From assembly GCA_964648045.1 (NCBI GenBank), contig CAZYNU010000001.1, positions 17,208 through 81,207 on the forward strand: 64,000 nucleotides of DNA, read 5' to 3'. The stretch's first letter is position 1. Each line of letters begins with the position of its first letter. The stretch comes from an uncultured Candidatus Peribacteria bacterium. Lineage in GTDB: Bacteria > Patescibacteriota > Gracilibacteria > Peribacterales > Peribacteraceae. The notes under the pieces are model-generated. The model did not search any database, had not been told where the DNA came from, and worked only from the letters and a program-made list of their open reading frames with translations. The position numbers and the translations under genes are program-made. Below, one piece after another: positions 1-64,000 of this stretch.

Positions 1-226
1 AGAAGTAGGGCTTCGCGCCGGGATAGGGCGGAGCCTCTTCGATCTCGCCCAGGAACGCGCGGCCGGCCTCGGTCGGTTTGACGAAGAGCTGGTCGTCGCA
101 GACCAGCGCCACCACCGTGTCGTCCAAGTAGAGGGCGTATTCGCCGAACATCTTGCGGCTGCGCACGGCGCCGGCGGGCCGGAGCTGGGCAATCAAGTGG
201 GCGATAACCTCGTCGCGGGTGACCAT
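1..226 (-). CDS. TfoX/Sxy N-terminal domain protein (N-terminal part only; continues past the left edge)
   Basis: Not in the ORF track (no in-window stop). Reverse complement from ATG at 226 reads MVTRDEVIAHLIAQLRPAGAVRSRKMFGEYALYLDDTVVALVCDDQLFVKPTEAGRAFLGEIEEAPPYPGAKPYF, which resembles the TfoX_N pattern. Confidence 0.6.
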   Translation of the reverse strand, partial: MVTRDEVIAHLIAQLRPAGAVRSRKMFGEYALYLDDTVVALVCDDQLFVKPTEAGRAFLGEIEEAPPYPGAKPYF

Positions 227-249
227 GAATGAGATCGTAGCAGTAGTAC

Positions 250-277
250 TTGCCTCGAATCGAAACGAACCTAGAAT
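250..277 (+). promoter_or_regulatory. Sigma70-like promoter (TTGCCT-16 nt-TAGAAT) for the GNAT gene
   Basis: The -10 hexamer TAGAAT (272-277) ends 9 nt before ATG 287, so the leader would be very short or absent. Confidence 0.45.
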
Positions 278-286
278 GACGCGCCT

Positions 287-757
287 ATGTCACAAAATAA
301 GCTCCTAAGCATCCATGAACTGGATGAATCAACGATCGATGCGGATTTCTTCGCAACACTCGGTCATCTTAAAGCTGTCGAACTCACCATCGAAGCCGCT
401 CAGGCCGTCCTCCGCCAGCGCATAGCGCAGGGCATTCGCACCTTCATCGCGCGACTGGAGAATCGCACCGTAGGCACGACATCCCTGTTGGTGGAACAGA
501 AGTTCATCCACCAAGGAGGCAAAGTGGGACACATCGAAGACGTGGCAACTCGCGAGGGATACGAAGGCCAAGGCATCGGCAAGCGTCTAGTGGAGCATGC
601 GGTACGGGAAGCTTGGAACCAGGGTTGCTATAAGGTCATTCTCGACTGCAGCGAGGAGAATCGCCCTTTCTACGAACATTGCGGCTTTCGAACGCACGAG
701 ATCGAAATGCGCATCGACCGGCCGACGGACCACACCAATGAAGAGCGCGGCAGCTAG
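287..757 (+). CDS. GNAT family N-acetyltransferase (GNA1-like)
   Basis: 156-aa ORF. The acetyl-CoA binding region VATREGYEGQGIGKRLVEHAV followed by NRPFYEHCGF is typical of GNAT enzymes. Confidence 0.8.
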   Translation: MSQNKLLSIHELDESTIDADFFATLGHLKAVELTIEAAQAVLRQRIAQGIRTFIARLENRTVGTTSLLVEQKFIHQGGKVGHIEDVATREGYEGQGIGKRLVEHAVREAWNQGCYKVILDCSEENRPFYEHCGFRTHEIEMRIDRPTDHTNEERGS

Positions 758-793
758 TCATCTGTCACCGTACCCTCTGCTAGGCTGGCAGGC

Positions 794-1906
794 ATGTCGC
801 TCCACCGCTCAGTCATCGACCCTCTCCTGCGCCATATCGATTCAGAGAGAGGCCACTCGGCAGCCGTGGAAGTGCTGCATTTCTTACAGAGCGGCCCCAT
901 CCGTCGCCGACTTCTTCGCCTCCTCTCCGGCCCACGCGTTGAAGACCCGCGCCTGCACATGAAATTGGGCAGCCTTACCCTTGAGAATCCCCTCCTCGTC
1001 GGCGCCGGCTGGGACAAGAAAGGGCGGGCCGTGCGCGCTCTGCACGAAATTGGCTTCGCGGGCGTAGAGGTGGGCAGCGTCCTGCAACACCCACAACCCG
1101 GCAATCCCAAGCCTCGGCAGTTCATGATCGGCGACGGCGTAAGCCTCAACCGCTTAGGCTTCAACAGTCCGGGAATGGAGGTGGTGGCTCAAAACCTCGC
1201 CGCTTACGGCAATAACAGCATTCCCATTGGCATTAGCCTGGGAAAAAATAAGGAAGTAGAAGCTGCCAATGCGCCCGAAGCGCACGCCGCCGTCGCCCGC
1301 CGGTTGGCGGACCGCGCCGCCTACTTCGCGATCAATGTCTCGTCGCCCAACACGCCCGGCCTGCGCTCGCTGCAGGAAAAAGGACCGCTCACGGACATCC
1401 TCCAGGCGGTGCGCGGAGCGCTGGCGGACATGGATCATGACACCGACATCTTCGTGAAGATCGCGCCGGACCTGGAACTGAGCGCCGTCGACGATGTGGT
1501 CGACGTGGCCGTCTCGCAGGGCGCGACCGGAATCATCGCCTCCAACACCACCATCCGCCCCGAGCTGAAGGCCAAATACGGCGAGCGCTGGCGCGGCGAG
1601 GCTGGCGGCCTGAGCGGCGACGACACCGAGTTCCGCGCCATGAGCACGCGCCAGATCGCCCACATCCACCGGCAGGCGACGGACGAGCTGGCCATCATCG
1701 GCGTAGGCGGTGTGAAGGACGCCGCGACCGCCCTGCAGAAGATCCGCGCCGGAGCCTCGGCCTTGCAGCTGGTGACAGCCCTGCGCGGCGAAGGCCTCGG
1801 CGTAGCCAACGCCATCAATCGCGGATTGCTGGCCTGGATGGACCGCTACGGCGTCAAAGAGCTCGAGAACATCCGCGGCATCGACGTCCACAATCCCCTC
1901 CTATGA
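794..1906 (+). CDS. pyrD: Dihydroorotate dehydrogenase (quinone), class 2
   Basis: 370-aa ORF with NRLGFNSPG, INVSSPNTPGLRSLQ, GGLSG and IIGVGGV motifs characteristic of class-2 DHODH. Confidence 0.9.
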   Translation: MSLHRSVIDPLLRHIDSERGHSAAVEVLHFLQSGPIRRRLLRLLSGPRVEDPRLHMKLGSLTLENPLLVGAGWDKKGRAVRALHEIGFAGVEVGSVLQHPQPGNPKPRQFMIGDGVSLNRLGFNSPGMEVVAQNLAAYGNNSIPIGISLGKNKEVEAANAPEAHAAVARRLADRAAYFAINVSSPNTPGLRSLQEKGPLTDILQAVRGALADMDHDTDIFVKIAPDLELSAVDDVVDVAVSQGATGIIASNTTIRPELKAKYGERWRGEAGGLSGDDTEFRAMSTRQIAHIHRQATDELAIIGVGGVKDAATALQKIRAGASALQLVTALRGEGLGVANAINRGLLAWMDRYGVKELENIRGIDVHNPLL

Positions 1907-2751
1907 CCGTCCCCTCCCATCTGCTTTCGCTTCAAGAGGATGACTTGCGCCTGGCTGCCGAAGCGGCCGAGGCCGCGGGCGCCATCATTCGCCGTGGCAA
2001 GACCGCGGGCGTCGCGATCGAGCAGAAAGGCTTCGCCGACCTGGTGAGCGACGTGGACAAGGAAGCCGACGCCGCCATCGCCACCATCATCCGCAGCGCC
2101 CGTCCCAAGGACTCGATCGTCTCGGAAGAGCTGGAGCCGGACACCAAGGAACGCACCGGCCGCCTCTGGTTCGTCGATCCGCTCGACGGCACCAGCGGCT
2201 TCCTGTTCGGCGCCGGCGGCGACGTACCGGCCGTGCTGATCGCGCTCCGAGAGGACAGCGAGTACCGCCTGGGCGTCGTCCACTTCCCACTGACCGGTGA
2301 GTGGTTCTATGCGAGCGCAGGAAAGGGGGCATATCGCGATGGCGAGACGCTGGACGCCACGAAGTCCGTAGCCAGCCTGCGCGAGGCCTGGGTGGCCATG
2401 AACGCCTACGGCGACGCCCAGTACGAGAGCGCCGGCTTCGCCACGCTCCGGCGCGAGCTGCGGTCGGCGGCACGCGGCGCTCCGCTGGTGACCACTCCCC
2501 CGCCCCACTCGGGCATCGCGCTGCGCATTCTGGAACCCGGCCGCCGGCTGGGCGCCGTCATCCACGACAACGCCCCGCAGAAGGTGAAGCAAGGCCCGTG
2601 GGACATCGCCGCGCCCCAGGCCATCCTGGAGGAGGCGGGCGGCTGTTTCATCAACTTCGCCGGCGGTCGCGTGGACCCGTTCACGGCCGAACCGATGATT
2701 GCCTGCGGGCACCGCGAGTTGGCGGAAGAGATCCTGTCGCTGCTGCGGTAA
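1903..2751 (+). CDS. Inositol monophosphatase family protein
   Basis: 282-aa ORF with EELEPD and WFVDPLDGTSGF metal-binding motifs. ATGA start/stop overlap with pyrD. Confidence 0.85.
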   Translation: MTVPSHLLSLQEDDLRLAAEAAEAAGAIIRRGKTAGVAIEQKGFADLVSDVDKEADAAIATIIRSARPKDSIVSEELEPDTKERTGRLWFVDPLDGTSGFLFGAGGDVPAVLIALREDSEYRLGVVHFPLTGEWFYASAGKGAYRDGETLDATKSVASLREAWVAMNAYGDAQYESAGFATLRRELRSAARGAPLVTTPPPHSGIALRILEPGRRLGAVIHDNAPQKVKQGPWDIAAPQAILEEAGGCFINFAGGRVDPFTAEPMIACGHRELAEEILSLLR

Positions 2752-2767
2752 GACCAGAGGGTACCTC

Positions 2768-2794
2768 AAAAAAGGGCGACCACGGCGGCCGCCC
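2768..2794 (-). terminator. Intrinsic terminator of the Cys-rich mini-ORF
   Basis: On the minus strand: an 8-bp GC-rich stem (GGGCGGCC / GGTCGCCC, one G-U) with a 5-nt loop, then TTTTTT, starting 7 nt after the stop at 2802. The U-run exists only on the minus strand. Confidence 0.65.
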
Positions 2795-2801
2795 GTATCG
2801 C

Positions 2802-2900
2802 TTAGGCGCACTGACAGGACTGACAACTGCACGAAGACGAGGCACCGCAGCCGCAGCCACCCGACGACGCCATGGCACACTGATTGCGCATAGAGAACAT
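2802..2900 (-). CDS. Small cysteine-rich peptide (metallothionein-like, 32 aa)
   Basis: Below the track cut-off. Reads MFSMRNQCAMASSGGCGCGASSSCSCQSCQCA, with 7 Cys in CxC/CxxC spacing and GC-rich third positions, followed by its own terminator. Alternative starts at 2891 and 2873. Confidence 0.45.
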   Translation of the reverse strand: MFSMRNQCAMASSGGCGCGASSSCSCQSCQCA

Positions 2901-2912
2901 GGGAAAGAAGTA

Positions 2913-2931
2913 GGTTCACACAGGATGAACC
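2913..2931. promoter_or_regulatory. Perfect inverted repeat GGTTCA-N7-TGAACC (candidate operator)
   Basis: Lies in the 94-nt divergent region between the Cys-rich mini-ORF and the HxlR-family gene. Confidence 0.35.
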
Positions 2932-2994
2932 ATCAACTTACTAAAGTAAAGTGACTAATGAACTATTTTACAGCGGTGCTGTATACTGGCAGCC

Positions 2995-3342
2995 ATGGCT
3001 CAGTCTACGGCTAGCACATCGTGCGCCTGTCCGATGTACCGCATCATCGAGAAGCTCGGAAAAAAGTGGATGCTCCTGATCCTGCGAGCTTTTACGGAGA
3101 ACAAGCGTTTGCGCTTCTCCGAGATTGAAGCCGCTCTGCCCGAGATCAACGCGCGTATCCTCTCCGAACGCTTAAGCGAAATGGAACAAGAAGGATTAAT
3201 CGTGCGCGTGGTGGAAAACGCCAAACCGATGACCTGCTACTACGAAATCACGGAGAAGGGCATGGACCTACGCACGATATTCAGCGGCGTGGTTGCTTGG
3301 GCGAAGAAGTGGGAACGCTGCCCAGCCGAGAAACGACCCTAA
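2995..3342 (+). CDS. HxlR family transcriptional regulator
   Basis: 115-aa ORF. CPMYRIIEKLGKKWMLLIL ... RFSEIEAALPEINARILSERLSEMEQEGLI is the HxlR winged-helix pattern. TATACT (2982-2987) lies 7 nt before the ATG. Confidence 0.85.
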   Translation: MAQSTASTSCACPMYRIIEKLGKKWMLLILRAFTENKRLRFSEIEAALPEINARILSERLSEMEQEGLIVRVVENAKPMTCYYEITEKGMDLRTIFSGVVAWAKKWERCPAEKRP

Positions 3343-3717
3343 TTAGGCTTCGACAACGCTCTTGAAGCCGCCGTACGACATGTCCTTCATTTCGAAGGGC
3401 ATCGACTGGGTGTCGAAATTCGGGTCGTTCATGGCGGGGTCGGCCATCACCTTCTTATTCACGCGGTCGCGGTGAGCCTTGTTTTTGAAGACAATGAAAG
3501 AGAAGAACACAACATCATCAGCCCCAGCCTTGACCAGTTTGGGGAAGACGCGACTGGCTGGCCCCGTGGGCGAGGGTGCAAGGTCGTCACCGATCGCCTC
3601 CACATATTGGAGAGCGCCGTGCTTCATCCACACTTTGCGCCCGAGGCGGGCCATTTTCTTGTAGGCTTCCACGTTCTTCTTTGGCATCTTGATGACGAAT
3701 CCGTCGATGTAGGTCAT
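3343..3717 (-). CDS. DUF1428 (YbaA-like) protein
   Basis: The start is trimmed to MTYIDGFVIKMPKKNVEAYKKMA.... The rest of the listed ORF is a low-complexity upstream extension overlapping the next gene. Confidence 0.7.
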   Translation of the reverse strand: MTYIDGFVIKMPKKNVEAYKKMARLGRKVWMKHGALQYVEAIGDDLAPSPTGPASRVFPKLVKAGADDVVFFSFIVFKNKAHRDRVNKKVMADPAMNDPNFDTQSMPFEMKDMSYGGFKSVVEA

Positions 3718-3745
3718 AGCTTCAGGGGGAAGGATTAAGACAAAA

Positions 3746-4195
3746 CTAGAGGGACTCAGCGTACGCAGCAAGTTTGGCGAGGGTCTGCTTGCCGCCTTCG
3801 ATGGCGCCGAACTCCTCGACGACGCGCTTGAGCAGCTCGGCCGTGGGGAAGATGGAACGCATCGTGACAAGCGTGCCGCCATCGCGCTCCTCAAGCGTGA
3901 TTACCGCCTTGAACGATATTTCCCCCTTGCCGTCGTCACCGTGGTCGTGGGCGAGGAGCTCGGGTTCGCGGATCTGGGTGAAGATGATCTTATTGGGATA
4001 GTCGCGGCCGTCAGGACCGTGCATCACAAAGACCCAAGCGCCGCCCTCGCGGAAGTCGAAGGCCGAGGTGGTAATGGAGAAACCGTCCGGCCCCCACCAG
4101 CGCTCCAGGTGGGCCTGCTGTGTGAATGCCTCCCAAACGCGGGCGCGCGGGGCGACCACTTGGCGGGTGAGGATGATCTCGTTATCGGCGGGCAT
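3746..4195 (-). CDS. SRPBCC superfamily protein (AHSA1/Aha1-like domain)
   Basis: 149 aa. RVWEAFTQQAHLERWWGPDGF is typical of Aha1-domain SRPBCC proteins. Confidence 0.8.
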   Translation of the reverse strand: MPADNEIILTRQVVAPRARVWEAFTQQAHLERWWGPDGFSITTSAFDFREGGAWVFVMHGPDGRDYPNKIIFTQIREPELLAHDHGDDGKGEISFKAVITLEERDGGTLVTMRSIFPTAELLKRVVEEFGAIEGGKQTLAKLAAYAESL

Positions 4196-4213
4196 GGAAG
4201 GGAGTGGAGTGGA

Positions 4214-4744
4214 TTACTTGGCGGTCTCGACGATCGCCTTGAGGTCGTTGAGGCCTTTCTCGAACTGCGGGCCGATCATCTTCTTGTCCATGTCCATCAT
4301 CAGGTGGATGGCCTTCCCCATGAACCCGTTCTTGCCGTACATCGTCTGTGTGACGAGCGTGCCGGCGCCCTCGGGCTTGAAGGTGAAGTCGGTCATGTGG
4401 TTGGCCTTGAACGGCACCTCGAAGTTGAGCGCCAGGCGGATGATCTCGTTGGGATTGCTCTCCAGGATCTGCATGTTGCCCGCGCCGACGTTCTTGTTGC
4501 CGACCCAGGCGTAGGTGGCGCCAACGCCCTGGGGCGAGCCGCCAAAGGTACGCTTCGTGTTGGGATCGAGCTTCTCCCACGGCGACCAGGCCACCCACTG
4601 GTGGAAGTCGTTGATGTGCGGGAACACGGCCTCGGGCGGAGCCATCACCACCACCGAGCGCGAGATGCGGAAATTGCCGGACTGCATGGCCACGAAGGCG
4701 ATGAGCAGGACGAGGACGGCCAGGAATAGGAAGAGGTACAGCAT
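4214..4744 (-). CDS. SRPBCC/polyketide-cyclase-like protein with N-terminal membrane helix
   Basis: The start at MLYLFLFLAVLVLLIAFVAM avoids overlap with the upstream gene. An SRPBCC-like core follows (INDFHQWVAWSPW...). Confidence 0.7.
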   Translation of the reverse strand: MLYLFLFLAVLVLLIAFVAMQSGNFRISRSVVVMAPPEAVFPHINDFHQWVAWSPWEKLDPNTKRTFGGSPQGVGATYAWVGNKNVGAGNMQILESNPNEIIRLALNFEVPFKANHMTDFTFKPEGAGTLVTQTMYGKNGFMGKAIHLMMDMDKKMIGPQFEKGLNDLKAIVETAK

Positions 4745-4769
4745 GGGAGGAGAAGGAAGTACTGGGATC

Positions 4770-5252
4770 TTAGCGCAGAACGACGGCAAACTTATCGAGC
4801 GACTCGTTCCAGCCCTGCTCGGCGTAGCCGGCCATCTCCTCGGGGTGGCCCGTGTGCACGAGCGTCAGCTCGGTGCGGCCGTCGCCCAGGTCCTTAAACG
4901 TCACCGTCACAAGCATCTCTTCGGGCCACTCGCCCGGCATGCCGAAGTCCTTGGGCGAGACAATGTTGCCCTCGGCGTCGGCGAAGTGGTCGGCGTAGAC
5001 GATTTTCTGGAACGGCACGATCTCCCGGTAGACAGCGAGGCTCCACATATCCTTATCAAAATCGCTGCCGGCCGGACCGCGCATGCAGAAGTGGCCCTTA
5101 CCGCCCACGCGCAGATCATTCTTGATGGCGGGCGCAGTGAAGATAGCCGGACCCCACCAACGCTTGATGTGCTCGGGGTCTGTCCACGCTTCCCAAACGC
5201 GCTCCATCGGAGCATCGAAGGTGCGGGTGATGGTGAGGGTCTTCGTAGGCAT
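4770..5252 (-). CDS. SRPBCC superfamily protein (AHSA1/Aha1-like domain)
   Basis: 160 aa. ITRTFDAPMERVWEAWTDPEHIKRWWGP. A paralogue of 3746..4195. Confidence 0.8.
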   Translation of the reverse strand: MPTKTLTITRTFDAPMERVWEAWTDPEHIKRWWGPAIFTAPAIKNDLRVGGKGHFCMRGPAGSDFDKDMWSLAVYREIVPFQKIVYADHFADAEGNIVSPKDFGMPGEWPEEMLVTVTFKDLGDGRTELTLVHTGHPEEMAGYAEQGWNESLDKFAVVLR

Positions 5253-5279
5253 ACGGAAAGGGGAAAGGATGAAGGCGAA

Positions 5280-5624
5280 TCAGGCGTCCTTGCGACCGAA
5301 GGGCCAGGCAGCGAGGTATTTTTCCAGGCGGTCGAAGCGGGTATTCCAGAGTCGCTCGTACTCCTGAAGGTAGTCCGCAGCGCAGTGGAGCGCCTCGCCA
5401 GAGAGTTCGACCACCTGCTCGCGTCCGCGCCGACGCTTCGTCACGAGCCGGGCACGCTCGAGAATCTTGATGTGCTTCGAGACGGCGGCAAACGTGAGAT
5501 CGTAAGAGCGCGCCATACCCCCTACCGTCAGACGCTCGCGTGCACCGCGTCGGAGAATGTCCCGCCGCACAGGATGGGCGAGTGATCCAAACACCAGATC
5601 AAGGTCGACAACACGTTCAACCAT
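5280..5624 (-). CDS. ArsR/SmtB family transcriptional regulator
   Basis: 114 aa. LAHPVRRDILRR ... VGGMARSYDLTFAAVSKHIKILERARLV is an ArsR-type helix-turn-helix. Confidence 0.85.
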   Translation of the reverse strand: MVERVVDLDLVFGSLAHPVRRDILRRGARERLTVGGMARSYDLTFAAVSKHIKILERARLVTKRRRGREQVVELSGEALHCAADYLQEYERLWNTRFDRLEKYLAAWPFGRKDA

Positions 5625-5633
5625 ATGGTTGAA
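5616..5633. promoter_or_regulatory. Perfect 18-bp palindrome TTCAACCATATGGTTGAA (candidate ArsR operator)
   Basis: Centred on the arsR-family start codon (CAT at 5622-5624). A TATCAT -10-like hexamer (5633-5638, minus strand) sits immediately upstream. Confidence 0.5.
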
Positions 5634-5748
5634 TGATAAATGACCGTATTTCCGGGGTCAAGCGGGCGGCAAGCAAGCACCTTTCCTGTAACGATCTACC
5701 CGCTCGGACGTATAAGTGGGCGTACGGTCTCCCACTTCCCCACTCCTT

Positions 5749-6843
5749 ATGCGCGTCCCGCTCTCCATCCTCACCCTGACGATCGCCGCCGCCCTCGGCG
5801 CGGCCGTCGCCTCCTCGCCCGCCTCCGCCCGCGTGATCGCGCCGGATTGCGGCCCCAGCTACGTCCGCTGCGGCAGCGGCTACGAGCCTGTCTGCAAGGA
5901 CGACGGCAAATGGGCCTGCCTACCCAACGACTCCGAGTCCGCCTGCGGTCCCAACAACGTCCGCTGTATGGAAGGCTACGACCCCGTCTGTGGTAATGAC
6001 GGCCGGTGGCAGTGCGTCACCGATAGCGGCTCTTCCTCCAGCGACCAGAGCTGCGGCTCGCCGAGCGCTATCCTCTGCATGGTCGGCACCATGCCCGAGT
6101 GCGTGCATGGCGACTGGACCTGCGTGCCCCACAGCTCATCATCGAGCGCGTCTTCCTGCCCCACTGTGGAAGTGCTCTGCATGACCGGTACCGCGGCTGC
6201 CTGCCAGGACGGCTCGTGGGAATGCCTGCCCACGCCCGACGCTTGCGCCGACGCCGACCCGATCTACTGCTTCCAGGGCACGCCCATCTGCCGCGATGGC
6301 AGCTGGCACTGCCCCTCCACCGTCGGCCCGCTGGAACTCGACCGCCTCTCGCCTGACTCCGGCCGCGCCGGCCAGCGCGTCGTGATCTCGGGCCAGAGTT
6401 TCACGCGCACGGGCAACACCGTCTACTTCGACGGCAGCGTCCTGGAGAACCTGCGCTCGCGCCAGCGCGGCACCAAGCTGGTCTTCCGCGTCCCGGCCAA
6501 GACCACGCTCCCCTGCCTGCCCTTCTGCAAGATCGCCGTGCTGCCCTACGGCCCCGGCGAGTACGACGTCTCCGTGGAGAACAAGGACGGGGCCGTCAGC
6601 AACAGTCTGACCTTCACGATCACGGGCTCAGCCTCGTCGAGTTCCTCCTCATCTTCTAGCGGGGATAGCTGCCTCTGCCCGGCCGGCCAGGCCGCGACGG
6701 CCGACGGCTGCACCGACATGGAGATGATGTGCCCGATGTACTACCTGGAGGGCGGCTGGTGCGGCTGCGATGGCGAAGTCTACGGCAACAGCTGCATCGC
6801 CGCTGCCAACGGCGTGAAGCGAGGGGAAAATTGCGTACAATGA
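5749..6843 (+). CDS. Secreted Cys-repeat protein with IPT/TIG-like and Kazal-like modules
   Basis: Signal peptide MRVPLSILTLTIAAALGAAVASSPASA, then five 4-Cys repeats, an IPT/TIG-like segment (LSPDSGRAGQRVVISGQSF), a poly-Ser linker and a C-terminal CGCDGEVYGNSC Kazal-like motif. Confidence 0.65.
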   Translation: MRVPLSILTLTIAAALGAAVASSPASARVIAPDCGPSYVRCGSGYEPVCKDDGKWACLPNDSESACGPNNVRCMEGYDPVCGNDGRWQCVTDSGSSSSDQSCGSPSAILCMVGTMPECVHGDWTCVPHSSSSSASSCPTVEVLCMTGTAAACQDGSWECLPTPDACADADPIYCFQGTPICRDGSWHCPSTVGPLELDRLSPDSGRAGQRVVISGQSFTRTGNTVYFDGSVLENLRSRQRGTKLVFRVPAKTTLPCLPFCKIAVLPYGPGEYDVSVENKDGAVSNSLTFTITGSASSSSSSSSSGDSCLCPAGQAATADGCTDMEMMCPMYYLEGGWCGCDGEVYGNSCIAAANGVKRGENCVQ

Positions 6844-6847
6844 GCGC

Positions 6848-7087
6848 ATGAGCAGTTTCCGCCCTCTTCAAAGAATCCAACTCCTCTGGCGCGCGTTCTT
6901 CGACCCAAAAGTTCCGTTCGCGGCCAAGGCGCTGCTCGTCAGCGGCCTCATCTACGGCGTCTCGCCGCTCGACGTGGTACCAGACATCATCCCGTTCCTG
7001 GGCCAGCTCGACGATATCGGCGTGCTTGTTGCAGTCTTCCTTTTCTTCTACCGAGCGACAGCGCAACGGTTCGGGGAGAAGCAGTGA
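6848..7087 (+). CDS. DUF1232 (YkvA-like) membrane protein
   Basis: 79 aa. LIYGVSPLDVVPDIIPFLGQLDDIGVL is the DUF1232 signature. Confidence 0.7.
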   Translation: MSSFRPLQRIQLLWRAFFDPKVPFAAKALLVSGLIYGVSPLDVVPDIIPFLGQLDDIGVLVAVFLFFYRATAQRFGEKQ

Positions 7088-7090
7088 TCC

Positions 7091-8542
7091 TTAGAGTGAA
7101 CCGAGATCCAACTCCTCGGTCATCGTCAACTTGGAGACGAACTCGGAGTCGTGGCTCACCAGGATCATGCCGCCCTCGTACTCATTGAGCGCATCGGCAA
7201 TCACGGGCAGATGGCGGAAATTGATATGATTCGTCGGCTCGTCGAGAATGAGCAAGCTGGGTTTCAGCAACGTGAAGCGGGCGAAGCAGAGCAAGCCCTT
7301 CTGACCCTCCGAAAGCGATGCCACCTTGGCCTTCACTTTCTCGCCCGGCAGGAGGAAGCGCGCGGCCGTCTCGAAGACCAGCTGGTTATTGGGCTTCTCC
7401 ATGGCTTCTTCGAGAATTTCATAGACCGTCTGGTCGAGCGGCAGGCCTGAAAAATCCTGACGGTAGTAGCCCACAACCGCTTCGGCGGCGATCTCAGCGC
7501 CCTTCTCGGTGCGGTTGGCCATCGATTCAAGCAGCGTCGTTTTGCCGATGCCATTGGGTCCGGAAATGAGGATGCGGTCGCGGCGACGAATGACCATTTC
7601 CACCTTCTTCTTCGTCGGCTTGTGATTCTCCATGACGGTAAGCGACGAGATCTTCACAAGCGGTAAAGAAAACGGCTGGGCCTCAATGGTAAACGCCGGG
7701 ATCGTCTTATCCTCGCGACGCACTTCCACCTTGTTCTCCTCCGCCTCTTCCACCGCCTCGCGCATTTTACTGGCAAGCTTGCGCATCTTGCCTCCCTTAT
7801 GTGAGAAGAAGTTAATCTTCTCCTTTTGATCGATGATCGCCTTCTCCATGCGGGCGTTCTGACGTTGCTCGGCTTCAATCTGCTCGGCGATGCGTTCCAC
7901 CACTTCGTCGTAACCGCCGACATGCTGCTCCACCTTGCGAGTGTGCACGTCGAGATACAACACGCCGTCTGTGAAGCTATTCAAGAAAGCTGCATCGTGG
8001 GAGATGACGATGACAGTCTTCTCATACATCACGAGAAAGCCGATCAAGTGGTCAATTCCGGCCTTGTCGAGGTTATTGGTCGGCTCATCGAGAAGAAGAA
8101 TGTCGGGCTCTTGAATGAGAGCGAAGGCCAGCAGCAAACGTGCCTTCTGACCACCGGAAAAGGCTTTAATGCGCTTATCGAGCGGGGCATGCAGATTGAC
8201 GGTGTCGAGCACACTCGTAATGCGGCGCTCGATGTCTTTGGGCGGTTCGGGGAAGGCGCCCTCAAAAAACTCCTCGACGGTCTTCTCCATGTCGGCGTGG
8301 GGGATCACCTGCTTGGCGATGCCGATCGTCGTGCCGCGCTTCTGGTGGATTTGCCCCTCCTGTGGCTTTGCCTCTTTCGTCATCAATTTAAAAATGGTGC
8401 TCTTGCCGGCACCGTTCTGCCCCATGATCGTCAACTTGGCGTTCTCACGCACCGAGAAGCTTGCGCCTTCAAGAATCTGCTTGTGGTTCTCGTAGTGGAA
8501 CGAGACTTCGTCGAACCGGAGGATGACATCGCCGTGGTCCAT
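7091..8542 (-). CDS. ABC-F family ATPase (two ABC domains, no membrane domain)
   Basis: The start is trimmed to MDHGDVILRFDEVSF. It has two Walker A sites (GQNGAGKST, GPNGIGKTT), two LSGGQ-type signatures (FSGGQKAR, LSEGQKG) and Walker B LLLDEPTN / LILDEPTN. Confidence 0.85.
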   Translation of the reverse strand: MDHGDVILRFDEVSFHYENHKQILEGASFSVRENAKLTIMGQNGAGKSTIFKLMTKEAKPQEGQIHQKRGTTIGIAKQVIPHADMEKTVEEFFEGAFPEPPKDIERRITSVLDTVNLHAPLDKRIKAFSGGQKARLLLAFALIQEPDILLLDEPTNNLDKAGIDHLIGFLVMYEKTVIVISHDAAFLNSFTDGVLYLDVHTRKVEQHVGGYDEVVERIAEQIEAEQRQNARMEKAIIDQKEKINFFSHKGGKMRKLASKMREAVEEAEENKVEVRREDKTIPAFTIEAQPFSLPLVKISSLTVMENHKPTKKKVEMVIRRRDRILISGPNGIGKTTLLESMANRTEKGAEIAAEAVVGYYRQDFSGLPLDQTVYEILEEAMEKPNNQLVFETAARFLLPGEKVKAKVASLSEGQKGLLCFARFTLLKPSLLILDEPTNHINFRHLPVIADALNEYEGGMILVSHDSEFVSKLTMTEELDLGSL

Positions 8543-8639
8543 GAAAAAAAGAGGAGGGAGAAACGGACGGCCGCATTGTAGGGACGGCAATCGCCTTTGC
8601 CCAGTCCGCACGGCGCTGATCTGTGGCTTTTTCCAAAAA

Positions 8640-8667
8640 TTGACAGAGTAGGAAATATCCGTACTGT
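8640..8667 (+). promoter_or_regulatory. Sigma70-like promoter TTGACA-16 nt-TACTGT
   Basis: Consensus -35 in the intergenic region upstream of the 8704 ORF. Confidence 0.4.
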
Positions 8668-8703
8668 GCGCGAAGTTTTGGGTTCGAACTTTCACAAGGA
8701 GCG

Positions 8704-9273
8704 GTGACGACGTCGCCTCTCGCACGTACGATTGGAAACGTTATGACGACAAAAGTGAACAGGATGGTGGCCGCCCTGCTGGTGGCCTCGCATGACGACC
8801 AGGGACCATTCGTAGTCCTGCAGCGGCGCGGCGAGTGGGACTATGAGAAAGGCCAGAAGGAATCGTGGCCCGGCGCGTGCCAGTGCACTGCGAATGGCGG
8901 CATGGAAGATGAAGACGAAGAGGACACGCTCCGCTGCATGCGCCGCGAGGTATACCAGGAACTTGGCCCCGAGTTCGCCCGCCAGCTGGTGGGACGATAT
9001 GCCCCGAGCCGGCTCTGCCGGATCGTGACGGAGCGTCTCAACCGCGAGGCGGAGATCTACTGGACCCAGGTCCCAGAGGCCATGCTCGGCTCAATCGTCC
9101 TGCACGCCTCGACGGGCGGTCTCGTCCGCATTCGTCCGGGGCAGGAGATCCTCGATATGTCTCTCCATTTCACCCGTGAAGACGGTGTGCCGGATCGACG
9201 CGTGATCGCCGGCTACCCCGAAACCATCGAAGCCGTGACCCGGGCCTTCAATCTCATGGCCTCAGCCGCCTGA
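8704..9273 (+). CDS. Nudix-like hypothetical protein
   Basis: Degenerate Nudix box GGMEDEDEEDTLRCMRREVYQELG. The start is ambiguous: GTG 8704 follows AAGGAG with a short spacer, and ATG 8743 is the alternative. Confidence 0.45.
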   Translation: MTTSPLARTIGNVMTTKVNRMVAALLVASHDDQGPFVVLQRRGEWDYEKGQKESWPGACQCTANGGMEDEDEEDTLRCMRREVYQELGPEFARQLVGRYAPSRLCRIVTERLNREAEIYWTQVPEAMLGSIVLHASTGGLVRIRPGQEILDMSLHFTREDGVPDRRVIAGYPETIEAVTRAFNLMASAA

Positions 9274-9283
9274 TCACCAATGA

Positions 9284-9958
9284 TCAGGCCTTTGCCCCTC
9301 CGCTCGCGGGAGGGGTTTTTTCGTTATCACGGCGCTCCTGGCGACGCCAATAACACCAGCCGATAAAGGCAGCAACGGACAAGGCGCAGACGACCGTAAG
9401 GATTGACTCCAGCGAGTTCACGCCGCTGACGAGGCCGAACGCTGCGTCGGCGCCCAGGTAGCCGAGCAGCAGGAAGAGGCCGCAGCGGACGGCCGAACCG
9501 AAAAATGTACCGATGAGATAGGGGCGCAGCGGAATCTTCGTGACGCCGCAGAGCAGCGACAGCGGCGCACTCGGCACGATGGGGAGCGCGCGCAGACCCG
9601 TGAGCACAAGCAGGTCGCGCGGACCGCCGCGGAAGTGGCGGCCGACCCACTCCACACTCTGGTGCGAAAGACCGAGGTAACGCCCAAAGCGCGCAAGCAG
9701 CACGTCCTCGGCGGCGTCGCCGATGGCATAGAGAATCCAACAACCAATCGTCTTACCGACAGTTGCAAGCAAGAGTAGGACGACAACGTCTAGCCAGCCG
9801 TCACCGCGCGTGGCGGCAATAGATCCGGCGAGCGTCAGGATGAACGGCGACGGAATGGGCGCGATCACCTCCTCCACCACCGATCCGATTGCCACGAAAG
9901 CCCCGAGCGGCATAGCCGTGGCCCACGATTCGAGTATCGGCTGGAGTGATTCAAGCAT
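9284..9958 (-). CDS. DedA/VTT-domain membrane protein
   Basis: The start is trimmed to MLESLQPILESW. EEVIAPIPSPFILTLAG and multiple TM segments are typical of the DedA family. Confidence 0.75.
   Translation of the reverse strand: MLESLQPILESWATAMPLGAFVAIGSVVEEVIAPIPSPFILTLAGSIAATRGDGWLDVVVLLLLATVGKTIGCWILYAIGDAAEDVLLARFGRYLGLSHQSVEWVGRHFRGGPRDLLVLTGLRALPIVPSAPLSLLCGVTKIPLRPYLIGTFFGSAVRCGLFLLLGYLGADAAFGLVSGVNSLESILTVVCALSVAAFIGWCYWRRQERRDNEKTPPASGGAKA
9295..9321 (+). terminator. Intrinsic terminator after the 8704 ORF
   Basis: CCCCTCCG-loop-CGGGAGGGG followed by TTTTTT. It overlaps the 3-prime end of the convergent DedA gene. Confidence 0.6.
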
Positions 9959-10000
9959 CCCGCCTAGCCTACGGATTCCCAGCCCGAGCCACAACCATTC

Positions 10001-10897
10001 TTAGCGCGTTCGTGCTTCCACTACCTCCACGTCTGAAGGTTCTTCTACCGTGAATTCAATAGTCCGCTTGCGACTGGCACGCACATCGCCGCGCAGCTCC
10101 AACACCTTCTCGTCGCGTGACTCCAAGGAGAGGGTGGGATCAAGGTTGACGCGGAGAATGGATCCATCGAGCGCGTCGATGGATGTGGAGATCCGCTCGC
10201 CGGATGAGGAGTAGAGGGCCAGGTTCTGCAGGTCGGCGTCACGAGCTGAACCGTTGTTGGTGAAAGTAATAGCCCGGACCGACTGGGCACGGCGGCCGTC
10301 ATTCTCCAGACGTACACGCGCCAACGTGCGGTTAGAGCCATACGTCACGCTGGTACGCACCGGCAAAAATTCAATAGAGATCTGTGCGGCAACAGCAGGC
10401 GTGACGGTTGCGCGCGGTACAGACGCAACAACGGGAACTGAAACAATCTGCACTGGGGCATCGGCACGAACTTCTTCCAATGCCAGGCGATGCTCCCCTG
10501 CCGCTGCAGCGGACGGCGAAAGATCGGCTGCGACAGTGATCACACGAGACTCGCAGGCCGACACCGTGAATGAACGAAAACGCAGAGTCGTGGCCGCCTT
10601 GTCCGAGGGGACGGCGGCGCGCGACACCCGACGATCACCTTCCATCAGGTATACGCGGGCCAGATCGCGAACGTTGCCAAGGCCGCCATGACGCACATCA
10701 AGCGCAGCCACCGCCACGTCGCTGGCACAGCTCGCTTCCAGCGTCAGCGTCAACATAGAAACGCGCTGCGCCCCCTGAGGCACCGACCCCTGCGGAGGAA
10801 CTACCACCGCGACCGTGAGGGCTGGCGGCCCGGGTAGAGCGGCCAGAGCCGAGGCCGGCAAAAACAGAGACGAAAGCAGGACGAGGAGTAGGCGCAT
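10001..10897 (-). CDS. Secreted hypothetical protein (two beta-rich repeats)
   Basis: Signal peptide MRLLLVLLSSLFLPASALA. No recognisable catalytic motif. Confidence 0.55.
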   Translation of the reverse strand: MRLLLVLLSSLFLPASALAALPGPPALTVAVVVPPQGSVPQGAQRVSMLTLTLEASCASDVAVAALDVRHGGLGNVRDLARVYLMEGDRRVSRAAVPSDKAATTLRFRSFTVSACESRVITVAADLSPSAAAAGEHRLALEEVRADAPVQIVSVPVVASVPRATVTPAVAAQISIEFLPVRTSVTYGSNRTLARVRLENDGRRAQSVRAITFTNNGSARDADLQNLALYSSSGERISTSIDALDGSILRVNLDPTLSLESRDEKVLELRGDVRASRKRTIEFTVEEPSDVEVVEARTR

Positions 10898-11029
10898 ACC
10901 TCGCAGTCTAAGTCGACACGGTCGACCAGGCGACGAAAAACCTGACCAACCGTAACCTTGCTTATAAAACAGAAAATGGTACGGTGAAAATAGTTCAGAA
11001 ACGTCCTTTCAACCCAGAGGAATCAGCCC

Positions 11030-11416
11030 ATGAAGACCCGAGGCACGGCCGTCTTCCTCATCTGTGTGGTAGTGGCTTTCTTGGCCACCCTGCACTACAA
11101 ACTCCCGCGGGAGCAGATCGAAATCGTCGAACCAGAAGCCGGCTGCTACATCATCCGAGCGTATTGGTACGTACCAAACGATCCCGAGCGTAAGCATCCG
11201 CGTGCGATCAACGGCCGCAACCGACAACTTTTCGAGCAAGCTATCGCCAATTTGGAACGCCGGCATGGCCGACCGGCGGAAGCCACGTTCATCGTCATGC
11301 TGCCCGTACGACTGCCCGATGGGTCAGTGATGGGGCAGCCCATCGAAATGATGGTGTTCTTTCGAAAGCCGGGGCTGGATGCCCCCGCGGCACCAGCCGA
11401 CGACCCTCTCTTCTGA
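11030..11416 (+). CDS. Membrane-anchored hypothetical protein
   Basis: 128 aa with one N-terminal TM helix (AVFLICVVVAFLATL), followed by a terminator. Confidence 0.5.
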   Translation: MKTRGTAVFLICVVVAFLATLHYKLPREQIEIVEPEAGCYIIRAYWYVPNDPERKHPRAINGRNRQLFEQAIANLERRHGRPAEATFIVMLPVRLPDGSVMGQPIEMMVFFRKPGLDAPAAPADDPLF

Positions 11417-11433
11417 GAGAGGGGCAATCCACA

Positions 11434-11461
11434 CCGCCCGCGTTCACGCGGGCGGTTTTTT
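11434..11461 (+). terminator. Intrinsic terminator
   Basis: CCGCCCGCG-TTCA-CGCGGGCGG followed by TTTTTT. The T-run overlaps the stop codon of the convergent gene. Confidence 0.7.
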
Positions 11462-12560
11462 AGGCGTGCTGCGACGCAATGACGCGACCAGCGACAAGAC
11501 CCGTCATGAGCGCCAGAGCCGTCAACGCGGCAACCAATAAGACCGTGCGCTGTCCGGCCGATGCCGACGTGCGCGCGCCTTCCAGCAACGTCGCCCCCAT
11601 GTCCACTCCGGTCTGCGGCAAACCGCTCTCAACCGTCACCGTGGTCGTGACCAACGCCGTACCGGCCAGGTTGCCCCCGCTCACCCGAGCCGAAAACGGC
11701 AAGAGCGTTTGATTGGGCACGCCACGGGGAGCGCGCACGGCGAAGTGCAATGTGTACATCTGATTGGGCAAAAGCTGATTGAAGCGCCAACGCACGGCAC
11801 GGCCGTCGATTTCGCCAAGCACCGCATCGGTAATCATGACGCCCTCGGGCACCAGAGCCTCAACCAAGAAACCTTCAGCAGGACCGGCTGAGAAGTTTCG
11901 CACCGGAATGGATATCTGCATCAGGCCGCCCGGCGGCAGCGCTTCGTAATCGGTTTCCAGCGAAATCACGAGGTTATTGGCCACACGACGGGGCTGCACA
12001 CCGCCACTCGGCGTGGCGTCCGGCGGTAGAATGACCTGTTCGCCATCAACCGTGGGCATCGACGACGACGCCACAGCCGACGAGGTCATAGCCGATGAGG
12101 AAGACATCAGACTGCTCGAGGACACCACCGTTCCGGAGGCGCTACTGACGGAAGGCAATGACGACGTGACTGCCATCGTCCCGCTGCCCATCATCGAACC
12201 GGAGGCGGTTACCGTCAGGCTCGAAACCGACAATGAGGAAACCGCCACGCCCGAGGCGGAGCTGACCGATCCCGATCCTGATGCCGACAACGACGTGCCG
12301 GACGCCACCGCCGCCGAGGACGACCACATGACCATGCCCGAGCTGTTCATCCAGGCACCACTGCCGATGCCTTTATTGATGACAAGCACGGCCGCCGTAG
12401 CTGTCTGCGGCGCGCCCAGGCCGTCTTCACTCACATCACGAGGACCTTGAACCGAACCGGATGTCACCACCGGCACCGGCGGAATCTCGGTGGGCTGACT
12501 GGGAGCAAAGTTGCAGGCGGCCAGAACAAGAACGACGGCAAGAGCGGGAGGGAGGCGCAT
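11460..12560 (-). CDS. Ser-rich surface protein with DUF11-like domain and LPXTG-type sorting signal
   Basis: N-terminal MRLPPALAVVLVLAAC (lipobox-like), a long S/V/A/T low-complexity region, a DUF11-like beta domain, then LPQTG followed by a hydrophobic segment and a basic tail. The alternative start is 12572. Confidence 0.6.
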   Translation of the reverse strand: MRLPPALAVVLVLAACNFAPSQPTEIPPVPVVTSGSVQGPRDVSEDGLGAPQTATAAVLVINKGIGSGAWMNSSGMVMWSSSAAVASGTSLSASGSGSVSSASGVAVSSLSVSSLTVTASGSMMGSGTMAVTSSLPSVSSASGTVVSSSSLMSSSSAMTSSAVASSSMPTVDGEQVILPPDATPSGGVQPRRVANNLVISLETDYEALPPGGLMQISIPVRNFSAGPAEGFLVEALVPEGVMITDAVLGEIDGRAVRWRFNQLLPNQMYTLHFAVRAPRGVPNQTLLPFSARVSGGNLAGTALVTTTVTVESGLPQTGVDMGATLLEGARTSASAGQRTVLLVAALTALALMTGLVAGRVIASQHA

Positions 12561-12579
12561 GGCGCGGAGCATAGCAGGG

Positions 12580-14361
12580 TCAGGAACCGAATGTGTAGGC
12601 ATAGGCAGCGACGCCGGGCTTACTAAAGGTGATCTCTACATCATGCTCGCCGTAGTCACCCTTAAAGAGACGGAACAGATCATGACGATCGATCGTCAAC
12701 GGCACGGGGTCGCCGCCGTCGACGCGCACCTCGGCGGCGATGTCGTCGCCCTCGCGCTCGGGACCAAGGACCACATTCACCTCGCCCGCCAGGGCGCGAA
12801 TGCGCAGCGAACCGCTGCCATTCACGAGCACCTGACGTTCGTCCGCCTTCAGCTGCCAACGTCCATCGAGGGCGACAGCATGCAGCGGGATATCGTCTGG
12901 CTCCACGTACTCGGTGGGAGCGTCGGTAGGCAATGGACCACCATTGACCAGCGAATCCCAACCGCGAATACCCAAATAGATTTCAGGCGTCAGCGGCCGC
13001 CGTTCACCAGGTACGTCATCAGCGTCGATGGGCGCCGTAGCGAAGGAATAGCCCGCCTCTAGCAACAGCGACTCGATCGCATCGGCCGTCTCTTGCTCAT
13101 TCCCCTCACCAAAGTGCTGATAGCGCAGCCGGCCATTGGCATCGATCAGGTATTTGGCCGGCCAGTAGTGGTTGGAAAATGACCGCCAGGTGCCGTACGT
13201 ATTGTCTTGAGCAACGGGATAGTGAATACCCAAGCGCTCAACCGCGTCGGCGACGTTGCTGGCATCTTGCTCAAAAGCGAATTCGGGAGTGTGCACACCC
13301 ACAATCAGGAACGGACCGGTTTTAAACCGCTCCCAATAGCCGGCCATGGCCGGCAGCGTACGCAGGCAATTGATGCAGCTGTACGTCCAGAAATCGACAA
13401 GAACCACCTTCCCCTGCAAGGCGCTGGCATTGAGCGGCTGGCTGTTGTGCCATGGACCGAGCTTGACAAAGGCGGGCGCTGGTCCCAGATCAGGCAGGGT
13501 GCCATCGGCATTGGGCGCAACCGGCGGCGACCCAGGAAAAAGACTGTCTTCCAAGCGTTGCGCGATCTCGGCCGGACGCGTGCCAGCCAACCAGAGCTGC
13601 ACGCCAGAGAAGAGATTCCACTCCAACGCCACTGCCGTAAGAAGGAGCAACGCGCCTGCGAGTTTTTTCATGAGCCCTGAATATCGCGTGAGACGATGCA
13701 CGACGTGCGCAGCCAGCTGCCCACCGTAGCCCACGAGCAGCAAAGGCACCGCCGCCCCCAGGGCATACACCGCAAGTGCCAAGAAGGCCGTCGGTCCCGG
13801 CTGTTCGCGCACGAGCGCCAGCGCGAAGCCAAGCGCCGGTCCGGCACACGGCACCCATACCAACCCAAGCGTTAGTCCCACCACGAAGGCCGCCAGTAGG
13901 TTGTCGCCCTGCGTCCGTCGCGTCACCTCCTGAGCATCGGCGCCGATTTGTTGCAAACGAGGCGCCAAGCGACCGCCAATTTCGAGAAGCAGCACGTTAA
14001 CAATCAGTACAGCAACCACAAACATCCAGCCGTCCGGCACAAAGAAGGCGGCACCAAGAGCGGCTAAGATCCAACGCGCCCAGCGACGCTCCGTCAGGAA
14101 ACCGGCCGCGAAGAGCACGAGCACGTCGTAGGTTGCCGTCTGCACGAACGAGGCAAGCGTGACGAACTGCATCAGTAAGACCTGTAGCAAGAAGGTAAAG
14201 CCTACGAAGCCCGCCACCATCCCCGCCACGATCACCAACGGACGCAGACGGCTACGCCCAGCGATACTCACGCCGAGTACAATGGGGACGAGCGGCAGAA
14301 TGCAGGGCAGGAAGATAGTCAGAATTCCCGCCAAGAAGAGTGTGACGAAAAGCGGAAGCAT
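12580..14361 (-). CDS. CcdA/DsbD-type membrane domain fused to a thioredoxin-like domain (DipZ-like)
   Basis: 593 aa. The N-terminal TM domain carries LPCILP and WVPCAGP, followed by VDFWTYSCINC (CxxC redoxin) and a C-terminal beta-rich domain. Confidence 0.85.
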   Translation of the reverse strand: MLPLFVTLFLAGILTIFLPCILPLVPIVLGVSIAGRSRLRPLVIVAGMVAGFVGFTFLLQVLLMQFVTLASFVQTATYDVLVLFAAGFLTERRWARWILAALGAAFFVPDGWMFVVAVLIVNVLLLEIGGRLAPRLQQIGADAQEVTRRTQGDNLLAAFVVGLTLGLVWVPCAGPALGFALALVREQPGPTAFLALAVYALGAAVPLLLVGYGGQLAAHVVHRLTRYSGLMKKLAGALLLLTAVALEWNLFSGVQLWLAGTRPAEIAQRLEDSLFPGSPPVAPNADGTLPDLGPAPAFVKLGPWHNSQPLNASALQGKVVLVDFWTYSCINCLRTLPAMAGYWERFKTGPFLIVGVHTPEFAFEQDASNVADAVERLGIHYPVAQDNTYGTWRSFSNHYWPAKYLIDANGRLRYQHFGEGNEQETADAIESLLLEAGYSFATAPIDADDVPGERRPLTPEIYLGIRGWDSLVNGGPLPTDAPTEYVEPDDIPLHAVALDGRWQLKADERQVLVNGSGSLRIRALAGEVNVVLGPEREGDDIAAEVRVDGGDPVPLTIDRHDLFRLFKGDYGEHDVEITFSKPGVAAYAYTFGS

Positions 14362-14562
14362 ACAAAAAAAAGACTACCAGTCAGATCGCGCGCCTCCCTG
14401 GACAGACAGGCGTTTTCTGTCACTTAGGAAGCATTGCAAAATGTTCTTACAAAAACGCAACCGGAAGACCGCATGATGAACCTGTCACGGCATGGCCGGA
14501 AGGGCTTCAAGATGCTAAAATAAGAAGATTTCCGGCTGGGTCGGAAGTCAAACACACACTCC

Positions 14563-15765
14563 ATGCGCCTGCGCTCGCTCATGTTCGGCTGGGAATTTCC
14601 CCCGGTGCACTCGGGCGGACTAGGTGTGGCGTGCGAAGGACTTGTGCGCGGGCTGCAATTGAGTGAGGTCGACGTGACGCTCGTGCTGCCGCATGTCAGT
14701 GCGACTGGCGCCACACATTCCGACGTAGTGGCTGCTGCTGCCGTATCGTCGGGCGTAGTACCTGTCACCAGCCTACTGCGCCCGTACGACGACGTCCGAG
14801 CCTTTGCGGCACGTGCAGCATCGTCACCGAGTGGAAACCTATACGGCCCCGATCTGGCCGCCGCCGTGGCGCACTACACCGTTGCCAGCGTAGAAGCGAG
14901 CAAGGACCGCGAGGCTGACGTGATCCACAGCCACGATTGGATGACCTACGGTGCCGGCGCCGCTGCCGCCCAGTTGCGCGACGCCCCTCTGGTGGCCCAC
15001 ATCCACGCCACCGAACTCGACCGCACCGACGGCCATCCCGACCCGTGGATCTACGGCCTGGAGCGCGAGGGTTTTATCGCCGCCGACCGCATTATCGCCG
15101 TGAGTGACTATACAAAACGGCTACTGACGCGTGAGTATGGAATCGACCCCGGCAAAATCACGGTGGTCCACAACGGTCACGACACGGACCCTCTTCCGGC
15201 CACACCTGCCACCGTCAGCCACCACCCACTCGTACTCTTTTTAGGTCGGTTGACCGTACAGAAAAACCCGCACCAGTTCGTCGCCGTCGCTAAAGAAATC
15301 CACGTCCACCGCCCCGAGGTGCAATTCGTTATGGCGGGTGCCGGACCCATGCAGGGCGAACTCATGCAGGCCGCCTGCGAAGCTGGCCTCTCGCGCAACA
15401 TGGTGTTCGCCGGTCAGGTGAGTAAACGCGAAGCCTCCGCGCTCTACGCCGCCGCCTCGTGCTTCGTGATGCCATCACTCTCCGAACCCTTCGGCCTGGT
15501 GGCACTGGAGGCAATTGCCCAAGGTACGCCGGTGGTGGTTAGCCGCCAGTCAGGCGTAAGCGAGGTGCTCGACCACGCCTTTAAGGTCGATTTCTGGGAC
15601 ACCGCCAAAATGGCCGACTGCATCCTGACCATCCTGCGCGAAAAACCGCTGGCCATGCAGCTGAAGACCGAAGCCCCCCGACTCCTCCAACGCCTGTCGT
15701 GGCACAACCAAGCTCAGGCCGTCCGCGCCGTCTACCACTCGCTTCTCCACCCTTCCCACGCATGA
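14563..15765 (+). CDS. GT-B glycosyltransferase, glycogen/starch-synthase-like
   Basis: 400 aa. N-terminal WEFPPVHSGGLG and C-terminal PSLSEPFGLVALEA motifs. Confidence 0.75.
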   Translation: MRLRSLMFGWEFPPVHSGGLGVACEGLVRGLQLSEVDVTLVLPHVSATGATHSDVVAAAAVSSGVVPVTSLLRPYDDVRAFAARAASSPSGNLYGPDLAAAVAHYTVASVEASKDREADVIHSHDWMTYGAGAAAAQLRDAPLVAHIHATELDRTDGHPDPWIYGLEREGFIAADRIIAVSDYTKRLLTREYGIDPGKITVVHNGHDTDPLPATPATVSHHPLVLFLGRLTVQKNPHQFVAVAKEIHVHRPEVQFVMAGAGPMQGELMQAACEAGLSRNMVFAGQVSKREASALYAAASCFVMPSLSEPFGLVALEAIAQGTPVVVSRQSGVSEVLDHAFKVDFWDTAKMADCILTILREKPLAMQLKTEAPRLLQRLSWHNQAQAVRAVYHSLLHPSHA

Positions 15766-17018
15766 GTAACCGCGTCTGTTTCTACTTCCAGGTGCACCAG
15801 CCCTACCGTCTGCGCGACTTGCGCGTGACAGACATTGGGGCCGCCACGCCCGATTACTTCGACGCCGAAAATAATCGCAAAATTTTCCGGAAGGTGGCCG
15901 AGAAATGCTACCTGCCGACCAATGCACTCCTACTCCAGTTACTCGATGAACAACCGGAGTTTCGAGTGTCGTTTTCGCTCTCGGGCGTGTTTCTGGACCA
16001 GTGCCAAGAATACGGCCGCGACGTGTTGAAATCGTTTAAAGCATTGGCCAAAACGGGACAGGTGGAATTCCTGGGCGAGACCGACTGCCATTCGCTGTGC
16101 GCGCTCAAATCCACCGCCGAATTCTGTTCCCAGGTAAAAGCGCACTCACAGAAAATCCGCAAACATTTTGGCCGCGTGCCGAAAGTTTTCCGTAATACCG
16201 AGCTAATCTACAGCAACGAACTCGCGAACCAGGTGCGCCTCCTAGGCTTCCGCGGCATGTTGGCCGAAGGCGTCGACCGCCTGCTTGGCGACCGCCACCC
16301 GGGCGACCCGGTGGTGCCGCCGGCCTTCCGCCTGCCGCGCCAGACCGAACACACCATCGCCGCCGCGCGCAGTCGTCCCCTCCCCAGCCGCCGCTTCCAC
16401 GTACTGCTGAAGCACTACCGTTTGAGTGACGACGTCGCTTTCCGTTTCTCCGACAAGAACTGGGCCAGTCATCCCCTCTCGGCCGAGACGTTCGCGCGCT
16501 GGGCGAAGGAGAGCCCGGGACACAGCGTCAATCTCTTCATGGACTACGAAACATTCGGCGAGCACCAGTGGGCCGAATCCGGCATTTTCGATTTTCTGGG
16601 TGCCTTGCCCGCGGCGCTGACTCGCGAAGGCATCGCCACCGTCACGCCGTCACAAGCCCTGCTGGAATGGAAAGGTGACAGCCCCATCTACGACGCCCAT
16701 GAACCAATTTCCTGGGCGGACAGCGAACGCGACCTCTCGGCCTGGCAGGGAAACGCCATTCAACAGGCCGCACTCGAAAACCTCTACGCCCTGGAGAAAG
16801 ACGTCCTGGCGGCCGATGACGACGACTTGCTGCTTGATTGGCGCCGACTCCAGACCTCGGATCACTTCTACTACATGTGCACGAAGTACTGGGCCGACGG
16901 CGATGTGCACAAGTACTTCAGCCCCTACGATTCTCCCTACGAGGCCTACCGCCGCTTCAGTCACGCCCTCTGCGATTTGCAGGCCCGCCTGGCCCGCATC
17001 CCCTCCTCCAACCGCTGA
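15762..17018 (+). CDS. Glycoside hydrolase family 57 (alpha-amylase/glucanotransferase-like)
   Basis: The start is trimmed to MSNRVCFYFQVHQPYRL (GH57-type N-terminus). MDYETFGEHQW is present. ATGA overlap with the upstream GT gene. Confidence 0.85.
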   Translation: MSNRVCFYFQVHQPYRLRDLRVTDIGAATPDYFDAENNRKIFRKVAEKCYLPTNALLLQLLDEQPEFRVSFSLSGVFLDQCQEYGRDVLKSFKALAKTGQVEFLGETDCHSLCALKSTAEFCSQVKAHSQKIRKHFGRVPKVFRNTELIYSNELANQVRLLGFRGMLAEGVDRLLGDRHPGDPVVPPAFRLPRQTEHTIAAARSRPLPSRRFHVLLKHYRLSDDVAFRFSDKNWASHPLSAETFARWAKESPGHSVNLFMDYETFGEHQWAESGIFDFLGALPAALTREGIATVTPSQALLEWKGDSPIYDAHEPISWADSERDLSAWQGNAIQQAALENLYALEKDVLAADDDDLLLDWRRLQTSDHFYYMCTKYWADGDVHKYFSPYDSPYEAYRRFSHALCDLQARLARIPSSNR

Positions 17019-19072
17019 TGCCGCGCTCTCTTGTTCTCGGAAACGGCCGCCTCCTCGCGACCTTCGATGCGCGCCTGCAGCTTCGCGACCTCTACTACCC
17101 CTACGTGGGCATGGAGGACCACACCACCTTCGGTAATGCCCACCGCTTGGGCTTCCATGTGCAAGACCGCGGTTTTGCCTGGGTGACCGACCCGAATTGG
17201 AACGTGATGCCCGCCTATCGTCTGGAGACGCTCACGAGCGAATCGCGGCTGGAGCACGCGGAGCTAGGCCTGAAAGTGCGTATTGAAGACAGCGTCCATC
17301 CCGTGCACGACGTGCTCGTGCGCCGCTTCTTCTTGCGTGCCACAACGCCCGGCGACCGGACTGTAAAGGTCTTCGCCCACCACGACTTTCACATTTACGG
17401 CGATAAGCAGAAAGACACGGCTTTCTACGAGCCACACACCAACGCTGTCATTCATTACCGCCAGACACGCTACTTCCTTATTGGCGGCGACTGCAGTCGG
17501 CCGGCCGTGTGTCGCACACCCGCGCGTGGCGAGCAAATCGGCTCCGTGTTGCATAGTATGAACAAATTAAATCGCTGCGGGCTTTCCAGCTTCGCAGTGG
17601 GCAAGAGCAACTACCAGGGCCTGGAAGGGACCTGGCGCGACGCCGAGGACGGCCATCTCTCTGAAAACACCGTGGTGCAGGGTTCGGTGGATTCCTGCGT
17701 GAGTGTAGAGGCAATAGTGAACGATATAGAGGAGACCGAAGTCGCCATCTGGCTCTGCCTAGGGCAGTCCCTCCAAGACGTCGTAGCGCTGCACGAGCGT
17801 GTAATGGACGACACGCCCGAGCGCCTGCAGCGCAATTCCAGTAATTACTGGAAAAGCTGGGTCAACAAGGCCAACCGTGACTTTGGCTCTTTGCCAATGG
17901 AACACGTTGAATTATTTAAACGCAGCCTGCTAACGCTGCGCACGCACGCCGACGACCACGGCGGCATCGTGGCTGCGGCCGACAGCGACATCATGGCCTT
18001 CAACCGCGACACCTACACCTACGTCTGGCCTCGCGACGGCGCCCTAGTGAGCCTCGCCCTGGATCGCGCCGGCTACGGCGAGGTGACCCGCCGCTTCTTC
18101 GATTTCTGCGCCCGTGCGCAAATGCCCGACGGCTATCTGCTGCACAAATTCAACCCGGACGGCTCACTGGGTTCCACCTGGCACCCGTGGTTCCGCGACG
18201 GCGAGACGCAGCTGCCCATTCAAGAGGACGAAACGGCTCTGCCGATCGTCGCCCTTTGGAATCATTTCCAGGAAACCCAAGACTTCGAATTCTTACAGGG
18301 AATGTATGAGCGCTTCGTGAAGAAGGCCGCTAGTTTCCTCTGCGCCTTCCGCGAAACCGAAACCGGTCTGCCTATGCTCAGTTACGACCTGTGGGAGGAG
18401 CACAAAGGCATCTTCTCCTACACCGTCGCCACCGTCATCGCCGGCTTGCACGCGGCTGCGCAGATTGCGCAGATTCTAGGCCACACGCACCACTCACACG
18501 ACTATCAAGAGGCCGCCGACGCCATGCGCCAAGCGCTGGTCTTTCACCTGTACGACGAAAAGGAAGGTCGCTTCCTCAAAAAGATCAAGCGTAAGGACGG
18601 CGAGACGACCGAACGCGACGCCACCGTGGACGCCTCCATCGCGATGATCTGGCGCCTTGGGGTATTGCCCACAGACGACCCGCGCGTCGTCTCCACGATG
18701 CAACAACTCGAGAAGCACCTGACGGTTCGTACGAGCGTGGGAGGCTTAGCGCGCTATACCAACGATTACTACCACACGGTCGTCCCACCCACTGCCGACA
18801 TTCCCGGCAACCCCTGGATCATCACCACCCTGTGGCTCACGCAGTGGAAAATCGCCCGCGCACAGACGCCTGCAGACTTAGCCGCCACCCGCAGCGGGCT
18901 GGACTGGGCCCTTCGCTGCACTGGACCGGCCGGCCTACTGCCCGAGCAGGTCCACCCGCAGACCGGCGCACCTTTGTCGGTCAGCCCTCTGGCATGGAGC
19001 CACGCCGCTTACGTAGACACCGTCCTGGACTATGTGGAGCGCGAACGCCAGATTCTCGGGCGGACCAATTGA
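17018..19072 (+). CDS. Glycoside hydrolase family 15 (glucoamylase/glucodextranase-like)
   Basis: The start is trimmed to MPRSLVLGNGRLLATFD. YVWPRDGA and SYDLWEE motifs are present. The start shares 1 nt with the GH57 stop. Confidence 0.85.
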   Translation: MPRSLVLGNGRLLATFDARLQLRDLYYPYVGMEDHTTFGNAHRLGFHVQDRGFAWVTDPNWNVMPAYRLETLTSESRLEHAELGLKVRIEDSVHPVHDVLVRRFFLRATTPGDRTVKVFAHHDFHIYGDKQKDTAFYEPHTNAVIHYRQTRYFLIGGDCSRPAVCRTPARGEQIGSVLHSMNKLNRCGLSSFAVGKSNYQGLEGTWRDAEDGHLSENTVVQGSVDSCVSVEAIVNDIEETEVAIWLCLGQSLQDVVALHERVMDDTPERLQRNSSNYWKSWVNKANRDFGSLPMEHVELFKRSLLTLRTHADDHGGIVAAADSDIMAFNRDTYTYVWPRDGALVSLALDRAGYGEVTRRFFDFCARAQMPDGYLLHKFNPDGSLGSTWHPWFRDGETQLPIQEDETALPIVALWNHFQETQDFEFLQGMYERFVKKAASFLCAFRETETGLPMLSYDLWEEHKGIFSYTVATVIAGLHAAAQIAQILGHTHHSHDYQEAADAMRQALVFHLYDEKEGRFLKKIKRKDGETTERDATVDASIAMIWRLGVLPTDDPRVVSTMQQLEKHLTVRTSVGGLARYTNDYYHTVVPPTADIPGNPWIITTLWLTQWKIARAQTPADLAATRSGLDWALRCTGPAGLLPEQVHPQTGAPLSVSPLAWSHAAYVDTVLDYVERERQILGRTN

Positions 19073-19146
19073 TCACCTGCGCCAACCCGAAATTGACCCA
19101 CTGACCAGCTGCGCCAATCGCGGGACAAGCGTACACTTTCCTCCTG

Positions 19147-19845
19147 ATGGCCCCCTCCAAACTCCGCCACCAGGTTGAACGCACGCGCAATAAGCACTCG
19201 CGCGCCGTCATTGTGGACGGAACGGTGGTGATCCGTCTGGCCAAGAACCTGAGCAAACGAGAAGAGGAGAGACATATCGACGAACTTCTTAAGCGCATGA
19301 GTGTTATTGTGGCGCGTGAATCGAAAAAAACGATTGTCCACCCATTCCGCCGCCTTCTCGAAGGACACAGCCAGGAAACGATCCACCTGGCCAACGGCCG
19401 CACCCTGCACATCACCCTGCGTGCCGCCTCGCGCACGCGCGTATGCGCCGACAGCGAGCAGTGGACGGTGGACGTTGGCCCTATGCTGCGCACTGCGCCG
19501 TTTCACCGCTTACTATGGAAGACCGTGAGCCGGCAGGAGCTGGCGCGCATCGAAACGCTCGTGCATAACCTGAACGCACAGACCTTGCGCGTGCCCGTGA
19601 GCGCCGTTCGCCTGGGATTCGCCTCGTCGCAGTGGGGCAGTTGCTCCAGTCGCGGCGTCATCATGCTCAATACCGCCCTACTGTTCGTTCCTGAGCGCCT
19701 GTTGGAATACGTTATTGTGCACGAATTAGCCCACCGTATTGAACAAGGACACGACGCGCGTTTCTGGTCCGTGGTGGAACGTGCCTGCCCCGACTACCAG
19801 GCGCGAATGGCCGAGTTGAAGCGCTTTCGATTGCCACGACCCTAA
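19147..19845 (+). CDS. YgjP/DUF45-type (M48-like) metallopeptidase
   Basis: 232 aa. C-terminal VIVHELAHRIEQGHDARFW zinc-binding motif. TACACT (19132-19137) lies 9 nt before the ATG. Confidence 0.75.
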   Translation: MAPSKLRHQVERTRNKHSRAVIVDGTVVIRLAKNLSKREEERHIDELLKRMSVIVARESKKTIVHPFRRLLEGHSQETIHLANGRTLHITLRAASRTRVCADSEQWTVDVGPMLRTAPFHRLLWKTVSRQELARIETLVHNLNAQTLRVPVSAVRLGFASSQWGSCSSRGVIMLNTALLFVPERLLEYVIVHELAHRIEQGHDARFWSVVERACPDYQARMAELKRFRLPRP

Positions 19846-19849
19846 GGGT

Positions 19850-20452
19850 TCACGTCCGACTCCATGTCACCTGGTCCCAGAGGGGATATCCCACCTCCTG
19901 CAACAAACTCCCAAGCACGTAGACCGGCAGGCCAACGACACTCGTAAAGTCGCCCTCGATCTTGCGAATGAGCAGCTGGCAACGCCCCTCAATTTGAAAG
20001 GCGCCCGCGCATCCTTCCCAACCTCCGTGTGCGATCCACCACGCCACCATCTCGTCCGACAGTGGCGCAAAGGTGACGGCAGTCGTACACAAGCCAACGG
20101 CAGCTTGTCCGTTACGAATGACACAAATGCCAGAATGGCAGTGCGCCTGGCGGCCGCTCAACAGCCGAATCATGCGCTCGGCATCGGCCGCGTCAATCGG
20201 CTTTTCGAGCAGGTGTCCATCGGCCGTCTCTACCACTGAATCACACCCAATCACGGTATCGTGCGGATGACGCGTGGCCACGTCTTCGGCCTTCAGTCGG
20301 GCAAGTTGCCGAGCGCGAACGGACGGCACTTGTTCGGGGTGAGCCGGCTCATCTACGGTGCTGGGCGAGACCTCGAATGGCAATCCCAGACGTCGAAAAA
20401 TCATGGCGCGACCAGGGCTGCTAGAACCGAGAATAAGGCGTTCGGTAGACAT
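19850..20452 (-). CDS. maf: Maf-like nucleoside triphosphate pyrophosphatase
   Basis: 200 aa. LILGSSSPGRAMIFRRLGLPFEV and overall Maf family pattern. Confidence 0.85.
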   Translation of the reverse strand: MSTERLILGSSSPGRAMIFRRLGLPFEVSPSTVDEPAHPEQVPSVRARQLARLKAEDVATRHPHDTVIGCDSVVETADGHLLEKPIDAADAERMIRLLSGRQAHCHSGICVIRNGQAAVGLCTTAVTFAPLSDEMVAWWIAHGGWEGCAGAFQIEGRCQLLIRKIEGDFTSVVGLPVYVLGSLLQEVGYPLWDQVTWSRT

Positions 20453-20455
20453 GGT

Positions 20456-21418
20456 TTAGCGAAGGCCAACGGCCCGGCGGACACGCCCCATGGTGGCCCG
20501 AGCCACAACCGACGCCTTGGCGGCACCGGCACTGGCCACGTCATCCAATGCCGATTGATCTTTCGCCAAAGCCTCGCGCTTGGCACGCAGAGGGGACGAG
20601 AAGTCGATATATGTCTGGAGTAAACGCTTCTTCGCGTCGCCGTACGGCAGACCGTTGCGATATTCGGCAGCCAGTGCCGTCGCTTCGGCCTCAGCCAGGA
20701 AGAGGCGATGAATCTGGAAAATAGGACTGGTGTCGGGATCCTTTGGGTCATGCATGCCGCGACTGTCGGTGACAATGCCCATGATCGCCTTCTTCACGGC
20801 GGCTTCGGCACCGAAGAGCGGGATGGTATTGCCATAGCTCTTGCTCATCTTCTGGCCATCGGTACCGGGCACCACGGCTGCCGTCTCACGAATGTAAGGC
20901 TCTGGTAGCACAAGAATATCGCCGTATTGGTGATTGAATTTCGCAGCGATATCGCGCGTCATTTCCACGTGCTGTTTCTGGTCTTTACCCACCGGAACCA
21001 GGCCAGCATCGTAGAGCAGAATGTCGGCCGCCATGAGTACCGGATAGGTAAACAGGCCCACGCTCGGCGCAATCCCCTTCTCCACCTTGTCCTTATAAGA
21101 AACGGCCCGCTCCAAAAGGCCCATCGGGGTGAGAGTGGCCAAGATCCAGGCTAACTCCGTGTGCTCGGCAATGTCGGACTGAAAATACAACACCGCCTTA
21201 TCCGGATCAAAACCGCAGGCGAGGTAGTCGAGCAGCACGTCGCGGCGGTACTGCCGCAGCGCCTCGGGGTCCTGCACCGTCGTGAGGGCATGTAGGTCAG
21301 CGATGAAGTAGAAGCTCTCTTCGGCCTTCCCGAGCCACTCCAGGTTCGGCTTGATGGAACCGAAGTAATTGCCCAGATGGAGGGTGCCGGAGGGCTGGAT
21401 TCCCGAGAGAACGCGCAT
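20456..21418 (-). CDS. trpS: Tryptophan--tRNA ligase
   Basis: 320 aa. MRVLSGIQPSGTLHLGNYFG (HIGH region) and KMSKS. Confidence 0.95.
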   Translation of the reverse strand: MRVLSGIQPSGTLHLGNYFGSIKPNLEWLGKAEESFYFIADLHALTTVQDPEALRQYRRDVLLDYLACGFDPDKAVLYFQSDIAEHTELAWILATLTPMGLLERAVSYKDKVEKGIAPSVGLFTYPVLMAADILLYDAGLVPVGKDQKQHVEMTRDIAAKFNHQYGDILVLPEPYIRETAAVVPGTDGQKMSKSYGNTIPLFGAEAAVKKAIMGIVTDSRGMHDPKDPDTSPIFQIHRLFLAEAEATALAAEYRNGLPYGDAKKRLLQTYIDFSSPLRAKREALAKDQSALDDVASAGAAKASVVARATMGRVRRAVGLR

Positions 21419-21427
21419 GGGAAGATC

Positions 21428-22117
21428 TTAGCGAGTGCCACGCTTCTTCGGTAGGCGCTCTCCACCTCGACGAAAACGCTCCAGCGCTTCCAGGTAGGCC
21501 TTAGGCAACGGCGAGGTGATGGCAATCTTCTCACCTGTGATGGGATGTGGAAATTCAACGCGCAACGCGTGCAGAAAGAAGCGCCGAAATCCGTAACGCT
21601 TTGTGAATGAGATATTCGTCTTCTTGTCGCCATAGAGCGGGTCGAGCGCCAAGGCATGGCGTATGGACGCGAAATGGCGACGAACCTGATGGTGACGGCC
21701 TTTTTCAAAACGAGCCTCCACATCGGTGCAGTCGGCGAATTTCTCCACTACTTGGTAGCTCGTCTCGGCATTGAGCAACGTACCAGCCTCATGTCCGGCC
21801 AATTTCGCCTTGATGACGCCCGAACTCGTCAGCATCTTTCCGCTCACAATGGCCCGGTAGATCTTGGTCCAGCCAGCGAATTTAGAGGTGACAACGGCCT
21901 CAAGAGCCTCTTTGCGACGAGCAAAAAGAAGTACGCCTGACGTCTCAAAATCGAGACGATGGATGGGGCGGAGACCAGGCTCATCTTTGCGCAAAAAATC
22001 GAGTAGTGGCAATTTTCCTACCTCACCACGACCGCGTACCACGAGCTCTTCGGGGAGCTTGTGGACGGCGAGGAGGTAGTCGTCGCGGTACAGGACACGT
22101 CCTGGGTTGATAGGCAT
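21428..22117 (-). CDS. RluA-family pseudouridine synthase
   Basis: The start is trimmed to MPINPGRVLYRDDYLLAV. HRLDFETSGVLLFA is the catalytic Asp motif, and GRHHQVRRH is present. Confidence 0.85.
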   Translation of the reverse strand: MPINPGRVLYRDDYLLAVHKLPEELVVRGRGEVGKLPLLDFLRKDEPGLRPIHRLDFETSGVLLFARRKEALEAVVTSKFAGWTKIYRAIVSGKMLTSSGVIKAKLAGHEAGTLLNAETSYQVVEKFADCTDVEARFEKGRHHQVRRHFASIRHALALDPLYGDKKTNISFTKRYGFRRFFLHALRVEFPHPITGEKIAITSPLPKAYLEALERFRRGGERLPKKRGTR

Positions 22118-22183
22118 CGACCTGAGTATACAGCAGAAACGGCATTGCCAGGCCGAACATGAGCATTGCAAGGGGGAGCATAC

Positions 22184-22444
22184 TTAGCGGCTGACACGGA
22201 TAGAGGTGAAGTAATACGGCGTGCGAACCGTCACCCGATGGCCAAGCGACTGGATTTGCTGACGCAAGGAGCGCAACTTTTGACGAGCAGGCAGGCGCAC
22301 AGCAACCTGAGCACGAGGCTGAGCCTTCAGCCAGTCGAGTAGAGCCGGGCCGCGATGCACGAACAGATCGTCTGACCAGCGGGTGCAATCGACAGTGCCA
22401 GGGACGAGAGCGGGAGCAGAGAGGATAGCGGGGGTCATGGCCAT
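22184..22444 (-). CDS. Hypothetical small protein
   Basis: 86-aa ORF from MAMTPAILS with no recognisable motif. It is preceded by a GTGTAC-GTGC-GTACAC inverted repeat. Confidence 0.4.
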   Translation of the reverse strand: MAMTPAILSAPALVPGTVDCTRWSDDLFVHRGPALLDWLKAQPRAQVAVRLPARQKLRSLRQQIQSLGHRVTVRTPYYFTSIRVSR

Positions 22445-22565
22445 AAGTGTACGCACGTACACCTTTCGGTCAATACAGCTGTCGAGGCCGATATTTCAAG
22501 ATCCCTCTAAGGAAAAACCATATGAGCGGCAAACAGCATATGGTGTACATTCATTCACCTATCGC

Positions 22566-22586
22566 AAAAAGACCACTCACGTGGCC
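22566..22586 (-). terminator. Intrinsic terminator (better formed on the minus strand)
   Basis: On the minus strand: GGCCAC-GTGA-GTGGTC (one G-U) followed by TTTTT. On the plus strand the same stem has an A-C mismatch. Confidence 0.55.
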
Positions 22587-23247
22587 TTTTTGTGTTTGTT
22601 TGCCGTCTCTCCTGAGGCGACAGTGACGTTTGCGGTCACCTAGCCTGTGAACGGAAAGGGGCGGAGGCGAGGGGGCCTCAGTTCTCTGCCGCGCTCTGGT
22701 CTCTTGTTTCTCCTCGTGACCCGACGAAGTCCCCGGACCGGTCTGCTGCAAAAGTCCAAAGAGGACGAGTGAGAGACACTGGGGAGGAAGGGAGTTCGCT
22801 GGAAAGGAACCCTCGGTCTTTCCAACGGTATTGCGGAGCAGAGAGGACTGTGGCCACGCTGGGAGCAAGGACGGTCGCTAGACCCAGGTGTGTTGCAAAG
22901 TGGATTTGCTGATGTGTGGCCGGGAGGAACGTTTGCGATGCATGACCACGGTCCTCTCTACGATTGTGATGGTTGGTGATGTGAAGGGGCGGGGGGGGTC
23001 GTCTTGGTAGTGGGGGCAGGGCCCTGCCCCGGTCACCAAGCTTCTTCCTTCCGTATGTGTGTGAACTGTTTGTGTGTGACTTGTTCTGGGTTCCGACTCC
23101 GAACAAATCATGTCAATGTACGGGGACATCTTCGGAACGGCAATGATTGGGTCTGGCTCCAAGACCCAGAATATTGGGATGTATGCAAAAAGTGTTCGTT
23201 TTTGGCTAACTAGAGGGCAGGCAAAAACAGCGCCTTTTACACTTCTT

Positions 23248-24552
23248 TCAGAGCGTCGGTACGCCCGGCACCGGGAATGGCCGGCAAAAGGCCGTAACGT
23301 CAGCGTGGAGTTTCTTGAGCGCGTCGGCATCTCCCCGCTTCTCGATGGCCTGGCAGATGAAGTCGGCGAGCGTCTTCATGTCGCCCTCCTTCATGCCACG
23401 CGTGGTGATGGCCGGCGTGCCGATGCGAAGGCCGCTTGGCTTGTAGGGTGGGAGTGGATCGTCGGGGATGGTGCTCTTGCTGGCGGTGATACCCGCCAGG
23501 TCGAGGACTTGGTCGGCCTCCGAGCCATCGATCTGCCAGCTCTTCATGCAATCGACGACCATCAGGTGGTTGTCGGTGCCACCAGTGACCAAACTGCAAC
23601 CGCGCTCCATGAGTGAATCGGCCAACTGCTTGGCGTTCTTGATGACCTGCTGCGCGTAGGCCTGGAAGGCGGGCTGGCTAGCCTCCAGCAACGCCACAGC
23701 AATGGCCGCCGTCTGGTGCATATGCGGGCCGCCCTGGAAGCCAGGAAAGACACTGCGATCGATGAGCGTGGGGAGATTTTCAATCGTCTTCTCGGGCGCT
23801 TTCAGGGGATTTCCCACGGTGCCCTTGCTGAGAATCATCGCACCACGCGGGCCACGAAGTGTCTTGTGCGTTGTGGTCGTCATAATCTGAAACCCGTCAT
23901 CAAGGGGGTTTCGCAGCGCCTTACCGGCGATAAGGCCGGCAATGTGTGCCATGTCGGCCATGGCCACCGCTCCCACCTCGTCGGCGATCGATTGAATGAT
24001 GGCGAAATCGAGCTGACGCGGATACGCCGAGAAACCCGCCAGAATGATCTTGGGACGCTCCTTCTTGGCCGTCTCGCGAAGCGCATCGTAGTCGATACGG
24101 CCGGTGGCCACATCGGCGATGCCGTACCGCACGAAGCGATAGAGCTTACTCATGTACGTCACGGGGCTGCCGTGTGTAAGGTGACCACCGTGGCTTAGAT
24201 CCATGCCGAGCACCGTGTCACCCGGCTCCAGCCAGGCAAAATACGTGGCGATGTTGGCAGCAGCGCCAGAGAGCGGCTGCACGTTGGCATGGTCGGACCC
24301 GAAGAGCGCTTTTGCGCGGTCGATCGCCAGCTGCTCCACGGTATCGGTGAATTCTTGGCCGGCGTAATAGCGCCGACCCGGATACCCCTCAGAGTACTTA
24401 TTCGTAAAGATCGTGCCCAACGTCTCTAGCACCGCTTCGGAAACATAGTTCTCCGACGCGATCAATTCCACGCCGTCCCGCTGCCGGCCCATCTCGCCCG
24501 TAAGGGCGGCGAACACGGCGGGATCGGTCTGCTGGAGGTGAAGGAAAGACAT
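23248..24552 (-). CDS. glyA: Serine hydroxymethyltransferase
   Basis: 434 aa. LIASENY, the TTTTHKTLRGPRG PLP-lysine motif, and overall SHMT pattern. Confidence 0.95.
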   Translation of the reverse strand: MSFLHLQQTDPAVFAALTGEMGRQRDGVELIASENYVSEAVLETLGTIFTNKYSEGYPGRRYYAGQEFTDTVEQLAIDRAKALFGSDHANVQPLSGAAANIATYFAWLEPGDTVLGMDLSHGGHLTHGSPVTYMSKLYRFVRYGIADVATGRIDYDALRETAKKERPKIILAGFSAYPRQLDFAIIQSIADEVGAVAMADMAHIAGLIAGKALRNPLDDGFQIMTTTTHKTLRGPRGAMILSKGTVGNPLKAPEKTIENLPTLIDRSVFPGFQGGPHMHQTAAIAVALLEASQPAFQAYAQQVIKNAKQLADSLMERGCSLVTGGTDNHLMVVDCMKSWQIDGSEADQVLDLAGITASKSTIPDDPLPPYKPSGLRIGTPAITTRGMKEGDMKTLADFICQAIEKRGDADALKKLHADVTAFCRPFPVPGVPTL

Positions 24553-24603
24553 GAGTGGAAGAGTACCTGAGTCTGTTGGTGGGTTCCAAAATTAGAGATA
24601 TGC

Positions 24604-24867
24604 CACCTTTTGCAGCGCGCAAAAGGTGTCGCCAAAACTCTGGCGCGCGCCCACACCGTTGCCAAAGACGCCACCGTGCGCCGGGGGCGAAGAGCGAGGT
24701 ACGTATCAGGCAAGCGGAATGAGAACGTGGAGCGTTGGCGCGACGCGCTTTCATGCTCCCAGAGACAAACTCTTGAGCCCAAGTCCCGAAGGGGCGAGAG
24801 GCGAAAGGCTTGGCTCGCAGTCCCTTTCGAGAGTCACTTCTTTGTGCGCGACAAAGAAGTGCCAACC
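24604..24867. repeat. Intergenic repeat modules, locus A (upstream of glyA)
   Basis: Contains a hairpin at 24604-24628. Block 24661-24691 is 29/31 identical to the reverse complement of 60678-60708. Block 24729-24744 resembles 60894-60912. There is an 11-bp perfect hairpin at 24835-24861 (CACTTCTTTGT / ACAAAGAAGTG) and the core GACAAAGAAGTGCCAACC at 24850-24867. Confidence 0.7.
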
Positions 24868-24879
24868 GTCTGATTCCAC

Positions 24880-24906
24880 AAAAAAAGAGAGCCGAAGCCC
24901 TCTCTT
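24880..24906 (-). terminator. Intrinsic terminator of the DsbA-like gene
   Basis: On the minus strand: AGAGAGGGC-TTCG-GCTCTCTTT stem (two G-U) running into a T-run, about 20 nt after the stop at 24926. Confidence 0.6.
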
Positions 24907-24925
24907 CTTAGACGAGAGACGTGGA

Positions 24926-25525
24926 TCAGAGCTTCGATCCAACTTTGGACAACGCCTCAGCCACAGCCTTATCGAGCGTCGTACCATCCTGGATGACGAT
25001 CTTCTGACCGTTCACGAAGAACGTCGGAGTGGAATCCACGCCCAGCTTGAGCCCTTCCCGGTAATCGGCATCGACCACGTCTTCCTTAATGCCCGAGCGA
25101 AGGCAACGATCGAAAATGTCGGTATCGAGATTGAACTGCTGGGCCCATTCAACGAAGGGCCGACCGGACAGCTCATCCTGGTGCTCGTAGACCCAATCAA
25201 TCCACTCCCAATACTTTCCCTGGTCAGCCGCGCACTCGGCGGCCTGCGCGGCCTGGTAGGCATAGCGATGAATCGACTGCAGTGGGAAATGCTTAAATTC
25301 GAAGCGAATCTGCTTGCCGTATTTCGCTATCAGCGGCTTTACCACCTGCGCCGTGACGGTCTTGCAAGCCGGACACTCCAGATCGGCGAATTCGGTGACG
25401 ACTACGCCCGCGTTCTCGGCAGTGGCAGGGTGTGGCAGGGCCGACGACTCAGCCGAAATGCCCGTCGTGTCGACGAAGCAGGCCGAGAGCAAGAGCGCAG
25501 GAACGAGGAGAAGGAGACGACGCAT
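24926..25525 (-). CDS. DsbA/BdbD-type thiol:disulfide oxidoreductase lipoprotein
   Basis: 199 aa. Signal MRRLLLLVPALLLSAC (lipobox) and the FADLECPACK thioredoxin-fold active site. Confidence 0.8.
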   Translation of the reverse strand: MRRLLLLVPALLLSACFVDTTGISAESSALPHPATAENAGVVVTEFADLECPACKTVTAQVVKPLIAKYGKQIRFEFKHFPLQSIHRYAYQAAQAAECAADQGKYWEWIDWVYEHQDELSGRPFVEWAQQFNLDTDIFDRCLRSGIKEDVVDADYREGLKLGVDSTPTFFVNGQKIVIQDGTTLDKAVAEALSKVGSKL

Positions 25526-25610
25526 AGTAGGGGCATTCTGTGAGTTCCGAAGAGAAAAGACAAGGGCGCGATATGGGCGGCGTGGCGGGCGACTGCTACC
25601 CTAGGCGTCG

Positions 25611-27080
25611 ATGTCGCTCTACCGCGCCTACCGCCCCCACACACTGGCCGATGTCATTGGCCAAGATCACATCGTGGGCATCTTAGAAAAGAGCCTGGAA
25701 CAGGACCGCCTGTCGCATGCCTACCTGTTCTCTGGTCCACGCGGCACGGGCAAAACGTCGGTAGCACGTATCTTGGCGCGCGCACTGCTCACGCGCGGCA
25801 CCGACGAAGCGCGCCGCGCCCAATTGCTCAAAGGTATTGAAGAAAACAGCCTGGTCGACCTAGTGGAAATCGACGCCGCCTCCAATCGCCGCATCGACGA
25901 CGTACGTGCGCTCTTAGAGGGAATCGTCTTTCCGCCCGTGGCTGCCGCCGCCAAGGTCTACATCGTGGATGAGGTGCATATGCTCACTAAAGAAGCGTTC
26001 AACGCCCTGCTCAAGACATTGGAGGAGCCGCCGCCGTACGCCTTTTTCATTCTGGCCACCACCGAACTGCACAAAGTACCGCCCACCATCCAATCGCGCT
26101 GCCAGCGCTTCCAGTTCCGTCAAATTCGAGAGGAAGACATCATACGCCGCCTGCAAACGGTGGCCGATGCCGAGAAGATCGATATTGATCGCCCCGCCCT
26201 GCGCGCCGTGGCAACCATCGCGCGTGGCGGCATGCGCGACGCCCTCTCGCTCCTCGATCAGCTGCGCTCACTGCCAAGCATTCGCGACACCGACGTGGCC
26301 GAGCGCATCGGCGAAAGCGGACATGCCCAGGCGGCAGCCCTCCTTAGCGCCGTGGAAGCGGGTGACAGCGGCGCTATTCTGCACCTAACGGCCGACTTGG
26401 AGCGCCTGGCCGTACCGCCGGAGAACGTCCTGAGAATCATTCTGGAAACGCTGCGAGAGAACTTGCCCGCCGCCCTGCCCCAGCCCGCCGCGGCCGCCCG
26501 CGCCATGAGTCGCCTGGACGCCATCTTGTGGTGCTTGAGGGAGCTTCGCACCTCGCCCGCACCAATGATTGCCCTAGAGGCGGGACTGCTTCGCGCTGCC
26601 GGTTTCGGTTCGGAACCAGCGGCCCAGCATGTTCCGACCGCCCCTCCGGTCGCCACTCCCCCACCCGCCGCCGCGCTCGCCAGGAAAACGACACCCACCC
26701 CGCCGCCCGCCGAAACACCAATACCCACTCCGGTCGCACCCGCCGTCTCGGCCGTTATCGAGGCACCAGCACTCGATTTAGACAGTCTGCGTCAGGCCTG
26801 GGCTGGGATCGCCGCCAAAGTGGAACCATCATCGGCGCGCATGTCACTCAAAGACGCGCGTCTCACGGGCATGGAAGGAACGACGATCACGCTCACGTTC
26901 AGCTCACGCTTCCATCGCGATAAATCTGCCACCGCCGAAGGTAGCCGCTCGTTGGAAGGTCTCTTGCAAGACGCCTTCAAGGTGCCGATCCGAGTCAATT
27001 TTGTGGTAGACGGCGTCAGCACTGGCCAAACCGAGCGCGAGGTTGTGAATGTGGCCGCCATGGCAGCGGAGATTTTCTGA
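25611..27080 (+). CDS. dnaX: DNA polymerase III subunit gamma/tau
   Basis: 489 aa. GPRGTGKTS Walker A, YIVDEVHML Walker B and SRCQRF sensor motif. Confidence 0.9.
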   Translation: MSLYRAYRPHTLADVIGQDHIVGILEKSLEQDRLSHAYLFSGPRGTGKTSVARILARALLTRGTDEARRAQLLKGIEENSLVDLVEIDAASNRRIDDVRALLEGIVFPPVAAAAKVYIVDEVHMLTKEAFNALLKTLEEPPPYAFFILATTELHKVPPTIQSRCQRFQFRQIREEDIIRRLQTVADAEKIDIDRPALRAVATIARGGMRDALSLLDQLRSLPSIRDTDVAERIGESGHAQAAALLSAVEAGDSGAILHLTADLERLAVPPENVLRIILETLRENLPAALPQPAAAARAMSRLDAILWCLRELRTSPAPMIALEAGLLRAAGFGSEPAAQHVPTAPPVATPPPAAALARKTTPTPPPAETPIPTPVAPAVSAVIEAPALDLDSLRQAWAGIAAKVEPSSARMSLKDARLTGMEGTTITLTFSSRFHRDKSATAEGSRSLEGLLQDAFKVPIRVNFVVDGVSTGQTEREVVNVAAMAAEIF

Positions 27081-27133
27081 CCCTCAAACGCCGCCGAACA
27101 TTCAGATGACGCCTGCCGCGCAAATTGTGTCAC

Positions 27134-27706
27134 TCACTGCGCCTTTTCCAGCTGTGCGAAGCTGATGAGACGCTTGAGCGCCGGATCGTAGAGGACCACG
27201 GTGCGCAGAGTGCCGTCGGTCGCGGTGCCGGCCGGAAGCGGTAGTGTCATGGCGCCGAATGGCGTGGGTAATGGACCAAGATCAACGGCCGACGCATCTG
27301 GAAAGGCATCATCACGCGGATCAACAACACCCGAAAGATAGATGTGAGGCGTGGGCGTGGGCGGCATAACGAAGGACGGACCAACAAAGAGTGTTGCAGG
27401 AAGGAGCAGCACCGACCCCATCACATCGTCATCGGCAGGCACAAAGGTGCCGAGCCACCCTCCCTGCATGGCGGCCTGGGCATCTTGCGCAGTGCGAATG
27501 GCGGCCTGCTTATAGGGCGTCAAACTGCCCGTGGCGGCTTTGCCGGCAATCTCGATATCGGTCAAATGCTGCACCAATAGCGACTCTCGGGCATAGACGT
27601 AGAGCGGGTTCTGTTCGAGTGTCTGCGACGACGGAAAGTGGGCGGCGCCACAAGCGGCAAGGGCGAGGGCGGTAACGGCAACGAAAGGCAGGTGGATGAT
27701 GCGCAT
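27134..27706 (-). CDS. Lipoprotein, possibly DM13-like domain
   Basis: The start is trimmed to MRIIHLPFVAVTALALAAC (lipobox). The C-terminal half loosely resembles DM13 domains. Confidence 0.45.
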   Translation of the reverse strand: MRIIHLPFVAVTALALAACGAAHFPSSQTLEQNPLYVYARESLLVQHLTDIEIAGKAATGSLTPYKQAAIRTAQDAQAAMQGGWLGTFVPADDDVMGSVLLLPATLFVGPSFVMPPTPTPHIYLSGVVDPRDDAFPDASAVDLGPLPTPFGAMTLPLPAGTATDGTLRTVVLYDPALKRLISFAQLEKAQ

Positions 27707-27741
27707 ACTCTCCAAGCCTACTGGAAAAACCCCCACAGCGG

Positions 27742-29871
27742 TCAAGCCGCTTGCCGCGTCGTATCCGGACGGAACGCGACGTCGTGACGCTGAAGCACGC
27801 CAAGATGGTGCAAAAAACCCTCGTGAAGCTGCCGAGCCTGCTGCTGACGCTCGTCGGAAATGGACTCACCATCGTGACGTAAAACCAAGGCTGTCTTGTC
27901 GTCCTCTCGACGATCAAGCGTCTCAACGGCGCGCTGAATATCCGCCGTTTTCTTCGCCTCCACCGCCACGGCCTTCACGGCCTGCTTCTGCGGCTTATTA
28001 GGCGCAGATTTGGCGGTAGCGGTTTTCTTGGCGTCGCGCTGGACCGGCTTTCTAGCAGGTGCGGTGGCCGACACAGGCTTTTTCTCGAGCTTTGGCGCCT
28101 CCTGCCTCCGCGGAACGAGAGCAGCAGCCGACTTGGGAGCCACGGCCTCATCTGCGCGGTCGCCTTCTTCTGCCGCCTTGTCTTCGCCCTCTTCGTCGTC
28201 ATCATCGTCCTCAACGGCGACGGGCGTGACGACTTCCTGTTCTTCGCCATCTTCGTCCAACTCCACCTCTTCTAGCTCCATCTGGTCGCCCTGCTTGTCC
28301 TCATCTGCATCGTCTTCGTTCACCTTTCCTTCCTCGTCGTCATCGCCCTCGGCAGCCACAGGCACCGGCTTCTTCGCATCTTGTACGGACGCGGGGGCGA
28401 TGACGGCTAACGTCGGCTGCCTCTTGGCGGCAGGCACGGGCTCAGCCGGCTGCTCGGCAATGGGCTCGCCGGATTTGGCGGGGAGGGCACTCTTGGAAAC
28501 AGCCTGCTGCTTGGCCTGCTCAACTATACGACCACGCTCCAGGCGCTCGGCGAAGGAGGCAAAACGCCCGGCACCGCCGGCCAATGCCGCCTCGTAGGCG
28601 GTCGCAAGGGGCTTGGAACCGATGGCCTTCACCTGCCGCTCCAAGGCCTGGCGCGACTCCTCGATGGCCTCCTCTTTTTGACCGGCGATCTCGGCTTCGT
28701 CCACGCTATGCATGAGCGTCATCAGTGTCGTGCGGCGCGGATCGAGACGCTCGAGAGTCTCAATGTGCACTTTGGCGGCCTTCCAATCACCAGCGGCAAG
28801 CGCTGCCTTTACGGCTGCCTCTTCGGCATCAGCCGCCCGACATCGCGCCTCTTCCGCATCGCGGGCAACCGACGCAGCTCGTGCGGCGTTACGGACGCTC
28901 TCGATGTACGCCGCCCGACCGGCCACAGAAAGCTGTAGGAACGATGCGGGCGTACGGCGATAGAAAGCCGCGGGCATGTGCGCCGAAAAGCGATCGAGAA
29001 CGCCTTCCGCCTCGTCGTAATCGGCACGCAATTGCTCGGCACGAGCGATCTCGTAACGCAATACCGACCGTTCAAAACGCTCGATGTCCTTCGCATTCTC
29101 GGCCTGATCGAAGGCACGGCCAAGCATGCGGTAGGCCTCATCGAGCGGCAAGCAGGCCTTAGTGCCGCTCGCCCGGGCAACAAGCTGGTGCTTCAACTTG
29201 CTGTGCGCCTCGTCCAGCTCGCCCGAAAGTTGGCGCAGGTCTTCGCGGAACGAAGCCAAGGCCGTGCGACGCGACGAGAGCGACAGATTCAGAAAAACGG
29301 CGTCGTCGCGCAGGGTGTAACTCGCGGGAATACGCTGGGCATGTGCCTCCTTCAATAACTGGTCACGCTCCAGCCGAACGGCGATAGCTCGGTCGATCTC
29401 GATGGGCAAAATCTGCTGAATTTGACTCTCTTTATGCTTATAGTCGTAGGAGGGACTACGGTAGAACAACTCCCACTCGGCCGCATCGCGCTGGCTGATG
29501 GAACCGCGACCGCGATCTAGTTCGCGCTCCATGCGGGAGTGCAGTACGCGCGCCGACTGCAAATGCTCGCTGAAGAGCATGCGCACGAAACGCTCCCAAC
29601 CAGCCACCTCGTCTTCCTCCTCCGAAATGTATTGCAAACCCGAGAGGAGATTCTGATGGTCGGAAGCACCGGCTGCGCCCATTTCATTAAAGGTGATGTG
29701 GGCATAGAGACCAACGCGGGTCTTGATACGTTGAATGCGTCGCTGAAGCTGTCGCTGTGACTGCTTTTCAGCATGCTCTTGTCTCTTCTCTTCCTCCATA
29801 GCCAGCACGAAGGCATCCTCCGTGTCGTGGTCCAGCTCGTCTTCGCCGGCGGTGGGATGGTGGGACACCAT
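27742..29871 (-). CDS. Large acidic / coiled-coil hypothetical protein (710 aa)
   Basis: The start is trimmed to MVSHHPTAGEDE because the listed 852-aa ORF overlaps dcd on the opposite strand. It has a central D/E-rich tract and a K/A/P-rich region. No known motif. Confidence 0.6.
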   Translation of the reverse strand: MVSHHPTAGEDELDHDTEDAFVLAMEEEKRQEHAEKQSQRQLQRRIQRIKTRVGLYAHITFNEMGAAGASDHQNLLSGLQYISEEEDEVAGWERFVRMLFSEHLQSARVLHSRMERELDRGRGSISQRDAAEWELFYRSPSYDYKHKESQIQQILPIEIDRAIAVRLERDQLLKEAHAQRIPASYTLRDDAVFLNLSLSSRRTALASFREDLRQLSGELDEAHSKLKHQLVARASGTKACLPLDEAYRMLGRAFDQAENAKDIERFERSVLRYEIARAEQLRADYDEAEGVLDRFSAHMPAAFYRRTPASFLQLSVAGRAAYIESVRNAARAASVARDAEEARCRAADAEEAAVKAALAAGDWKAAKVHIETLERLDPRRTTLMTLMHSVDEAEIAGQKEEAIEESRQALERQVKAIGSKPLATAYEAALAGGAGRFASFAERLERGRIVEQAKQQAVSKSALPAKSGEPIAEQPAEPVPAAKRQPTLAVIAPASVQDAKKPVPVAAEGDDDEEGKVNEDDADEDKQGDQMELEEVELDEDGEEQEVVTPVAVEDDDDDEEGEDKAAEEGDRADEAVAPKSAAALVPRRQEAPKLEKKPVSATAPARKPVQRDAKKTATAKSAPNKPQKQAVKAVAVEAKKTADIQRAVETLDRREDDKTALVLRHDGESISDERQQQARQLHEGFLHHLGVLQRHDVAFRPDTTRQAA

Positions 29872-29949
29872 GGGCCGCCCAGCATAGCAGATGGACGCCA
29901 GCGCCAACTGCCCTTGAGCCGGATCACCGGCAACCTCTATCCTGCGCCT

Positions 29950-30540
29950 ATGATTCTCTCTGATCGAGATATTAAGGAAGAAATCCGCAGCGGCCGCGTG
30001 AAGATCGATAGCGACCAGACGCTGGAGCAGATGCACATCGCTGCCTCCAGCTTGGACCTGCGTCTGGGAAACACCTTCAAGCTCTACGAGCACAGCCGCT
30101 TCGCCATTTTGGATCCCATGAAACCCGAATCGTTCGCGGGCAATATGCGCACCATCGTGGTGCCCTCGGGCGAGCCCTTCATCGTGCAGCCGGGCGAGTT
30201 CGTGCTGGGCGTCACCTGCGAGACTGTGACGGTGCCCGACGATTTGGTGGTGCGTGTGGAAGGACGCAGCTCGCTTGGCCGCCTGGGCATCATCATCCAC
30301 TCCACCGCCGGCTTCGTGGACCCGGGCTTTTCGGGCACGATCACGCTCGAAATCAGCAACTTGAACCGCCTGCCCGTGGCGCTCTACCCCGGCATGCGCA
30401 TCTGCCAGATCGCCTTCGAGAAGATGACCAGCCCGGCCGAGACACCCTACAATAAGAAGGTCGGCAGCAAGTACCAGGGCCAGGTTCTACCGGAAGAGAG
30501 CCGCCTAGCGGCGGATATGGAGTTCATGAAAAAGGTCTGA
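29950..30540 (+). CDS. dcd: dCTP deaminase
   Basis: The start is trimmed to MILSDRDIKEEI. GFVDPGFSGTITLE and the overall Dcd pattern are present. TATCCT (29938-29943) lies 6 nt before the ATG. Confidence 0.9.
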   Translation: MILSDRDIKEEIRSGRVKIDSDQTLEQMHIAASSLDLRLGNTFKLYEHSRFAILDPMKPESFAGNMRTIVVPSGEPFIVQPGEFVLGVTCETVTVPDDLVVRVEGRSSLGRLGIIIHSTAGFVDPGFSGTITLEISNLNRLPVALYPGMRICQIAFEKMTSPAETPYNKKVGSKYQGQVLPEESRLAADMEFMKKV

Positions 30541-30543
30541 CGC

Positions 30544-30575
30544 AAAAAAGCCCACTTCCCAATCGGGAAGTGGGC
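30544..30575 (-). terminator. Intrinsic terminator of the SpoVG-like gene
   Basis: GCCCACTTCCC-loop-GGGAAGTGGGC (11 bp), followed by TTTTTT on the minus strand. Confidence 0.7.
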
Positions 30576-30588
30576 GGTTGAAAGGTGA

Positions 30589-31074
30589 TCAGACGACCAA
30601 GCGAAGGTGACTGGCCGGCATGAAGAGGATGTCATCCGGCGTAGTGGCTGCCGAATCGTAATCGTCGTAGCGGCAGGAATAGCCAGGGCACTGCGCCAGC
30701 GCCAGTTCGCGCGTGTACGCTGCCACGATGATGGCTTGAAGCGAATTCCGCGCGCCCGCGCAGACGGGGTGGGCGATATCGGCATGCAACTTCTGGCGGC
30801 CATCGGCTGCCGCCGTGGGATCGAGGTGTAACTTCCCACCGCAATCGTTGCAGAATCGAGCCCGGAGGTGGTTTTTACCACCACAATTCGGTGCCGGGCA
30901 GCGCCCGGTCAGCTTGCGACTCGGCATGGCGACGAACAGCCCCTTCGTGCCCTCGATGATCTTCAGGTCTCGAACGACGAACGCATTGTCGAAGCCGACT
31001 GAGGCGAAGGCACGAAGGCGCTCTTCGGCGACATCGGACATGAGCTTAATACGGACTTCGGTAACCAGGATCAT
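30589..31074 (-). CDS. spoVG: SpoVG-like protein with an inserted CxxC...CxxC zinc-ribbon and a C-terminal extension
   Basis: 161 aa. The SpoVG core is present (VTEVRIKL..., [30 protein letters not shown]), interrupted by [26 protein letters not shown]. Confidence 0.75.
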
Positions 31075-31286
31075 GGCTGTAGACTCCTGATGGTTTGAAA
31101 TGTCCCGCTCACCATCCTAGGCCTGTCGGGCGATTTCGCAATTTTAGAATTTACCCCCTTGCCGAGTCGGTTTTTGGTACACTGCGGCGCGCCTGGACAA
31201 CAAGCTCAGCCAAGCCCTCAAGCACCCGCGCCAGGCAGCGTTCCGAACGCTCGCCCCGTCGACCATCATTCCCATCACCGCACTCT

Positions 31287-31363
31287 GGACGATTAGCTCA
31301 GCTGGTTAGAGCGTTCGATTCACATTCGAAAGGTCACTGGTTCGAATCCAGTATCGTCCACCA
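31287..31363 (+). tRNA. tRNA-Val (anticodon CAC), CCA encoded
   Basis: Cloverleaf by eye: acceptor GGACGAT/ATCGTCC, anticodon stem TTCGA/TCGAA with loop TTCACAT, T-arm ACTGG-TTCGAAT-CCAGT. Confidence 0.9.
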
Positions 31364-31569
31364 GACAACTCGCCCATCGGGAACAGGCTCGCAACCACAC
31401 GCCATTTGGAGCCATATTTGGCGTTCAAAAAATTGAAAACATCCGCCAAGCACGAACGTATTTTGACGACAAACACTCTGCCGTTTATCATGAATTTATA
31501 ATGGTATTTTACATCATAGTCAAGTTACGACAGCGAGTGACTTTCTACAGGCATGAAAAAGGGGCAGAG

Positions 31570-32298
31570 ATGACAAAGCAATCGAATCGGGCCGCCGCGA
31601 CACTCTTTACACTCCTCGAAGAGGAAGGCATGCCCGCGGAGGCATGGCAAGTCCTCATCGACAAACCCGAGTGGCGCAGCCTCATCATCGCCCACTGGAA
31701 GGTGCTGGCGCAAAGTGCGGTGGTGACCGAAATCGCCCCGTCATTTAGTCATCACGCACGAGAGATCAACGTGCTGCTCAACCTTGGATATACCGAGGAC
31801 CAGTGCGCCGCGTTCGGTCCGCCGCCAGAGCGCCTGCCGGGCTTTCTCAGTTTCTTCGATCCTGGCTGGAGCCTCGAGCAGCTCCACAAACACTGCCAGC
31901 AGAAGAAGTGGACCTTGTACAACACGCGCTACCAACGCTGCAAGGGTCAGAAGTTCATCAAAAAGGAGGAGGAGCCCGGCTACAGACAAATCCGCATGGA
32001 GGCGATCCCAGGCTCGCGGAGCAAGTCTTTCCACACCCAGAAAATGCTACTGCTCGATACTGAGGAAATTCCACCTGCCCGGCAGGTGATCATGGGCATG
32101 GTCATTCACTATCAACTGGCCGACCAGTGGCTATTTCCGTCGTCGTACGTCCGCTGCCTTGGGAATGACGAAAGCCATATCGTCTGCGTCGGCTGGTTTA
32201 GTTCAAGAGGCCTCAATCTAAACGGCCATTTAGACCACGCCAATCGTTATTCCGATGTGGGCATCGCGCCCGCGAAGAAGTTCACCACGCAGTCCTAA
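31570..32298 (+). CDS. Hypothetical protein (242 aa)
   Basis: The start is trimmed to MTKQSNR after AAAAGGGG (SD-like). GC appears lower than in the neighbours. It has its own terminator and no recognisable motif. Confidence 0.55.
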   Translation: MTKQSNRAAATLFTLLEEEGMPAEAWQVLIDKPEWRSLIIAHWKVLAQSAVVTEIAPSFSHHAREINVLLNLGYTEDQCAAFGPPPERLPGFLSFFDPGWSLEQLHKHCQQKKWTLYNTRYQRCKGQKFIKKEEEPGYRQIRMEAIPGSRSKSFHTQKMLLLDTEEIPPARQVIMGMVIHYQLADQWLFPSSYVRCLGNDESHIVCVGWFSSRGLNLNGHLDHANRYSDVGIAPAKKFTTQS

Positions 32299-32310
32299 CG
32301 ACTTGCGTCC

Positions 32311-32346
32311 CCCCGCCATAACAACTGTGATGGCGGGGATTTTTTG
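32311..32346 (+). terminator. Intrinsic terminator
   Basis: CCCCGCCAT-loop-ATGGCGGGG followed by ATTTTTT. Confidence 0.7.
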
Positions 32347-32474
32347 CGTGCTGACGGGCGCCGCCTTAGTCGTGATCGTGCGGCTGGCGCAGGGCATCTG
32401 ACGCGCACAAAAAGAAGGGGCCCACCATGCGGTGTTCCCCCGGGATCTGTTTCCAGTGGCGTCGGTGACACCGG

Positions 32475-32915
32475 TCAATCGATCTTGGTCTCCTCCTTTT
32501 TGATCGTTGGACGCGTCCAGTCTTGCCAAGCGACCTTGGCTGCGAAGATCAACGCCGTGACGAGCGGCCAGGCCGCGACACCCAGGCCGACGGCCCAACC
32601 CGCCGACTGCTCCGCGCCGACGGCCGAGCCGATCCAGAGACCGATGAGCCACGCCACGATCGGCAAGGCCCGGAATCCGCTCTCGAGGAAAATCAGGACC
32701 ATCTTCATCGCCCCGTCCTTGAGATCCGCGCCGAAGTCGGCGGGCACCCGACGCACCAAGCGCTTGCCGACGAGCCAGCCCGCGACGGCGACGATGCTGA
32801 ATGCCAGCATCAACAGCGCCCAGGGCAGATGCTGCGCGCCGTAGAAGGCGGCCGCGAAGCCGGTGGCGCCGCCAATGAGCGCGCCGACGACCATCCAGAT
32901 CCAATCACTCTTCAT
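32475..32915 (-). CDS. Integral membrane hypothetical protein
   Basis: The start is trimmed to MKSDWIWMVVGALIGG. About four hydrophobic helices. Confidence 0.55.
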   Translation of the reverse strand: MKSDWIWMVVGALIGGATGFAAAFYGAQHLPWALLMLAFSIVAVAGWLVGKRLVRRVPADFGADLKDGAMKMVLIFLESGFRALPIVAWLIGLWIGSAVGAEQSAGWAVGLGVAAWPLVTALIFAAKVAWQDWTRPTIKKEETKID

Positions 32916-33015
32916 TCCCTCAATACCTCGCACCAAACCAAGCCGATCGCAGTGAAGAAACAGCAATCGCAAAATAAACTAAAAAATTATAATGTCAATT
33001 ATTACCCATGCATCC

Positions 33016-33375
33016 TCACTGCCCACGGCAGGCTCGACGCTGTTCCAACGTGAAGCAAGAGCCCTCGGGGCCGGCACCGGCGAAGATGCAGAGTGTGCCT
33101 TGCGGGCAACTGCGATCTGTCCGACTACAGGCAGCTTGCGGCTGGCAATCACCAGACCAATCAGCAGGCGGCACAACGGCACCACTCCCCTTGGGCGCGC
33201 GAGGCGTTTTGACAGCCGGTTTCTTCGTACCCTTCGCAGGTGGTTGTGCACGGGAAGAGGACGAATCGGGCGTGCCGTCGTTATAGGGCGGAGCGATGGC
33301 GGCGCTGCAGGCCGAAAGCGACAGTAGACAAGCGCTGGCCAGCGCGAATGAACGCAGGGAGAACATGGACGGCAT
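33016..33375 (-). CDS. Small secreted/lipoprotein hypothetical
   Basis: 119 aa. Signal with LSLSAC lipobox, a P/K-rich linker and a Cys-containing C-terminus. Confidence 0.5.
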   Translation of the reverse strand: MPSMFSLRSFALASACLLSLSACSAAIAPPYNDGTPDSSSSRAQPPAKGTKKPAVKTPRAPKGSGAVVPPADWSGDCQPQAACSRTDRSCPQGTLCIFAGAGPEGSCFTLEQRRACRGQ

Positions 33376-33460
33376 CGTACTGACGATGGAAGCCTAGAAA
33401 CAACGGACAAGACACGTATTTATGGTTCTATGGGCTGTTTCTAACGATCAGACTGGAATA

Positions 33461-33493
33461 TTGACAGAAAACACAATACATGATTAATTGTGT
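33461..33493 (+). promoter_or_regulatory. Promoter TTGACA-17 nt-(TGa)TTAATT overlapped by inverted repeat ACACAAT-N9-ATTGTGT
   Basis: Consensus -35 at 33461-33466 and an extended -10-like element at 33481-33489. The inverted repeat at 33471-33493 spans the spacer and the -10. Confidence 0.45.
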
Positions 33494-33574
33494 ATTAGTC
33501 CGAGCCGCACCGTGCGGCATTCACAGCATCGGCTCCGAAAGAGACCGAGAGACCCAACCCGAAGGAGAGAGACC

Positions 33575-34219
33575 GTGTCCGACCAACCCCGCGGCGTGTT
33601 CGCCGCCATCCTGCACCACCCGAGCAAGAGCATCCTGCTGAGCTGGCGAGCCTTCGGCCCCACCCAGGGACAGGTGTGTCTCATCGGCGGAGGCGTCGAT
33701 GAGACCGAGACCGACGAAGCCTGCCTGATCCGCGAGGCGCACGAAGAGGCCGAGATCCAGGTCCGCGTCGGCGTCATGCTGGGCTCGCCGCTCGTCTTCG
33801 GCACCGACACCGCCGTCTGCTACCTCGCCGAGATCCTTAGCGGTCAGCCCCAACCCAGCGCCGAGGCCGAATACCACCGATACTGCACCGAGGCCGAGAT
33901 CCGCCAGGGCTACTGGCTCAAGACGCACGACGACGAACTGGCCCTACAGGAGGGCATCGGCATGTCCTGCGGACAGAGCCACGAACCCATCCGCATCGTC
34001 GGCCCGACCGACAAACTGGGCCGCACCGGCCGCTTCATCTGGGACGCGTTGTCCTTGTTCCAGTCGCCCGAAGAGTCCCCCAACCCCAACACGATCCACC
34101 CGAGCCTGGGCCTGAGCAACGACGGCCTCTGGATCGTGGACACCAGCGACATCACGTTGCGCCGGTACCGCCGTCTCGACCCGTACACCGCGAGCGGCTA
34201 CATGGAACCGCAGAGCTGA
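33575..34219 (+). CDS. Nudix hydrolase with C-terminal extension
   Basis: GTG start 8 nt after GAAGGAGAG. Nudix box GGGVDETETDEACLIREAHEEAEI. Confidence 0.7.
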   Translation: MSDQPRGVFAAILHHPSKSILLSWRAFGPTQGQVCLIGGGVDETETDEACLIREAHEEAEIQVRVGVMLGSPLVFGTDTAVCYLAEILSGQPQPSAEAEYHRYCTEAEIRQGYWLKTHDDELALQEGIGMSCGQSHEPIRIVGPTDKLGRTGRFIWDALSLFQSPEESPNPNTIHPSLGLSNDGLWIVDTSDITLRRYRRLDPYTASGYMEPQS

Positions 34220-34244
34220 CAAAAATCGGAGCCGCCAACCCTTA

Positions 34245-34274
34245 CCCCGCCACACCGTGGCGGGGCTCTTTTTT
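34245..34274 (+). terminator. Intrinsic terminator
   Basis: CCCCGCCAC-ACC-GTGGCGGGG followed by CTCTTTTTT. Confidence 0.7.
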
Positions 34275-34301
34275 GCCTGCCGGAAAAGACGGAACAAAAT
34301 T

Positions 34302-34329
34302 TTGACATCAGTGTTTTTTCCTGTTCAAT
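34302..34329 (+). promoter_or_regulatory. Promoter TTGACA-16 nt-TTCAAT
   Basis: Upstream of the MFS gene, followed by a CGAATGA-N6-TCATTCG leader hairpin. Confidence 0.45.
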
Positions 34330-34416
34330 CGCCGGACGAATGATTTCGGTCATTCGCGTTCTTTCCACCGTCCGGACCCAACACCCGACTCACCACCCGA
34401 CCGCCAAGGAGATGTG

Positions 34417-35583
34417 ATGGAACGGAATCTCAACGCCCTGTTCGCCGTGCAGATCTGCATGGGCTGCCAATTCTTCCTGCCCGTGTTCTATGTCTTTCTT
34501 CGCGAGAATGGCCTGAGCTGGCGCGACGTGTTCGCCTTGGAGGCGATCTTCACGGGCAGCGTCATGCTCTTCCAGATCCCTGCAGGCATGGCCGCCGATC
34601 GCGTTGGCTGCAAGACGGTACTCATGGCCGGCTTTCTGGCGGGCGCCTGCGCCTTCCTCGTGCATGCCAACGGCACCGGCTTCGCCGCCTTCGCCTTGGG
34701 CAACGTCCTGCTCGCCCTGCTCGTGGCCTGCCACGCCGCCGGCCTGGAGACGATCACCTACGCCACGCTCGCCGCCCTCGGCCGCCCGACGGAGTTCCGC
34801 CGGACAATCGGGAGACTGCTCTTCGTCTCACTGCTGACGCTCGGACTCACCGGCATCATCGGCGGCCTGGTGGGCATCGCCAGCCTGCGACTGACACTCT
34901 GGCTCAGTCTGCCGGCGTTCATCATTGGCGCGCTCTGCTGCCATAGTCTGGTGCAACCACCACTCACCAAGACGGGGCACGTCTCGCTACGGCAAGCCGT
35001 CGTAACTGTGTGGCAGCCCAACTGGCGCCTGCGTATGGTCATCCTGGTGAACATCGTCTTCCTCACAGCCGTCAGCACGCTTGGCTGGCTGGCACCCGCC
35101 TATCATCTGCAGGTCGGCACACCAGAATGGGTGCTCGGCTGCTCGCAGGCGGCCGGCCAGATCTTAGGCTCGTGTTCGGCACGCTGGACGCACCGGCTAG
35201 AAGCCAGGGTCGACGACCGCCTGCTCCTGCTCTGGGTGGCAGTCCTGCTTGGGTTAGCACTCGGAGGCATGCTGCTCATCGGAGGCTACGTCGGCATCGC
35301 CCTGCTCATCCTGGGACGCGGCTGCTTCGGCGCCATCTCCACGCTCGGCAGCGACCTACTGCACCGCCTGGTGGACGACCGCATCCGCAGCCGCGTCCAA
35401 GCCCTGCAAGGAGTGGGACTACGCGCCGCCATGGTGACCGCCAGTCTTGGCATCGGCAGTCTGCTCGACGGCGAGGCTGGCCTCAACACCATCCTCCTGC
35501 TCGCACTTGCGGGTGGAGGCGGGCTCATCATGATCACGCTCGTCGCGCTCACCATGGTGTGGCCGACCGAGTCATCGACGTAA
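34417..35583 (+). CDS. MFS transporter
   Basis: About 388 aa and 12 hydrophobic segments. AAGGAG lies 5 nt upstream of ATG 34417, and GTG 34414 is also possible. Confidence 0.75.
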   Translation: MERNLNALFAVQICMGCQFFLPVFYVFLRENGLSWRDVFALEAIFTGSVMLFQIPAGMAADRVGCKTVLMAGFLAGACAFLVHANGTGFAAFALGNVLLALLVACHAAGLETITYATLAALGRPTEFRRTIGRLLFVSLLTLGLTGIIGGLVGIASLRLTLWLSLPAFIIGALCCHSLVQPPLTKTGHVSLRQAVVTVWQPNWRLRMVILVNIVFLTAVSTLGWLAPAYHLQVGTPEWVLGCSQAAGQILGSCSARWTHRLEARVDDRLLLLWVAVLLGLALGGMLLIGGYVGIALLILGRGCFGAISTLGSDLLHRLVDDRIRSRVQALQGVGLRAAMVTASLGIGSLLDGEAGLNTILLLALAGGGGLIMITLVALTMVWPTESST

Positions 35584-35602
35584 TGTCCAAGTCCGGACAA
35601 CG

Positions 35603-35632
35603 AGACCTCAGGTTCGCCTGGGGTCTTTTTTT
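35603..35632 (+). terminator. Intrinsic terminator
   Basis: 10-bp stem AGACCTCAGG-TTCG-CCTGGGGTCT followed by TTTTTT. Confidence 0.75.
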
Positions 35633-35653
35633 GCGCCCGCGTATGCTGTCCAG

Positions 35654-36493
35654 GTGCAGCGACGCCTCCTCATCACCGCCGACGACCTAGGTGCCAATCC
35701 CCCGCGCTCGCACGGCATCTTCCTATGCGCCGAGCAAGGTCTGGTGACTGGCGCAGGGCTGCTGCCCAACGGCAGCGACAGCGACCAGGCCGGCAAGCGC
35801 GCCCGCGAACGCCGTCTGCCCGTGGGCCTGCACCTGGCGCTCACCAGCGGCGAACCGCTCTCGCCGCCCGCCACCATCGAGAGCTTGCTCTTGCCCAACG
35901 GCACCTTCGCCGGGCGGCGAGAGTTCGAGCGGCGCCTGCGCGAGCGTGAGACCGACCGCACCCATCTGGAGCGCGAGATCCGCGCGCAGCTGGAATGGTG
36001 CCTCGACGTGCACGGCCAGCCGACCCATCTCTCGAGCGTGGACCACGTCCACTGCCACGCTGTCCTCGTGCCGCTCATCATCCCGGTGCTGCTGCGCTAC
36101 GGGATCCTGCGCGTGCGTATCCCCAGCGAACCTCTGCCACCTTTCGGCTACGAGATTCCCGAGGTCGACCTGGCGGCCGCCCGCGAGATCTCGGAGCGCG
36201 CCGAAGCCGCCCGCGCGCTCTATGCCGCCGATGGTATCACCGGTACCGACACCTTTCGCGGCCTCACACTGGTGGGACGCATGTCAGCCAAGAACTTTCG
36301 CCACACCATGGCTCGCCTGCCCGTCGAGGGATCGATCGAACTCATGGTGCATCCCGGCGCACCCACGCCCGTAGGGAGTGACTTCGATATCGATCCGCAG
36401 CGGCAGACAGAGCTGCAAACCCTCACCGACCCGACAGCGACAGAGTTGATCGCAAAAATGAAGCTACAGCGAGCAACGTACGCGGACATCTGA
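35654..36493 (+). CDS. YdjC/ChbG-family carbohydrate deacetylase
   Basis: 279 aa. LLITADDLG N-terminus, GLHLALT and SSVDHVHCH motifs. GTG start 6 nt after TATGCT. Confidence 0.75.
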   Translation: MQRRLLITADDLGANPPRSHGIFLCAEQGLVTGAGLLPNGSDSDQAGKRARERRLPVGLHLALTSGEPLSPPATIESLLLPNGTFAGRREFERRLRERETDRTHLEREIRAQLEWCLDVHGQPTHLSSVDHVHCHAVLVPLIIPVLLRYGILRVRIPSEPLPPFGYEIPEVDLAAAREISERAEAARALYAADGITGTDTFRGLTLVGRMSAKNFRHTMARLPVEGSIELMVHPGAPTPVGSDFDIDPQRQTELQTLTDPTATELIAKMKLQRATYADI

Positions 36494-36546
36494 AAACGGC
36501 GCCCCCGCAATGGCGGAGACGCCGTATGTGTTCAGCGTGAGAGAGA

Positions 36547-36903
36547 TTACTTCTTGGACGACGAGGCGCCGGCCGAGCGGGCGGCGGCAGCCGACGAGCG
36601 GGCAGCGGCCTTGGCAGCCTTGGTGGCAGCATCCTCCTCGAGACGGGGGGCAGTAATACCAGGTCGAGAGGGGGCACCGAGGCCCATGCCACGGCCCATA
36701 GCGGCCGAGGCGACCATGGCAATCACCCAGAGGGCGACGGCGGCTAGAATGCACATGCCGCCCCAGTATTTCTGACGCTCGCCGCTCAGGTGTTTGATGG
36801 CCCAAGCGAGCAGGAGCACGAGACCAACGAAGAAGAGCAAGTTGGAGAGGCCGTGAATGGCCGAAAGCCAACCGCCGGAGGAAGCCATCATGGGCATCAT
36901 CAT
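36547..36903 (-). CDS. Small two-helix membrane protein
   Basis: The start is trimmed to MMMPMMASSGGW. Two hydrophobic helices and an A/K/S-rich tail. Confidence 0.45.
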   Translation of the reverse strand: MMMPMMASSGGWLSAIHGLSNLLFFVGLVLLLAWAIKHLSGERQKYWGGMCILAAVALWVIAMVASAAMGRGMGLGAPSRPGITAPRLEEDAATKAAKAAARSSAAAARSAGASSSKK

Positions 36904-37008
36904 AGGAAGAAGTGGGGAGAAATCGGCCCGAGAATACCCTCGACACACAAGACAATCGCTTGCCAACCATCCAAACCCGCCGTCGGGCGTCCATTTCGCA
37001 CGGTGGCT

Positions 37009-39870
37009 TCAGTGTGCCTTGCGCGGTCCGCGCGGGGCGGGCTTAGCCGCCGGCTTGGGGGCCGGCGCAGGTGCGGGAGCGGCCGGGACCGACGCGGCGG
37101 CTGCGGAAGCGACGGCGTTAAGCGGCGTCATGTCCACACCGTACTGGGCGGCCACCTGCTCCACCGGCAGGCCGAGCGCCTCCGCAGCGGCTTGGACCAT
37201 CGACTTGCTGACGGGCGGCAGCGGCGCGCCCACGGCCGCCAGCTTGGCGGCGTAGTCGGCGAACTTCGCCTCGTCGTCGGGCGTGAAGGGCGTACCCAGC
37301 ATCTGCTTCTTCTTGAGGGCGTTATACTCGTTGGTCCACATCTCCTTGTCGCGCCAGGCGCGGTACTGCTCAAGCGTCATCTTCTTGGCGCGCGCCTTCT
37401 TCATCTCCTCCTCTTCTTTCTCCTTGGCCTTCGTGGCAACAGCCGCCTGCTGGCGCACAGCCGTGGCGCCCTGCATGGCTTGCGAGGTACCGCTGGCCCA
37501 ACGTGCGATCTTCTCCTCCACCACCTCACGCCTCTCGCTGTAGCGCTCGCGTGAAAGCTTGCGCACCATCTCCTCGCGACCGCTGTCGACCTCGAATTTG
37601 GGCGGCGGCAGCGTCCCCACCGAGAACGGCTTACTGGGAATACCGTCGATCATCAGACGGACGTACGCGTGGTACTTGGGCAAGCTCAAAATGTCTTTCG
37701 TGCTCACCATCTCCTCAAACTGCTGACTCAAAATTTCAGCGTCGTCGCTGCCTACCTGAAAGCTGACCATCGAACCCACGTTGCCGAAGACCGCATCGCG
37801 CAGCGACGTGTTACCCTGGCCGATGATGAGCTGGCCAACGTACTGGTTGGCCATGGTGAGCGCCAAACGGTACTTTCGGGCCTCCGAGAGAATGGTGGCA
37901 AACGACTCGGTAGCGAAGTTCTGGAACTCGTCGACGTACAGGTAGAAATCGCGGCGCTCTTTCTCGGGGATGTCGGCGCGGCTCATGGCGTCGATCTGGA
38001 ATTTGGTCACGAGCATGGAACCCAGGAAGGCCGAGGTATCTTCGCCGATCTTGCCCTTGCTCAGGTTCACGAGGATCACCTTGCCGCTGTCCATGGCCTG
38101 GCGAACGTTGAGCGTGCTGCGCACCTGGCCCACGATGTTGCGCATCACCGGCGTGGACATCAGCTGGCCGACTTTGTTTTGAATGGAAGCCAAGGCCTCG
38201 GTGCGGTACTTGTCGCTCCAGCTGGTGAATTCCGAATCCCAGAAGGTGCGAACCACGGGGTCGGTCACGTTGCTGACGATCTTCGCACGGTAGCCGTCGT
38301 CGGCAAACATGCGCAGGATGCCGAGCATCGACGACCCCTCGTTCTCAAGCAGCGCCAGGAGCGTGTTGCGCAGGATATACTCCATGCGACCCGAGAACGC
38401 CTCCGGCCAGAGCTTGATGAAGACCGACATCAGACCCGAGGCGATGAGCGGACGCTGGCCCGGGTCCGGACACTCGAGCATGTTGAACGAGATCGGCCAG
38501 TCGCGGTCGGCGGGATCGAAGAGGATCACGTCGTTCAGGCGCGACTTGGGCATAAAACGCATGGCGGCGTTGATCAGATCGCCGTGCGGATCCACCACGC
38601 CCACGCCCTTGCCGCCCATAATGTCGCTGAAGATCATGTTTTCCAGCACCGTCGATTTACCCATGCCCGTCTTACCGATGATGTAGACGTGGCGGCGGCG
38701 GTCATCGGGGCGGATGCCGAATTTCAGGCGGTGGCCATGGAACACCGACTCACCAAGCAAGGTAAGGTTCTCCTCGGGATCGGTCACACCGGGAATGGGC
38801 AAGTTCACCGGCGGCTCCAGCTTTTTACTCACCACGCGCTCCAAGTTGGCCGTCTGCACCAGGCTGGTGGGCACATGCCAGAGAGTGGCCAACTCTTCGG
38901 AGGAAAGAGCATAGGGCCGCATCTGCATGCCCAACGGCAGGGCGGCGGCGGTCTGAATCTTCCCTGCCACAAAGCCGTTGCTGGTGGGAATAGAGAACTG
39001 CTGGAAGGTGCTGGCGATCTCTTGAATCTTCTGCATGAGCAGATCGCCCTGCCCCTTGGGCCCAATCACGCTGATGCGCACATTCGCCAAAAAGAGCAGA
39101 CGGTTCACCTTGTCCTTGGCGCCGGCCACTTTGTCTTCCTTCTCGTGCGAGCGACTCGTCTGACCGTCGCTGCCCCCAGCAGCAGGCTTGGCGTCGGGTG
39201 AGGCCGCGGCCGAGAACTTACGGACAATCCCCCACATCTTCCAGCCACCCATCAGGATGCCAAGCGGCCAGAGCACAGCCCGGCGCCAGCCGCGGGCCAA
39301 TTGGATGTCCACGAAGAGCTGGGCGTAGGCACCCCACACGCTAGGCAGGCCCTTCTCAAGCAACGGCAGAAAGCGCAGTGCACGCTTGCGGAACGGCCCT
39401 TGCATGGGCTCGATGACGAGCTGGATGTGGCCGCGCATGCCCGGCAGCGGATAGCGCGCGAGCGCGGCCGTCATGGCCGAGAGCGGGTCCACGTTGGCCC
39501 GGCTCATCATGTCGTCGAACTGCGGGTAGCGCTTAATCGGAAACACTTCCGGATTCCTTAACTTCAGGTCGAGCGCCAGCACCTCCTCCCCTTCTTTGAG
39601 GGCGAACGGCTCTTGGCCAAGCTTCTCAATATCAATATCGGGATACTGCGCGTAGAGCTGGCTCTCGATGAGCGGCGCGGCGCGCGTGGAGCTGCGAATA
39701 TAAAAACCCACCTTCCCCTCGCGCATGCCGATCTCGAGCGAGACCTGACGGTCGGCGCCTTTGAGCGTATGCAGGGCCGCAGCGACGGTCTCCATGTACA
39801 CGGGGCCACGCTCCACGGGATCTTTCTCGTTTGGCAGGCTGGGCCAGAGGTGGAGCACCGTGGCGGTCAC
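37009..39870 (-). CDS. TraD/VirD4/TraG-like P-loop NTPase (orphan T4SS coupling-protein-like), 953 aa
   Basis: Walker A IIGKTGMGKST and Walker B FYLYVDEFQNF. It has an N-terminal non-ATPase domain and a C-terminal K/E then A/P-rich tail. The proposed GTG start at 39870 lies 1 nt after the hrcA stop. Confidence 0.75.
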   Translation of the reverse strand: MTATVLHLWPSLPNEKDPVERGPVYMETVAAALHTLKGADRQVSLEIGMREGKVGFYIRSSTRAAPLIESQLYAQYPDIDIEKLGQEPFALKEGEEVLALDLKLRNPEVFPIKRYPQFDDMMSRANVDPLSAMTAALARYPLPGMRGHIQLVIEPMQGPFRKRALRFLPLLEKGLPSVWGAYAQLFVDIQLARGWRRAVLWPLGILMGGWKMWGIVRKFSAAASPDAKPAAGGSDGQTSRSHEKEDKVAGAKDKVNRLLFLANVRISVIGPKGQGDLLMQKIQEIASTFQQFSIPTSNGFVAGKIQTAAALPLGMQMRPYALSSEELATLWHVPTSLVQTANLERVVSKKLEPPVNLPIPGVTDPEENLTLLGESVFHGHRLKFGIRPDDRRRHVYIIGKTGMGKSTVLENMIFSDIMGGKGVGVVDPHGDLINAAMRFMPKSRLNDVILFDPADRDWPISFNMLECPDPGQRPLIASGLMSVFIKLWPEAFSGRMEYILRNTLLALLENEGSSMLGILRMFADDGYRAKIVSNVTDPVVRTFWDSEFTSWSDKYRTEALASIQNKVGQLMSTPVMRNIVGQVRSTLNVRQAMDSGKVILVNLSKGKIGEDTSAFLGSMLVTKFQIDAMSRADIPEKERRDFYLYVDEFQNFATESFATILSEARKYRLALTMANQYVGQLIIGQGNTSLRDAVFGNVGSMVSFQVGSDDAEILSQQFEEMVSTKDILSLPKYHAYVRLMIDGIPSKPFSVGTLPPPKFEVDSGREEMVRKLSRERYSERREVVEEKIARWASGTSQAMQGATAVRQQAAVATKAKEKEEEEMKKARAKKMTLEQYRAWRDKEMWTNEYNALKKKQMLGTPFTPDDEAKFADYAAKLAAVGAPLPPVSKSMVQAAAEALGLPVEQVAAQYGVDMTPLNAVASAAAASVPAAPAPAPAPKPAAKPAPRGPRKAH

Positions 39871-39871
39871 T

Positions 39872-40585
39872 TTAGGAGGCGGAGAGGAAGTCGGCCACCA
39901 GCTTGAGGGCCGCCGTATTGTAGGCGTAATCCATGCGCATCGGCCCCAGCACACCCAGGAAACCCTTGTGGCCGCGCAGGGAATAGGGCGTGACGAGCAG
40001 GCTGCAGCTCTGAATCTGAGGGAGAAGATGCTCCTCGCCGATGTAGGTGCGGACTCCATCGCCGGGCGGCGCCTGGTCGAGGATCTTGGTCAGCTTGGAC
40101 TCGAGCACCTCCACCACGCCGCTGGCAAGCAACGGGTCCAGTTGGAACTCCGGCTGGCGGAGCGTCTGCGCCAAGCCCAGGAAATAGACACCCGGCTTGT
40201 GCGGCACCGTCGCAAAGGCCACGTTGGCAATCATATGTGAGAGCAGAGCGACGGCCTCGTAGGCTCGCTCCTGATCTTTCTGCTTAAAATACTGATCCTT
40301 GAGTTCGGCAAATTTCTTCTCCACCGTCTTCAAGTGCGGCGAGGGTTGCAGAGCGGTCTCCTCGGCATAAAAGCGATACCCCTTGGCGGTCGGTACGCGG
40401 CCCGCCGAAACGTGCGGCTGCTCCAAAAACCCCTCCTCGCCCAGGAAGCGCATCTCATTACGAATGGTGGCGCCCGATAGCGAAAAGCGGCTGTGCCGCT
40501 GCAATTCCTGGGATCCGACGGGAATCGCGGTCTTAATGAATTGGTCGATGATGGCCACGAGCAGCTTGGCCTGGCGACTGTTCAT
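39872..40585 (-). CDS. hrcA: Heat-inducible transcription repressor HrcA (short form, 237 aa)
   Basis: The start is trimmed to MNSRQAKLLVAIIDQF. PVGSQEL ... SGATIRNEM is the HrcA winged-helix N-terminus. A CIRCE element sits immediately upstream. Confidence 0.85.
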   Translation of the reverse strand: MNSRQAKLLVAIIDQFIKTAIPVGSQELQRHSRFSLSGATIRNEMRFLGEEGFLEQPHVSAGRVPTAKGYRFYAEETALQPSPHLKTVEKKFAELKDQYFKQKDQERAYEAVALLSHMIANVAFATVPHKPGVYFLGLAQTLRQPEFQLDPLLASGVVEVLESKLTKILDQAPPGDGVRTYIGEEHLLPQIQSCSLLVTPYSLRGHKGFLGVLGPMRMDYAYNTAALKLVADFLSAS

Positions 40586-40597
40586 ATCCTTTCCAGT

Positions 40598-40624
40598 ATA
40601 GCACTCTAGTGCATCGAGTGCCAT
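40598..40624. promoter_or_regulatory. CIRCE operator (ATAGCACTC-N9-GAGTGCCAT)
   Basis: Matches the TTAGCACTC-N9-GAGTGCTAA consensus at 15 of 18 arm positions. It overlaps a TATACT -10 (40595-40600, minus strand) that lies 9 nt upstream of the hrcA ATG. Confidence 0.7.
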
Positions 40625-40892
40625 GCAGAATCGCCAGTTTTTGCCCTTTTGACAGCCCTATGACCACGAACGACAACCACGTACACTGGCGGCGCGCCCG
40701 CATCACTCTTGGAGAAAATCGTATGCATCGACTGTGGGAACTGTGGGACGAAGCCCTTTCACTGGGCGAAAAAATTGCCACCTGGGTGAAAAATGCCCTC
40801 TGGCGACCACCGCCTCCACCTGCAGGTGTCTGACAAAAACTGACCAGCCCCGGCTGGATCCAGCCCCGAAAGGGGCCTTTCTTGACGGTACG

Positions 40893-40918
40893 AAAAAGGC
40901 GCCTCGCGGCGCCTTTTT
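40893..40918 (-). terminator. Intrinsic terminator downstream of rpmE (symmetric, A-run/T-run on both sides)
   Basis: AAAAA-GGCGCC-TCGC-GGCGCC-TTTTT. Confidence 0.65.
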
Positions 40919-40938
40919 GAGGTCGTTGGGATGCGCGC

Positions 40939-41154
40939 TCAGGCGGGCTTGGAAGCCGACTGGAGCTTGCGGAAACGCTCGATGCGACCGCCCTTCGTGT
41001 TCGTCTGCTTCTTGCCCGTGTACTGAGGGTGGCAAGCGCGGCAGGCTTCGACCGTCTGCGTCTGCACGGTGGAAGGGATCATGTAGACGGCCTGGCACGT
41101 CGTGCAGGTGGTCTTGGCGTCTTGGTGCATCTGAGGGTGGATCGCGGTCTGCAT
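40939..41154 (-). CDS. rpmE: 50S ribosomal protein L31 (Zn-binding type)
   Basis: 71 aa. MQTAIHPQ..., CTTC ... CRACHPQYTGK. Confidence 0.9.
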   Translation of the reverse strand: MQTAIHPQMHQDAKTTCTTCQAVYMIPSTVQTQTVEACRACHPQYTGKKQTNTKGGRIERFRKLQSASKPA

Positions 41155-41219
41155 AGGAGTGAGGGGATTCTACTGATCAAAAGTGGGAATGCAAGCTATT
41201 CTTGACCTTCCGGTCGGGC

Positions 41220-43895
41220 TTATTTCTTCTTCTTAGCGGGAGCCTTCTTGGCTTTGCCGGCCAAAGCGGGCTTGGGCTCTTCCTGGGCGGCCTTGAGCTC
41301 GGCCAGCTCCTCGGCCTCGTCGACGATGGCCTCCACCTCCTCGGCGCGCTCATCGGCGGCAGCCTGGGCAATGGCAGCTTCGGCCTCAAGGTCGCGCATC
41401 ACAGCCGAAACGGTGGCAACCTTGTCGTTGCCGTTAAGGCGCATGACGATCACGCCCTGCGTGGCGCGGCCACGGGCCGGAATGCTTGAGAGCGCCATGC
41501 GAATGGTCTGGCCCTGACGCGAGATGCAAATGAGATCGCCCTCCGAGCCTTCCTCCAACACGCAACCGCCGATGATATCGCCGGTCTTGGCCGTCAGCTG
41601 GGCGCTCTTCACGCCCGTGCCGCCGCGGCCCTGGAAGCGATACTGGTCGACGGGCGTCATTTTACCGAGACCGTTCTCCATGACGACGAGCACCATGCTC
41701 TTGGACGCGTCACTGATGGTGGAAGCCTCCACCACCTCGTCGCCGCCGCCCAGCTTGATGCCGCGCACGCCGGCCGCCGCGCGGCCCATGGAGCGCACGT
41801 CCTCCTCGGGGAAGCGGATGGCCTTACCCTTGCGCGAAAGCAGGATGATCTCGTGCTTGCCGTTGGTGGCCAGCACCCACTTCAGCTCATCGCCTTCGGG
41901 TACCTTCTGGGCAATAAGACCCGAACGGCGAATATTGTCGAACTCGGACACCTCGGTGCGCTTCACGGTGCCCTGCTTGGTGACGATGAAGAGGTACTTG
42001 TACTGCGAGAGATCGGCCTTAAGAATGGCGGTGACGCGCTCCTCGGGCTTGAGCTGAAGCAGGTTCACGATCGCCTGGCCGCGGGCCACGCGACCTGCCT
42101 GGGGCAATTCGTAGGCCGGCAACTGGAAGACACGACCCGTGTTCGTGAAGTAGAGCAGGTCGTCGTGGTTCATCACGTGCAGCAGGCTCAGAACTTCGTC
42201 GTCCTCCTTCATTTCCACGCCCTTCACGCCCTTGCCGCCGCGCTGCTGGGCGCGGAATTGGGCGGGACTGAGGCGCTTCACGTAGCCGCTGCGCGTGAGC
42301 GTCACGATCATCGGCGCGTTTGGGATCGTATCCTTGGCACTAAACTCACCGGCAGCCGTGGGGACCACCACCGTGCGGCGGGCGTCGCCGAACTGGGCGC
42401 GCAGCTCCGTCATCTCCTCGCGGAAAATTTTGTCGATGCGCTTCTTGTCCTTCAAGATCGCCTCACACTCAGCGATAAACGCCTTCTTCTCTTTCAGTTC
42501 GTCTTCGATCTTCTTACGCTCCAGGCCGGCCAGCGTCTGCAGGCGCATGTCCAAAATAGCGGTGGCCTGAATGTCGCTGAGCTTGAACTTCTTGATGAGC
42601 TGCTCCTTGGCGATCTCCTTCGTCTCGCTCTTGCGAATGGTGGCCACCACTTCGTCGATGTGATCGAGCGCGGTGGAAAGACCTTCCAAGATATGGGCAC
42701 GCTCCCTGGCGCGGTCGCGATCGTAGGTGACGCGGCGCGTGATGACGACGCGGCGGTGCTCAATGAAGACCGAGAGCATCTCCTGCAGATTCATGAGGCG
42801 CGGCTGCAGGCCGTCGGCTAGGGCGATCATGTTGTAGCCGAAGCTCGACTGTAATTCCGTGAGCTGAAACAGCTGGTTTAACACCTTCTGCGGGTACGCG
42901 TCTTTCTTCAGTTCGACGATGATGCGGATGCCCTCGCGGTCGGATTCGTCACGCAAGTCGCTCACGCCCACGATCACCTTCTCGGTGACCAGCTCGGCCA
43001 TGCGCTCAATGAGCGTGGTCTTGTTAACCTGGTACGGAATCTCACTGATGCGGATGTGATAGCGGCCAGAAGAGCCAATCTCTTCGATCTCGGCTTTGCC
43101 GCGAATAGCGATGGAACCGCGGCCCGTCAGGTAGGCCTGCTTGATGACCTCTTTGCCGTAGACCATGCCGCCGGTCGGGAAGTCTGGCCCCTGCACGAAC
43201 TGGAGCAGATCCTCCACCGTCGCCTCGGGATGATCGAGCAGGTGCAGGAGCGCGTCGGCCAATTCGCCGAAGTTATGCGGCGGGATGTTCGTGGCCATAC
43301 CCACGGCGATGCCGACGGTGCCGTTGAGCAGCAAGTTCGGAATCTTGGAGGGCAACACGTCTGGTTCTTTGCGCGAACCGTCGTAGTTGAGGTGGAAGCC
43401 AACCGTATCCTTGTCGATGTCTTGCAGAATCTCGTCGGTGATGCGGGCCATCTTCGCCTCCGTGTAACGCATGGCGGCGGCGCCGTCACCATCGATGGAA
43501 CCGAAGTTTCCCTGCCCGAAGATGAGCGGGTAACGCATGGCGAATGGCTGGGCCATGCGGACCAACGCCTCGTAAATAGGCGCGTCGCCGTGGGGGTGGT
43601 ACTTACCCATCACGTCACCGACGGTGGTGGCAGACTTTTTGAATTTGGCGCTGCTGCGCAGGCCGATCTCACTCATGGTGTAGAGAATGCGGCGATGCAC
43701 CGGCTTCAGTCCGTCGCGAGCATCCGGCAGGGCGCGCGAAACGATGACGCTCATGGCGTAGCTCAGATAACTCTCCTCCATCTCGTTCACAATCGGACGC
43801 GGCTTAATGCGGCCAATGGATGACAGCGTCTCGCCCAGGCTCTGCTGTTCGGCCTTCTTCTCAGGCTGGTCTTTGGGGGTGTCCTTCTCGGGCAT
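41220..43895 (-). CDS. gyrA: DNA gyrase subunit A
   Basis: [35 protein letters not shown] and a C-terminal beta-pinwheel region. ATG 43895 is preferred, and GTG 43919 (the track start) is possible. Confidence 0.95.
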
Positions 43896-43992
43896 AGGGA
43901 AAGTGGGTGACCGCGGCACTCTACCAGAGCGCGGCCGGGCACGGGAAGAAACCGCTTTTGAATCCGGAATATTGGCCTAAAAGCTGCCTGAC

Positions 43993-46900
43993 TCAAGGAA
44001 AGACCCGCACGATCACCTGCGTAGCCGACTCACGGCGGAAATCAGTGGTGGCGTTCGTGAGGCCCCAATCGTCCACGTATGTATTGCGTGAGTACATCGA
44101 CTTACGCACATTACTGACGGTATTCCAAGTAATGGAGCCCTCGGCAAAGACCGTCTCGATGAGCTTGTCGTAAAACTTCTCCTCGTCCTTGATGTAGCCA
44201 CTCAATTCCACAAGACCATCGTGAAGCCGATGCTTGGCGTTACTGCGGTCGCTCCAGGCCACCTCATAGGGGAAGATATTCAGAATGCGCCACAGGCGAT
44301 CGGACGTGCCGCCGCTGCGGTCGTTTTTAAGGACGTGCCGAGCCATGCGCTTCCAGTCGTCGCCCAGATCACCCGAGAATATATTGGGGCGGATCTTGAG
44401 CCACTCGGCACCGGGGTTCTTGCCGAGATCAGAGAAGTTCAGCTGCGTCGGATCGGCTACGTCTTTGGCCTTGATGCGGTAGTACTGCAAGCGGTGACCG
44501 CCGTTGTCCTCGTCTGGCTGATGAGTCTTGGAACCGAAGTTATTAATCTCTTTGGAATCGTTTTTTGGATCAAAGGACGGGTGGCGAGCGAGGATGATCC
44601 ACGCCTCGCCCTTCGGATCATTGAAACGTCCGATGCTGACGCGCTCTTTGGAACCAGGTGAGACCGGCACCGAGACAAGCTCCTTCCCGTTCATCACGGC
44701 CTTACGAACGTCGAAGCGCCAGCCAGCAATCTTCTCGGCGTGGGCGGTGGCATCTTTCTCAAGCCCGTCACGCAGTGCGCCGGCCCCCTTCTCGTTGAGC
44801 ATCTTTTCAAATTCAGCCACGCGCTTAATGGAGAGAGCCGTCCTCACGGCCGTCATCTCTTTCTCGCTGAGACGATCAAGGAGGGGCAGAAGCTCTTTCT
44901 TCACGAACGGCGGAAAATTTTTCTCCCAGTAGTCACCAGCCTTCAAACGCTCATACTCGGCAGCCGTCGCCTTGTGCTTGGCCAGCGACTGGTACACATC
45001 CATACAAACGAAGTAGGCATTCGTACCGAACTTCTCACACTCTTTTTGGATATCTCGGTCCTTCGCCATCGTGAGCAATTTCCCCTCAATGATCTCATGC
45101 AAGCGCATGGCCTGCTCGTAGCTGTAGCGCGTCTCTTTCAACTGCTCCTCCAACTTGGGCTTCAGCTCCTTCACGCCCTCCAACAGATCTTTCACGTTGC
45201 CGACCAGCTGCGGGACCATGATCGGCTTGTAGTCGCGATCAAAGGCAGGGAATCCATTGCGTCCCATAGCTTGTACCGGACGGTAGATCAGAACTTTCTC
45301 CAGCCCCTTCATGCGATCGCCTTCATTGGCACGAATGTACTCGGCCTTCAGTTGGGCCACCTCCTCGGAACGCTTGGTCTCGGCCGACTTGGCGAGTTCG
45401 TCCTGCGTGCGGCGTTCAGCCTCGATAGGCTTGAGGTGCTCCTCCAGGCCAGCGGCGGAACCGGGATACTGTTTGCAAAAATCCGCAAAGGAGACGGTAC
45501 GCGCCTCGCTGTAGGTCACCGAGTTGATTTGCTGGCGACCGCGATAGTAGAACTGACGCTGGGCACCGCGAATCTCCACCGTCCACGAAGCGCGATCACC
45601 ACTAGGACAGATGAAGGAGTAGAGCTGCAGATCGCCGGTGTTGGTGCGCGACTGAAGCAAGAGAAGCTGCGGAGCTGAGTCCATACCGCGCCGCACGAGT
45701 GAGGCGAGGTAGTCCACCGTCTGGCGGCCGTTGATACCGGCGTCCATATCGAGCAGGCCGGGCAGCTCGCCTTGCACCAGGAACGGTGCCCCCTTGGTCT
45801 CGAAGCGATCTTTCACGTTGGCGGCCCACACCTTCTGCGCGCCCACCTTACCCTTGAGCACAGCCTCGCTGAGCTTGGCACGAATATTGCGCAACTGCTG
45901 ACTCGTCACCATCTCGCGAGAGGAAGCCATCTGTTGAATGGCGGTATACGTCTCGGCCAGCAGGGCGTCGGCTACATCTTTCGAGAGCGTTTCGCTCAAA
46001 TCTTTGGTGGCGGCGTGCACCTGCGCCATCAACTGAAAGAGTTCGTCACGAATACCGATGGTCGGCACGTTGAGCGACTGCGCGCCCTTGAAGATGTTGA
46101 TGCCGGGCCCCTTCCACTCTTTGTAGAGCGAGTCGAAATCTTGGCCGAGCGCATCCATGATACTCAGCTTCTGTTCCACCTTGAGGGCTTTGGCCAACTC
46201 GGCGCCGTAGTCCTCGGGTTTCATGTCCGGATAGGCCGAGCGAGACACGGCGCGATTGCGGCGCATGGCGTCGGCAATGGTCTGCACCAAACCGGCCTGC
46301 ATGAACTCGGTCGACGGGGCATGCTCACCGTTGTAGTTGGCCAGATCACCAAGCCACACCTTGCGGTCGTAGACGCCGAGATAGTTGGCCAAACTCACAT
46401 CCTTAGCTGTCTCGGTAAGCAGTTCGCGGTAGGCCTGGAAGGCCTTAAAGAGCGGATCGGTCACCTTCTCCGCACCACCCGCCTTGGACGCCAAACCGTC
46501 AACGTAGTCGCGAGCCTTCTTCAACCCCGGTGCGTCCTTGCCGGTACCTGCCAGGGCGTAGCGCACGAGGTTGTCGTTGCGTACGGCCTTGCCGCCGTCG
46601 CGCGTGGCCAGCTCTACACCACCCAGCGTGTCGCCCGCTTCGAATGCACCGGCAGCCTTAAGACCGGCTTCCAGTTCCCGCTCCTGCCCGGCCAAGGAGG
46701 TAACGTGGATGTGCAACGTGACTGACTGCGTCTTGGCCCACTCCTTCACATCGGACACTTTGCGCAGCTCCCAGAGCTTGAGCGCAATCGGACTCTCCTT
46801 TCCCCCCTTGGCCACGGCCTGGTCGACGCGCGCGTTCCAATCGTCGAGGGTGTGATAGTAGTCGCCACTCAGCATGCCCGACGGCGAGGCCAAGTTGGCC

Positions 46901-48603
46901 GGGCGCGTCATGTAGTTGCGGAAGTCACGATCGGGATCGACGGTAGAGACGCCAGTGATCTCGGCCAACTCCTCGAGGCCGCCGATGGCGAAGTCACCGG
47001 AGACGGTGGCGAGCAGATTCCCCACCACGTCTTTGGTGGCCGACTCGGGAATGTTCTTGTCGGCCCAGGTGCAGATTTTCTCGATGGTGTCTTGCGAGGC
47101 GAAGGCCACGGCCATGCCGATGGCAAAGAGCACATAGGGATTCTTGGGCGCCGCCTTCAGAATGCCGGCAACGCGCAGCGCGTTGCCCGCCGCCAGAGCC
47201 GCCTTCGACGTGGCCTTACCCACCATGATGAACGACGCGAACTGCATCGTGGCCTTCACCTTGTTGGGCGATTCGTGCAGGTAGAGCCCCCAGAGCAGCA
47301 CGGTCACGGGGCTTTCGATGGCCAGAAGTTCGCCCCAGAACTTGGGGCCGAGCGGCATGCGATTGAAAGCACCAAAAAGCTTGCCGAGCGTTTCGACCGG
47401 CATGCCCACCTTGCCCATCTGGGCGCAGACCTGCTCCCAACCCTTGATGACACCCATGCGCGCGGCGGGGGCGAGATCGCGCAGGATCGGGATTTTTTGG
47501 AGCGTCCGTTTGTTCACCGCTTCCCAGCTCAAGTATTCCTCGAGCACCTCCTCGGCCGCCTCGTTGATGATGACACCCATGTAGAGAAGCCACTGGTCAT
47601 TGTCGACTTGCGGCTGCTTGATAACCTTGCGCTCGTAGAGATCGCGATTCACCAGGAAGGTAACAATGCCCTCCACCTGGTTCTTGCCCACCTCGCCGCC
47701 CAGATTGCGACGCATGGCTAGAGCCACGCGGTTGGAAACCGTCATGCGCTCCTCGTTGAGCTTGGCGTACTGGGCGAGCACCGCGGGCTTCGTACGAGTG
47801 GCGACATCGCGCGCCTGCGAGGGCGGTAGCACCGGGCGGGCGAGCGAGGCGATGAATTGGTGTAATTCCGCCTCGGTGCAGTCGGCGGGGAATCCCATCT
47901 CCTTCAGGAAGATCTCGCGGCCGGCCGTGCGGCAGTCGATCTCGTATTTCTGGCGGCGCTTGGCGAAATTGAGCAGCGCCTCGCCGGCGGTCGCCACGGG
48001 ATCGGGCGGCGGCTGGCGGAGCGCCGGCGCGAGGGCGGCGCGCATCGCCTTGGCCTCGTCCGACAGAGCCTCGTATTCTTTAGTGAGTTCGGGCTTGGCG
48101 CCGGCGGGGGGCGGCAACGGCTTACCCTCACCGAACAGGAAGCGTACGGCCTCCTCGGCCTCGGGCCCCTTGGCGCCGGAGTAGGCGGAGACGCTCGCCA
48201 CGTTGTCGGCCATCACCTTGGCGTAGGCCGTCTCGTGCGCGATGGCCGCCTTCACGATGGGAAGCGAAAGGAGGAGCTCAATCTTCTTTTTGGCCGTTTC
48301 GCTGTCTTTTTGTTCGAGCGAAGTGAGCAGCTGTTCGATCTGGCCGAACATCTCTTCCAGCTTGGCCGCGTCCATGTGACCGGCAGCCTGAAGGGCATCC
48401 CACGTCGTCTTAAGTCCGTCGAGCTGGCCTCGAGTAGCCACAAACGGCGCCGACTGCGTGCGACCACGCGAGAGGAAGTCGTGGAACACTTTCAGGTCGC
48501 CCGTGAGCACCTCCGGCTGCTTGGCCAGTTTTTCCTGCAGGCGCAGGCGCTGGGCCACGAACGAGTCGGGTGCGGCGGCCGGTGCGGCTTTGGGTGTTTC
48601 CAC
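43993..48603 (-). CDS. Giant hypothetical protein (1536 aa) with an internal hydrophobic cluster
   Basis: Long uninterrupted ORF with normal-looking amino-acid composition and no motif I recognise. Hydrophobic segments lie around aa 430-510. Confidence 0.7.
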   Translation of the reverse strand: METPKAAPAAAPDSFVAQRLRLQEKLAKQPEVLTGDLKVFHDFLSRGRTQSAPFVATRGQLDGLKTTWDALQAAGHMDAAKLEEMFGQIEQLLTSLEQKDSETAKKKIELLLSLPIVKAAIAHETAYAKVMADNVASVSAYSGAKGPEAEEAVRFLFGEGKPLPPPAGAKPELTKEYEALSDEAKAMRAALAPALRQPPPDPVATAGEALLNFAKRRQKYEIDCRTAGREIFLKEMGFPADCTEAELHQFIASLARPVLPPSQARDVATRTKPAVLAQYAKLNEERMTVSNRVALAMRRNLGGEVGKNQVEGIVTFLVNRDLYERKVIKQPQVDNDQWLLYMGVIINEAAEEVLEEYLSWEAVNKRTLQKIPILRDLAPAARMGVIKGWEQVCAQMGKVGMPVETLGKLFGAFNRMPLGPKFWGELLAIESPVTVLLWGLYLHESPNKVKATMQFASFIMVGKATSKAALAAGNALRVAGILKAAPKNPYVLFAIGMAVAFASQDTIEKICTWADKNIPESATKDVVGNLLATVSGDFAIGGLEELAEITGVSTVDPDRDFRNYMTRPANLASPSGMLSGDYYHTLDDWNARVDQAVAKGGKESPIALKLWELRKVSDVKEWAKTQSVTLHIHVTSLAGQERELEAGLKAAGAFEAGDTLGGVELATRDGGKAVRNDNLVRYALAGTGKDAPGLKKARDYVDGLASKAGGAEKVTDPLFKAFQAYRELLTETAKDVSLANYLGVYDRKVWLGDLANYNGEHAPSTEFMQAGLVQTIADAMRRNRAVSRSAYPDMKPEDYGAELAKALKVEQKLSIMDALGQDFDSLYKEWKGPGINIFKGAQSLNVPTIGIRDELFQLMAQVHAATKDLSETLSKDVADALLAETYTAIQQMASSREMVTSQQLRNIRAKLSEAVLKGKVGAQKVWAANVKDRFETKGAPFLVQGELPGLLDMDAGINGRQTVDYLASLVRRGMDSAPQLLLLQSRTNTGDLQLYSFICPSGDRASWTVEIRGAQRQFYYRGRQQINSVTYSEARTVSFADFCKQYPGSAAGLEEHLKPIEAERRTQDELAKSAETKRSEEVAQLKAEYIRANEGDRMKGLEKVLIYRPVQAMGRNGFPAFDRDYKPIMVPQLVGNVKDLLEGVKELKPKLEEQLKETRYSYEQAMRLHEIIEGKLLTMAKDRDIQKECEKFGTNAYFVCMDVYQSLAKHKATAAEYERLKAGDYWEKNFPPFVKKELLPLLDRLSEKEMTAVRTALSIKRVAEFEKMLNEKGAGALRDGLEKDATAHAEKIAGWRFDVRKAVMNGKELVSVPVSPGSKERVSIGRFNDPKGEAWIILARHPSFDPKNDSKEINNFGSKTHQPDEDNGGHRLQYYRIKAKDVADPTQLNFSDLGKNPGAEWLKIRPNIFSGDLGDDWKRMARHVLKNDRSGGTSDRLWRILNIFPYEVAWSDRSNAKHRLHDGLVELSGYIKDEEKFYDKLIETVFAEGSITWNTVSNVRKSMYSRNTYVDDWGLTNATTDFRRESATQVIVRVFP

Positions 48604-48652
48604 GAGCGGGTATGTGTGCGTTGGTCGGATTCACTCCCCCCTCCCATCGTGC

Positions 48653-51115
48653 TCACTTACGCTTGATCTTGGGATGCGCGCCGGCCTTGAGGGCGGCCTC
48701 CACATCGGCCTTCACGTCGCCCTCACTGCGACCGTCCACCTTAATGTCGAGCTTCACCGCCAGGTCGGCGATGGCGCGGGCATCCATCTTGCCCAGATCG
48801 ATGCGGGCGGGGTCAATCTCGGTCTCGGCAGTGCGGCCGCTCGCGTCACCTTCAACACGAGCCTCATCGACTACGACGTCATCGGCAGCTTCCAGAGCTT
48901 TGATCCTCTCTTCCAATTCCAAGATGCGCGCCCGGTCTGCCTCTCGCTCTTTGCGGAGCGTGGCCAATTCAGCCTTTGCCTCAGCCATGGCTTCAGTCGG
49001 CGTCTGGCCCGGCTTCAGGAAGCCTTCCAGGTAACCAATCAGACTGCCGCGTTTCACCGCACGTGCGGGGCCAGAAATGAGCGTGCGATCGAAGAGACTT
49101 GGAATACCGTTGGCAATGCGAGAGAACGGACGGCGGAAGCCGATACGGTTCTCACCCAGGCGAGCGAAGCCGCCGCGACCACCAAGTGCATAAGCAGTTG
49201 CCAAACCGGCGGCGCCGAACACGAGCCACTTCAAGAAGTCATCGTCTTCGCCCTTCTGGTTACCGGCGGCGATGTCGGCCTCCACCTTCTTGTCTTGGTG
49301 GGCCTGGATGTTCTCCATGACCAATCCTTCCAGCTTGCCCATGGCACGGGCATACGCATTCCAGTGGCCACGCATCTGCAGGTAGAGCGCCACGTAGGCG
49401 GCAAGCATGCGCGGACCGTCTTTGGGATCAAGATCGGCAATATCGGCCGCAGTCAGACCCTTGGTGACGAATTGCTCCACTAAGGCAGGGTCTGCCTTCT
49501 TGCCCAGCAGCACCTCGGCGCTGGTCTTCTTACGCAAGCTCTCAAGCATCACCAGATCGGTCTCGAATTCTTTGGCCGGACCTTCCACCTCGGCACGGCA
49601 CTTTTCGATATTCGCCTTCACCGAGGTCATCTTGGCCTCGTGCTTCGCCTTGGCGCCGGGCCAGCGCTTATCCTCTTCAAGATCTTTCCAATCTTTGGCG
49701 CTGTTCAAGTCGAAATCCTCGGGCAGACCCATCGCCTTCAGGAGACCGGCCATGTTGTCCTTCGCGTACTCACTGCCCTCCTTTGTGGAGAGGACCTTCT
49801 TCATGCTGAAGTCGAGTGTATCGGCCACGGTGTCGCCCAAAGTGGAACGTGTGACACCAACTGCCACTTTGCGCGGGCCGTTCACCACCATCGAGCGAAC
49901 GCCGCCGCGGTACTTGGCAAGCAGATTGAGCACCATGGCGGCGCGGGCAGAGGCCTGCTCCGTCCAAAGCTGCTCCAGCTTCATGTCCCAACGCTTCGTG
50001 CTGAGAAGGTGATCTTTCTCGAAGCCCTTAGCGGGACGCCCCGGGCGCGGCCCCAAGACCATGTCGAAGTGACCGCGGAAATTTTCGGTGAGGGCATCCA
50101 CCGTGCTGCCCATGATTTTCTCGCCTTCAGCAGCGGCCGCGTTGGCCAAGGGAATGCTTGGCGCCTTAGCCACAGCTGCAGGCTTTTGATACTGGCGTTG
50201 CCCCTCGGGAATCGTGAACTCCTCAATATCCGCGATGTTCTCCAGGCCGGTATGGCGCAGGAGCGATTCCAATTCCACACCAAGCGACGCTCCGACCTTC
50301 TGAAGAGCCGCGACCTCGCCCCGGAATTTCTCGGCCAGGGCATTCTTCTCTTCTTGAGTCACCGTCCCCTTTTTGAGAAGCAGACGCAACTCCACCTCGT
50401 ACTCGTTCCCCTTCTTAAGAATTAGGCTGTTGTTCTGGCGCAGCGCCCGATCGATCAGGTCGCCGTAGAGGGCATTCGTCAGAACGGGCAAAGGATTCAC
50501 AGCCTCCTTAAGGGCCTCCGTCGCACGCTGAAGCGCGGTGATATCGTTGGTGCCCCACAGCGCCAAGCGGGCGGCGGCGGCGGTATTGAATTTCTTCAAT
50601 TGGTCTTGCACTGCCTTCTCCAAAGCCGGATCAGCCGCGACGCCATAGGCCGCATGCTGCTTCTTCAACACCAGGTAACGATCGATCATACCGAAGTTCC
50701 GCTCAATCAGACCCGGTAGGACCGTGTAAAACGCCTCGCGTCCGGAGGCATATTTCTCCTCGTCGGTCGGCACCGCACGCGTCTTGTCGTTGACTTGCTG
50801 CAAGCGCAGCAGCTGCGCCTGAGTTTGGTTGATCACCGAGAGCGCTTCAATGGTACGCTGATCCTTACCGTCAAACTTGGCCCGCATGTCGCGGAGTAAG
50901 TCGGCATGACGCTGATCGACGGCCGTCTTCGGATCGATCTTCTGGCCCTCGACATAGCCGCGAGCTGTATTGGGGCCACTCCCACCGAAGAGTCGACGCG
51001 CTTCCGTAAACTCCGGAAATGCCTTACGTAAATCGTCGATATCCGCCGGGAGGGGAACCTCCTTGGGGTTGCGGGTATTTTCGACGTCTTTCCGAGCGGG
51101 CAATTTCTCGTCCAT
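48653..51115 (-). CDS. Large hypothetical protein (820 aa), helix-rich with one hydrophobic segment
   Basis: Uninterrupted ORF. FLKWLVFGAAGLATAYALGG is the only hydrophobic stretch. The C-terminus is coiled-coil-like (AELATLRKEREADRARILELEERIKALE). Confidence 0.7.
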   Translation of the reverse strand: MDEKLPARKDVENTRNPKEVPLPADIDDLRKAFPEFTEARRLFGGSGPNTARGYVEGQKIDPKTAVDQRHADLLRDMRAKFDGKDQRTIEALSVINQTQAQLLRLQQVNDKTRAVPTDEEKYASGREAFYTVLPGLIERNFGMIDRYLVLKKQHAAYGVAADPALEKAVQDQLKKFNTAAAARLALWGTNDITALQRATEALKEAVNPLPVLTNALYGDLIDRALRQNNSLILKKGNEYEVELRLLLKKGTVTQEEKNALAEKFRGEVAALQKVGASLGVELESLLRHTGLENIADIEEFTIPEGQRQYQKPAAVAKAPSIPLANAAAAEGEKIMGSTVDALTENFRGHFDMVLGPRPGRPAKGFEKDHLLSTKRWDMKLEQLWTEQASARAAMVLNLLAKYRGGVRSMVVNGPRKVAVGVTRSTLGDTVADTLDFSMKKVLSTKEGSEYAKDNMAGLLKAMGLPEDFDLNSAKDWKDLEEDKRWPGAKAKHEAKMTSVKANIEKCRAEVEGPAKEFETDLVMLESLRKKTSAEVLLGKKADPALVEQFVTKGLTAADIADLDPKDGPRMLAAYVALYLQMRGHWNAYARAMGKLEGLVMENIQAHQDKKVEADIAAGNQKGEDDDFLKWLVFGAAGLATAYALGGRGGFARLGENRIGFRRPFSRIANGIPSLFDRTLISGPARAVKRGSLIGYLEGFLKPGQTPTEAMAEAKAELATLRKEREADRARILELEERIKALEAADDVVVDEARVEGDASGRTAETEIDPARIDLGKMDARAIADLAVKLDIKVDGRSEGDVKADVEAALKAGAHPKIKRK

Positions 51116-51162
51116 ATGAAGGGGTGGGTGTGGATATTGTGAGCAGTGGCAGAGGCGGAGGC

Positions 51163-51615
51163 TTACACGCCGCCGTCAATACCGCCGTACGATTCAAAGG
51201 CACCACCGGCGTCTCCGCCCGTAATACCCGGCGAGGCCAGCCTCTGAGTAGCCTTACCAAAACGACTGAACCAATTCAGGCCCGTGCCAGTAGCGGCACC
51301 CTCGGTGGCTCCGAAGGCATTGAAGAGATAGGGCGTACCAAAATAGAGCGCGGCAGCAATGGCGGCCGCACGGCCGATCTTACCCACCGTACCACCGCCG
51401 AGCAGGCCTTCGACAGGCTTGAACGTGAGCCACTTCCAGAGCGTTCCCAGCACGGGGCGCTCCTGGCTGTAGATGTACTCGGAGAACCAACCTTTCTGCT
51501 GGGCCGTACGAACATCCTCAACGGAGTTAGAAAGTTCGCGGCGATCCGTTGGGCGGTTGGAACGACCATTAGCGGGAAGTTCAGGGGCCGTGTTCTGGTC
51601 GGAGGCGCGTGACAT
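51163..51615 (-). CDS. Gly/Ala-rich small membrane protein (150 aa)
   Basis: GLLGGGTVGKIGRAAAIAAALYFGTPYLF hydrophobic core. Lies 14 nt downstream of the preceding gene. Confidence 0.55.
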   Translation of the reverse strand: MSRASDQNTAPELPANGRSNRPTDRRELSNSVEDVRTAQQKGWFSEYIYSQERPVLGTLWKWLTFKPVEGLLGGGTVGKIGRAAAIAAALYFGTPYLFNAFGATEGAATGTGLNWFSRFGKATQRLASPGITGGDAGGAFESYGGIDGGV

Positions 51616-51629
51616 AGGAGGAGGGAGAA

Positions 51630-52043
51630 TTAGCGGTTAAAGGAAAGGAGCAAACCGTGGCGAAGACTGGAAAGATCGGCGACCTCTTGCAGATCTTGTC
51701 CCGACTTCACGGCCGGCAACGCTTCGGCAATGAGCACGCGGAAGACATCGGGGCCCCAGGCAAAAGCCAGTTCCATGACGTCGTCTTTGGAGATGGACGA
51801 CAGGTCCACGCTCTCGGCCATGTCGATGAGTTCGTCGGCCGTAAACGTCTGCGACTTGGCCTTTTCTTGAAAGGCATGGAGGGCCGGATTCTTCAGATGC
51901 ATCTGGCGCAGTCGGCTTTCGCGGTGCTGATCGGTATCGGTAAACGTGAGCGTCTCGCGCTCGACTGTAGCGTGCGCCTGCACGTCGGCAGGCAAGGCAT
52001 CGAAGAGCTTCTGTTCGGCGTCGGTAAGGTGGAGAGTGGGCAT
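51630..52043 (-). CDS. Hypothetical protein (137 aa), first gene of the operon
   Basis: The start is trimmed to MPTLHLTDAEQKLF. Soluble and acidic, with no motif. Confidence 0.55.
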   Translation of the reverse strand: MPTLHLTDAEQKLFDALPADVQAHATVERETLTFTDTDQHRESRLRQMHLKNPALHAFQEKAKSQTFTADELIDMAESVDLSSISKDDVMELAFAWGPDVFRVLIAEALPAVKSGQDLQEVADLSSLRHGLLLSFNR

Positions 52044-52085
52044 AGCAGAGAGAAGTGTGGCGGGAAGAAAGACTGAAATCCATTC

Positions 52086-52094
52086 ATTGTACCA
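52086..52094 (-). promoter_or_regulatory. Extended -10 element TGGTACAAT
   Basis: On the minus strand, 42 nt upstream of ATG 52043, in an AT-rich divergent region. Confidence 0.35.
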
Positions 52095-52253
52095 AATTTC
52101 GTCTCTTTTCTCAATCAAGACTCCGGAATGCCAGGCACGTCGACCGATTGACTTCCATAAAAAAGAGGATATTTTCTGCGCGTTTTGTCACCCGTTCCTT
52201 CACCGCAGAGGTCTCCCGTGAGAATTATTCGCTGTTACGTCCATCCCAAGACC

Positions 52254-52754
52254 ATGGCCTCCCGCGACGGCCATGACGACCCGCTGGGCGAAGTGAGTTT
52301 CTTCCAGGCGTTCGTCGAACGCTACCCCAACGACGTCGATATCACTCTCGTAGAGTGGCCCACGGCCGAGACGCCAAAGGCTCCAACGGCTAAAGGTAAT
52401 CGCACGCTTCGCGGCGGCATCGGCAACGTGCCTGCCCCCCTGCTGAAGCCGAAGCTCGTGGATGTGCTGATCACCCACCTGACCCAGGCCAAGCAGCCAG
52501 CGCTCGTCCTCCCCTCCTACCACCTCTCGAGCACCGAGCTCGACCGCCTCGTCGCCTTCTGCCTGGAGCAGGGCCACATCCCGTTCATCTGCAGCGAGAT
52601 GATGCTCAGCGCCGAGAAGCGCGCCACCGACGTCTACCTGTGGCGCGAGATGGACCGCCTAATCGCCAAGATCCGACCGATCCAGCCGACCTGCAACGGC
52701 CAGTGCCCGAAGAAGCCGAAGAATAAACGGGAGTCCACCCTCATCCCCGCCTGA
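52254..52754 (+). CDS. Hypothetical protein
   Basis: 166 aa from MASRDGHDD with no motif. Followed by a strong terminator. Confidence 0.5.
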   Translation: MASRDGHDDPLGEVSFFQAFVERYPNDVDITLVEWPTAETPKAPTAKGNRTLRGGIGNVPAPLLKPKLVDVLITHLTQAKQPALVLPSYHLSSTELDRLVAFCLEQGHIPFICSEMMLSAEKRATDVYLWREMDRLIAKIRPIQPTCNGQCPKKPKNKRESTLIPA

Positions 52755-52777
52755 CAGTCCCGTGACTGTCGCCCCTG

Positions 52778-52806
52778 CCCCTGCCGCTCGCGGCAGGGGC
52801 CTTTTT
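52778..52806 (+). terminator. Intrinsic terminator
   Basis: CCCCTGCCG-loop-CGGCAGGGG followed by CCTTTTT. Confidence 0.7.
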
Positions 52807-52823
52807 CTGAAAGAATCAGCACC

Positions 52824-53495
52824 ATGCTCTCCATCGTCTCTACGCCCATCGGCAACCTCGGCGACATCACGCTGCGTGCGCTCGAAGCGTTCAAGACCTG
52901 CGCGGCCGTGGCCTGCGAGGACACGCGCGTGACAGGCCAGCTGCTCAAGCACCTGGGACTCGAGAAGAAAGAGCTCATTAGCCTGCACGGCTACAGCGAC
53001 CCCCGCCGCACTGACGGCGTGGTGGAGCGGCTCAAGCTGGGCGAGCATATCGTGCTCGTGAGCGACGCCGGTACTCCCGGCATCAGCGACCCCGGCTTCT
53101 TGCTGGTGTCCAAGGCGCGCGCGGCTGGCGTGAGGGTGGAAGCCGTGCCCGGCGCGGCCGCTTTCCTGGCGGCGCTCTCGGTAAGCGGCCTGCCAATCCA
53201 TCGCTTCCGCTATCTCGGCTTCCTGCCGCTCAAAAAAGGACGGCAAACGCTGCTCAAGACCTTCGCCGCCGAGGAGGACACCATCGTCTTCTACGAGTCA
53301 GTCCACCGCATCGAGCGCACGCTGCTCGAGCTGGCCGACGTACTGGCCACACAGCCCGAACGACGCGTGGTCGTGGCACGCGAGCTGACGAAGATGCACG
53401 AAGAGATCGTCGACGTCACTGTTGTCGGTCTGCCCGACGCCGCCCGCGCCATAACCAAGAAGGGCGAGTTCGTCGTGATGATCGGGCCACTCTGA
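52824..53495 (+). CDS. rsmI: 16S rRNA (cytidine1402-2'-O)-methyltransferase
   Basis: 223 aa. VSTPIGNLGDITLRAL ... ACEDTR ... SDAGTPGISDPG pattern. Confidence 0.9.
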   Translation: MLSIVSTPIGNLGDITLRALEAFKTCAAVACEDTRVTGQLLKHLGLEKKELISLHGYSDPRRTDGVVERLKLGEHIVLVSDAGTPGISDPGFLLVSKARAAGVRVEAVPGAAAFLAALSVSGLPIHRFRYLGFLPLKKGRQTLLKTFAAEEDTIVFYESVHRIERTLLELADVLATQPERRVVVARELTKMHEEIVDVTVVGLPDAARAITKKGEFVVMIGPL

Positions 53496-53559
53496 GAACA
53501 CGAGCACGTCAAGCGCGCTCGACGGTGACACGGGCCGTCTTCTGGTACCATCATCGGTG

Positions 53560-54141
53560 ATGATCGCCCACCTGCGCGGCACCGTCGGCAAGGGGAAGCC
53601 CGGGGTGATGACGGTGGACGTCCAAGGCGTGGGATACCGCGTGCTCGCACCCATGTCGGTGTGGGACCAGTTGGAGGACGGACGGACGGCGACCGTGCAC
53701 ATCTCAAGCTATATCCGCGAAGATCGCTTCGATCTGTTTGGCTTTGCCGACGCGGGCGGCAAGGCACTGTTCGAGGCGCTCATCGAATGCCAGGGCGTGG
53801 GGCCCAAGATGGGCCTCGAGCTCTGCGACGTACCTCGCTCCTTGCTCATGCAAGCCATCGCCGAGGACGACGCAAGCGTCTTGAAAAACGTGAAGGGTGT
53901 CGGTACAAAGACGGCCGAAAAACTTCTGCTCGAGCTGAAGAATCTCTCGGAAAAAGACCCTGGACTGTTCGCTGCCCCGGCCGCCATGAGCGAGCTTGGG
54001 CCCCATCTGGACCGCGACGCCGTCGCCGCCCTGGTGCAGCTCGGGTACGCGCAAGAGCTGGTGATGGAGACGCTCAAGGCGCTCCCCCGCTCGCTCAAAA
54101 CCACTGAAGACCGCGTGACCGCCGCCCTTCGCAGCCTATGA
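53560..54141 (+). CDS. ruvA: Holliday junction DNA helicase RuvA
   Basis: MIAHLRGTV..., GVGYRV and the helix-hairpin-helix segments (VGPKMGLELC, VKGVGTKTAEKLL). GTG 53557 is also possible. Confidence 0.9.
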   Translation: MIAHLRGTVGKGKPGVMTVDVQGVGYRVLAPMSVWDQLEDGRTATVHISSYIREDRFDLFGFADAGGKALFEALIECQGVGPKMGLELCDVPRSLLMQAIAEDDASVLKNVKGVGTKTAEKLLLELKNLSEKDPGLFAAPAAMSELGPHLDRDAVAALVQLGYAQELVMETLKALPRSLKTTEDRVTAALRSL

Positions 54142-55415
54142 TCTCCCTCTCTATCGACGGCATCCTCGGCAAGACCATCACGCCCGCCATGGGCATCGCC
54201 GAGAGCGAACTCACCGCCATGCGCACACCCGTGCGCCGTGCTGTGGAACAATTTTTAGAGGAGCGGAAAGATGGCGAGCATGCCTGGGGGCTCGATCCCT
54301 ACGCCAAGAAAGTAATTGCCCAGGTAAAGGAAACAGCGGCAGCCGTGAAGCGTTCTCGCATCGAAACGGTGCTGTGGCTTGGCATCGGCGGCTCGGGCCT
54401 GGGCCCCAAAGTGTTACAGGAGGCATTTGAACTGCCTGCCTCGGTAGAATTTGTGGTGGTAGACACCATCGATCCCGCCGCACTAAAGGTAATTACCGAC
54501 GTAGTGGACTGGAATAAGACGCTCGTAGTAGTGGTGAGTAAGTCGGGCGAAACGCTTGAGACAATGAGCGCGTTCTTTCTCTGTTGGGACCGCCTCAAGA
54601 AGGCCCGCAAGGCCACCGCCAAAGACCGCGTCATCGCCATCACCGATCCCAAGGAAGGCGCCCTCAAGACGTTCTGCTTGGAACAGGGCATTGCAACGCT
54701 GCCCATCCAGCCCGGGGTCGGCGGCCGCTACTGCATCTTCTCGCCGGTGGGACTCCTGCCCATCGCGCTGCTTGGCGGCGACGTGGACGCGTTCGTGCGC
54801 GGCGCCAAGGCGATGGACACGCGCTGCCAGTCGACGGTACTGGAGGAGAACCCGGCCGCGCTGCTGGCCGCCTCGCAGTGGCTGCTCGACACCAAGAAGC
54901 ACTACCCGATCCGCGTGATCATGCCCTACGGCCACCGTCTGCAGTCGCTCGGCCGCTGGAATCAGCAGCTCATCGCCGAAAGTCTGGGGAAAGCGGAAAC
55001 GCAGAACCCCATCCCCATGGCCGCACTGGGCACGCAAGATCAACATTCGCTCTTGCAACAGTGGTTGGCTGGACCGCGCCGCTGCTGGCATCTGATCGTG
55101 CGCGAGAAGGAGCACCCAGAGCTGCGCCTGCCCGAGATCGCCGACCCCGCTTTCCGCTGGCTCTCCAAGCGCTCGTTCGGCGACCTGCTGGACGCCTGCA
55201 CCGAGGGCACGGCCGGCGCCCTCACCGCCCAGAAGCGCCCGCACGCCATGCTCACACTGGAGAAGCTGGACGAGGAAAATCTCGGCGCGCTCTTCTTCCT
55301 GCTGCTCACCGAGGTCGTGTTGCTCGGCAAGCTCTACCGCCTGAACCCCTACGGCCAGCCGGCCGTGGAGCTAGGCAAGAAGCGCACGCGTCAGATTCTT
55401 GGCGTCGACCACTGA
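54138..55415 (+). CDS. pgi: Glucose-6-phosphate isomerase (short type)
   Basis: 425 aa. LGIGGSGLGP and VVSKSGETLET SIS motifs. ATGA overlap with ruvA. Confidence 0.85.
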   Translation: MISLSIDGILGKTITPAMGIAESELTAMRTPVRRAVEQFLEERKDGEHAWGLDPYAKKVIAQVKETAAAVKRSRIETVLWLGIGGSGLGPKVLQEAFELPASVEFVVVDTIDPAALKVITDVVDWNKTLVVVVSKSGETLETMSAFFLCWDRLKKARKATAKDRVIAITDPKEGALKTFCLEQGIATLPIQPGVGGRYCIFSPVGLLPIALLGGDVDAFVRGAKAMDTRCQSTVLEENPAALLAASQWLLDTKKHYPIRVIMPYGHRLQSLGRWNQQLIAESLGKAETQNPIPMAALGTQDQHSLLQQWLAGPRRCWHLIVREKEHPELRLPEIADPAFRWLSKRSFGDLLDACTEGTAGALTAQKRPHAMLTLEKLDEENLGALFFLLLTEVVLLGKLYRLNPYGQPAVELGKKRTRQILGVDH

Positions 55416-55451
55416 GCCGGCGTACCATTCCTTCCGTTTCCCCTCACTCCC

Positions 55452-55775
55452 ATGGCCGCTGCCGTCACCGACGCCACCTTTAAGTCCGAAGTCCTCGACT
55501 CTCCCGTTCCCGTATTGGTCGATTTTTGGGCACCTTGGTGCGGCCCTTGCCGCGTGATGTCACCGCTCCTCGAAGAGCTAGGCACCGAGTACGCCGGCAA
55601 GATCAAAGTCGTAAAGATGAATGTGGACGAGAACATGGAGGTACCCAGCCAGTACAACGTCATGAGCCTCCCCAGCTTCTTCGTGTTCAAGGGCGGACAA
55701 CCGGCTGGATTTTTTGTGGGCGCGCAGCCAAAAGAAGAACTGAAGCGCCAGGTGGAGAAGGCGCTCGCCGCCTGA
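55452..55775 (+). CDS. trxA: Thioredoxin
   Basis: 107 aa. [12 protein letters not shown] active site. Confidence 0.9.
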
Positions 55776-55778
55776 CCC

Positions 55779-56036
55779 ATGGGTGTCTATTTGCTCTATG
55801 CCGCCGGCCTCATCGGCCCCTTCCTGATGATCATGCACCGGGAGGCGATTGGCGACATTATGGGTGAGCCGCCGTGGACCAAAGCAATCGGCGGCATCTA
55901 CGCGGTGGTGGTCTACATCGCGCTGGCGATCTTCTTTTGGACAATCGCGGAAATCACGCAATCCACCGATGTTCTCTTCCATTTTCTGACATATTTTGTA
56001 GGTGGAGCACCGAAGCCAAACGACTTCGGCGTCTAA
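55779..56036 (+). CDS. Small membrane protein
   Basis: 85 aa with two hydrophobic helices. Starts 3 nt after the trxA stop. Confidence 0.5.
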   Translation: MGVYLLYAAGLIGPFLMIMHREAIGDIMGEPPWTKAIGGIYAVVVYIALAIFFWTIAEITQSTDVLFHFLTYFVGGAPKPNDFGV

Positions 56037-56062
56037 AAAACGCCTGGCCGGTAGGCCAGGCG
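56035..56062 (-). terminator. Intrinsic terminator
   Basis: CGCCTGGCC-GGTA-GGCCAGGCG, with TTTTTT following only on the minus strand. Confidence 0.65.
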
Positions 56063-56078
56063 ATAGGAACCACGACGA

Positions 56079-56438
56079 TTACAGCTTAGTGGGAGTCGGA
56101 GCGATGATGACGCCACTCATCTGCTCCAGGTGTACAACCACATGGACCCGCTCGGGCCTGGGCTGTGCCGATTCTGACAACACAGATGCGAGATCGAGCG
56201 CCAGACGATCACGATAGGCGCTATTCAGCCCATCGCCGCAGACGGTACGGATCCCCTCCACGATGATCGTGATCTCGTTACCCAATTGCTCGAGAAGATC
56301 CGATGGGAAGCTCACGTGCACACAGGGGTCCGACTGACCCGGAAGGGTCCGTACCATGTCCATAAACCTGCTCCGCCAAGCGATAAGATCACCTGGGGGC
56401 GTGGTCGGCCTGAGGCCGTAAACGCGGACGAAGGCCAT
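56079..56438 (-). CDS. Hypothetical protein (119 aa)
   Basis: ORF with plausible composition and its own terminator. No recognisable motif. Confidence 0.45.
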   Translation of the reverse strand: MAFVRVYGLRPTTPPGDLIAWRSRFMDMVRTLPGQSDPCVHVSFPSDLLEQLGNEITIIVEGIRTVCGDGLNSAYRDRLALDLASVLSESAQPRPERVHVVVHLEQMSGVIIAPTPTKL

Positions 56439-56524
56439 AACGATTCTCCAATGGGCGAACGAACGAAGGATGGGACGCTAAAAGGATTATAGAGACTATT
56501 CTAAAAATTCGTCAAATAACCCAC

Positions 56525-59500
56525 TTACCGCTCCCCAAAGAGCAAACGAATGCGACGAACGCCCTCCGCGAAGATCACGACGCTCACGGTGCCCACAGTG
56601 ATCCACAGCCAATCGACGAGCGCGAGCGGTTGTACCTGGAAGAGGTCGCCGCCCACGGTGACAATAAGAGCCTGCAACGCCACGATGAGCAGTGCGATGA
56701 GCAAGAGGGGCCGGTTCGAGAGCGGGTCGCGGAAGCCGCTGGCATCGGTGCGAACCGAGCGGGTATTGAACAGGTTCCACACTTGGAAGAGCACGTAGGT
56801 GGTAAAGAAGATCGTCGCCTGGCGGGCAGTGAGGCCCGTGAGCGAGCCGTCCTCACCCATGAGCCACTCGCCGCCGGCAAAGAGGCCGGGCATTTCGGGC
56901 GTGCCGCGCATGAGCCACAACAGACCTAACATAACGACGGCGTAGAACGCGGCGGTGGAGACGAGCGTGCGCAGCATGGACGGCGTGACGATCGACTCGT
57001 CGCGACGCTTGGGGGGCAGCAGCATGAGCGCCTTGCGCGGCGGCTCGGAGCACAGTGCCAGGGCAGCAAACGTGTCCATGATCACGTTAATCCAGAGGAA
57101 TTGCAGCACCGTGAAGGGCGCGCGGAAACCGAGGAACGGGGCAATGAGCGTAATGCCCAATGCACTCAGGTTGATCGTCAGCTGGAACAAGATGAATCGC
57201 TGGATATTCTCGTACAGGGCGCGTCCCCAGAACACGGCCTTCACGATGGTGGCAAAGGAGTCATCGAGGAGTACCAGTTTGCTGGCCTCTTTAGAAACTT
57301 CGGTACCGGCGATGCCCATGGCCAGACCCACGTCGGCCTGCTTGAGCGCAGGGGCGTCGTTGGTGCCGTCGCCCGTCACCGCCACCACCTCGGCGCGCGC
57401 CTGATGCAGCTTCACCATGCGCAGCTTGTCGAGCGGCTGGGCGCGGGCGAGGATGCGCAACTTGGGGAGAATCGCCGTCAGCTCCTCGTCGGACATGGCA
57501 TTAAATTCGGCGCTGGTGAGCACGATGGAATCGGCGTCTTCCAGCAGGCCAATCTCGCGGCCGATGGCACGGGCCGTGTCGATGGTATCGCCCGTGATCA
57601 TCTGCACCTTGATGCCGGCGCGGCGGCACTCAGCGATGGCGTCGTACACCTCCGGACGAAGCGGGTCGCGAATGGCCGCGAAGCCAACGTAGGTCAGGCC
57701 GCTCTCGGCCTCGTCACGGCGACCGCGGAGCCCCTCGGCGGCGGCCTTGTCGGGCAGGAATGCCACCGCAAAAGCGAGCGTGCGCATGGCCTGGCCGGCG
57801 GCCTCGTGGAGCATGGCCTCCGTGGCCTTACGCTGTTCAGCGTCCCACGGCTGCACCGAACCGTCGTCATTCATCACATGCGTGCACGAGGCGATGATGC
57901 GCTCGGGCGCGCCTTTGCAGAGCACGGCCGCGCGGCCACCCCAGTGCACCACGGTCGTCATGCGCTTGCGGTCGGACGAGAACGGAAACACCACCATGGG
58001 CGGGAAGCGCAGGCGCAGATCGCCATAGGCCGTGCCGCGGGCGGCAAGCCAGCGCAGCAGCGCCCCTTCGGTGGAGCTGCCAACCACCATCGTCTTGCCG
58101 TCTTTTTCCTCCAAATAGGCCGTGGAGTTCACGGCGGCAATCAGGCTGACCCACTCGGTGGCCGTGAGCTTTTCGGGGGCTTTGTCGCCTGGGTCCACAG
58201 AAGCGTTCGCATCGGTCAGCCAGTGACCGTCGATCGCCAATTTCTCCACCGTCATGCGGTTTTGCGTGAGCGTGCCGGTTTTGTCGGTGCAGATGATGGT
58301 TGTGGAACCAACCGTCTCGCAGGCGACGAGCTGACGCACAAGACAGTTACTGCGCGTGATCTTGCGCATGGCGAGCGCCAGCGACACCGTCACGCTCATG
58401 GGCAGACCCTCGGGCACGGCCACCACCACGATCACCACCATGTACACGAAGTATTCCAGGAGGAGCGACAGGTTCTGGAACCAGACTGCGCCGGCATCGG
58501 CTCCGGCGGCCGGCAAAGCCAAATCGCCGCGAAGGATGCCGCCAACCACAAGCACCGTAAAGACAACGGCGGCGGCGGTATACCCCACACGACTAATAAG
58601 ACGGGCCAATCCCTCCAGCTTGCGCTGCAGAGGCGTGGGCTCCTTGCTGATGGAGAGCTTGTCGCGCACGCGGCCACCGGCCTCGTCGGTCCCCTCTTCG
58701 CCCGCAAGCTTGCGCGCAATCACGCCGAATTCGGTGGCGTCGCCCACCTCGGTCACGAGCATGCGGCCAATACCCTCTACCACGTAGGTGCCGCGGTAGA
58801 CGCAATCGACCTCACCCGGTCCACCCGCCACCTTCCCAGCTTCGGCAGGGAGCTTGGCGGATGGCTCAGATTCGCCATTCATCAGCGACTGATCCAGGTT
58901 AAGATCGGTTGCCTCCAGCACCCGGCCGTCGGCGGGCACCTCGTCGCCCGTACCGAGCAACACGATGTCGCCCACCACAATCTCGTGCGCGGGGACGGTG
59001 GTCTGCAGGCCGTTACGCACCACCTTCACCGCCGGGGGCTCCTTCCCTTCGTTCAACAATTCAAATTCGCGGTCGCTCTTATACTCACTCAAGAAGGCCA
59101 CGCCCGTGGCCAAGAGCACCGCCACCATCACCGCCACGCCTTCGTAGAGCAGATGACCCAACGCCAAGCCCGCACAGAGCAGCGCCACGGCAAAACCGAG
59201 GAAAGCGAACACCAGCCAGCGACTGCGCTTGAGCAGCACGATGCCGCCGAAGATCACCACCATCGCTGCCACAAAGCCCAGCGGCAGCGTGTAACCGGCG
59301 CCCATCTTGAAGAGATCCACCGTCATGGAGATGAGCGAGGCCGAGAGCAGGATGCGAATGATCGGATCCTCAAACTTGGCAATGAACTTGGACCACGCCG
59401 ACTCCTTGGGCAGCGGCGTCAGCGTGTTCTTGCCGAATTTCTGTTGGCTCTCAGCGGCCTGCTGGGTCGTGAGCCCGCCGCCGTGGGCGTGCGGGAAGAG

Positions 59501-59557
59501 GGCGAGGGTGTCGGAGATGGTGCGCATGGTGGCGGGAGTATAGAGGAATCTCTTCAC
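56525..59557 (-). CDS. P-type cation-transporting ATPase (P2/Ca2+-type)
   Basis: ICTDKTGTLT phosphorylation site, TGDGTNDAPALK hinge and about 10 TM segments. The alternative start is ATG 59527. TATAAT lies at 59595-59600 on the minus strand. Confidence 0.9.
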   Translation of the reverse strand: MKRFLYTPATMRTISDTLALFPHAHGGGLTTQQAAESQQKFGKNTLTPLPKESAWSKFIAKFEDPIIRILLSASLISMTVDLFKMGAGYTLPLGFVAAMVVIFGGIVLLKRSRWLVFAFLGFAVALLCAGLALGHLLYEGVAVMVAVLLATGVAFLSEYKSDREFELLNEGKEPPAVKVVRNGLQTTVPAHEIVVGDIVLLGTGDEVPADGRVLEATDLNLDQSLMNGESEPSAKLPAEAGKVAGGPGEVDCVYRGTYVVEGIGRMLVTEVGDATEFGVIARKLAGEEGTDEAGGRVRDKLSISKEPTPLQRKLEGLARLISRVGYTAAAVVFTVLVVGGILRGDLALPAAGADAGAVWFQNLSLLLEYFVYMVVIVVVAVPEGLPMSVTVSLALAMRKITRSNCLVRQLVACETVGSTTIICTDKTGTLTQNRMTVEKLAIDGHWLTDANASVDPGDKAPEKLTATEWVSLIAAVNSTAYLEEKDGKTMVVGSSTEGALLRWLAARGTAYGDLRLRFPPMVVFPFSSDRKRMTTVVHWGGRAAVLCKGAPERIIASCTHVMNDDGSVQPWDAEQRKATEAMLHEAAGQAMRTLAFAVAFLPDKAAAEGLRGRRDEAESGLTYVGFAAIRDPLRPEVYDAIAECRRAGIKVQMITGDTIDTARAIGREIGLLEDADSIVLTSAEFNAMSDEELTAILPKLRILARAQPLDKLRMVKLHQARAEVVAVTGDGTNDAPALKQADVGLAMGIAGTEVSKEASKLVLLDDSFATIVKAVFWGRALYENIQRFILFQLTINLSALGITLIAPFLGFRAPFTVLQFLWINVIMDTFAALALCSEPPRKALMLLPPKRRDESIVTPSMLRTLVSTAAFYAVVMLGLLWLMRGTPEMPGLFAGGEWLMGEDGSLTGLTARQATIFFTTYVLFQVWNLFNTRSVRTDASGFRDPLSNRPLLLIALLIVALQALIVTVGGDLFQVQPLALVDWLWITVGTVSVVIFAEGVRRIRLLFGER

Positions 59558-59774
59558 GCAAAAGCATCGTAGTTTTTCTAAAAAGTGGCCAAGAATTATA
59601 CGCTATATGTTTTCATAAAAGGTGAACCTACGTACACTTAGTTTTTCCTTTAATTTAAGCCAAAAAATTTGATACGTTAGTACACCTAAGTCCTTTGATT
59701 TTACATCAAAATGGACTTAGACAATCATCGCTCTCGTGAGTGTCATTTGACCTTCATTTTTTCCACCCCATCTC

Positions 59775-60005
59775 ATGCAACCCTATCTCAATCTCAGTGG
59801 CGACTCAGGCGTTGAGGCATATGAAATTGGAGACACTTTCATCATCGTGCGATTTAGGGAGGGGAAGGAGAGAACTTATAAGTACACCTATACATCGGCA
59901 GGTGCAGAGCATGTTGAGACAATGAAAAGATTGGCCAAGGCAGGAAGAGGCCTGAACTCCTACATCGGCCTCTACGTGAAGCAGGGTTACGATTCTAAAT
60001 GGTGA
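59775..60005 (+). CDS. KTSC-domain-like small protein
   Basis: 76 aa in a low-GC segment. VEAYEIGDTFIIVRFREGKERTYKY ... loosely fits the KTSC pattern. Confidence 0.5.
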   Translation: MQPYLNLSGDSGVEAYEIGDTFIIVRFREGKERTYKYTYTSAGAEHVETMKRLAKAGRGLNSYIGLYVKQGYDSKW

Positions 60006-60018
60006 GCCTGACAAGGAT

Positions 60019-60042
60019 GTGAAGCTGAGGGATTCAAACTCC
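60019..60042 (-). repeat. Degenerate copy of the 3-prime end of tRNA-Ala
   Basis: GTGAAGCTGAGGGATTCAAACTCC compared with GTGGAGCTGAGGGGATTCAAACCCC at 60546-60570, same orientation, about 0.5 kb downstream of the tRNA. Confidence 0.5.
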
Positions 60043-60052
60043 AATGTCTCAC

Positions 60053-60526
60053 TCAGATGGAACGCCGCAGATCCTTGAGAGCGATGTTCGCCTGTCTCGG
60101 TTCACGGCGACTAAGGCCTGCACGATAGTCTGCGATGAACCAATCGCGGATCTCTAACGGATAGACCAGGAGCTCGGGTAACCGATTGATCTCGTACCAA
60201 AGCGGCTCATAGAGCTCACTGGGATTCGCGCGCATAGCGTCCATCTCATTGCCCTGGCCGAGCTGTGGGGAGCCAGAAACGTACCGGCAGAGATAGAACC
60301 AGTGCTCCGAACCATCATCGTAGACATGGTGATAGAGCGGCCATTTAATCTCCACCTCCAACGACGCTTCTTCCTGCACCTCCCGCTTCACCGCTTCTAC
60401 CAGTGACTCGCCGGTCTCCACTCCCCCGCCAGGAAACACGTAATATTCCCGGCCTTTGCTCACACGACGCATGAGCAAAATACGACCGTGATCGGCCACC
60501 ATCGCGACGGCTCGAATGTTAGCCAT
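60053..60526 (-). CDS. Nudix hydrolase
   Basis: The start is trimmed to MANIRAVAMV because the longer ORF runs through tRNA-Ala. Nudix box GGGVETGESLVEAVKREVQEEASL. Confidence 0.8.
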   Translation of the reverse strand: MANIRAVAMVADHGRILLMRRVSKGREYYVFPGGGVETGESLVEAVKREVQEEASLEVEIKWPLYHHVYDDGSEHWFYLCRYVSGSPQLGQGNEMDAMRANPSELYEPLWYEINRLPELLVYPLEIRDWFIADYRAGLSRREPRQANIALKDLRRSI

Positions 60527-60542
60527 GGAATTGAGCAAGTAA

Positions 60543-60618
60543 TGGTGGAGCTGAGGGGATTCAAACCCCTGACCCTCTGATTGCAAATCAGATGCTCTAT
60601 CAACTGAGCTACAGCCCC
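60543..60618 (-). tRNA. tRNA-Ala (anticodon UGC), CCA encoded
   Basis: Acceptor GGGGCTG/CAGCTCC with the G3:U70 alanine identity pair, anticodon stem TCTGA/TCAGA with loop TTTGCAA, T-arm AGGGG-TTTGAAT-CCCCT, discriminator A. Confidence 0.9.
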
Positions 60619-60677
60619 ACTGCGACACAGAATAGAGGATTGCGCCCCAGACAAGAAGTCCCAGTTGCACATCACGA

Positions 60678-60925
60678 TTCGCCTCCGGCGCACGGTGGCG
60701 TCTTTGCCTGCGGAGGGGCGTGTGCGCCGTGCCGGGGGTGAAGGGGCACGAAGTCAGACGGCCACCTTCGGGAGGGCGTCACCACCAAGCAGAACCATGG
60801 AGGTGGGCTCGGCGCGCCAGCGTTTTTTGCTCCACTTTTTTGTCGCGCCTGACAAAAAGTGGAAACCAGTGATGAGGCACAAGCCCGAAAGATGGAGCGT
60901 TTGGCGTGCGACAAAAGTGGAAACC
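60678..60925. repeat. Intergenic repeat modules, locus B (between csaA-like gene and tRNA-Ala)
   Basis: Contains 60678-60708 (inverted copy of 24661-24691), a hairpin at 60832-60862 (CCACTTTTTTGTC / GACAAAAAGTGG), and the core GACAAAAAGTGGAAACC at 60851-60867 with a second copy at 60910-60925. Confidence 0.7.
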
Positions 60926-60927
60926 AA

Positions 60928-61257
60928 TCAGTAGAGCCGACCCCCAACAGGAATCTCCCGATCCACCCCCAATAACACCGTATTCCCCTCAGCATCAGGA
61001 AAACCAAGAGTCAAAACCTCTGACTGATGCTTCCCAATCTGACGAGGAGGAAAATTCACCACGCAGCCAACAAGCCGCCCCACAATCTCTACCCCATACA
61101 AAGGAGCCAGCCGCGCCAACGACTTCTTCACTCCTACTTCAGGACCAAGATCCACAGACAAGACGTGCGTCGAATACTTCCCCTCCGGAAACGGCTCCAC
61201 CGAAAGCACCCGACCGATGCGAATGTCGATCTTCTCAAAGTCTTCAATGGTGGCCAT
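60928..61257 (-). CDS. csaA: CsaA/EMAP-type tRNA-binding domain protein
   Basis: 109 aa. FEKIDIRIGRVLSVEPFPEGK ... GRLVGCVVNFPPRQIG is the OB-fold tRNA-binding pattern. Confidence 0.8.
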   Translation of the reverse strand: MATIEDFEKIDIRIGRVLSVEPFPEGKYSTHVLSVDLGPEVGVKKSLARLAPLYGVEIVGRLVGCVVNFPPRQIGKHQSEVLTLGFPDAEGNTVLLGVDREIPVGGRLY

Positions 61258-61268
61258 AGGGAGGAGAA

Positions 61269-61343
61269 TGGAGGTGCCGGCGGGAATCGCACCCGCGAAT
61301 GAGGGTTTTGCAGACCCTTGCCTTACTACTTGGCTACGGCACC
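61269..61343 (-). tRNA. tRNA-Cys (anticodon GCA), CCA encoded
   Basis: Acceptor GGTGCCG/CGGCACC, discriminator U73 (a CysRS identity element), A13:A22 mismatch, anticodon stem AGGGT/ACCCT with loop CTGCAAA, T-arm GCGGG-TGCGATT-CCCGC. Confidence 0.85.
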
Positions 61344-61386
61344 GGAAAGCAGGCGCAGTGTAGCGCCACCGCCGGACCAGACCAAA

Positions 61387-61980
61387 CTACTCCGCGGCGG
61401 CGGCAGGAGCGGCCACCGGCTCGCGGAAGGTGGCATTCTGAAGGATGAGCAAAACCTTCTGCTCTAAAGGTGTCTCCACCGAGAGCGGGAGTGCCCCCGT
61501 GAAGGTGAAGCCGCTGCGACCGCTGACGGTGCTGAGTTGGTAATAGCGTTGCACCGGACGGTCGGGGCGGAGCTGGGCGCTGTAGACATGCACCGCCACT
61601 TCTTGGCCATCCACAGAGACGGCCTTCTGATCAAGACGCTTGTATTCCGGCAGCACCGACACGGCCGTCACGCTCGCTTCCGAGAACTGCGCGGCCGTCA
61701 TGGGTGTGCGCATCACCTGCCGCGTCACGGTCACCGTGGGAAAAATCCCCGACACATCGGTATCGGCCTGGAAGGCGGCGACCACCTCGGGCGGCAGACC
61801 ATTCTCTTGAAGCAACGCCGGGTCCACCGCGTGCCACCCTTGCGGCAAACAGGTGCCCACCACGCCGTTCCAAAAACGGCTCTGGCAAGCCACCGTCACG
61901 GTGGTGGTGCGGGTGGTGGTGCCGCACGCCGACAGAAGTGGAAAGACGAGAGCGGAGAGCAGGAGGAGGCGCCGTCGCAT
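61387..61980 (-). CDS. Lipoprotein, hypothetical (PsbP/DcrB-like impression)
   Basis: The start is trimmed to MRRRLLLLSALVFPLLSAC (lipobox). Confidence 0.5.
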   Translation of the reverse strand: MRRRLLLLSALVFPLLSACGTTTRTTTVTVACQSRFWNGVVGTCLPQGWHAVDPALLQENGLPPEVVAAFQADTDVSGIFPTVTVTRQVMRTPMTAAQFSEASVTAVSVLPEYKRLDQKAVSVDGQEVAVHVYSAQLRPDRPVQRYYQLSTVSGRSGFTFTGALPLSVETPLEQKVLLILQNATFREPVAAPAAAAE

Positions 61981-62114
61981 ATGGGCCAATCGTAGCGTTC
62001 GGCCCGCTGGGCCGCGACCGCCGGGCGCGTCATCGCTGGACACGGCGTAGAAACATTTTCCGTTGGTAGAGGCTGAACGGAGCGCAACTGCTAGAGTGCG
62101 CGCTGAATCGACCG

Positions 62115-64000
62115 ATGCGCCGCGCCTCCCTCGCCGCCGGCTTCCTTGCCCTCCTCCTGCCTACCGCCGGAGCCGTCTTTGCAGCGGGCGCACTGGAGGT
62201 GGCCGACTCCGTCGCGGGTCTCAGCCTGGGCATCGACCTCTACGGCCTTTCTCCTTCTTCTGCCTACACCATCGAAGTGGCCGGTCCGACAGGCACTCGC
62301 ACCATCGCCGCCGCCACCAACGCCCAAGGCTCGGCCGAAGCCGTGATGCGCGGCGAAGATCTCACGCGTGCCGGCCGCTACACGGCCACGCTGGTACAAG
62401 GCGGCCAACCCACCGGCACGCAATCGGCCTTTACCGTCTACCCAGACCAGCCGTCCATGTCGGTCTCGCAGCTGGCTGGTGATCGCACCTCGCTGCAGGC
62501 CGATGGTCAAGACAGCCTGGCCGTGGCCGTGCACCTTACCGATCGCTACGGCAACGGCGTCCCCGATCGGCCGCTGGCGCTCGTGCCCAGCCGTACCAGT
62601 GACGTCGTCACCAAGATCGACGCCCACACCGACGCCGAGGGCTGGCAACGTTTCTATGTAACCGCCGTGCAAGCAGGACAAATGACACTCCGCGCCACTG
62701 ACCTCGTGAGTGGCCAAACGCTAGACGACGTCCTTACGGTTTCCGTGGGTGGCGGCATGGGTGGCGACGACGACCCTCCCGTCTTCACGGCCCAACTCAC
62801 GCCACCGGTACCCACCGTCGTCGATCGCTTCGAAGTGTTACTGCCAAGCACACTCGCCGCCGGTATTGAGGCCCAAACCTTCACCGTCCGCGCCGTCGAC
62901 AAGAACGGCGCCGTGGTACCTTCGTACGTCAGCAAGGTGCGCTTCCGCTCAAGCGACCCCCTGGCCGAGCTGCCGGGTCTGGACGACACCTACCAGTTCG
63001 TCGCCAAGGACCAAGGCGTGAAAACGTTCGCCCTCGCGCTCAAGCTCTCAACTCCCGGCACACAAACCGTCACGGTCGAAGACAGTGAAGACGGGTCCAT
63101 TCGTGGCACCGCCACCATCACCGTCACGGGCCAAGGTCCAGGCGGAGGCGGCACCATTAGCATTGAGAGCCCCGCTCAGGGCAGCGCCGTGGGTGGCACC
63201 AGCGTGACGATCGTCGGCAAGGGGCCGGTGCTGGCCAACATCGTCTCTAGTGGTGGCCTGGCCATTGCCCGAGGAGCCACCGGCGACGATGGCTCATTTG
63301 CCCTGACCGTCCACATTGGCACCGGCCCCGATATCGCCATCAGCATCAGTGACGACACCGGCCGCTTCCGCTCCCCTACCCTCCGTCTCAAGGTCGACGC
63401 CGAGGCCCCCAAGATCGATCTCATTTCCTTCGCGCCGGAGCGACCCGTCGCCGGCCAGGAGGTAACCGCCTCGCTCAAGACCGCCGCCACCGATGTGACC
63501 AAGGCCATCATCAAGCTGACCGACAGCAAGAACGTGACGCAGACCCTCACACTCATGCCCATGGGCTCGGCCCTCTACCAAGCAAAATTCACGGCCGCAC
63601 TGGCGGGCATGTACCAAGTATCGGGCGCCGCCGTGGATCTGGTGGGCAACACGGGCAGCCTGCTCGTCACCCTTGGCATCCGGCCGGCCGCACCCACAAA
63701 CGTGCGCGTGGCCCCCAAAGGACAACTGATGGAAGTCACCTGGACAGCCAGCCCCAGCACGGTTGACGGCTATCGCATCTACATCGGCGAGAAGGAGGGC
63801 GAATGGGATTACGCCCTCGATACGCGCCAGTCCGAGTCACCTCTCACGACCACCGCCAACGTGAAAGACCTAGAGCCCGGCCAACCCTACAGCTTCGCCG
63901 TCTCGGCCGTGGTAGGCGACCTGGAGAGCGATCTCAGCGCCACCGCCCGCCAGACCTCTCTTGGCCTAGGCCTCACCATCCAACCTGCCGATGGCGCCCT
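62115..64000 (+). CDS. Large secreted surface protein with Big_1-like Ig domains and an FN3 domain (partial; continues past the right edge)
   Basis: Not in the ORF track (no stop in the window). From ATG 62115 there is an open frame of more than 628 codons: MRRASLAAGFLALLLPTAGAVFA signal, LQADGQDSLAVAVHLTDRYGNGV (Big_1-like), and APTNVRVAPKGQLMEVTWTASPSTVDGYRIYIG (FN3-like). Confidence 0.7.
   Translation, partial: MRRASLAAGFLALLLPTAGAVFAAGALEVADSVAGLSLGIDLYGLSPSSAYTIEVAGPTGTRTIAAATNAQGSAEAVMRGEDLTRAGRYTATLVQGGQPTGTQSAFTVYPDQPSMSVSQLAGDRTSLQADGQDSLAVAVHLTDRYGNGVPDRPLALVPSRTSDVVTKIDAHTDAEGWQRFYVTAVQAGQMTLRATDLVSGQTLDDVLTVSVGGGMGGDDDPPVFTAQLTPPVPTVVDRFEVLLPSTLAAGIEAQTFTVRAVDKNGAVVPSYVSKVRFRSSDPLAELPGLDDTYQFVAKDQGVKTFALALKLSTPGTQTVTVEDSEDGSIRGTATITVTGQGPGGGGTISIESPAQGSAVGGTSVTIVGKGPVLANIVSSGGLAIARGATGDDGSFALTVHIGTGPDIAISISDDTGRFRSPTLRLKVDAEAPKIDLISFAPERPVAGQEVTASLKTAATDVTKAIIKLTDSKNVTQTLTLMPMGSALYQAKFTAALAGMYQVSGAAVDLVGNTGSLLVTLGIRPAAPTNVRVAPKGQLMEVTWTASPSTVDGYRIYIGEKEGEWDYALDTRQSESPLTTTANVKDLEPGQPYSFAVSAVVGDLESDLSATARQTSLGLGLTIQPADGA

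Follow-up and report, generated by a model that had tools for sequence, protein, structure and literature searches.

A cysteine-rich mini-gene divergent from an HxlR/YodB-type regulator in a Peribacteria genome: a shortened N-terminal module of metallothionein-like composition

Is a short cysteine-rich reading frame lying back to back with an HxlR-family regulator a gene, and what could its product do? The question arises from one locus of the window, i.e., the 64,000-nucleotide stretch that was analysed (contig CAZYNU010000001.1 of assembly GCA_964648045.1, an uncultured Candidatus Peribacteria bacterium), which comes from a metagenome-assembled genome of 1.07 Mb, 96%-complete. A sequence-only reading had proposed here a regulator paired with a metallothionein-like peptide that ORF callers would miss. 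The features of the locus are listed below.

2768 to 2794, minus strand: intrinsic terminator of the mini-gene (terminator scan), stem-loop 2794-2774 followed by T6 at 2773-2768
2802 to 2900, minus strand: Cys-rich mini-ORF from the ORF list, stop codon included
2901 to 2913, minus strand: pyrimidine-rich pre-start element CTACTTCTTTCCC, at the Shine-Dalgarno position, 9 nt before the ATG at 2891
2913 to 2931, no strand assigned: GGTTCA-N7-TGAACC inverted repeat, a 5'-UTR hairpin (-7.8 kcal/mol)
2936 to 2952, no strand assigned: candidate HxlR operator ACTTAC-TAAA-GTAAAGT, extended as an imperfect palindrome TCAACTTAC-N4-GTAAAGTGA over 2933-2954
2965 to 2992, minus strand: sigma-70-like promoter of the mini-gene, -35 CTGCCA (2992-2987), 16-nt spacer, -10 TAAAAT (2970-2965)
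2982 to 2987, plus strand: -10-like TATACT, 7 nt before the hxlR ATG, read from the sequence
2995 to 3342, plus strand: HxlR/YodB-type winged-helix regulator, 115 aa (Pfam PF01638 at 6e-22, 77.8 bits, cut-off 20.8)

Read from its first ATG (2900), the mini-ORF encodes 32 residues, MFSMRNQCAMASSGGCGCGASSSCSCQSCQCA, with 7 Cys spaced as CGC, CSC, CQSC and CQC, and ends at a TAA stop (2804-2802). G or C stands at the third position of 23 of its 32 codons (own count), in a genome of 60% G+C. The frame on the minus strand, the seven Cys in CxC/CxxC spacing, the GC-rich third positions and the 94-nt gap to a divergent HxlR-family gene starting at 2995 are all as the sequence-only reading had described them. 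The 32-aa length holds for the ORF from 2900 but not for the homologous start: in the codon alignment with the long-form genes of two related loci (L114 and L115), MRNQC stands opposite MHNQC, thus the second ATG (2891) is the positionally homologous one and gives 29 aa, MRNQCAMASSGGCGCGASSSCSCQSCQCA, again with 7 Cys.

Richness in Cys says little by itself, since 7 Cys per 32 residues are reached by 42 of the 14,944 ORFs of this genome (at least 20 aa). The mini-ORF rises above chance because orthologous regulators are again accompanied by its frame, its Cys positions and its flanking signals. Among about 15 billion predicted proteins its product occurs neither in the 32-aa nor in the 29-aa reading, in agreement with the claim that callers would miss it, and none of the short forms is found there either. 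The peptide has no family match in Pfam (E up to 1) or NCBIfam; the same is true of four short-form relatives (Pfam with E up to 10, and NCBIfam). Judged from the comparison of loci, the mini-ORF is a genuine, unannotated gene, presumably transcribed on its own.

The flanking signals were considered one by one. The 8-bp G+C stem begins seven nt past the stop, as had been claimed, and is followed by T6; its folding energy on the minus strand is -16.9 kcal/mol (z -2.5). On the plus strand the hairpin is weaker (-12.4 kcal/mol) and lacks a T run, thus the U-run indeed exists on the minus strand only. The number of terminator-like sites matches chance (2 found vs. 1.4 expected from shuffles). A hairpin with a T-rich tail lies just past the stop in every family member examined (weak in L040). 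The promoter is the sole promoter-like site in 2300-3600 (shuffle mean 0.2), and a mini-gene transcription start is inferred. In genome G002 an A/T-rich hexamer, TATTAT, occupies about the position of the mini-gene -10; the promoter part of the intergenic region is weakly conserved across ten loci.

Almost every family locus has a TTTCYTHCCC-type motif 7-10 nt ahead of its ATG (in L039 it is weaker), and so do paralogues that have no HxlR beside them. Genome-wide, these pyrimidine 5-mers show a 3.4-4.9-fold enrichment upstream of long ORFs. A mini-gene without Shine-Dalgarno site is normal here, because only about 12% of the long ORFs of this genome carry an SD-like site upstream. On the other strand, TATAC and ATACT are 6-9-fold enriched directly upstream of ORF starts in this genome, and the spacing of TATACT suggests that the hxlR mRNA is leaderless or near-leaderless.

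The candidate operator follows closely on the -10 hexamer of the mini-gene and, with respect to hxlR, precedes the -35 region. ACTTAC-N4-GTAAAGT is the best-conserved intergenic block in all orthologous loci, and the 27 nt around it are 93% identical to L115. The core TTAC-N4-GTAAAG occurs once in the 1.07-Mb genome (0.36 per strand expected). The block at 2936-2952 is thus the probable HxlR operator, and its single genomic copy leaves the mini-gene as the only evident target of the regulator besides itself. The GGTTCA-N7-TGAACC repeat singled out by the sequence-only reading is present at 2913-2931, but an alignment of ten homologous intergenic regions shows no conservation of it; as an operator it must be given up, and this 6-bp repeat is probably incidental and without meaning.

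The regulator carries an N-terminal C10-A-C12-P motif and a C-terminal Cys109 (WERCPAEKRP). Among solved structures its closest match is B. subtilis YodB (5HS7, 4.7e-14), and 4HQM, 4A5M and 7BZE also match. Cys12-Pro13 aligns with the sensor Cys-Pro of YodB chain 5HS7, whose Cys is the Cys6 of the literature (PMC6798810). A C-terminal Cys is found in most orthologues, with Cys109 not strictly aligned to YodB C101/C108. YodB, CatR and QsrR are thiol-switch repressors working through Cys6 with Cys101/108, or through S-alkylation, and the closest solved relatives of the regulator sense quinones and oxidants, not metals (PMC6798810). Compared with relatives whose HxlR is 87-90% identical, the hxlR gene has a pN/pS of 0.11-0.14. 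Characterised regulators of the YodB/QsrR/HypR type respond to electrophiles and oxidants, and to our knowledge there is no metal-sensing HxlR.

The sequence-only reading had also asked whether the frame and the Cys positions are conserved next to hxlR homologues; they are. In a search of 200 genomes, 12 genomes of the order carry an orthologue of the regulator and 6 of these have a divergent Cys-rich ORF. Of 22 metagenome loci with an HxlR of 53% identity or more, 16 have such an ORF. Two others of the 22 (L054 and L057, another lineage) keep only an 11-aa remnant, MFSDDKGGCCG, together with promoter, operator and terminator; intact flanking signals are thus no proof of function. The paired loci, spread over several Peribacteria lineages, have in common a promoter, the conserved palindrome, the pyrimidine-rich motif before the start and an intrinsic terminator. 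Both genes are absent from three of the other four genomes of the genus. Apart from HxlR, the neighbours vary between family loci.

The closest relatives are L114 and L115, with HxlR 90% and 87% identical and a long form of 108 and 115 aa, respectively. L115 is syntenic with the window from the Inositol_P gene through DUF1428 and SRPBCC. Over their first 30 residues both long forms can be aligned with the window ORF so that Cys faces Cys: 7 of 7 Cys are kept vs. 8 of 22 other positions (L114, manual alignment; Fisher p = 0.006). The codon alignment with these loci places the family signature M[HR]NQC ... CGCG ... C.C in the window ORF, which also shares with them the 5' UTR motif, the operator and the genomic position. 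About 790 nt are missing with reference to L115; a 183-aa lipoprotein-like gene and everything from codon 30 on fall within them. The window copy stops after codon 29 and has thereby lost the highly conserved helix as well as some of the Cys-rich region; an assembly collapse within its repetitive GGCTGCGGCTGC tract may have occurred. The SSSCSCQSCQCA C-terminus was also considered as a novel tail acquired after truncation; this is ruled out, as it aligns with Cys-rich residues 17-30 of L114/L115.

The comparison leads to the conclusions, all from alignment and prediction, that: (i) the ancestral protein is one of 101-126 aa, with a disordered Cys/His/Met-rich N-terminus and one long conserved helix; (ii) the window ORF is a shortened N-terminal module of that protein and no stand-alone invention; (iii) since the family helix consensus AKxCLLKDKIKxxLExKIGKKLDxxADxAV is not present in the window copy, the latter is a truncated derivative, not a full member of the KIGKKLD helix family. 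The pairing with the regulator and the metallothionein-like composition claimed by the sequence-only reading are thus retained, but not the stand-alone peptide. In the own genome, the profile of this family (A4) finds nothing, and there is no second, full-length copy.

The family defined by a Cys/His/Met-rich N-terminus plus the KIGKKLD helix comprises 258 clusters at 50% identity. All members with any name in the source are called «hypothetical protein», and Pfam and NCBIfam hold no model for any long or short form. N-termini elsewhere in the family are rich in His and Met besides Cys, e.g., MTHHHHHNGHCDICCAHGEHH... AlphaFold2 predicts for the long form a disordered N-terminus (pLDDT below 50) and one helix (pLDDT about 90), the helix being the best-conserved segment of the family. 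In the relatives the same frame runs on into the conserved 65-aa helix domain, which gene callers do pick up; for G002, the NCBI and Logan sets call only the 65-aa helix part.

A six-frame search of 60 relatives with the 32-aa peptide gives only chance-level matches (E at least 0.14) and misses the true G002 homologue; a BLASTP comparison of the peptide with the protein of G002 is not significant after composition correction. Such low-complexity peptides need synteny rather than similarity search. Within the genus, synteny is uninformative, because the neighbouring enzyme of the «same-genus» genomes is just 55-57% identical and, in G002, the enzyme gene and the HxlR pair lie on different contigs.

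An operational metallothionein is below 10 kDa, has about 15-30% Cys arranged as C-x-C, C-C or C-x-x-C, and few or no aromatic residues. The product is of that size (29-32 aa), its Cys content is 7/32 (22%) or 7/29 (24%), and it contains one Phe in the 32-aa reading, none in the 29-aa one, and no His, Tyr or Trp. Its deduced composition is metallothionein-like. The Cu(I) metallothionein of Neurospora crassa, a functional metallothionein of 25 aa and 7 Cys, has in common with it the size, the 7 Cys, Gly/Ser filler and CxC. BLASTP against the Neurospora sequence gives 9/15 identity (GGCGCGASSSCSCQS vs. GDCGCSGASSCNCGS, E = 9e-4, in a single comparison), a likeness of low complexity that is almost certainly convergent. 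The Neurospora system differs in organism and regulation, and the window peptide has no Pfam metallothionein match, the bacterial model Metallothio_Pro (PF02069) included.

In its architecture, and in this only, the locus resembles the smtB-smtA divergon of Synechococcus PCC 7942: a short, monocistronic Cys-rich peptide gene is divergent from its own repressor, with the operator in the shared intergenic region. The repressor there is of the ArsR/SmtB type, whereas it is of the HxlR/YodB type (PF01638) here. Unlike BmtA/SmtA, the window peptide has no PF02069 match and lacks His; it derives from a larger protein that included a coiled-coil-like helix. With YodB, CatR, QsrR and HypR (YybR) the regulator shares HxlR (DUF24) homology, the N-terminal Cys-Pro and, as predicted, an adjacent divergent target; its C-terminal Cys may serve for an intersubunit disulfide. 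However, their regulons consist of reductases, nitroreductases and dioxygenases, and include no Cys-rich peptide (PMC6798810). In the literature search, no paper was found pairing HxlR with «metallothionein» or «cysteine-rich», and the top-ranked CPR papers make no mention of metallothionein.

These comparisons can be assembled into a model, towards which we lean with some reserve, in which the mini-gene is a stress-derepressed, metallothionein-like thiol sink. HxlR dimers would sit on the operator, at a place overlapping the transcript start, and repress the mini-gene, and would probably regulate hxlR itself as well. A thiol-reactive stress would modify the sensor Cys12, possibly by joining it in a disulfide to Cys109 from the partner subunit, as happens in YodB. 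Candidate inducers are quinones and other electrophiles, oxidants, and perhaps soft metals that the CxC pair binds. Once the repressor had left the DNA the peptide would be made, and its 7 thiols in 29 residues would chelate Cu(I), Zn and Cd and/or scavenge electrophiles and oxidants. Neither type of Glu-Cys ligase (glutathione synthesis) turned up in the genome, which is 96%-complete, so a thiol-rich peptide sink could matter. A broader version, tentative and in our opinion rather unlikely, is that in CPR bacteria seemingly devoid of glutathione synthesis a YodB-type HxlR with CxC-Pro directly senses soft metals and/or thiol-reactive stress and switches on an encoded thiol buffer, of which the Cys/His/Met-rich tail would be the active part, pared at least twice independently to a metallothionein-like peptide of 29-56 aa.

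The thiol-sink model has to be weighed against the possibility, a real one though we doubt it, that the window ORF is what remains of the 5' end of a long-form gene hit by a recent deletion or nonsense event, with a functionless 29-aa product that will decay; the intact promoter may still drive transcription of such a stump. The window ORF could be a remnant since its nearest relatives (HxlR 87-90% identical) keep the full 108/115-aa gene. The deletion of about 790 nt has removed codons 30 onwards and with them the most conserved part of the family, no second, full-length copy exists in the genome, and the 11-aa stump of L054/L057 demonstrates that promoter, operator and terminator can outlive the gene. 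On the opposite side stand an open frame with 7/7 Cys codons and, over the 25-27 retained codons, a pN/pS of 0.26-0.33 vs. L114/L115 at a pS of 0.65-0.76, with a pS of 0.55-0.76 given for the window vs. these two loci, although a ratio from so few codons is imprecise and a recent deletion would fit it too. The regulator is intact and constrained, with its only genomic operator here, and a clean stop is followed by a strong terminator. Moreover, another genus has independently arrived at Cys-only short forms and keeps them under purifying selection (pN/pS 0.21-0.41, all indels in frame), and the 25-aa Neurospora peptide proves long enough to work as a metallothionein. The window copy probably still yields a small peptide that binds metals or toxins.

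Two other explanations deny the peptide this role. The unit from promoter to terminator could give a small RNA of about 190 nt, either a regulatory sRNA or a by-product of a bidirectional hxlR promoter, with an incidental ORF. It is short, monocistronic and without SD site, its full-length transcript folds a little more stably than shuffled versions (z = -1.95), and chance Cys-rich frames arise in G+C-rich genomes. However, an SD-less start is the norm in this genome, no Rfam family is found (best matches 11-14 bits vs. thresholds of 37-52), and the relatives differ freely in nucleotide sequence but retain the frame and the Cys codons, with indels in frame (pN/pS below 0.4), and their frame enters the 65-aa helix domain; a non-coding unit is therefore improbable. 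More improbable still, to the point of being hardly credible, is a RiPP precursor, i.e., a modification substrate (ranthipeptide/SCIFF-, methanobactin- or lanthipeptide-like) and no metal or thiol sink. The peptide is indeed short and rich in Cys, Ser and Gly, and its GGCGC-type motif resembles SCIFF cores. But neither Pfam nor NCBIfam, which presumably includes the SCIFF model TIGR03973, gives a match; the neighbours are an inositol monophosphatase (Inositol_P), HxlR, DUF1428 and SRPBCC (AHSA1), with no radical-SAM or cyclase gene, and all but HxlR change from locus to locus; and most relatives have the corresponding sequence at the front of a 101-126-aa protein.

Should the peptide be produced and bind metals or electrophiles, metallothionein-like proteins would be extended to ultra-small CPR bacteria, a thiol-rich peptide would be a new target class for the regulons of YodB/QsrR-type thiol sensors, and a function would be at hand for an unnamed family. 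If HxlR senses metals or thiol stress as proposed, this would be a new regulator/metallothionein pairing, possibly with the first metal-responsive HxlR-family member. The mini-gene is in addition a concrete case of a real gene missed or mis-started by gene callers, and the candidate operator and the pyrimidine-rich pre-start motif are testable handles on transcription and SD-independent translation in Peribacteria. The value of this particular window is tempered because its copy is a truncated one that may be in the course of being lost.

Some observations concern the regulators themselves. The exact look-up of the window's HxlR finds no other contig, and a contig search with it returns only distant, uninformative regulators (at most 42% identical; Methanimicrococcus, Bosea and others). 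Most regulators paired with a Cys-rich gene have two nearby Cys (CxC-P or CC-P), L039 has CPxxC, and YodB is without the second Cys. CxC-Pro as a strict mark of such regulators is weakened, since L039 (CPxxC) pairs with a long form. Finally, the orthologue L030 is paired, instead of with a Cys-rich gene, with one that looks FMN-reductase-like by eye from its N-terminus, FMN reductase being a typical target class of YodB/QsrR.

The mini-ORF and its surroundings agree with the sequence-only reading, in which a 7-Cys ORF of 32 aa on the minus strand (2900-2802), a GC hairpin of 8 bp with a T run 7 nt past its stop, a U run on that strand only and a gap of 94 nt to a divergent HxlR-family gene had been described. 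The features are the following:

2900-2802, minus strand: mini-ORF, MFSMRNQCAMASSGGCGCGASSSCSCQSCQCA, 32 aa, 7 Cys, TAA stop
2794-2774, minus strand: terminator, G+C stem of 8 bp, then T6, 7 nt past the TAA stop
2992-2965, minus strand: sigma-70-like promoter, CTGCCA-16-TAAAAT, upstream of the mini-ORF
2936-2952: palindrome, ACTTAC-TAAA-GTAAAGT
2995-3342, plus strand: HxlR-family regulator gene (PF01638, 6e-22), 94 nt from the mini-ORF
ending at 2751: inositol-monophosphatase-family enzyme gene, convergent with the mini-ORF, on its downstream side

The fold energy of the terminator is -16.9 kcal/mol on the minus strand (z = -2.5), the plus-strand version of the hairpin being weaker and devoid of a U run. 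CTGCCA-16-TAAAAT is the sole sigma-70-like promoter in 2300-3600 (shuffle mean of 0.2 sites). Since a convergent gene lies directly downstream, the mini-ORF has nothing to attenuate there. A 357-aa ORF with a GTG start (1846-2919, minus strand) lies antisense to the entire inositol-monophosphatase gene and extends over the mini-ORF, in a different frame; it is a typical artefact of G+C-rich DNA and could mislead gene callers.

Cys composition alone does not set the mini-ORF above chance: 42 of the 14,944 ORFs with a length of 20 aa or more in the window's genome (1.07-Mb assembly, 60% G+C, 96% complete) reach 7 Cys per 32 residues, and the top-ranked Cys-rich ORFs look, by eye, mostly like out-of-frame artefacts. 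It is the comparative data that argue decisively for more than chance. Of 200 genomes of the order, 12 have an orthologue of the regulator (51-58% identity), and a Cys-rich ORF lies directly upstream on the opposite strand in 6 of these 12, i.e., in the window's genome, in G002 (same genus) and in all four HxlR-bearing genomes of another genus, g33, where the ORFs have 42-56 aa and 9-12 Cys. Scanning metagenomes with the HxlR alignment gave further copies and three additional lineages (loci L039, L040 and L058). Conservation of frame and Cys beside hxlR homologues had been proposed as a check; besides these 6 genomes, it is seen in the 7/7 Cys of the mini-ORF that lie opposite Cys of the closest relatives (loci L114 and L115). 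ORF callers were expected to miss such a gene, and indeed the ~15 billion predicted proteins searched include no product of the short ORFs; the G002 gene is represented in the NCBI and Logan sets by its last 65 residues only, its full 101-aa product occurring once, in ENA. The mini-ORF is a real gene.

Ten intergenic regions, from loci with 41% to 62% G+C, were aligned. Their best-conserved block is (A)CTTTAC-N4-GTAA(C/G), of which the palindrome at 2936-2952 is the window's version. This palindrome is best read as a putative HxlR operator, because it is present also upstream of orthologous regulators with other partner genes; the window's genome contains a single copy of TTAC-N4-GTAAAG. The GGTTCA-N7-TGAACC repeat of the sequence-only reading does exist in the window but is not conserved across the ten regions. 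The alignment contains also a pyrimidine-rich element, TTTCYTHCCC, 7-10 nt 5' of the ATG, and a weakly conserved A/T-rich stretch at the position of the window's -10-like hexamer. A hairpin with a T-rich tail is found 3' of every family gene examined (weak in L040).

An SD-like site precedes only ~12% of the long ORFs of the window's genome, whose 16S 3' end is canonical (...CACCTCCTTA); the missing Shine-Dalgarno at the mini-ORF is thus normal for this genome. The 25 nt upstream of starts are enriched for (i) -10-like pieces (TATAC 8.6-fold, ATACT 6.3-fold), taken as a sign of probable leaderless mRNAs, and (ii) pyrimidine-rich 5-mers (TCCCC 4.9-fold, TTCCC 4.4-fold, CCTCC 3.6-fold). Seven of the 12 genomic occurrences of TTTCYTHCCC lie 4-10 nt before the start codon (ATG, in one case GTG) of an ORF that is 80 aa or longer. 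The element, exemplified in the window at 2901-2913, may serve in Peribacteria as a C/U-rich initiation signal that does not depend on an SD.

Comparison with the closest relatives indicates that the window copy is truncated and corresponds to the N-terminal part of a longer protein. In a protein search, the window's HxlR matched regulators at 90% and 87% identity, and the contigs of these regulators carry long forms, i.e., a Cys-rich N-terminus plus a conserved helix, of 108 aa (L114, wastewater metagenome) and 115 aa (L115). L115 is syntenic with the window (Inositol_P, 183-aa lipoprotein-like gene, Cys gene on the minus strand, HxlR, DUF1428 and SRPBCC genes), with flanks of 82-93% identity. 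The lipoprotein-like gene (MHRALLALLPLSLLLGAC...), located between the inositol-monophosphatase and Cys-rich genes in L115 and L114, is absent from the window, where 2751-2844 corresponds to L115 431-1315 (net loss of ~790 nt). In the protein alignment, MRNQC-AMASSGG-CGCGASSSCSCQS-CQCA-stop of the window faces MHNQC...SGG...CGCG..SSCG.E..C.CGCGMQGNCPGGDLM... of the relatives. Homology places the start at the second ATG (2891), 9 nt past the pyrimidine motif, which gives 29 aa.

In G002, L040, L058 and L039 the same frame runs on into ...AKxCLLKDKIKAxLExKIGKKLDxxADLAVE..., resulting in long forms of 101-126 aa. AlphaFold2 predicts residues 1-53 of the long form as disordered (pLDDT <50) and residues 55-125 as a single long helix (pLDDT ~90). 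Called homologues (P0003-P0007) have Cys-, His- and Met-rich N-termini; some N-termini of the family (among P0003-P0155) are Hpn-like poly-His, e.g., MTHHHHHNGHCDICCAHGEHH.... A profile search gave 258 clusters (50% identity level), of which 55 have an E of 1e-10 or better; among the 258 are MAG proteins labelled Parachlamydia and Micrarchaeota, besides CPR. All members named by their source are 'hypothetical protein', and the family matches no Pfam or NCBIfam model. The family is represented at loci including L103, L105, L106, L112 and L113; most members are not adjacent to HxlR, and genome G079 has two paralogues, both without the operator. Beside a distant long-form member, L103 carries three paralogous genes in tandem (127-129 aa; 4533-5786; …FFKLLAIKNPELYRE…) with no Pfam match, and a MacB/RND-type efflux cluster upstream.

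On balance, sequence comparison slightly favours a window mini-gene that is still functional. The rather doubtful alternative is a dead remnant, a leftover of the long-form gene: the window copy lacks the family's most conserved domain, and its 25-27 codons are too few for dating the deletion. However, the stump is open and retains every Cys, with a pN/pS of 0.26-0.33 versus L114/L115 despite a pS of 0.55-0.76; this pN/pS agrees with those between L114 and L115 (0.23) and for the g33 short forms (0.21-0.41), in which all indels are in frame. Cys-only versions elsewhere are maintained by selection. The clean stop and the strong terminator behind it also speak against a remnant, as does the intact regulator (pN/pS 0.11-0.14), whose single genomic putative operator is at the mini-gene. 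Signals may nevertheless outlive the gene: upstream of HxlR in loci L054 and L057, an 11-codon stump (MFSDDKGGCCG) keeps operator, pyrimidine motif and terminator, a case of in-place decay of the family.

The best solved relative of the window's HxlR is B. subtilis YodB (5HS7, 4.7e-14), followed by YtcD, HxlR, QsrR and HypR/YybR. Cys12-Pro of the window's HxlR is aligned with the YodB sensor Cys; its further Cys are Cys10 (CxC pair with Cys12) and Cys109. YodB and CatR are thiol-switch repressors using Cys6/7 with C-terminal Cys residues, S-alkylation by quinones being also possible for YodB and QsrR (PMC6798810). For a functional mini-gene, HxlR would repress it at the putative operator directly past the -10, and this repression would be lifted by thiol-reactive stress. 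The likeliest role for the product, whose 29 residues include 7 thiols, is that of a putative metallothionein-like sink that would soak up soft metals and/or electrophiles and oxidants. Metal binding is favoured by N-termini rich in His, Met and Cys in the wider family, and electrophile stress by the FMN-reductase-like partner of one orthologue (L030). Glu-Cys ligase was not found in the window's genome (96% complete); a GSH-S_ATP match was rejected as weak ATP-grasp similarity, the same match arising in B. subtilis.

The smtB-smtA divergon is similar in architecture but differs in both regulator family and peptide family, and PF02069 of Pfam does not match the mini-ORF peptide. The Neurospora Cu-metallothionein has 25 aa and 7 Cys; the mini-ORF peptide has 9/15 identity to it, a likeness that is probably convergent. 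Among the papers searched, none combines HxlR as a term with either 'metallothionein' or 'cysteine-rich', and the Peribacteria genome paper mentions Cys-rich proteins only as large extracellular ones.

On the HxlR tree (midpoint-plus-outgroup root, several forks open), lineages that have a Cys-rich partner gene branch off basally or close to the base within the orthologue group, with an unresolved polytomy that includes the window, L039 and L040. Long forms are scattered over these basal lineages, and Cys-only forms arise twice (g33 and the window). Lineages with other partners (a secreted protein of ~115 aa, an Hcp-like protein or a small membrane protein) form one derived clade; L030 is outside it, sister to G002. 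The regulator has kept the same putative operator yet exchanged its targets between lineages. Loci with swapped partners are L030, L031, L032, L036, L011, L038, L042, L046, L047, L050 and L051. The secreted partner has a KT[FY]VVPHVLERSG motif and no annotation, the Hcp-like partner has 166-179 aa (DYFLKIDGVSG...) and the small membrane protein 88 aa.

Follow-up and report, generated by a model that had tools for sequence, protein, structure and literature searches.

A CIRCE-preceded hrcA gene likely co-transcribed with a VirD4-like ATPase gene in a Peribacteria genome

In a 64-kb stretch of chromosomal DNA from an uncultured Candidatus Peribacteria bacterium (64,000 nt, hereafter the window), rpmE, hrcA and a gene for a VirD4-like ATPase follow one another on the minus strand, with the ATPase gene standing after hrcA in place of chaperone genes. 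With moderate confidence, we propose that hrcA and the ATPase gene form a unit controlled by HrcA through a CIRCE operator and joined by a gene order specific to Peribacterales, a linkage that would lie outside the core function of the ATPase. Judged from sequence, the two genes are likely co-transcribed here under the control of HrcA/CIRCE, and an adaptive link of the ATPase to stress is not supported. The locus looks like two known parts joined by the local gene order of one lineage, not a new system.

The rpmE gene (L31; 40939-41154, minus strand) is divided from the hrcA promoter by a downstream terminator-like hairpin with a T run (40844-40857, minus strand). Among 46 window ORFs scanned against Pfam, none proved to be a chaperone, relaxase or VirB-type gene, and tblastn queries with DnaK, GroEL and GroES gave no match in the 64 kb, in agreement with the original observation that such partners are missing here. 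The class I chaperone genes (grpE-dnaK-dnaJ and groESL) are absent from the window, and in 20 relatives the 10 kb to either side of hrcA hold none; CIRCE-bearing chaperone operons may lie elsewhere in the genome, beyond the window. Additionally, neither the window nor the recurrent neighbour clusters of related loci contain virB3-, virB6- or virB8-type genes.

Read on the minus strand, a CIRCE operator of the form ATGGCACTC-N9-GAGTGCTAT occupies 40598-40624, the full sequence from 40624 to 40598 being ATGGCACTC-GATGCACTA-GAGTGCTAT. It agrees with the consensus TTAGCACTC-N9-GAGTGCTAA, a 9-bp inverted repeat, at 15 of 18 positions and has no mismatch in the 12-nt core. This is the sole perfect-core match in the window: GCACTC-N9-GAGTGC occurs exactly once in 64 kb, and none of 100 shuffles gave any. 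The hrcA promoter (40595-40624, minus strand) consists of a -35 hexamer ATGGCA (40624-40619), an 18-nt spacer and a TG-extended -10 hexamer TATACT (40600-40595), and it is the only sigma-70-like site that a promoter scan found in 36000-41500. By these coordinates the operator spans both hexamers; a good CIRCE overlapping the TATACT -10 had been noted, and the overlap extends to the -35 as well. Just 9 nt separate the end of the -10 from the hrcA ATG, so the mRNA would have no leader or a very short one, and it is probably leaderless. Among relatives, a homologous CIRCE with at most one core mismatch is present in 17 of 21 genomes and ends 9-14 nt before the hrcA ATG, while none is recognisable in four (L007, L012, L014 and L047). 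In aligned genomes the hrcA start is closely preceded by a -10-like hexamer (TATACT, TATAAT or a close variant), and the right CIRCE arm usually doubles as the extended -10. Judged by sequence, promoters of the clade appear to be of a leaderless type in which operator and -10 are fused.

The hrcA gene itself (39872-40585, minus strand) runs from ATG 40585 to TAA 39872 and encodes 237 residues, comprising a winged-helix N-terminus and a C-terminal HrcA domain. Its identity as a short hrcA, assigned at first from the open reading frame, is corroborated by matches to Pfam PF01628 (76.2 bits, cutoff 22.2) and to T. maritima HrcA (1STZ; E=6e-17 over residues 1-122). Against the equivalog TIGR00331 it scores 170 bits, under the 197-bit cutoff, and it lacks about 95-100 residues of full-length HrcA (338-aa model). 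The deletion site is visible in alignments with full-length HrcAs, which fall into two blocks with query residues ~76-133 opposite 120-140 subject residues.

The ATPase gene (37009-39870, minus strand) begins at GTG 39870, and the junction reads GCCTCC-TAA-A-GTG. A single nucleotide thus separates the hrcA stop from the start of the 953-aa protein, as originally noted. No Shine-Dalgarno sequence precedes the GTG, and the scan of 36000-41500 placed no promoter- or terminator-like site at the junction, what it did place being the hrcA promoter and sites that lie within hrcA or upstream of it. Because of the 1-nt gap, the lack of a Shine-Dalgarno sequence and the absence of an intervening site, we consider it very probable that in this genome one transcript covers both hrcA and the ATPase gene, and the original proposal of a shared transcript appears likely on these grounds. 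Further downstream, a small 118-aa ORF (36547-36903, minus strand), in whose product two helices are hydrophobic, is a possible third cistron; its GC3 is 0.76 versus 0.60 for an overlapping 176-aa ORF, and no counterpart follows the ATPase gene in relatives, making the ORF genome-specific. An intrinsic-terminator-like hairpin at 36492-36525 (minus strand), with a 13-bp G+C-rich stem, a 4-nt loop and UUUU, folds at -30.6 kcal/mol (z = -4.1; 0 of 200 shuffles fold as well) and is likely the 3' end of the transcription unit.

Comparison across Peribacterales bears both on this arrangement and on its meaning. The adjacency of hrcA and the ATPase gene, named beforehand as a point to check in relatives, is kept in 24 of 24 genomes, with hrcA directly upstream on the same strand and the order rpmE-hrcA-ATPase retained. 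The two closest relatives (87% and 74% identity) each have a 5-nt gap, and in 11 of the 24 genomes the gap is -4 to +8 nt. Another 11 have spacers of 36-221 nt. Palindromic inserts occur in six of these long spacers, and in five of these six a -10-like hexamer closely precedes the ATPase start. Such a hexamer lies 6-12 nt before the start in L054, L012, L008, L007 and L129: the L054 spacer holds a hairpin with a T run and then TTATACT, and the other four carry TATACT, TACACT or TACAGT before the ATPase ATG. None of the hrcA-ATPase spacers in any relative contains a CIRCE. These long spacers with CIRCE-free -10-like hexamers suggest that HrcA control of the ATPase is not conserved across the clade, and the coupling appears to have been undone again in about half of it.

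The same comparison weighs on a more ambitious reading, in which a translocase was placed under HrcA/CIRCE as an adaptive module, to be induced by heat or proteotoxic stress for host interaction, DNA uptake or effector delivery. Points in its favour are that the adjacency persists in every genome though the ATPases of the clade have diverged to ~57% identity, that hrcA stop and ATPase start codons overlap or abut in seven genomes, and that hrcA has gone from grpE-dnaK in Peribacterales whereas other short-hrcA loci, found in metagenomes, keep the canonical CIRCE-hrcA-grpE-dnaK(-dnaJ), as the contrast with chaperone operons drawn at the outset would have it. However, the long spacers in roughly half of the clade, some with hairpins, speak against maintained control. 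Moreover, gyrA-rpmE-hrcA-ATPase is conserved as a block, with glyA downstream partly collinear, and the synteny is therefore not specific to the hrcA-ATPase pair; the sister clade L040 has the same neighbourhood, gyrA-rpmE...ATPase, without hrcA. Given this wider block and the L040 arrangement, synteny is no proof of selection for co-regulation. Beyond Peribacterales, hrcA was never found beside the ATPase gene in any other lineage with the family that was examined. Collectively, these observations make the adaptive reading possible but unlikely.

Independent expression of the ATPase, driven mainly by a promoter within the 3' portion of hrcA or beginning at a downstream start codon, and without HrcA control, is improbable too. 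An automated gene caller starts the 74%-identical orthologue at a downstream ATG equivalent to window position 39795, and clade promoters lie so near start codons that one could hide in coding sequence, as with TAAGAT 10 nt before the ATG in L001. Against this, the window has no correctly placed -10-like hexamer before GTG 39870, and the promoter scan is blank inside hrcA. The protein evidence points the same way: residues L6, R9, R21, G22 and P23 hardly vary among 20 homologues, and a confident N-terminal model has its first beta-strand at residues 3-9, which together support the GTG start; in L202 the conserved frame reaches a TTG 5 nt after the hrcA stop. We consider unlikely a start at ATG 39795, which had been named beforehand as evidence against coupling, since the residues upstream of M26 are conserved and structured in the model. 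An in-frame upstream extension to ATG 40059 was also discarded, as it encodes no plausible protein. Co-transcription with hrcA from the CIRCE-covered promoter thus stays the preferred reading.

The ATPase is composed of an alpha/beta domain (residues 1-345), a TrwB/VirD4-like motor (~360-760) with an all-alpha insertion whose helices span residues 470-595, and a charged tail (~765-953) rich in A/E/K/R and then A/P. Walker A GKTGMGKS (38653-38676, minus strand) is invariant in 20 homologues, as are Y645, V646, D647, E648, F649, Q650, N651 and F652 of Walker B LYVDEFQNF (37915-37941, minus strand). All features first read from the translation, namely both Walker motifs, the N-terminal non-ATPase domain and the K/E- then A/P-rich tail, are present. 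HMM searches matched the T4CP-type Pfam models TrwB_AAD_bind (30.8 bits, cutoff 20.5) and T4SS-DNA_transf (22.8, cutoff 20.1) as well as DUF87 (31.3), and the TraD/VirD4-type NCBIfam equivalogs all stayed below cutoff (TIGR03743, 39 bits against 366; TIGR03754, 30 against 648; NF045973, 30 against 250). In the PDB profile search TrwB (E=2.6e-6) was the sole significant sequence match.

At the structural level, Foldseek with the full-length model gave TrwK/VirB4 as the best match (8e-12) and TrwB at TMt 0.57 (E=1.6e-9). Modelled alone, the N-terminal domain reached a pLDDT of 83.7, and its top nine PDB matches are all to the N-terminal domain of TrwK (E=3e-5 to 1e-3, TMq ~0.42, rmsd ~8.5 Å), with only VirB4 significant. 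The domain is accordingly modelled as a VirB4-like fold; no VirB4 family matched the ATPase in Pfam even at E<=1, and none appeared in the PDB profile search. No N-terminal transmembrane anchor was detected, the top 19-residue Kyte-Doolittle mean being 1.29 at residue 198; in other CPR lineages, by contrast, means of 2-3 mark an N-terminal transmembrane helix in many relatives. Lacking such a helix, the ATPase is of uncertain placement at the membrane. The GC3 of its gene (0.83) is like that of gyrA (0.82), which indicates a gene native to this genome.

The family extends far beyond the clade, with 6,341 50%-identity clusters at E<=1e-30, 4,219 word-indexed matches and at least 566 species-level genome loci. 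In other CPR lineages the neighbours of the gene are housekeeping genes unrelated to it, namely pgk, ruvX, rplI, secF, ribH and ssb, and the neighbour clusters that recur at the CPR loci contain no relaxase or mating-pair-formation gene. A published survey counted 5,713 VirD4-type homologues across 2,918 Patescibacteria genomes, with virB4 close to only 148 of the homologues, and suggested exaptation of the orphan genes for another function (Quinonero-Coronel et al., Microb Genom 2025, PMC12102498). The ATPase had been described as an orphan; it does have no T4SS or relaxase gene nearby, but this state is not special to the locus, belonging to a Patescibacteria-wide chromosomal family already reported (PMC12102498). 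As far as its text was searched, that paper makes no mention of the hrcA link, of Peribacterales or of a VirB4-like N-terminal fold, and the predicted fold is an addition of the present analysis. That the gene is the decaying coupling protein of an integrated conjugative or mobilisable element, left after loss of relaxase and T4SS genes, is scarcely tenable: Planctomycetota homologues (40-47% identity, N-terminal domain in common), the only ones found beside Replic_Relax (PF13814), do adjoin such a gene, and the PADLOC mad8 model matches the ATPase domain at 55.7 bits, but the frame is intact, the catalytic motifs are invariant, the codon-position GC is native, conservation is vertical (57-87%) across the clade in a fixed housekeeping context, and the window holds no integrase, relaxase or repeat boundaries. 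A MADS anti-phage system (eight-gene mad operon) was likewise set aside, as PADLOC gave no other match in the four flanking ORFs scanned, namely the small downstream ORF and three large uncharacterised ORFs.

In the unit that we favour, the truncated HrcA, if active, would bind CIRCE, keep RNA polymerase from the promoter and so repress hrcA itself, as is known of other HrcA systems. The ATPase would be translationally coupled to and co-transcribed with hrcA, the small membrane ORF possibly included, with the hairpin at 36492-36525 as the 3' end of the unit. Under such control the ATPase would be made at a low, self-limited level that increases once proteotoxic stress inactivates HrcA. The protein, a Patescibacteria-wide chromosomal VirD4/TrwB-type homologue of the FtsK/HerA superfamily, would most likely work at the envelope as a hexameric motor that uses NTP to translocate DNA or protein. 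As for the origin of the pairing, hrcA probably parted from grpE-dnaK and came to lie between rpmE and the ATPase gene.

If transcripts confirm the operon, it would offer a first regulatory handle on the orphan VirD4-like ATPases of nearly all Patescibacteria; ATPase expression would follow HrcA in one order, and the HrcA regulon could be seen to be rewired in reduced genomes. We regard as quite doubtful the further idea that a soluble VirB4-like/VirD4-like motor lost its anchor and was recruited to the HrcA regulon, such that a CPR episymbiont translocates macromolecules specifically under proteotoxic stress. Were it true, DNA uptake, effector delivery or even an unfoldase-like role would come into view, and the class I heat-shock response would have an arm that derives from T4SS and involves no chaperone. 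With known parts in a lineage-specific order and about half of the clade apparently uncoupled, the biological significance is probably modest, and the predicted VirB4-like N-terminal fold and apparently leaderless-type promoters may prove more useful than the hrcA link.

The class I heat-shock operon of B. subtilis is hrcA-grpE-dnaK-dnaJ. In the HrcA/CIRCE regulon, heat relieves repression through GroEL titration. The Peribacteria locus resembles this class in its 9-bp inverted repeat with a 9-bp spacer over the promoter directly upstream of hrcA, a position that implies HrcA autoregulation. In contrast, no chaperone gene comes next, HrcA is ~100 residues short and below the TIGR00331 cutoff, and the right operator arm is fused to an extended -10 located 9 nt from the ATG. 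With the T4CPs (TrwB of R388, VirD4, TraD, DotL and Cag-beta), the ATPase shares the FtsK/HerA Walker A/B motor with an all-alpha insertion, Pfam scores just over the gathering thresholds and the TrwB fold (TMt 0.57). Unlike them, it has a 345-residue soluble alpha/beta domain where their N-terminal transmembrane domain would be, no relaxase or T4SS genes near, a chromosomal and vertically inherited gene, and TraD/VirD4 equivalog scores 10-20 times below cutoffs. Its modelled two-domain plan, in which the motor comes after an N-terminal alpha/beta domain, would resemble that of VirB4 (TrwK of R388), whereas a sequence-level match and virB3, virB6 or virB8 neighbours are lacking and the TM-score is moderate. 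Finally, as far as the relevant passages of PMC12102498 describe them, the orphan VirD4-type homologues of Patescibacteria, a T4CP set within which the present family would presumably fall, are like this ATPase chromosomal, widespread and almost never beside virB4 or a relaxase gene.

The hrcA gene opens with an ATG at 40585 and ends with a TAA at 39874-39872 on the minus strand, and its 237-aa product is assigned as an HrcA. This protein scores 76 bits against Pfam PF01628, matches 1STZ at E=6e-17, and reaches 170 bits against TIGR00331, below the cutoff of 197 bits. Full-length HrcAs encoded at unrelated loci align to it as two blocks, which indicates a deletion of ~95-100 residues after the winged helix. 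Upstream of hrcA, the minus strand reads ATGGCACTC-GATGCACTA-GAGTGCTAT from 40624 to 40598, with TATACT next; this inverted repeat is the HrcA operator, CIRCE. The core GCACTC-N9-GAGTGC is found at a single position in the 64 kb and was matched in 0 of 100 shuffles. With two mismatches allowed, the number of CIRCE matches in the window is at chance level, so only the site at 40598-40624 is meaningful. A promoter scan of 36000-41500 returned a sole sigma-70-like site, a TG-extended ATGGCA-18-TATACT, which is located entirely within CIRCE.

Across the aligned genomes, the hrcA promoters of the clade are strikingly uniform. A -10-like hexamer stands directly 5' of the hrcA start, usually ~6-9 nt away, and in 17 of 21 genomes it is fused to the right arm of CIRCE (GAGTGCTATACT or -TATAAT). 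The hrcA transcripts of the clade are probably leaderless. More broadly, the Peribacterales -10 is TATACT or TATAAT, often TG-extended (window 40595-40600; relatives' loci L001-L054, L129, L201, and L202), and Shine-Dalgarno sequences are mostly missing upstream of hrcA and the ATPase gene in this same set. The end of the -10 lies only 6-12 nt from the start codon, both for hrcA in the aligned genomes and for the ATPase gene in L054, L012, L008, L007, and L129, and the promoter type of Peribacterales appears to be leaderless. Additionally, the operator varies between genomes. At 815-841 of L201, from the closest relative, both arms are changed symmetrically (GCAGTC-N9-GACTGC vs GCACTC-N9-GAGTGC) and the inverted repeat is kept; in L004, L008, and L016, the right arm alone carries the GACTGC-type change. 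These arm changes could reflect co-variation with HrcA specificity.

A single A follows the hrcA TAA, and GTG at 39870 then opens a 953-codon frame ending at 37009. Two observations support this GTG as the true ATPase start: L6, R9, R21, G22, and P23 hardly vary across 20 homologues, and in a confident model the first strand is built from residues 3-9. Extension of the frame to an ATG at 40059 (1016 aa) was rejected: the added 63 residues overlap hrcA, are Arg/Trp/Cys-rich, and contain no transmembrane segment. The minus-strand sequence thus bears out the CIRCE/promoter, hrcA, 1-nt junction, and 953-aa ATPase of the original prediction. Neither a Shine-Dalgarno sequence nor a correctly placed -10 was found before GTG 39870 by promoter scan or alignment. 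Downstream of the ATPase gene lies a 118-aa two-helix ORF (36547-36903; GC3 0.76), with a terminator hairpin at its 3' side (13-bp G+C stem and UUUU; -30.6 kcal/mol, z = -4.1). This ORF was preferred to a 176-aa ORF at 36464-36994, which has a GC3 of 0.60 and reads through the hairpin; the 118-aa ORF is not conserved and was ruled out as a conserved partner or anchor. Since no Shine-Dalgarno sequence or -10 precedes the GTG and a hairpin lies downstream, the simplest unit would run from the promoter/CIRCE through hrcA, the ATPase gene, and possibly the 118-aa ORF to the terminator. Judging from the sequence and from how closely the two genes abut in near relatives, co-transcription of the ATPase with hrcA, under HrcA control, is moderately likely in the window's genome.

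The organism is placed within Peribacteria/Peregrinibacteria, the names borne by the ATPase homologues with 60-87% identity. A same-strand hrcA lies directly 5' of the ATPase gene in all 20 genome loci with enough DNA upstream of it, and the same order is observed in the metagenome locus L129 and the closest relatives L201 (87%) and L202 (74%). The adjacency is therefore present in 24/24 Peribacterales, including the window. The gap from the hrcA stop to the ATPase start is -4 to +8 nt in 11 genomes (ATGA, TAATG, TGATG, TAAGTG, and similar), 13-23 nt in two, 36-56 nt in five, and 105-221 nt in six. Within the 36-56-nt group, the L054 spacer contains a hairpin, T6, and TTATACT 8 nt 5' of the ATG. 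The 105-221-nt spacers form stable hairpins (-26 to -61 kcal/mol; L008, L013, L129, L012, L007, and L016), and a TATACT, TACACT, TACAGT, or TATAGC hexamer is present in five of these spacers; in L012, L008, L007, and L129 the hexamer is 6-12 nt ahead of the ATPase start. Long palindromes of the AATTGA(T/G)AATT type are present in three of them (L008, L013, and L129), and AATTGAGAATTGA(A/T)AATT or AATTGATAATT motifs are common to L008 3561-3680, L013 2646-2856, and L129 ~7490-7590. The long spacers look like a small palindromic (MITE- or REP-like) insertion family of Peribacterales. No CIRCE was found in any hrcA-ATPase spacer, and 1.43 Mb of related loci yielded only four other sites, each differing from the core at one position: L005 has two, at a distance from hrcA, and L028 and L068 have one each.

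Upstream of hrcA lie rpmE (40939-41154), with a terminator-like hairpin after it, and gyrA (41220-43919). The block gyrA-rpmE-hrcA-ATPase, partly with downstream glyA, is collinear in the clade, so adjacency alone is no proof of selection for co-regulation. Past the rpmE terminator and ahead of the hrcA promoter there is a divergent 36-aa ORF (MHRLWELWDEALSLGEKIATWVKNALWRPPPPPAGV; 40723-40833, plus strand), and in L201 the annotation has a 40-aa gene at the matching position (617-739, minus strand).

The hrcA-ATPase link ends at the clade boundary. In more distant "Peribacteria", Gracilibacteria, Saccharibacteria, Uhrbacteria, and other lineages, the ATPase neighbors are ruvX, rplI, pgk, secF, ribH/ribE, or ssb, and the locus L040 has the order gyrA-rpmE-(glycosyltransferase)-ATPase, without hrcA. 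Two other short-HrcA loci have the order CIRCE-hrcA-grpE-dnaK(-dnaJ). We scanned metagenomes for the Peribacterales CIRCE regulon with GGCACTC-N9-GAGTGCTA; the 120 sites obtained were mostly unrelated (groES, dnaK, hrcA, and sigma factors), and the scan added one Peribacterales hrcA-ATPase locus, L129, and did not reveal the clade's chaperone operons. Separately, L153, a low-GC locus with a short HrcA, has two CIRCE sites (6812-6835 and 10062-10085): one precedes hrcA, and the other, on the opposite strand, precedes an ORF starting MSLVENLQTKIK, near a dnaK start at ~10160. Collectively, the proposed functional tie between the translocase and stress is not supported: the ATPase family occurs throughout CPR without hrcA, long spacers are present in about half of Peribacterales (in five of them with a CIRCE-free -10-like hexamer ahead of the ATPase start), and the adjacency lies inside a generally collinear block.

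The Walker A and B motifs are invariant in the 953-aa product. In profile searches, the Pfam coupling-protein models TrwB_AAD_bind and T4SS-DNA_transf, as well as DUF87, are passed only marginally, and the NCBIfam TraD and VirD4 equivalog cutoffs are missed widely. Its sole significant PDB sequence match is TrwB. The family is very large, with 6,341 50%-identity clusters (E<=1e-30), and many members are motor-domain-only proteins with 50-57% identity to the ATPase motor. For the full-length model (pLDDT 69.7), TrwK/VirB4 (E=8e-12) and TrwB (TMt 0.57) lead the structural matches, ahead of HerA, DotL, and Cag-beta. When the N-terminal 345 residues are modelled alone (pLDDT 83.7, pTM 0.83), the significant PDB matches are to the VirB4 N-terminal domain only (E=3e-5, TMq ~0.42). 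Based on these structural matches, the ATPase is predicted to combine an N-terminal domain resembling that of VirB4 with a motor resembling VirD4. The codon-position GC of the gene is native to the window's genome. Hydropathy peaks at a mean of 1.29, and the Peribacterales proteins have no N-terminal transmembrane helix. Many CPR family members have a strongly hydrophobic N-terminal helix before the conserved LLRI..ERGP motif (L040 7301-7400; representative proteins P0123, P0125, P0128, P0130, P0131, P0146, P0170, and P0179), and the helix is lost in the Peribacterales clade, the one with upstream hrcA.

Planctomycetota homologues share the N-terminal domain; a Replic_Relax (PF13814) gene adjoins them, as does a second conserved ORF with primase-like sequence and no Pfam match (L046 8850-9557, L067 8125-9006, and L052 5710-6534). 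The Replic_Relax neighbor suggests that the family also occurs on mobile elements outside CPR. This mobile-element context is not transferable to CPR and was set aside as a clue to function. A defence-system reading (PADLOC mad8, 55.7 bits against the motor domain; HerA) was rejected as domain-level homology without system context.

Pfam scans of 46 window ORFs found ordinary housekeeping genes and several large ORFs of no known kind, with no chaperone, relaxase, or VirB gene among them; DnaK, GroEL, and GroES queries also gave no match in the window. Two very large minus-strand ORFs, 43993-48603 (1536 aa) and 48653-51115 (820 aa), gave no match to Pfam, NCBIfam, or PADLOC models. They sit between gyrA and conserved methylase and pgi genes, are missing from the relatives' syntenic region, and possibly encode large exported proteins of the sort that PMC4736985 describes in Peribacteria. 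In a SpoVG homologue (30589-31074, minus strand), Pfam profile positions 3-81 are spread over residues 4-121, and a weak double-zinc-ribbon match at residues 62-83 suggests that a zinc ribbon has been inserted. Genes for a GT4/GT5 glycosyltransferase and a GH57 enzyme, together with one resembling GH15 glucoamylase genes, form a cluster of the glycogen or starch type (14563-19072, plus strand).

Our literature search found no papers linking CIRCE or HrcA to CPR. In the Peribacteria genome paper, chaperones, heat shock, and conjugation are not mentioned, and the one passage on secretion deals with the type II system and type IV pili. According to Quinonero-Coronel et al. 2025 (PMC12102498), 2,918 Patescibacteria genomes contain 5,713 VirD4-type homologues, only 148 of them near virB4; a VirD4-type gene is non-essential in Southlakia, and the authors consider exaptation possible. 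Both hrcA and the ATPase are of known kinds; what is new is their probable arrangement as an operon and the predicted VirB4-like fold of the N-terminal domain.

What the first reader, a model, noticed from the sequence alone, without database searches (positions are those of the whole stretch)
43993..52094. Four-gene operon of unplaceable proteins (137, 150, 820, 1536 aa) running straight into gyrA
Seen: four same-strand ORFs are separated by gaps of 14, 47 and 49 nt. They are preceded by an AT-rich divergent promoter region with an extended -10 (TGGTACAAT, 52086-52094, minus strand). I find no hairpin/T-run terminator in the 73 nt between the 1536-aa stop and gyrA. The block covers about 8 kb, roughly 12% of the window. 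I cannot assign any of the four products to a family: there is no P-loop, metalloprotease, nuclease, glycosidase or known repeat signature. The 820-aa and 1536-aa proteins lack N-terminal signal peptides and consist mostly of long charged, helix-like stretches. Each has one internal hydrophobic cluster (FLKWLVFGAAGLATAYALGG in the first; FWGELLAIESPVTVLLWGLYL ... YVLFAIGMAVAFA in the second). That pattern suggests hairpin or re-entrant membrane anchors carrying very large soluble arms. The 150-aa product is a Gly/Ala-rich membrane peptide. Inference: a membrane-embedded multi-subunit assembly of unknown function. A cell-surface or host-contact apparatus, a membrane-remodelling system or a secretion scaffold are all possible.
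Basis: partly seen in the sequence, partly recalled or inferred. Interest (0 to 1): 0.8.

Follow-up and report, generated by a model that had tools for sequence, protein, structure and literature searches.

The report
Unknown four-gene membrane module in Peregrinibacteria
Four real, co-oriented genes form a module found only in Peregrinibacteria and close relatives; it probably builds a membrane-anchored complex with a conserved core and fast-changing arms, matches no known protein family or fold, and its function is still unknown.

Summary
Four minus-strand genes (A 137 aa, B 150 aa, C 820 aa, D 1536 aa) follow a sigma-70-like promoter, with gaps of 14, 47 and 49 nt and no terminator before gyrA.

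They are real genes (dN/dS about 0.11-0.19). The order A-B-C-D recurs in 9 of the 12 distinct related loci read. Those loci come from divergent Peregrinibacteria. One more is a relative that recodes TGA. The neighbouring genes differ, so the gyrA adjacency is incidental.

Pfam, NCBIfam, PHROGs, PADLOC and PDB sequence searches gave no convincing match (best: a short motif in EspA, E 0.0045). Foldseek gave none either. An exhaustive profile search found about 60 D-like clusters. All that carry a name are Peregrinibacteria.

D keeps a conserved core of short hydrophobic helices plus a confidently modelled all-helical domain. Its distal 600 aa is highly diverged between close relatives. Between two close genomes (GyrA 96% identical) a 3.1-kb block holding most of A, all of B and C residues 1-745 has been replaced. 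A-B-C triplets and D genes also duplicate in tandem.

Best reading, at low confidence: a lineage-specific membrane-anchored complex at the cell envelope whose variable arms face a changing partner such as a host cell or phage. Topology and function remain untested.

The parts
52086..52114 (-). Promoter-like site: TTGAGA, 17-nt spacer, extended -10 TGgTACAAT. It lies about 40 nt upstream of the ATG of gene A, in a 44% G+C divergent intergenic region.
51630..52043 (-). Gene A: a 137-aa soluble protein with no hydrophobic segment. pI is 4.5-4.9 in four of six cassettes (6.2 and 9.7 in L006 and L007). It is conserved at 23-39% identity between distant cassettes (70% to the close relative L003).
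51163..51615 (-). Gene B: a 150-aa basic protein. It has a charged N-terminal part, one hydrophobic segment (residues about 80-101) and a Gly/Ala(/Pro)-rich tail. The architecture is kept in all cassettes, but the sequence is not.
48653..51115 (-). Gene C: an 820-aa protein, mostly charged, with no signal peptide.
49181..49237 (-). The single hydrophobic segment of C (residues 627-645, FLKWLVFGAAGLATAYALG). An acidic stretch precedes it and an Arg-rich stretch follows.
48656..48889 (-). Conserved C-terminal tail of C (residues 743-820). It is 87% identical to L004 although the rest of C is unrelated there. It ends in basic residues (KIKRK), as most C-like proteins do.
48880..51977 (-). Block with no DNA similarity to the close relative L004: most of A, all of B and C residues 1-745. 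Both flanks align at 73-79% DNA identity.
43993..48603 (-). Gene D: a 1536-aa protein with no signal peptide and no P-loop.
46159..47511 (-). Family-wide conserved core of D (residues about 365-815). Motifs are ESPxTVLL..YLHxSxNKxKA..FASF, PKxP..FA, WxDxxIPD, VDPxxD, DWN, RQAV, ATxD..RND and YxRxxWLG. Residues 584-810 are modelled as an all-helical domain with pLDDT above 85.
47083..47340 (-). Hydrophobic helix cluster of D (residues 422-507). Three short hydrophobic helices are separated by conserved polar loops. A fourth weak one follows (about residues 526-548), which is clearly hydrophobic in a distant member.
43996..45906 (-). Highly diverged distal arm of D (residues 900-1536). The proportion of non-synonymous differences (pN) is 0.12-0.34 against both L004 paralogues, 0.25 or more in most windows, compared with 0.025 for GyrA. 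The last 250 aa or so are absent from two close homologues.
43920..43992 (-). D-gyrA spacer, with no terminator-like site and no significant fold. The adjacency is conserved only in the closest relatives.

Best explanation
**What it is.** The block is a genuine operon-like module specific to Peregrinibacteria (class Peribacteria) and their recoded relatives. It most likely encodes a multi-protein assembly anchored in the cell's own cytoplasmic membrane.

**Proposed roles**
- D is the conserved backbone. A cluster of three to four short hydrophobic helices with conserved polar residues (ESP...HxSxNKxK) sits next to a conserved all-helical domain. Long helical arms extend on both sides.
- C and B are single-segment membrane partners.
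- A is a small soluble cytoplasmic partner, either an adaptor or a chaperone.
- The conserved C-terminal tail of C travels with D, so it is the likely C-D contact.

**Likely function.** The distal arm of D, the large N-terminal part of C, and B and A diverge fast. They are swapped as a block between close relatives and are duplicated in tandem. That pattern fits a part of the assembly that co-evolves internally while facing a changing external partner. I therefore place its function at the cell envelope, in contact with host or partner cells or with phages, in a clade thought to live attached to other cells.

**Shown**
- The genes are real and the module is conserved.
- The core-versus-arm conservation pattern and the block replacement.
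- No convincing match to any known family or fold.

**Inferred**
- Membrane insertion and which side the arms face.
- The subunit contacts.
- The envelope or host-interface role.
For: **Module conservation**
- Gene order A-B-C-D with similar sizes occurs in L003, L004, L001, L006, L007, L009, L012, L013 and L016.
- The neighbours differ: gyrA, ribosomal protein genes, RNase J, or a giant downstream ORF (L016).
- The build is modular: a tandem A-B-C triplet in L009 and tandem D genes in L004.

**Real proteins**
- dN/dS is 0.11-0.19 for all four.

**Family size and range**
- Word-indexed searches found 7 close D homologues.
- The exhaustive profile search found 60 representative clusters.
- Every named member is Peribacteraceae or Peregrinibacteria.

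**Core versus arms**
- Conserved motifs span D residues 365-815.
- dN is 0.025 for D residues 416-515. pN is 0.25-0.34 for most of the region beyond residue 900. GyrA dN is 0.025.

**Block replacement**
- Window positions 48880-51977 show no DNA similarity to L004, although the flanks and gyrA align at 73-89% DNA identity.

**Membrane anchoring**
- B and C each keep one hydrophobic segment. It reaches KD 2.35-2.8 for B (L006, L012) and 2.09-2.26 for C (L006, L016).
- In the D family, the third hydrophobic helix averages KD 1.48 over 19 residues (2.4 over 11). Its N-side flank is positive and its C-side flank negative.

**Structure**
- The AlphaFold2 model of D residues 300-830, built with 29 sequences, has pTM 0.68. 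Residues 584-810 have pLDDT above 85.

**Biological context**
- Peribacteria and the related predatory Vampirococcus are described as investing in large surface or membrane proteins thought to mediate attachment (PMC4736985, PMC8080830).
Against: - None of the proteins has a signal peptide.
- The positive-inside rule gives an awkward result for C. The basic flank follows the hydrophobic segment, which would put a 625-aa N-terminal domain outside with no known export route.
- D may have three helices (C-terminal arm outside) or four (both arms inside). A distant member clearly has four hydrophobic helices.
- In this genome the hydrophobic segments are marginal (KD 1.2-1.4).
- A is soluble yet lies in the variable block. 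The variation may therefore reflect internal co-evolution or a cytoplasmic conflict rather than surface exposure.
- No adhesion, enzymatic or wall-binding domain was found in 36 diverse D proteins or 8 C proteins.
- There is no expression or proteomic evidence.
Confidence: 0.4

Rival explanations
1. The proteins are a secreted set that inserts into the host membrane, like a translocon or effector set. A chaperones C and/or D in the cytoplasm. C and D leave the cell by a non-Sec route and insert their hydrophobic hairpins into the host or prey membrane, forming a feeding pore or anchoring the contact site.
For: - There are no signal peptides, yet conserved internal hydrophobic hairpins sit within long helical proteins.
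- A small protein, acidic in most cassettes, is encoded first.
- Nearly all C-like proteins end in a basic tail.
- The arms diverge fast and are swapped, as expected for host-facing effectors.
- The A profile weakly matches a 64-residue stretch of the type III secretion filament protein EspA (E 0.0045).
- A TrwB/VirD4-like coupling-protein gene lies 4 kb away.
- The sister lineage Vampirococcus empties its prey's cytoplasm (PMC8080830).
Against: - No secretion machinery is encoded in or next to the module in any locus.
- The coupling-protein gene is absent from the syntenic locus L003.
- The EspA match is a short motif that Pfam's EspA model does not support for any of six A proteins.
- B looks like a resident membrane protein.
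- The most conserved part of D is the hydrophobic core, as expected for a resident machine.
Confidence: 0.15
2. The module is a membrane-based defence or exclusion system against phages or competing elements.
For: - It evolves fast, undergoes block replacement and duplicates in tandem.
- AbiEii, HepT/MNT or HigB-like toxin-antitoxin genes lie directly beside it in L006, L007 and L012.
- Its genomic position varies.
Against: - PADLOC found nothing for the four proteins. Among 36 diverse D proteins only one weak hit appeared (LmuB, E 6e-4).
- No nuclease, ATPase, protease or other known effector domain was found in the proteins scanned.
- Here and in L001, L003 and L013 the module sits among housekeeping genes.
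- Toxin-antitoxin modules may well be frequent in these genomes (not counted here), so adjacency in three related loci is weak evidence.
Confidence: 0.12
3. The module is a housekeeping scaffold on the cytoplasmic face of the membrane. It could be a cytoskeleton-like, division-related or membrane-shaping complex, or a chromosome-membrane tether. Both arms of D and the bulk of C would be in the cytoplasm.
For: - There are no signal peptides.
- A four-helix arrangement in a distant D member would put both arms on one side.
- A is a soluble protein partner.
- The proteins are long, charged and helical.
- The basic tail of C and a motif that loosely recalls helix-extension-helix nucleic-acid-binding modules could touch DNA or lipid. 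This resemblance is from memory and was not confirmed.
- The module is co-directional with gyrA here.
Against: - The gyrA adjacency is not conserved.
- Amino-acid change is about eight times faster than in GyrA, and half the module has been replaced wholesale between close relatives. Both are unusual for a housekeeping scaffold.
- No GTPase or ATPase motif is present.
Confidence: 0.12
4. The module is a polymorphic toxin-type locus. D would be a carrier with a conserved N-terminal part and a variable C-terminal toxin. A, B and C would be export or partner proteins.
For: - D has a conserved N-terminal 900 aa and a variable or missing C-terminal domain.
- Small partner genes lie upstream and co-vary with it.
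Against: - No toxin, Rhs, LXG or CdiA-type domain was found.
- No candidate immunity gene lies between D and gyrA in this window.
- The variable region is long and partly helical rather than a compact terminal domain.
Confidence: 0.05

Closest known systems
Type III secretion translocator operons (for example ipgC-ipaB-ipaC, lcrH-yopB-yopD; EspA/EspB/EspD)
   Same: - A small acidic protein is encoded next to larger helical proteins.
- Those larger proteins lack Sec signals and carry internal hydrophobic hairpins.
- The genes diverge fast.
- The A profile shows a weak motif match to EspA.
   Different: - No injectisome genes were seen in any locus read, and none is to my knowledge reported for this clade.
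- A has no TPR or other chaperone signature.
- No profile match to any translocator family.
- C and D are 2-5 times larger than translocators.
- B has no counterpart.
Chlamydial inclusion-membrane (Inc) proteins and other hairpin-anchored proteins (reticulon/atlastin type)
   Same: Paired short hydrophobic helices lie inside a long soluble protein, so that both arms could sit on the same side of the membrane.
   Different: There is no sequence or fold relation. The hydrophobic region here is strongly conserved and rich in polar residues, so it looks functional rather than a simple anchor. No GTPase domain is present.
Giant membrane or surface proteins of candidate phyla radiation epibionts (Peribacteria cysteine-rich proteins, Vampirococcus giant proteins)
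   Same: The clade and proposed role (contact with other cells) are the same. The proteins are large and vary between strains (PMC4736985, PMC8080830).
   Different: The published proteins mostly carry signal peptides and recognisable adhesion domains, or are cysteine-rich. C and D have neither (0.1-0.5% Cys) and come as a fixed four-gene module.
Mycoplasma pneumoniae P1 adhesin operon (ORF4-P1-ORF6)
   Same: A small gene followed by two very large envelope proteins, in a wall-poor or reduced bacterium that lives attached to host cells. Variation arises by recombination.
   Different: P1 and P40/P90 have signal peptides and C-terminal anchors. There is no sequence similarity, and the comparison rests on my own knowledge, not on a test.
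Zorya and other membrane-anchored defence systems
   Same: Multi-gene modules that include a membrane protein with a very long helical tail, evolving fast.
   Different: No MotA/MotB-like or any PADLOC model matches. No effector domain is present.

Membership tests
Type III secretion translocon or filament proteins (IpaB/YopB, EspA/SseB) with chaperone | Profile match of the large proteins or of A to the translocator, EspA or chaperone families | tested here: not met
   Pfam and NCBIfam gave no hit for A-D. Pfam's EspA model matched none of six A proteins, even at E up to 10. The only signal is a 64-residue motif match of the A profile to the PDB EspA chain, E 0.0045.
Type III secretion translocon or filament proteins (IpaB/YopB, EspA/SseB) with chaperone | An injectisome encoded in the same genome | not testable with these tools
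   Only 64 kb of this genome is available. No such genes lie in the window or in any related locus read.
Known anti-phage defence systems (PADLOC-DB 2.0) | Match of at least the signature proteins to a defence-system model | tested here: not met
   No hits for A-D. Among 36 diverse D proteins there was one weak LmuB hit at E 6e-4.
Dynamin-like or mitofusin-like membrane remodellers; SMC/Wadjet; T7SS EssC; other NTPase machines | Walker A/P-loop NTPase domain | tested here: not met
   No [AG]xxxxGK[ST] motif in A-D. No NTPase family hit in Pfam or NCBIfam.
Polymorphic toxin systems (Rhs, LXG, CdiA, MafB) | A recognisable trafficking domain, a C-terminal toxin domain and a downstream immunity gene | tested here: not met
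   No such domains were found in D, in its C-terminal 247 aa or in 36 relatives. No ORF lies between D and gyrA.
Type IV secretion substrates | Genetic linkage to a type IV secretion system and its coupling protein | tested here: inconclusive
   A TrwB/TraG-like gene lies at 37009-40059. It is missing from the syntenic locus L003 and from all other cassettes read. The basic C-terminal tails of C proteins are only suggestive.
Any solved structure (PDB) or viral predicted structure (BFVD) | Significant fold match of the D core | tested here: not met
   - Foldseek best hits were E 0.11 (TM 0.16 or less) and E 0.32 against PDB, and E 0.2 against BFVD.
- The profile-versus-PDB-sequence search gave nothing below E 0.15.
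- The AlphaFold database of cellular proteins was not available.
Phage or plasmid-borne module | Homologues in phage, plasmid or viral contig collections | tested here: not met
   tblastn of D against 50,697 phage and 72,556 plasmid records gave no match. The IMG/VR pattern scan gave none. PHROGs gave nothing below E 0.05.

The most novel reading that the evidence does not exclude
The module is a previously unrecognised kind of envelope machine, specific to the Peregrinibacteria-Gracilibacteria-Absconditabacteria clade. Resident and/or exported giant helical proteins with polar-lined hydrophobic hairpins would build the contact or conduit to the host cell membrane, and so be part of how these epibionts attach to or feed on other bacteria. 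The swapped A-B-C/D-arm cassettes would set host specificity.
Probability: 0.15. Interest if true: 0.9.

Novelty: categorically new. Interest (0 to 1): 0.6.

Why it matters
How candidate phyla radiation bacteria attach to their hosts and draw on them is largely unknown. Most of their lineage-specific genes have no assigned function.

This module has four properties that make it worth attention:
- It is conserved across a whole clade.
- It takes up 8 kb of a genome of roughly 1 Mb (typical sizes for this clade are 1.3 Mb in PMC8080830 and PMC6851277; this genome's own size is not known).
- It has a defined conserved core that can be modelled.
- It shows the kind of allele swapping usually seen at host- or phage-facing loci.

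That makes it a concrete, testable candidate for an interaction apparatus, and a new protein family and fold for structural work. If it turns out to be a cytoplasmic scaffold or a defence system, it would still be a new kind of either.

One caveat applies. Unknown operons are common in these genomes, and nothing here shows function.

Tried and rejected
**Searches that gave nothing convincing**
- Family and sequence searches of all four proteins: Pfam, NCBIfam, PHROGs and PADLOC. C and D were also searched against PDB sequences.
- Scans of 36 diverse D relatives (Pfam, NCBIfam, PADLOC) and Pfam scans of 8 C relatives: one weak PADLOC hit (LmuB, E 6e-4) and two sub-threshold Pfam hits (DUF4381, RuvA_C).
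- Foldseek of both AlphaFold2 models against PDB and BFVD.
- Profile of the D core against PDB sequences.
- Searches for D in phage records, plasmid records and IMG/VR.

**Searches that fell short**
- The first AlphaFold2 model (7 sequences) was poor, with pLDDT 54. Adding distant homologues raised the core to pTM 0.68.
With the close alignment it found only 4 loci.
- The JGI metagenome scan found none, although JGI-derived members exist. That scan is therefore uninformative.

**Ideas rejected or downgraded**
- A functional link to gyrA: the adjacency is not conserved.
- C and D as paralogues: no similarity.
- Internal repeats in C or D: none.
- The tail of C as a helix-extension-helix/Rho_N-like domain: this was a resemblance from memory, with no Pfam support.
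- A as an EspA relative: a motif-level match only.
- Spurious ORFs in a G+C-rich genome: excluded by homologues under purifying selection.
Full report
**1. What is there**

The window is about 61% G+C. Its close protein homologues are named Candidatus Peribacteraceae or Peregrinibacteria, a lineage of the candidate phyla radiation.

- A: 51630-52043 (137 aa)
- B: 51163-51615 (150 aa)
- C: 48653-51115 (820 aa)
- D: 43993-48603 (1536 aa)

The gaps are 14, 47 and 49 nt. The ATG of A, giving MPTLHLT..., is the start shared by all homologues.

About 40 nt upstream lies TTGAGA-17-TGgTACAAT (52114-52086). It is the best promoter-like site in 12 kb and sits in a 44% G+C divergent intergenic region.

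The 73-nt spacer between D and gyrA has no terminator-like site and no significant fold. No P-loop is present in any of the four proteins.

**2. The genes are real and form a module**

Against the relative L003, dN/dS is about 0.12 (A), 0.16 (B), 0.16 (C) and 0.19 (D).

The same order of small, small, large and giant genes is found in the following loci (protein sizes in aa):

| Locus | A | B | C | D |
|---|---|---|---|---|
| L003 | 139 | 147 | 816 | 1544 |
| L001 | 135 | 169 | 791 | 1607 |
| L006 | 154 | 263 | 1210 | 2035 |
| L007 | 138 | 173 | 1441 | 2470 |
| L012 | 145 | 271 | 1271 | 1556 |
| L013 | 135 | 234 | 898 | 1568 |
| L016 | 137 | 211 | 783 | 1006 |

The neighbouring genes differ between loci:
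- gyrA follows D only here and in the two closest relatives (L003, L004).
- Elsewhere the neighbours are ribosomal protein genes, RNase J, toxin-antitoxin genes or others.

The link to gyrA is therefore incidental.

The module is also built from repeatable parts:
- L009 carries A-B-C-A-B-C-D.
- L004 carries A-B-C-D2-D.
- L014 is a variant with 678-aa and 775-aa proteins in place of A-B-C.
- In the most distant loci (L016 from forest soil, L017 from marine water) a 1000-aa protein that ends just after the D core is followed by a giant ORF of 2675 aa or more than 2934 aa. That giant shares one segment with C proteins and another with the D C-terminus.

**3. No convincing match to any known family or fold**

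- Pfam, NCBIfam, PHROGs, PADLOC and PDB sequences give nothing for these proteins.
- Word-indexed searches of 5.8 billion proteins find only 7 D relatives and 4 C relatives.
- An exhaustive profile search with D residues 215-1050 finds 60 representative clusters of 130-2470 aa, most around 1000-2000 aa.
  - Pfam and NCBIfam match none of 36 tested, and PADLOC gives one weak hit.
  - The members that carry a name are Peribacteraceae.
- One distant locus, L015 (39% G+C), has 31 in-frame TGA codons in its D-like gene. Two of them fall on strongly conserved glycine columns. This points to the TGA=Gly lineages (Gracilibacteria or Absconditabacteria), which are the sister groups of Peregrinibacteria (PMC8080830).
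- No relatives occur in phage or plasmid records or in IMG/VR.

**4. Anatomy of D**

The family-wide conserved part is D residues about 365-815. Its motifs are:
- ESPxTVLL..YLHxSxNKxKA..FASF
- PKxP..FA
- WxDxxIPD...K
- VDPxxD..YL
- DWN
- W..RQAV
- ATxD....RND
- YxRxxWLG

The first motifs lie inside a cluster of short hydrophobic helices at residues 422-507.
- In this genome the helices are only moderately hydrophobic (KD 1.2-1.4).
- Averaged over the family, the third helix is the strongest: KD 1.48 over 19 residues and 2.4 over 11. Its preceding loop is positive and its following stretch is negative.
- A distant member has four clear hydrophobic helices.

A first AlphaFold2 model built with 7 sequences was poor (pLDDT 54). 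With 29 diverse core sequences the model reached pLDDT 73 and pTM 0.68.
- The model is all-helical.
- Residues 584-810 have pLDDT above 85.
- The hydrophobic region scores 57-77.

Foldseek found no significant match in PDB or BFVD. A beta-rich domain at about residues 925-1040 gave only insignificant hits.

**5. Anatomy of A, B and C**

- **A** is soluble, has a pI of 4.5-4.9 in four of six cassettes, and is recognisably conserved at 23-39% identity between distant cassettes.
- **B** keeps its architecture but not its sequence. It has a charged N-terminal part, one hydrophobic segment (KD up to 2.8) with positive residues mostly on the N side, and then a Gly/Ala/Pro-rich tail.
- **C** is long and charged.
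  - It has one hydrophobic segment two-thirds to three-quarters of the way along (KD up to 2.26 in L016).
  - In most members an acidic or neutral flank precedes that segment and an Arg/Lys-rich flank follows it.
  - Nearly all C-like proteins end in a short basic tail such as KIKRK, KGIKK, RRRFRR or KGRSR.
- C and D are not detectably related to each other, and neither has internal repeats.

**6. Evolutionary pattern**

| Comparison with the window | GyrA | D | A | B | C |
|---|---|---|---|---|---|
| L004 | 96% | 74% (79% to paralogue D2) | 39% | no detectable similarity | last 78 residues only (87%) |
| L003 | 91% | 64% | 70% | 74% | 67% |

The values are amino-acid identities. The closer genome (L004) has the more divergent A, B and C.

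At the DNA level, window positions 48880-51977 have no similarity to L004. That block holds most of A, all of B and C residues 1-745. The upstream flank, the C tail plus D, and gyrA align at 73%, 79% and 89%. A 3.1-kb block has therefore been replaced between close relatives.

Within D the picture is uneven:
- The hydrophobic core evolves as slowly as GyrA (dN 0.025).
- Most of the region beyond residue 900 differs at pN 0.25-0.34 from both L004 paralogues.
- Synonymous divergence there is also higher than in gyrA, which suggests older or imported alleles.

The conserved set is D residues 1-900 plus the C tail. The variable set is the distal arm of D, the bulk of C, and B and A.

**7. Interpretation**

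Firmly shown:
- A conserved, clade-restricted four-gene module.
- A D core that can be modelled and has no known fold match.
- Hydrophobic segments in B, C and D that are conserved at family level.
- A sharp split between a conserved core and swapped or duplicated variable parts.

From this I infer a multi-subunit complex anchored in the cytoplasmic membrane. Because the C tail stays with D through the block replacement, it is the likely C-D contact. Because A, B and the bulk of C move together, they probably bind one another.

The fast-changing arms suggest a changing partner. Given what is proposed for this clade's lifestyle (PMC4736985, PMC8080830), contact with host cells or phages at the envelope is the most economical reading. 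My confidence in it is about 0.4.

The weak points are these:
- No signal peptides are present.
- Charge bias would put C's large N-terminal domain outside the cell without a known export route.
- The helix count in D (three or four) is unresolved.
- A, which is soluble, belongs to the variable set.

**8. Rivals**

- **An exported set that inserts into the host membrane (0.15).** This explains the missing signal peptides, the hairpins, the small first gene and the basic tails. However, no secretion system is linked to the module, and the EspA-like motif in A (E 0.0045) is not backed by Pfam.
- **A defence or exclusion system (0.12).** This fits the evolutionary pattern and the toxin-antitoxin neighbours in three related loci. 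However, there are no PADLOC matches and no effector domain.
- **A housekeeping scaffold on the cytoplasmic face (0.12).** This fits the topology problems but not the rate of change or the block replacement.
- **A polymorphic toxin locus (0.05).** No toxin domain and no immunity gene were found.

**9. Novelty and limits**

None of the four proteins could be tied to a described family, system or solved fold, and I found no paper describing the module. I therefore rate it as lying outside known kinds.

Three caveats apply:
- Profile-profile searches against Pfam or PDB and fold searches against the AlphaFold database could not be run.
- Unknown operons are common in these genomes.
- No expression or localisation data exist.

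Noticed in passing
window 37009-40059 (-): A 1016-aa ORF has a TrwB/VirD4/TraG-type coupling-protein ATPase domain (Pfam TrwB_AAD_bind, T4SS-DNA_transf, TraG-D_C). Its 5' end overlaps the hrcA ORF (39872-40624). The syntenic locus L003 has only small ORFs between hrcA and the YdjC gene, so this gene looks like an insertion in this genome. No other type IV secretion genes were seen in the window.
   Followed up: partly
L015:3788-6790 (GCA_964521495.1, 39% G+C): A distant D-like gene contains 31 in-frame TGA codons. Two fall on strongly conserved glycine columns of the family. The contig probably comes from a TGA=Gly (code 25) lineage such as Gracilibacteria or Absconditabacteria. The database protein was translated with TGA=Trp.
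   Followed up: partly
L009:2151-13363 and L004:513-13445: There are tandem duplications of parts of the module. L009 has A-B-C-A-B-C-D. L004 has A-B-C-D2-D, where D2 (1280 aa) lacks the last 250 aa or so and is the closer relative of the window's D over residues 1-900.
   Followed up: yes
L016:12220-21021 and L017:6891-14918: Giant ORFs (more than 2934 aa and 2675 aa, with no Pfam hit) directly follow a 1000-aa D-core gene. They share one segment with C proteins and another with the C-terminus of D, and they carry paired strongly hydrophobic helices. This suggests gene fission or fusion within the module.
   Followed up: partly
L006:3212-4878, L007:14330-15938, L012:1140-1931: Toxin-antitoxin or abortive-infection-type genes (AbiEii, HepT/MNT, HigB/YafQ-like) lie directly next to the module in three related loci. 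This may be coincidence.
   Followed up: no
window 51630-52043 (protein A, residues about 74-125): The motif VDLSSISKDDVMELAFAWGP... aligns with residues 7-70 of E. coli EspA (YDLGSMSKDDVIDLFNKLGV...) at E 0.0045 in a profile search of PDB sequences. Pfam's EspA model does not match any A protein.
   Followed up: yes
window 27742-30300 (-), 31501-32298 (+), 52185-52754 (+), 11460-12602 (-): Further sizeable ORFs (852, 265, 189 and 380 aa) have no Pfam match. The 189-aa ORF is divergently transcribed from the module's promoter region, and its homologue is also present next to gene A in L004.
   Followed up: no
window 40625-41219: By synteny with L003, where a 71-aa L31 gene lies between gyrA and hrcA, a short rpmE gene is expected here. 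It was below the ORF length cut-off I used and was not checked.
   Followed up: no
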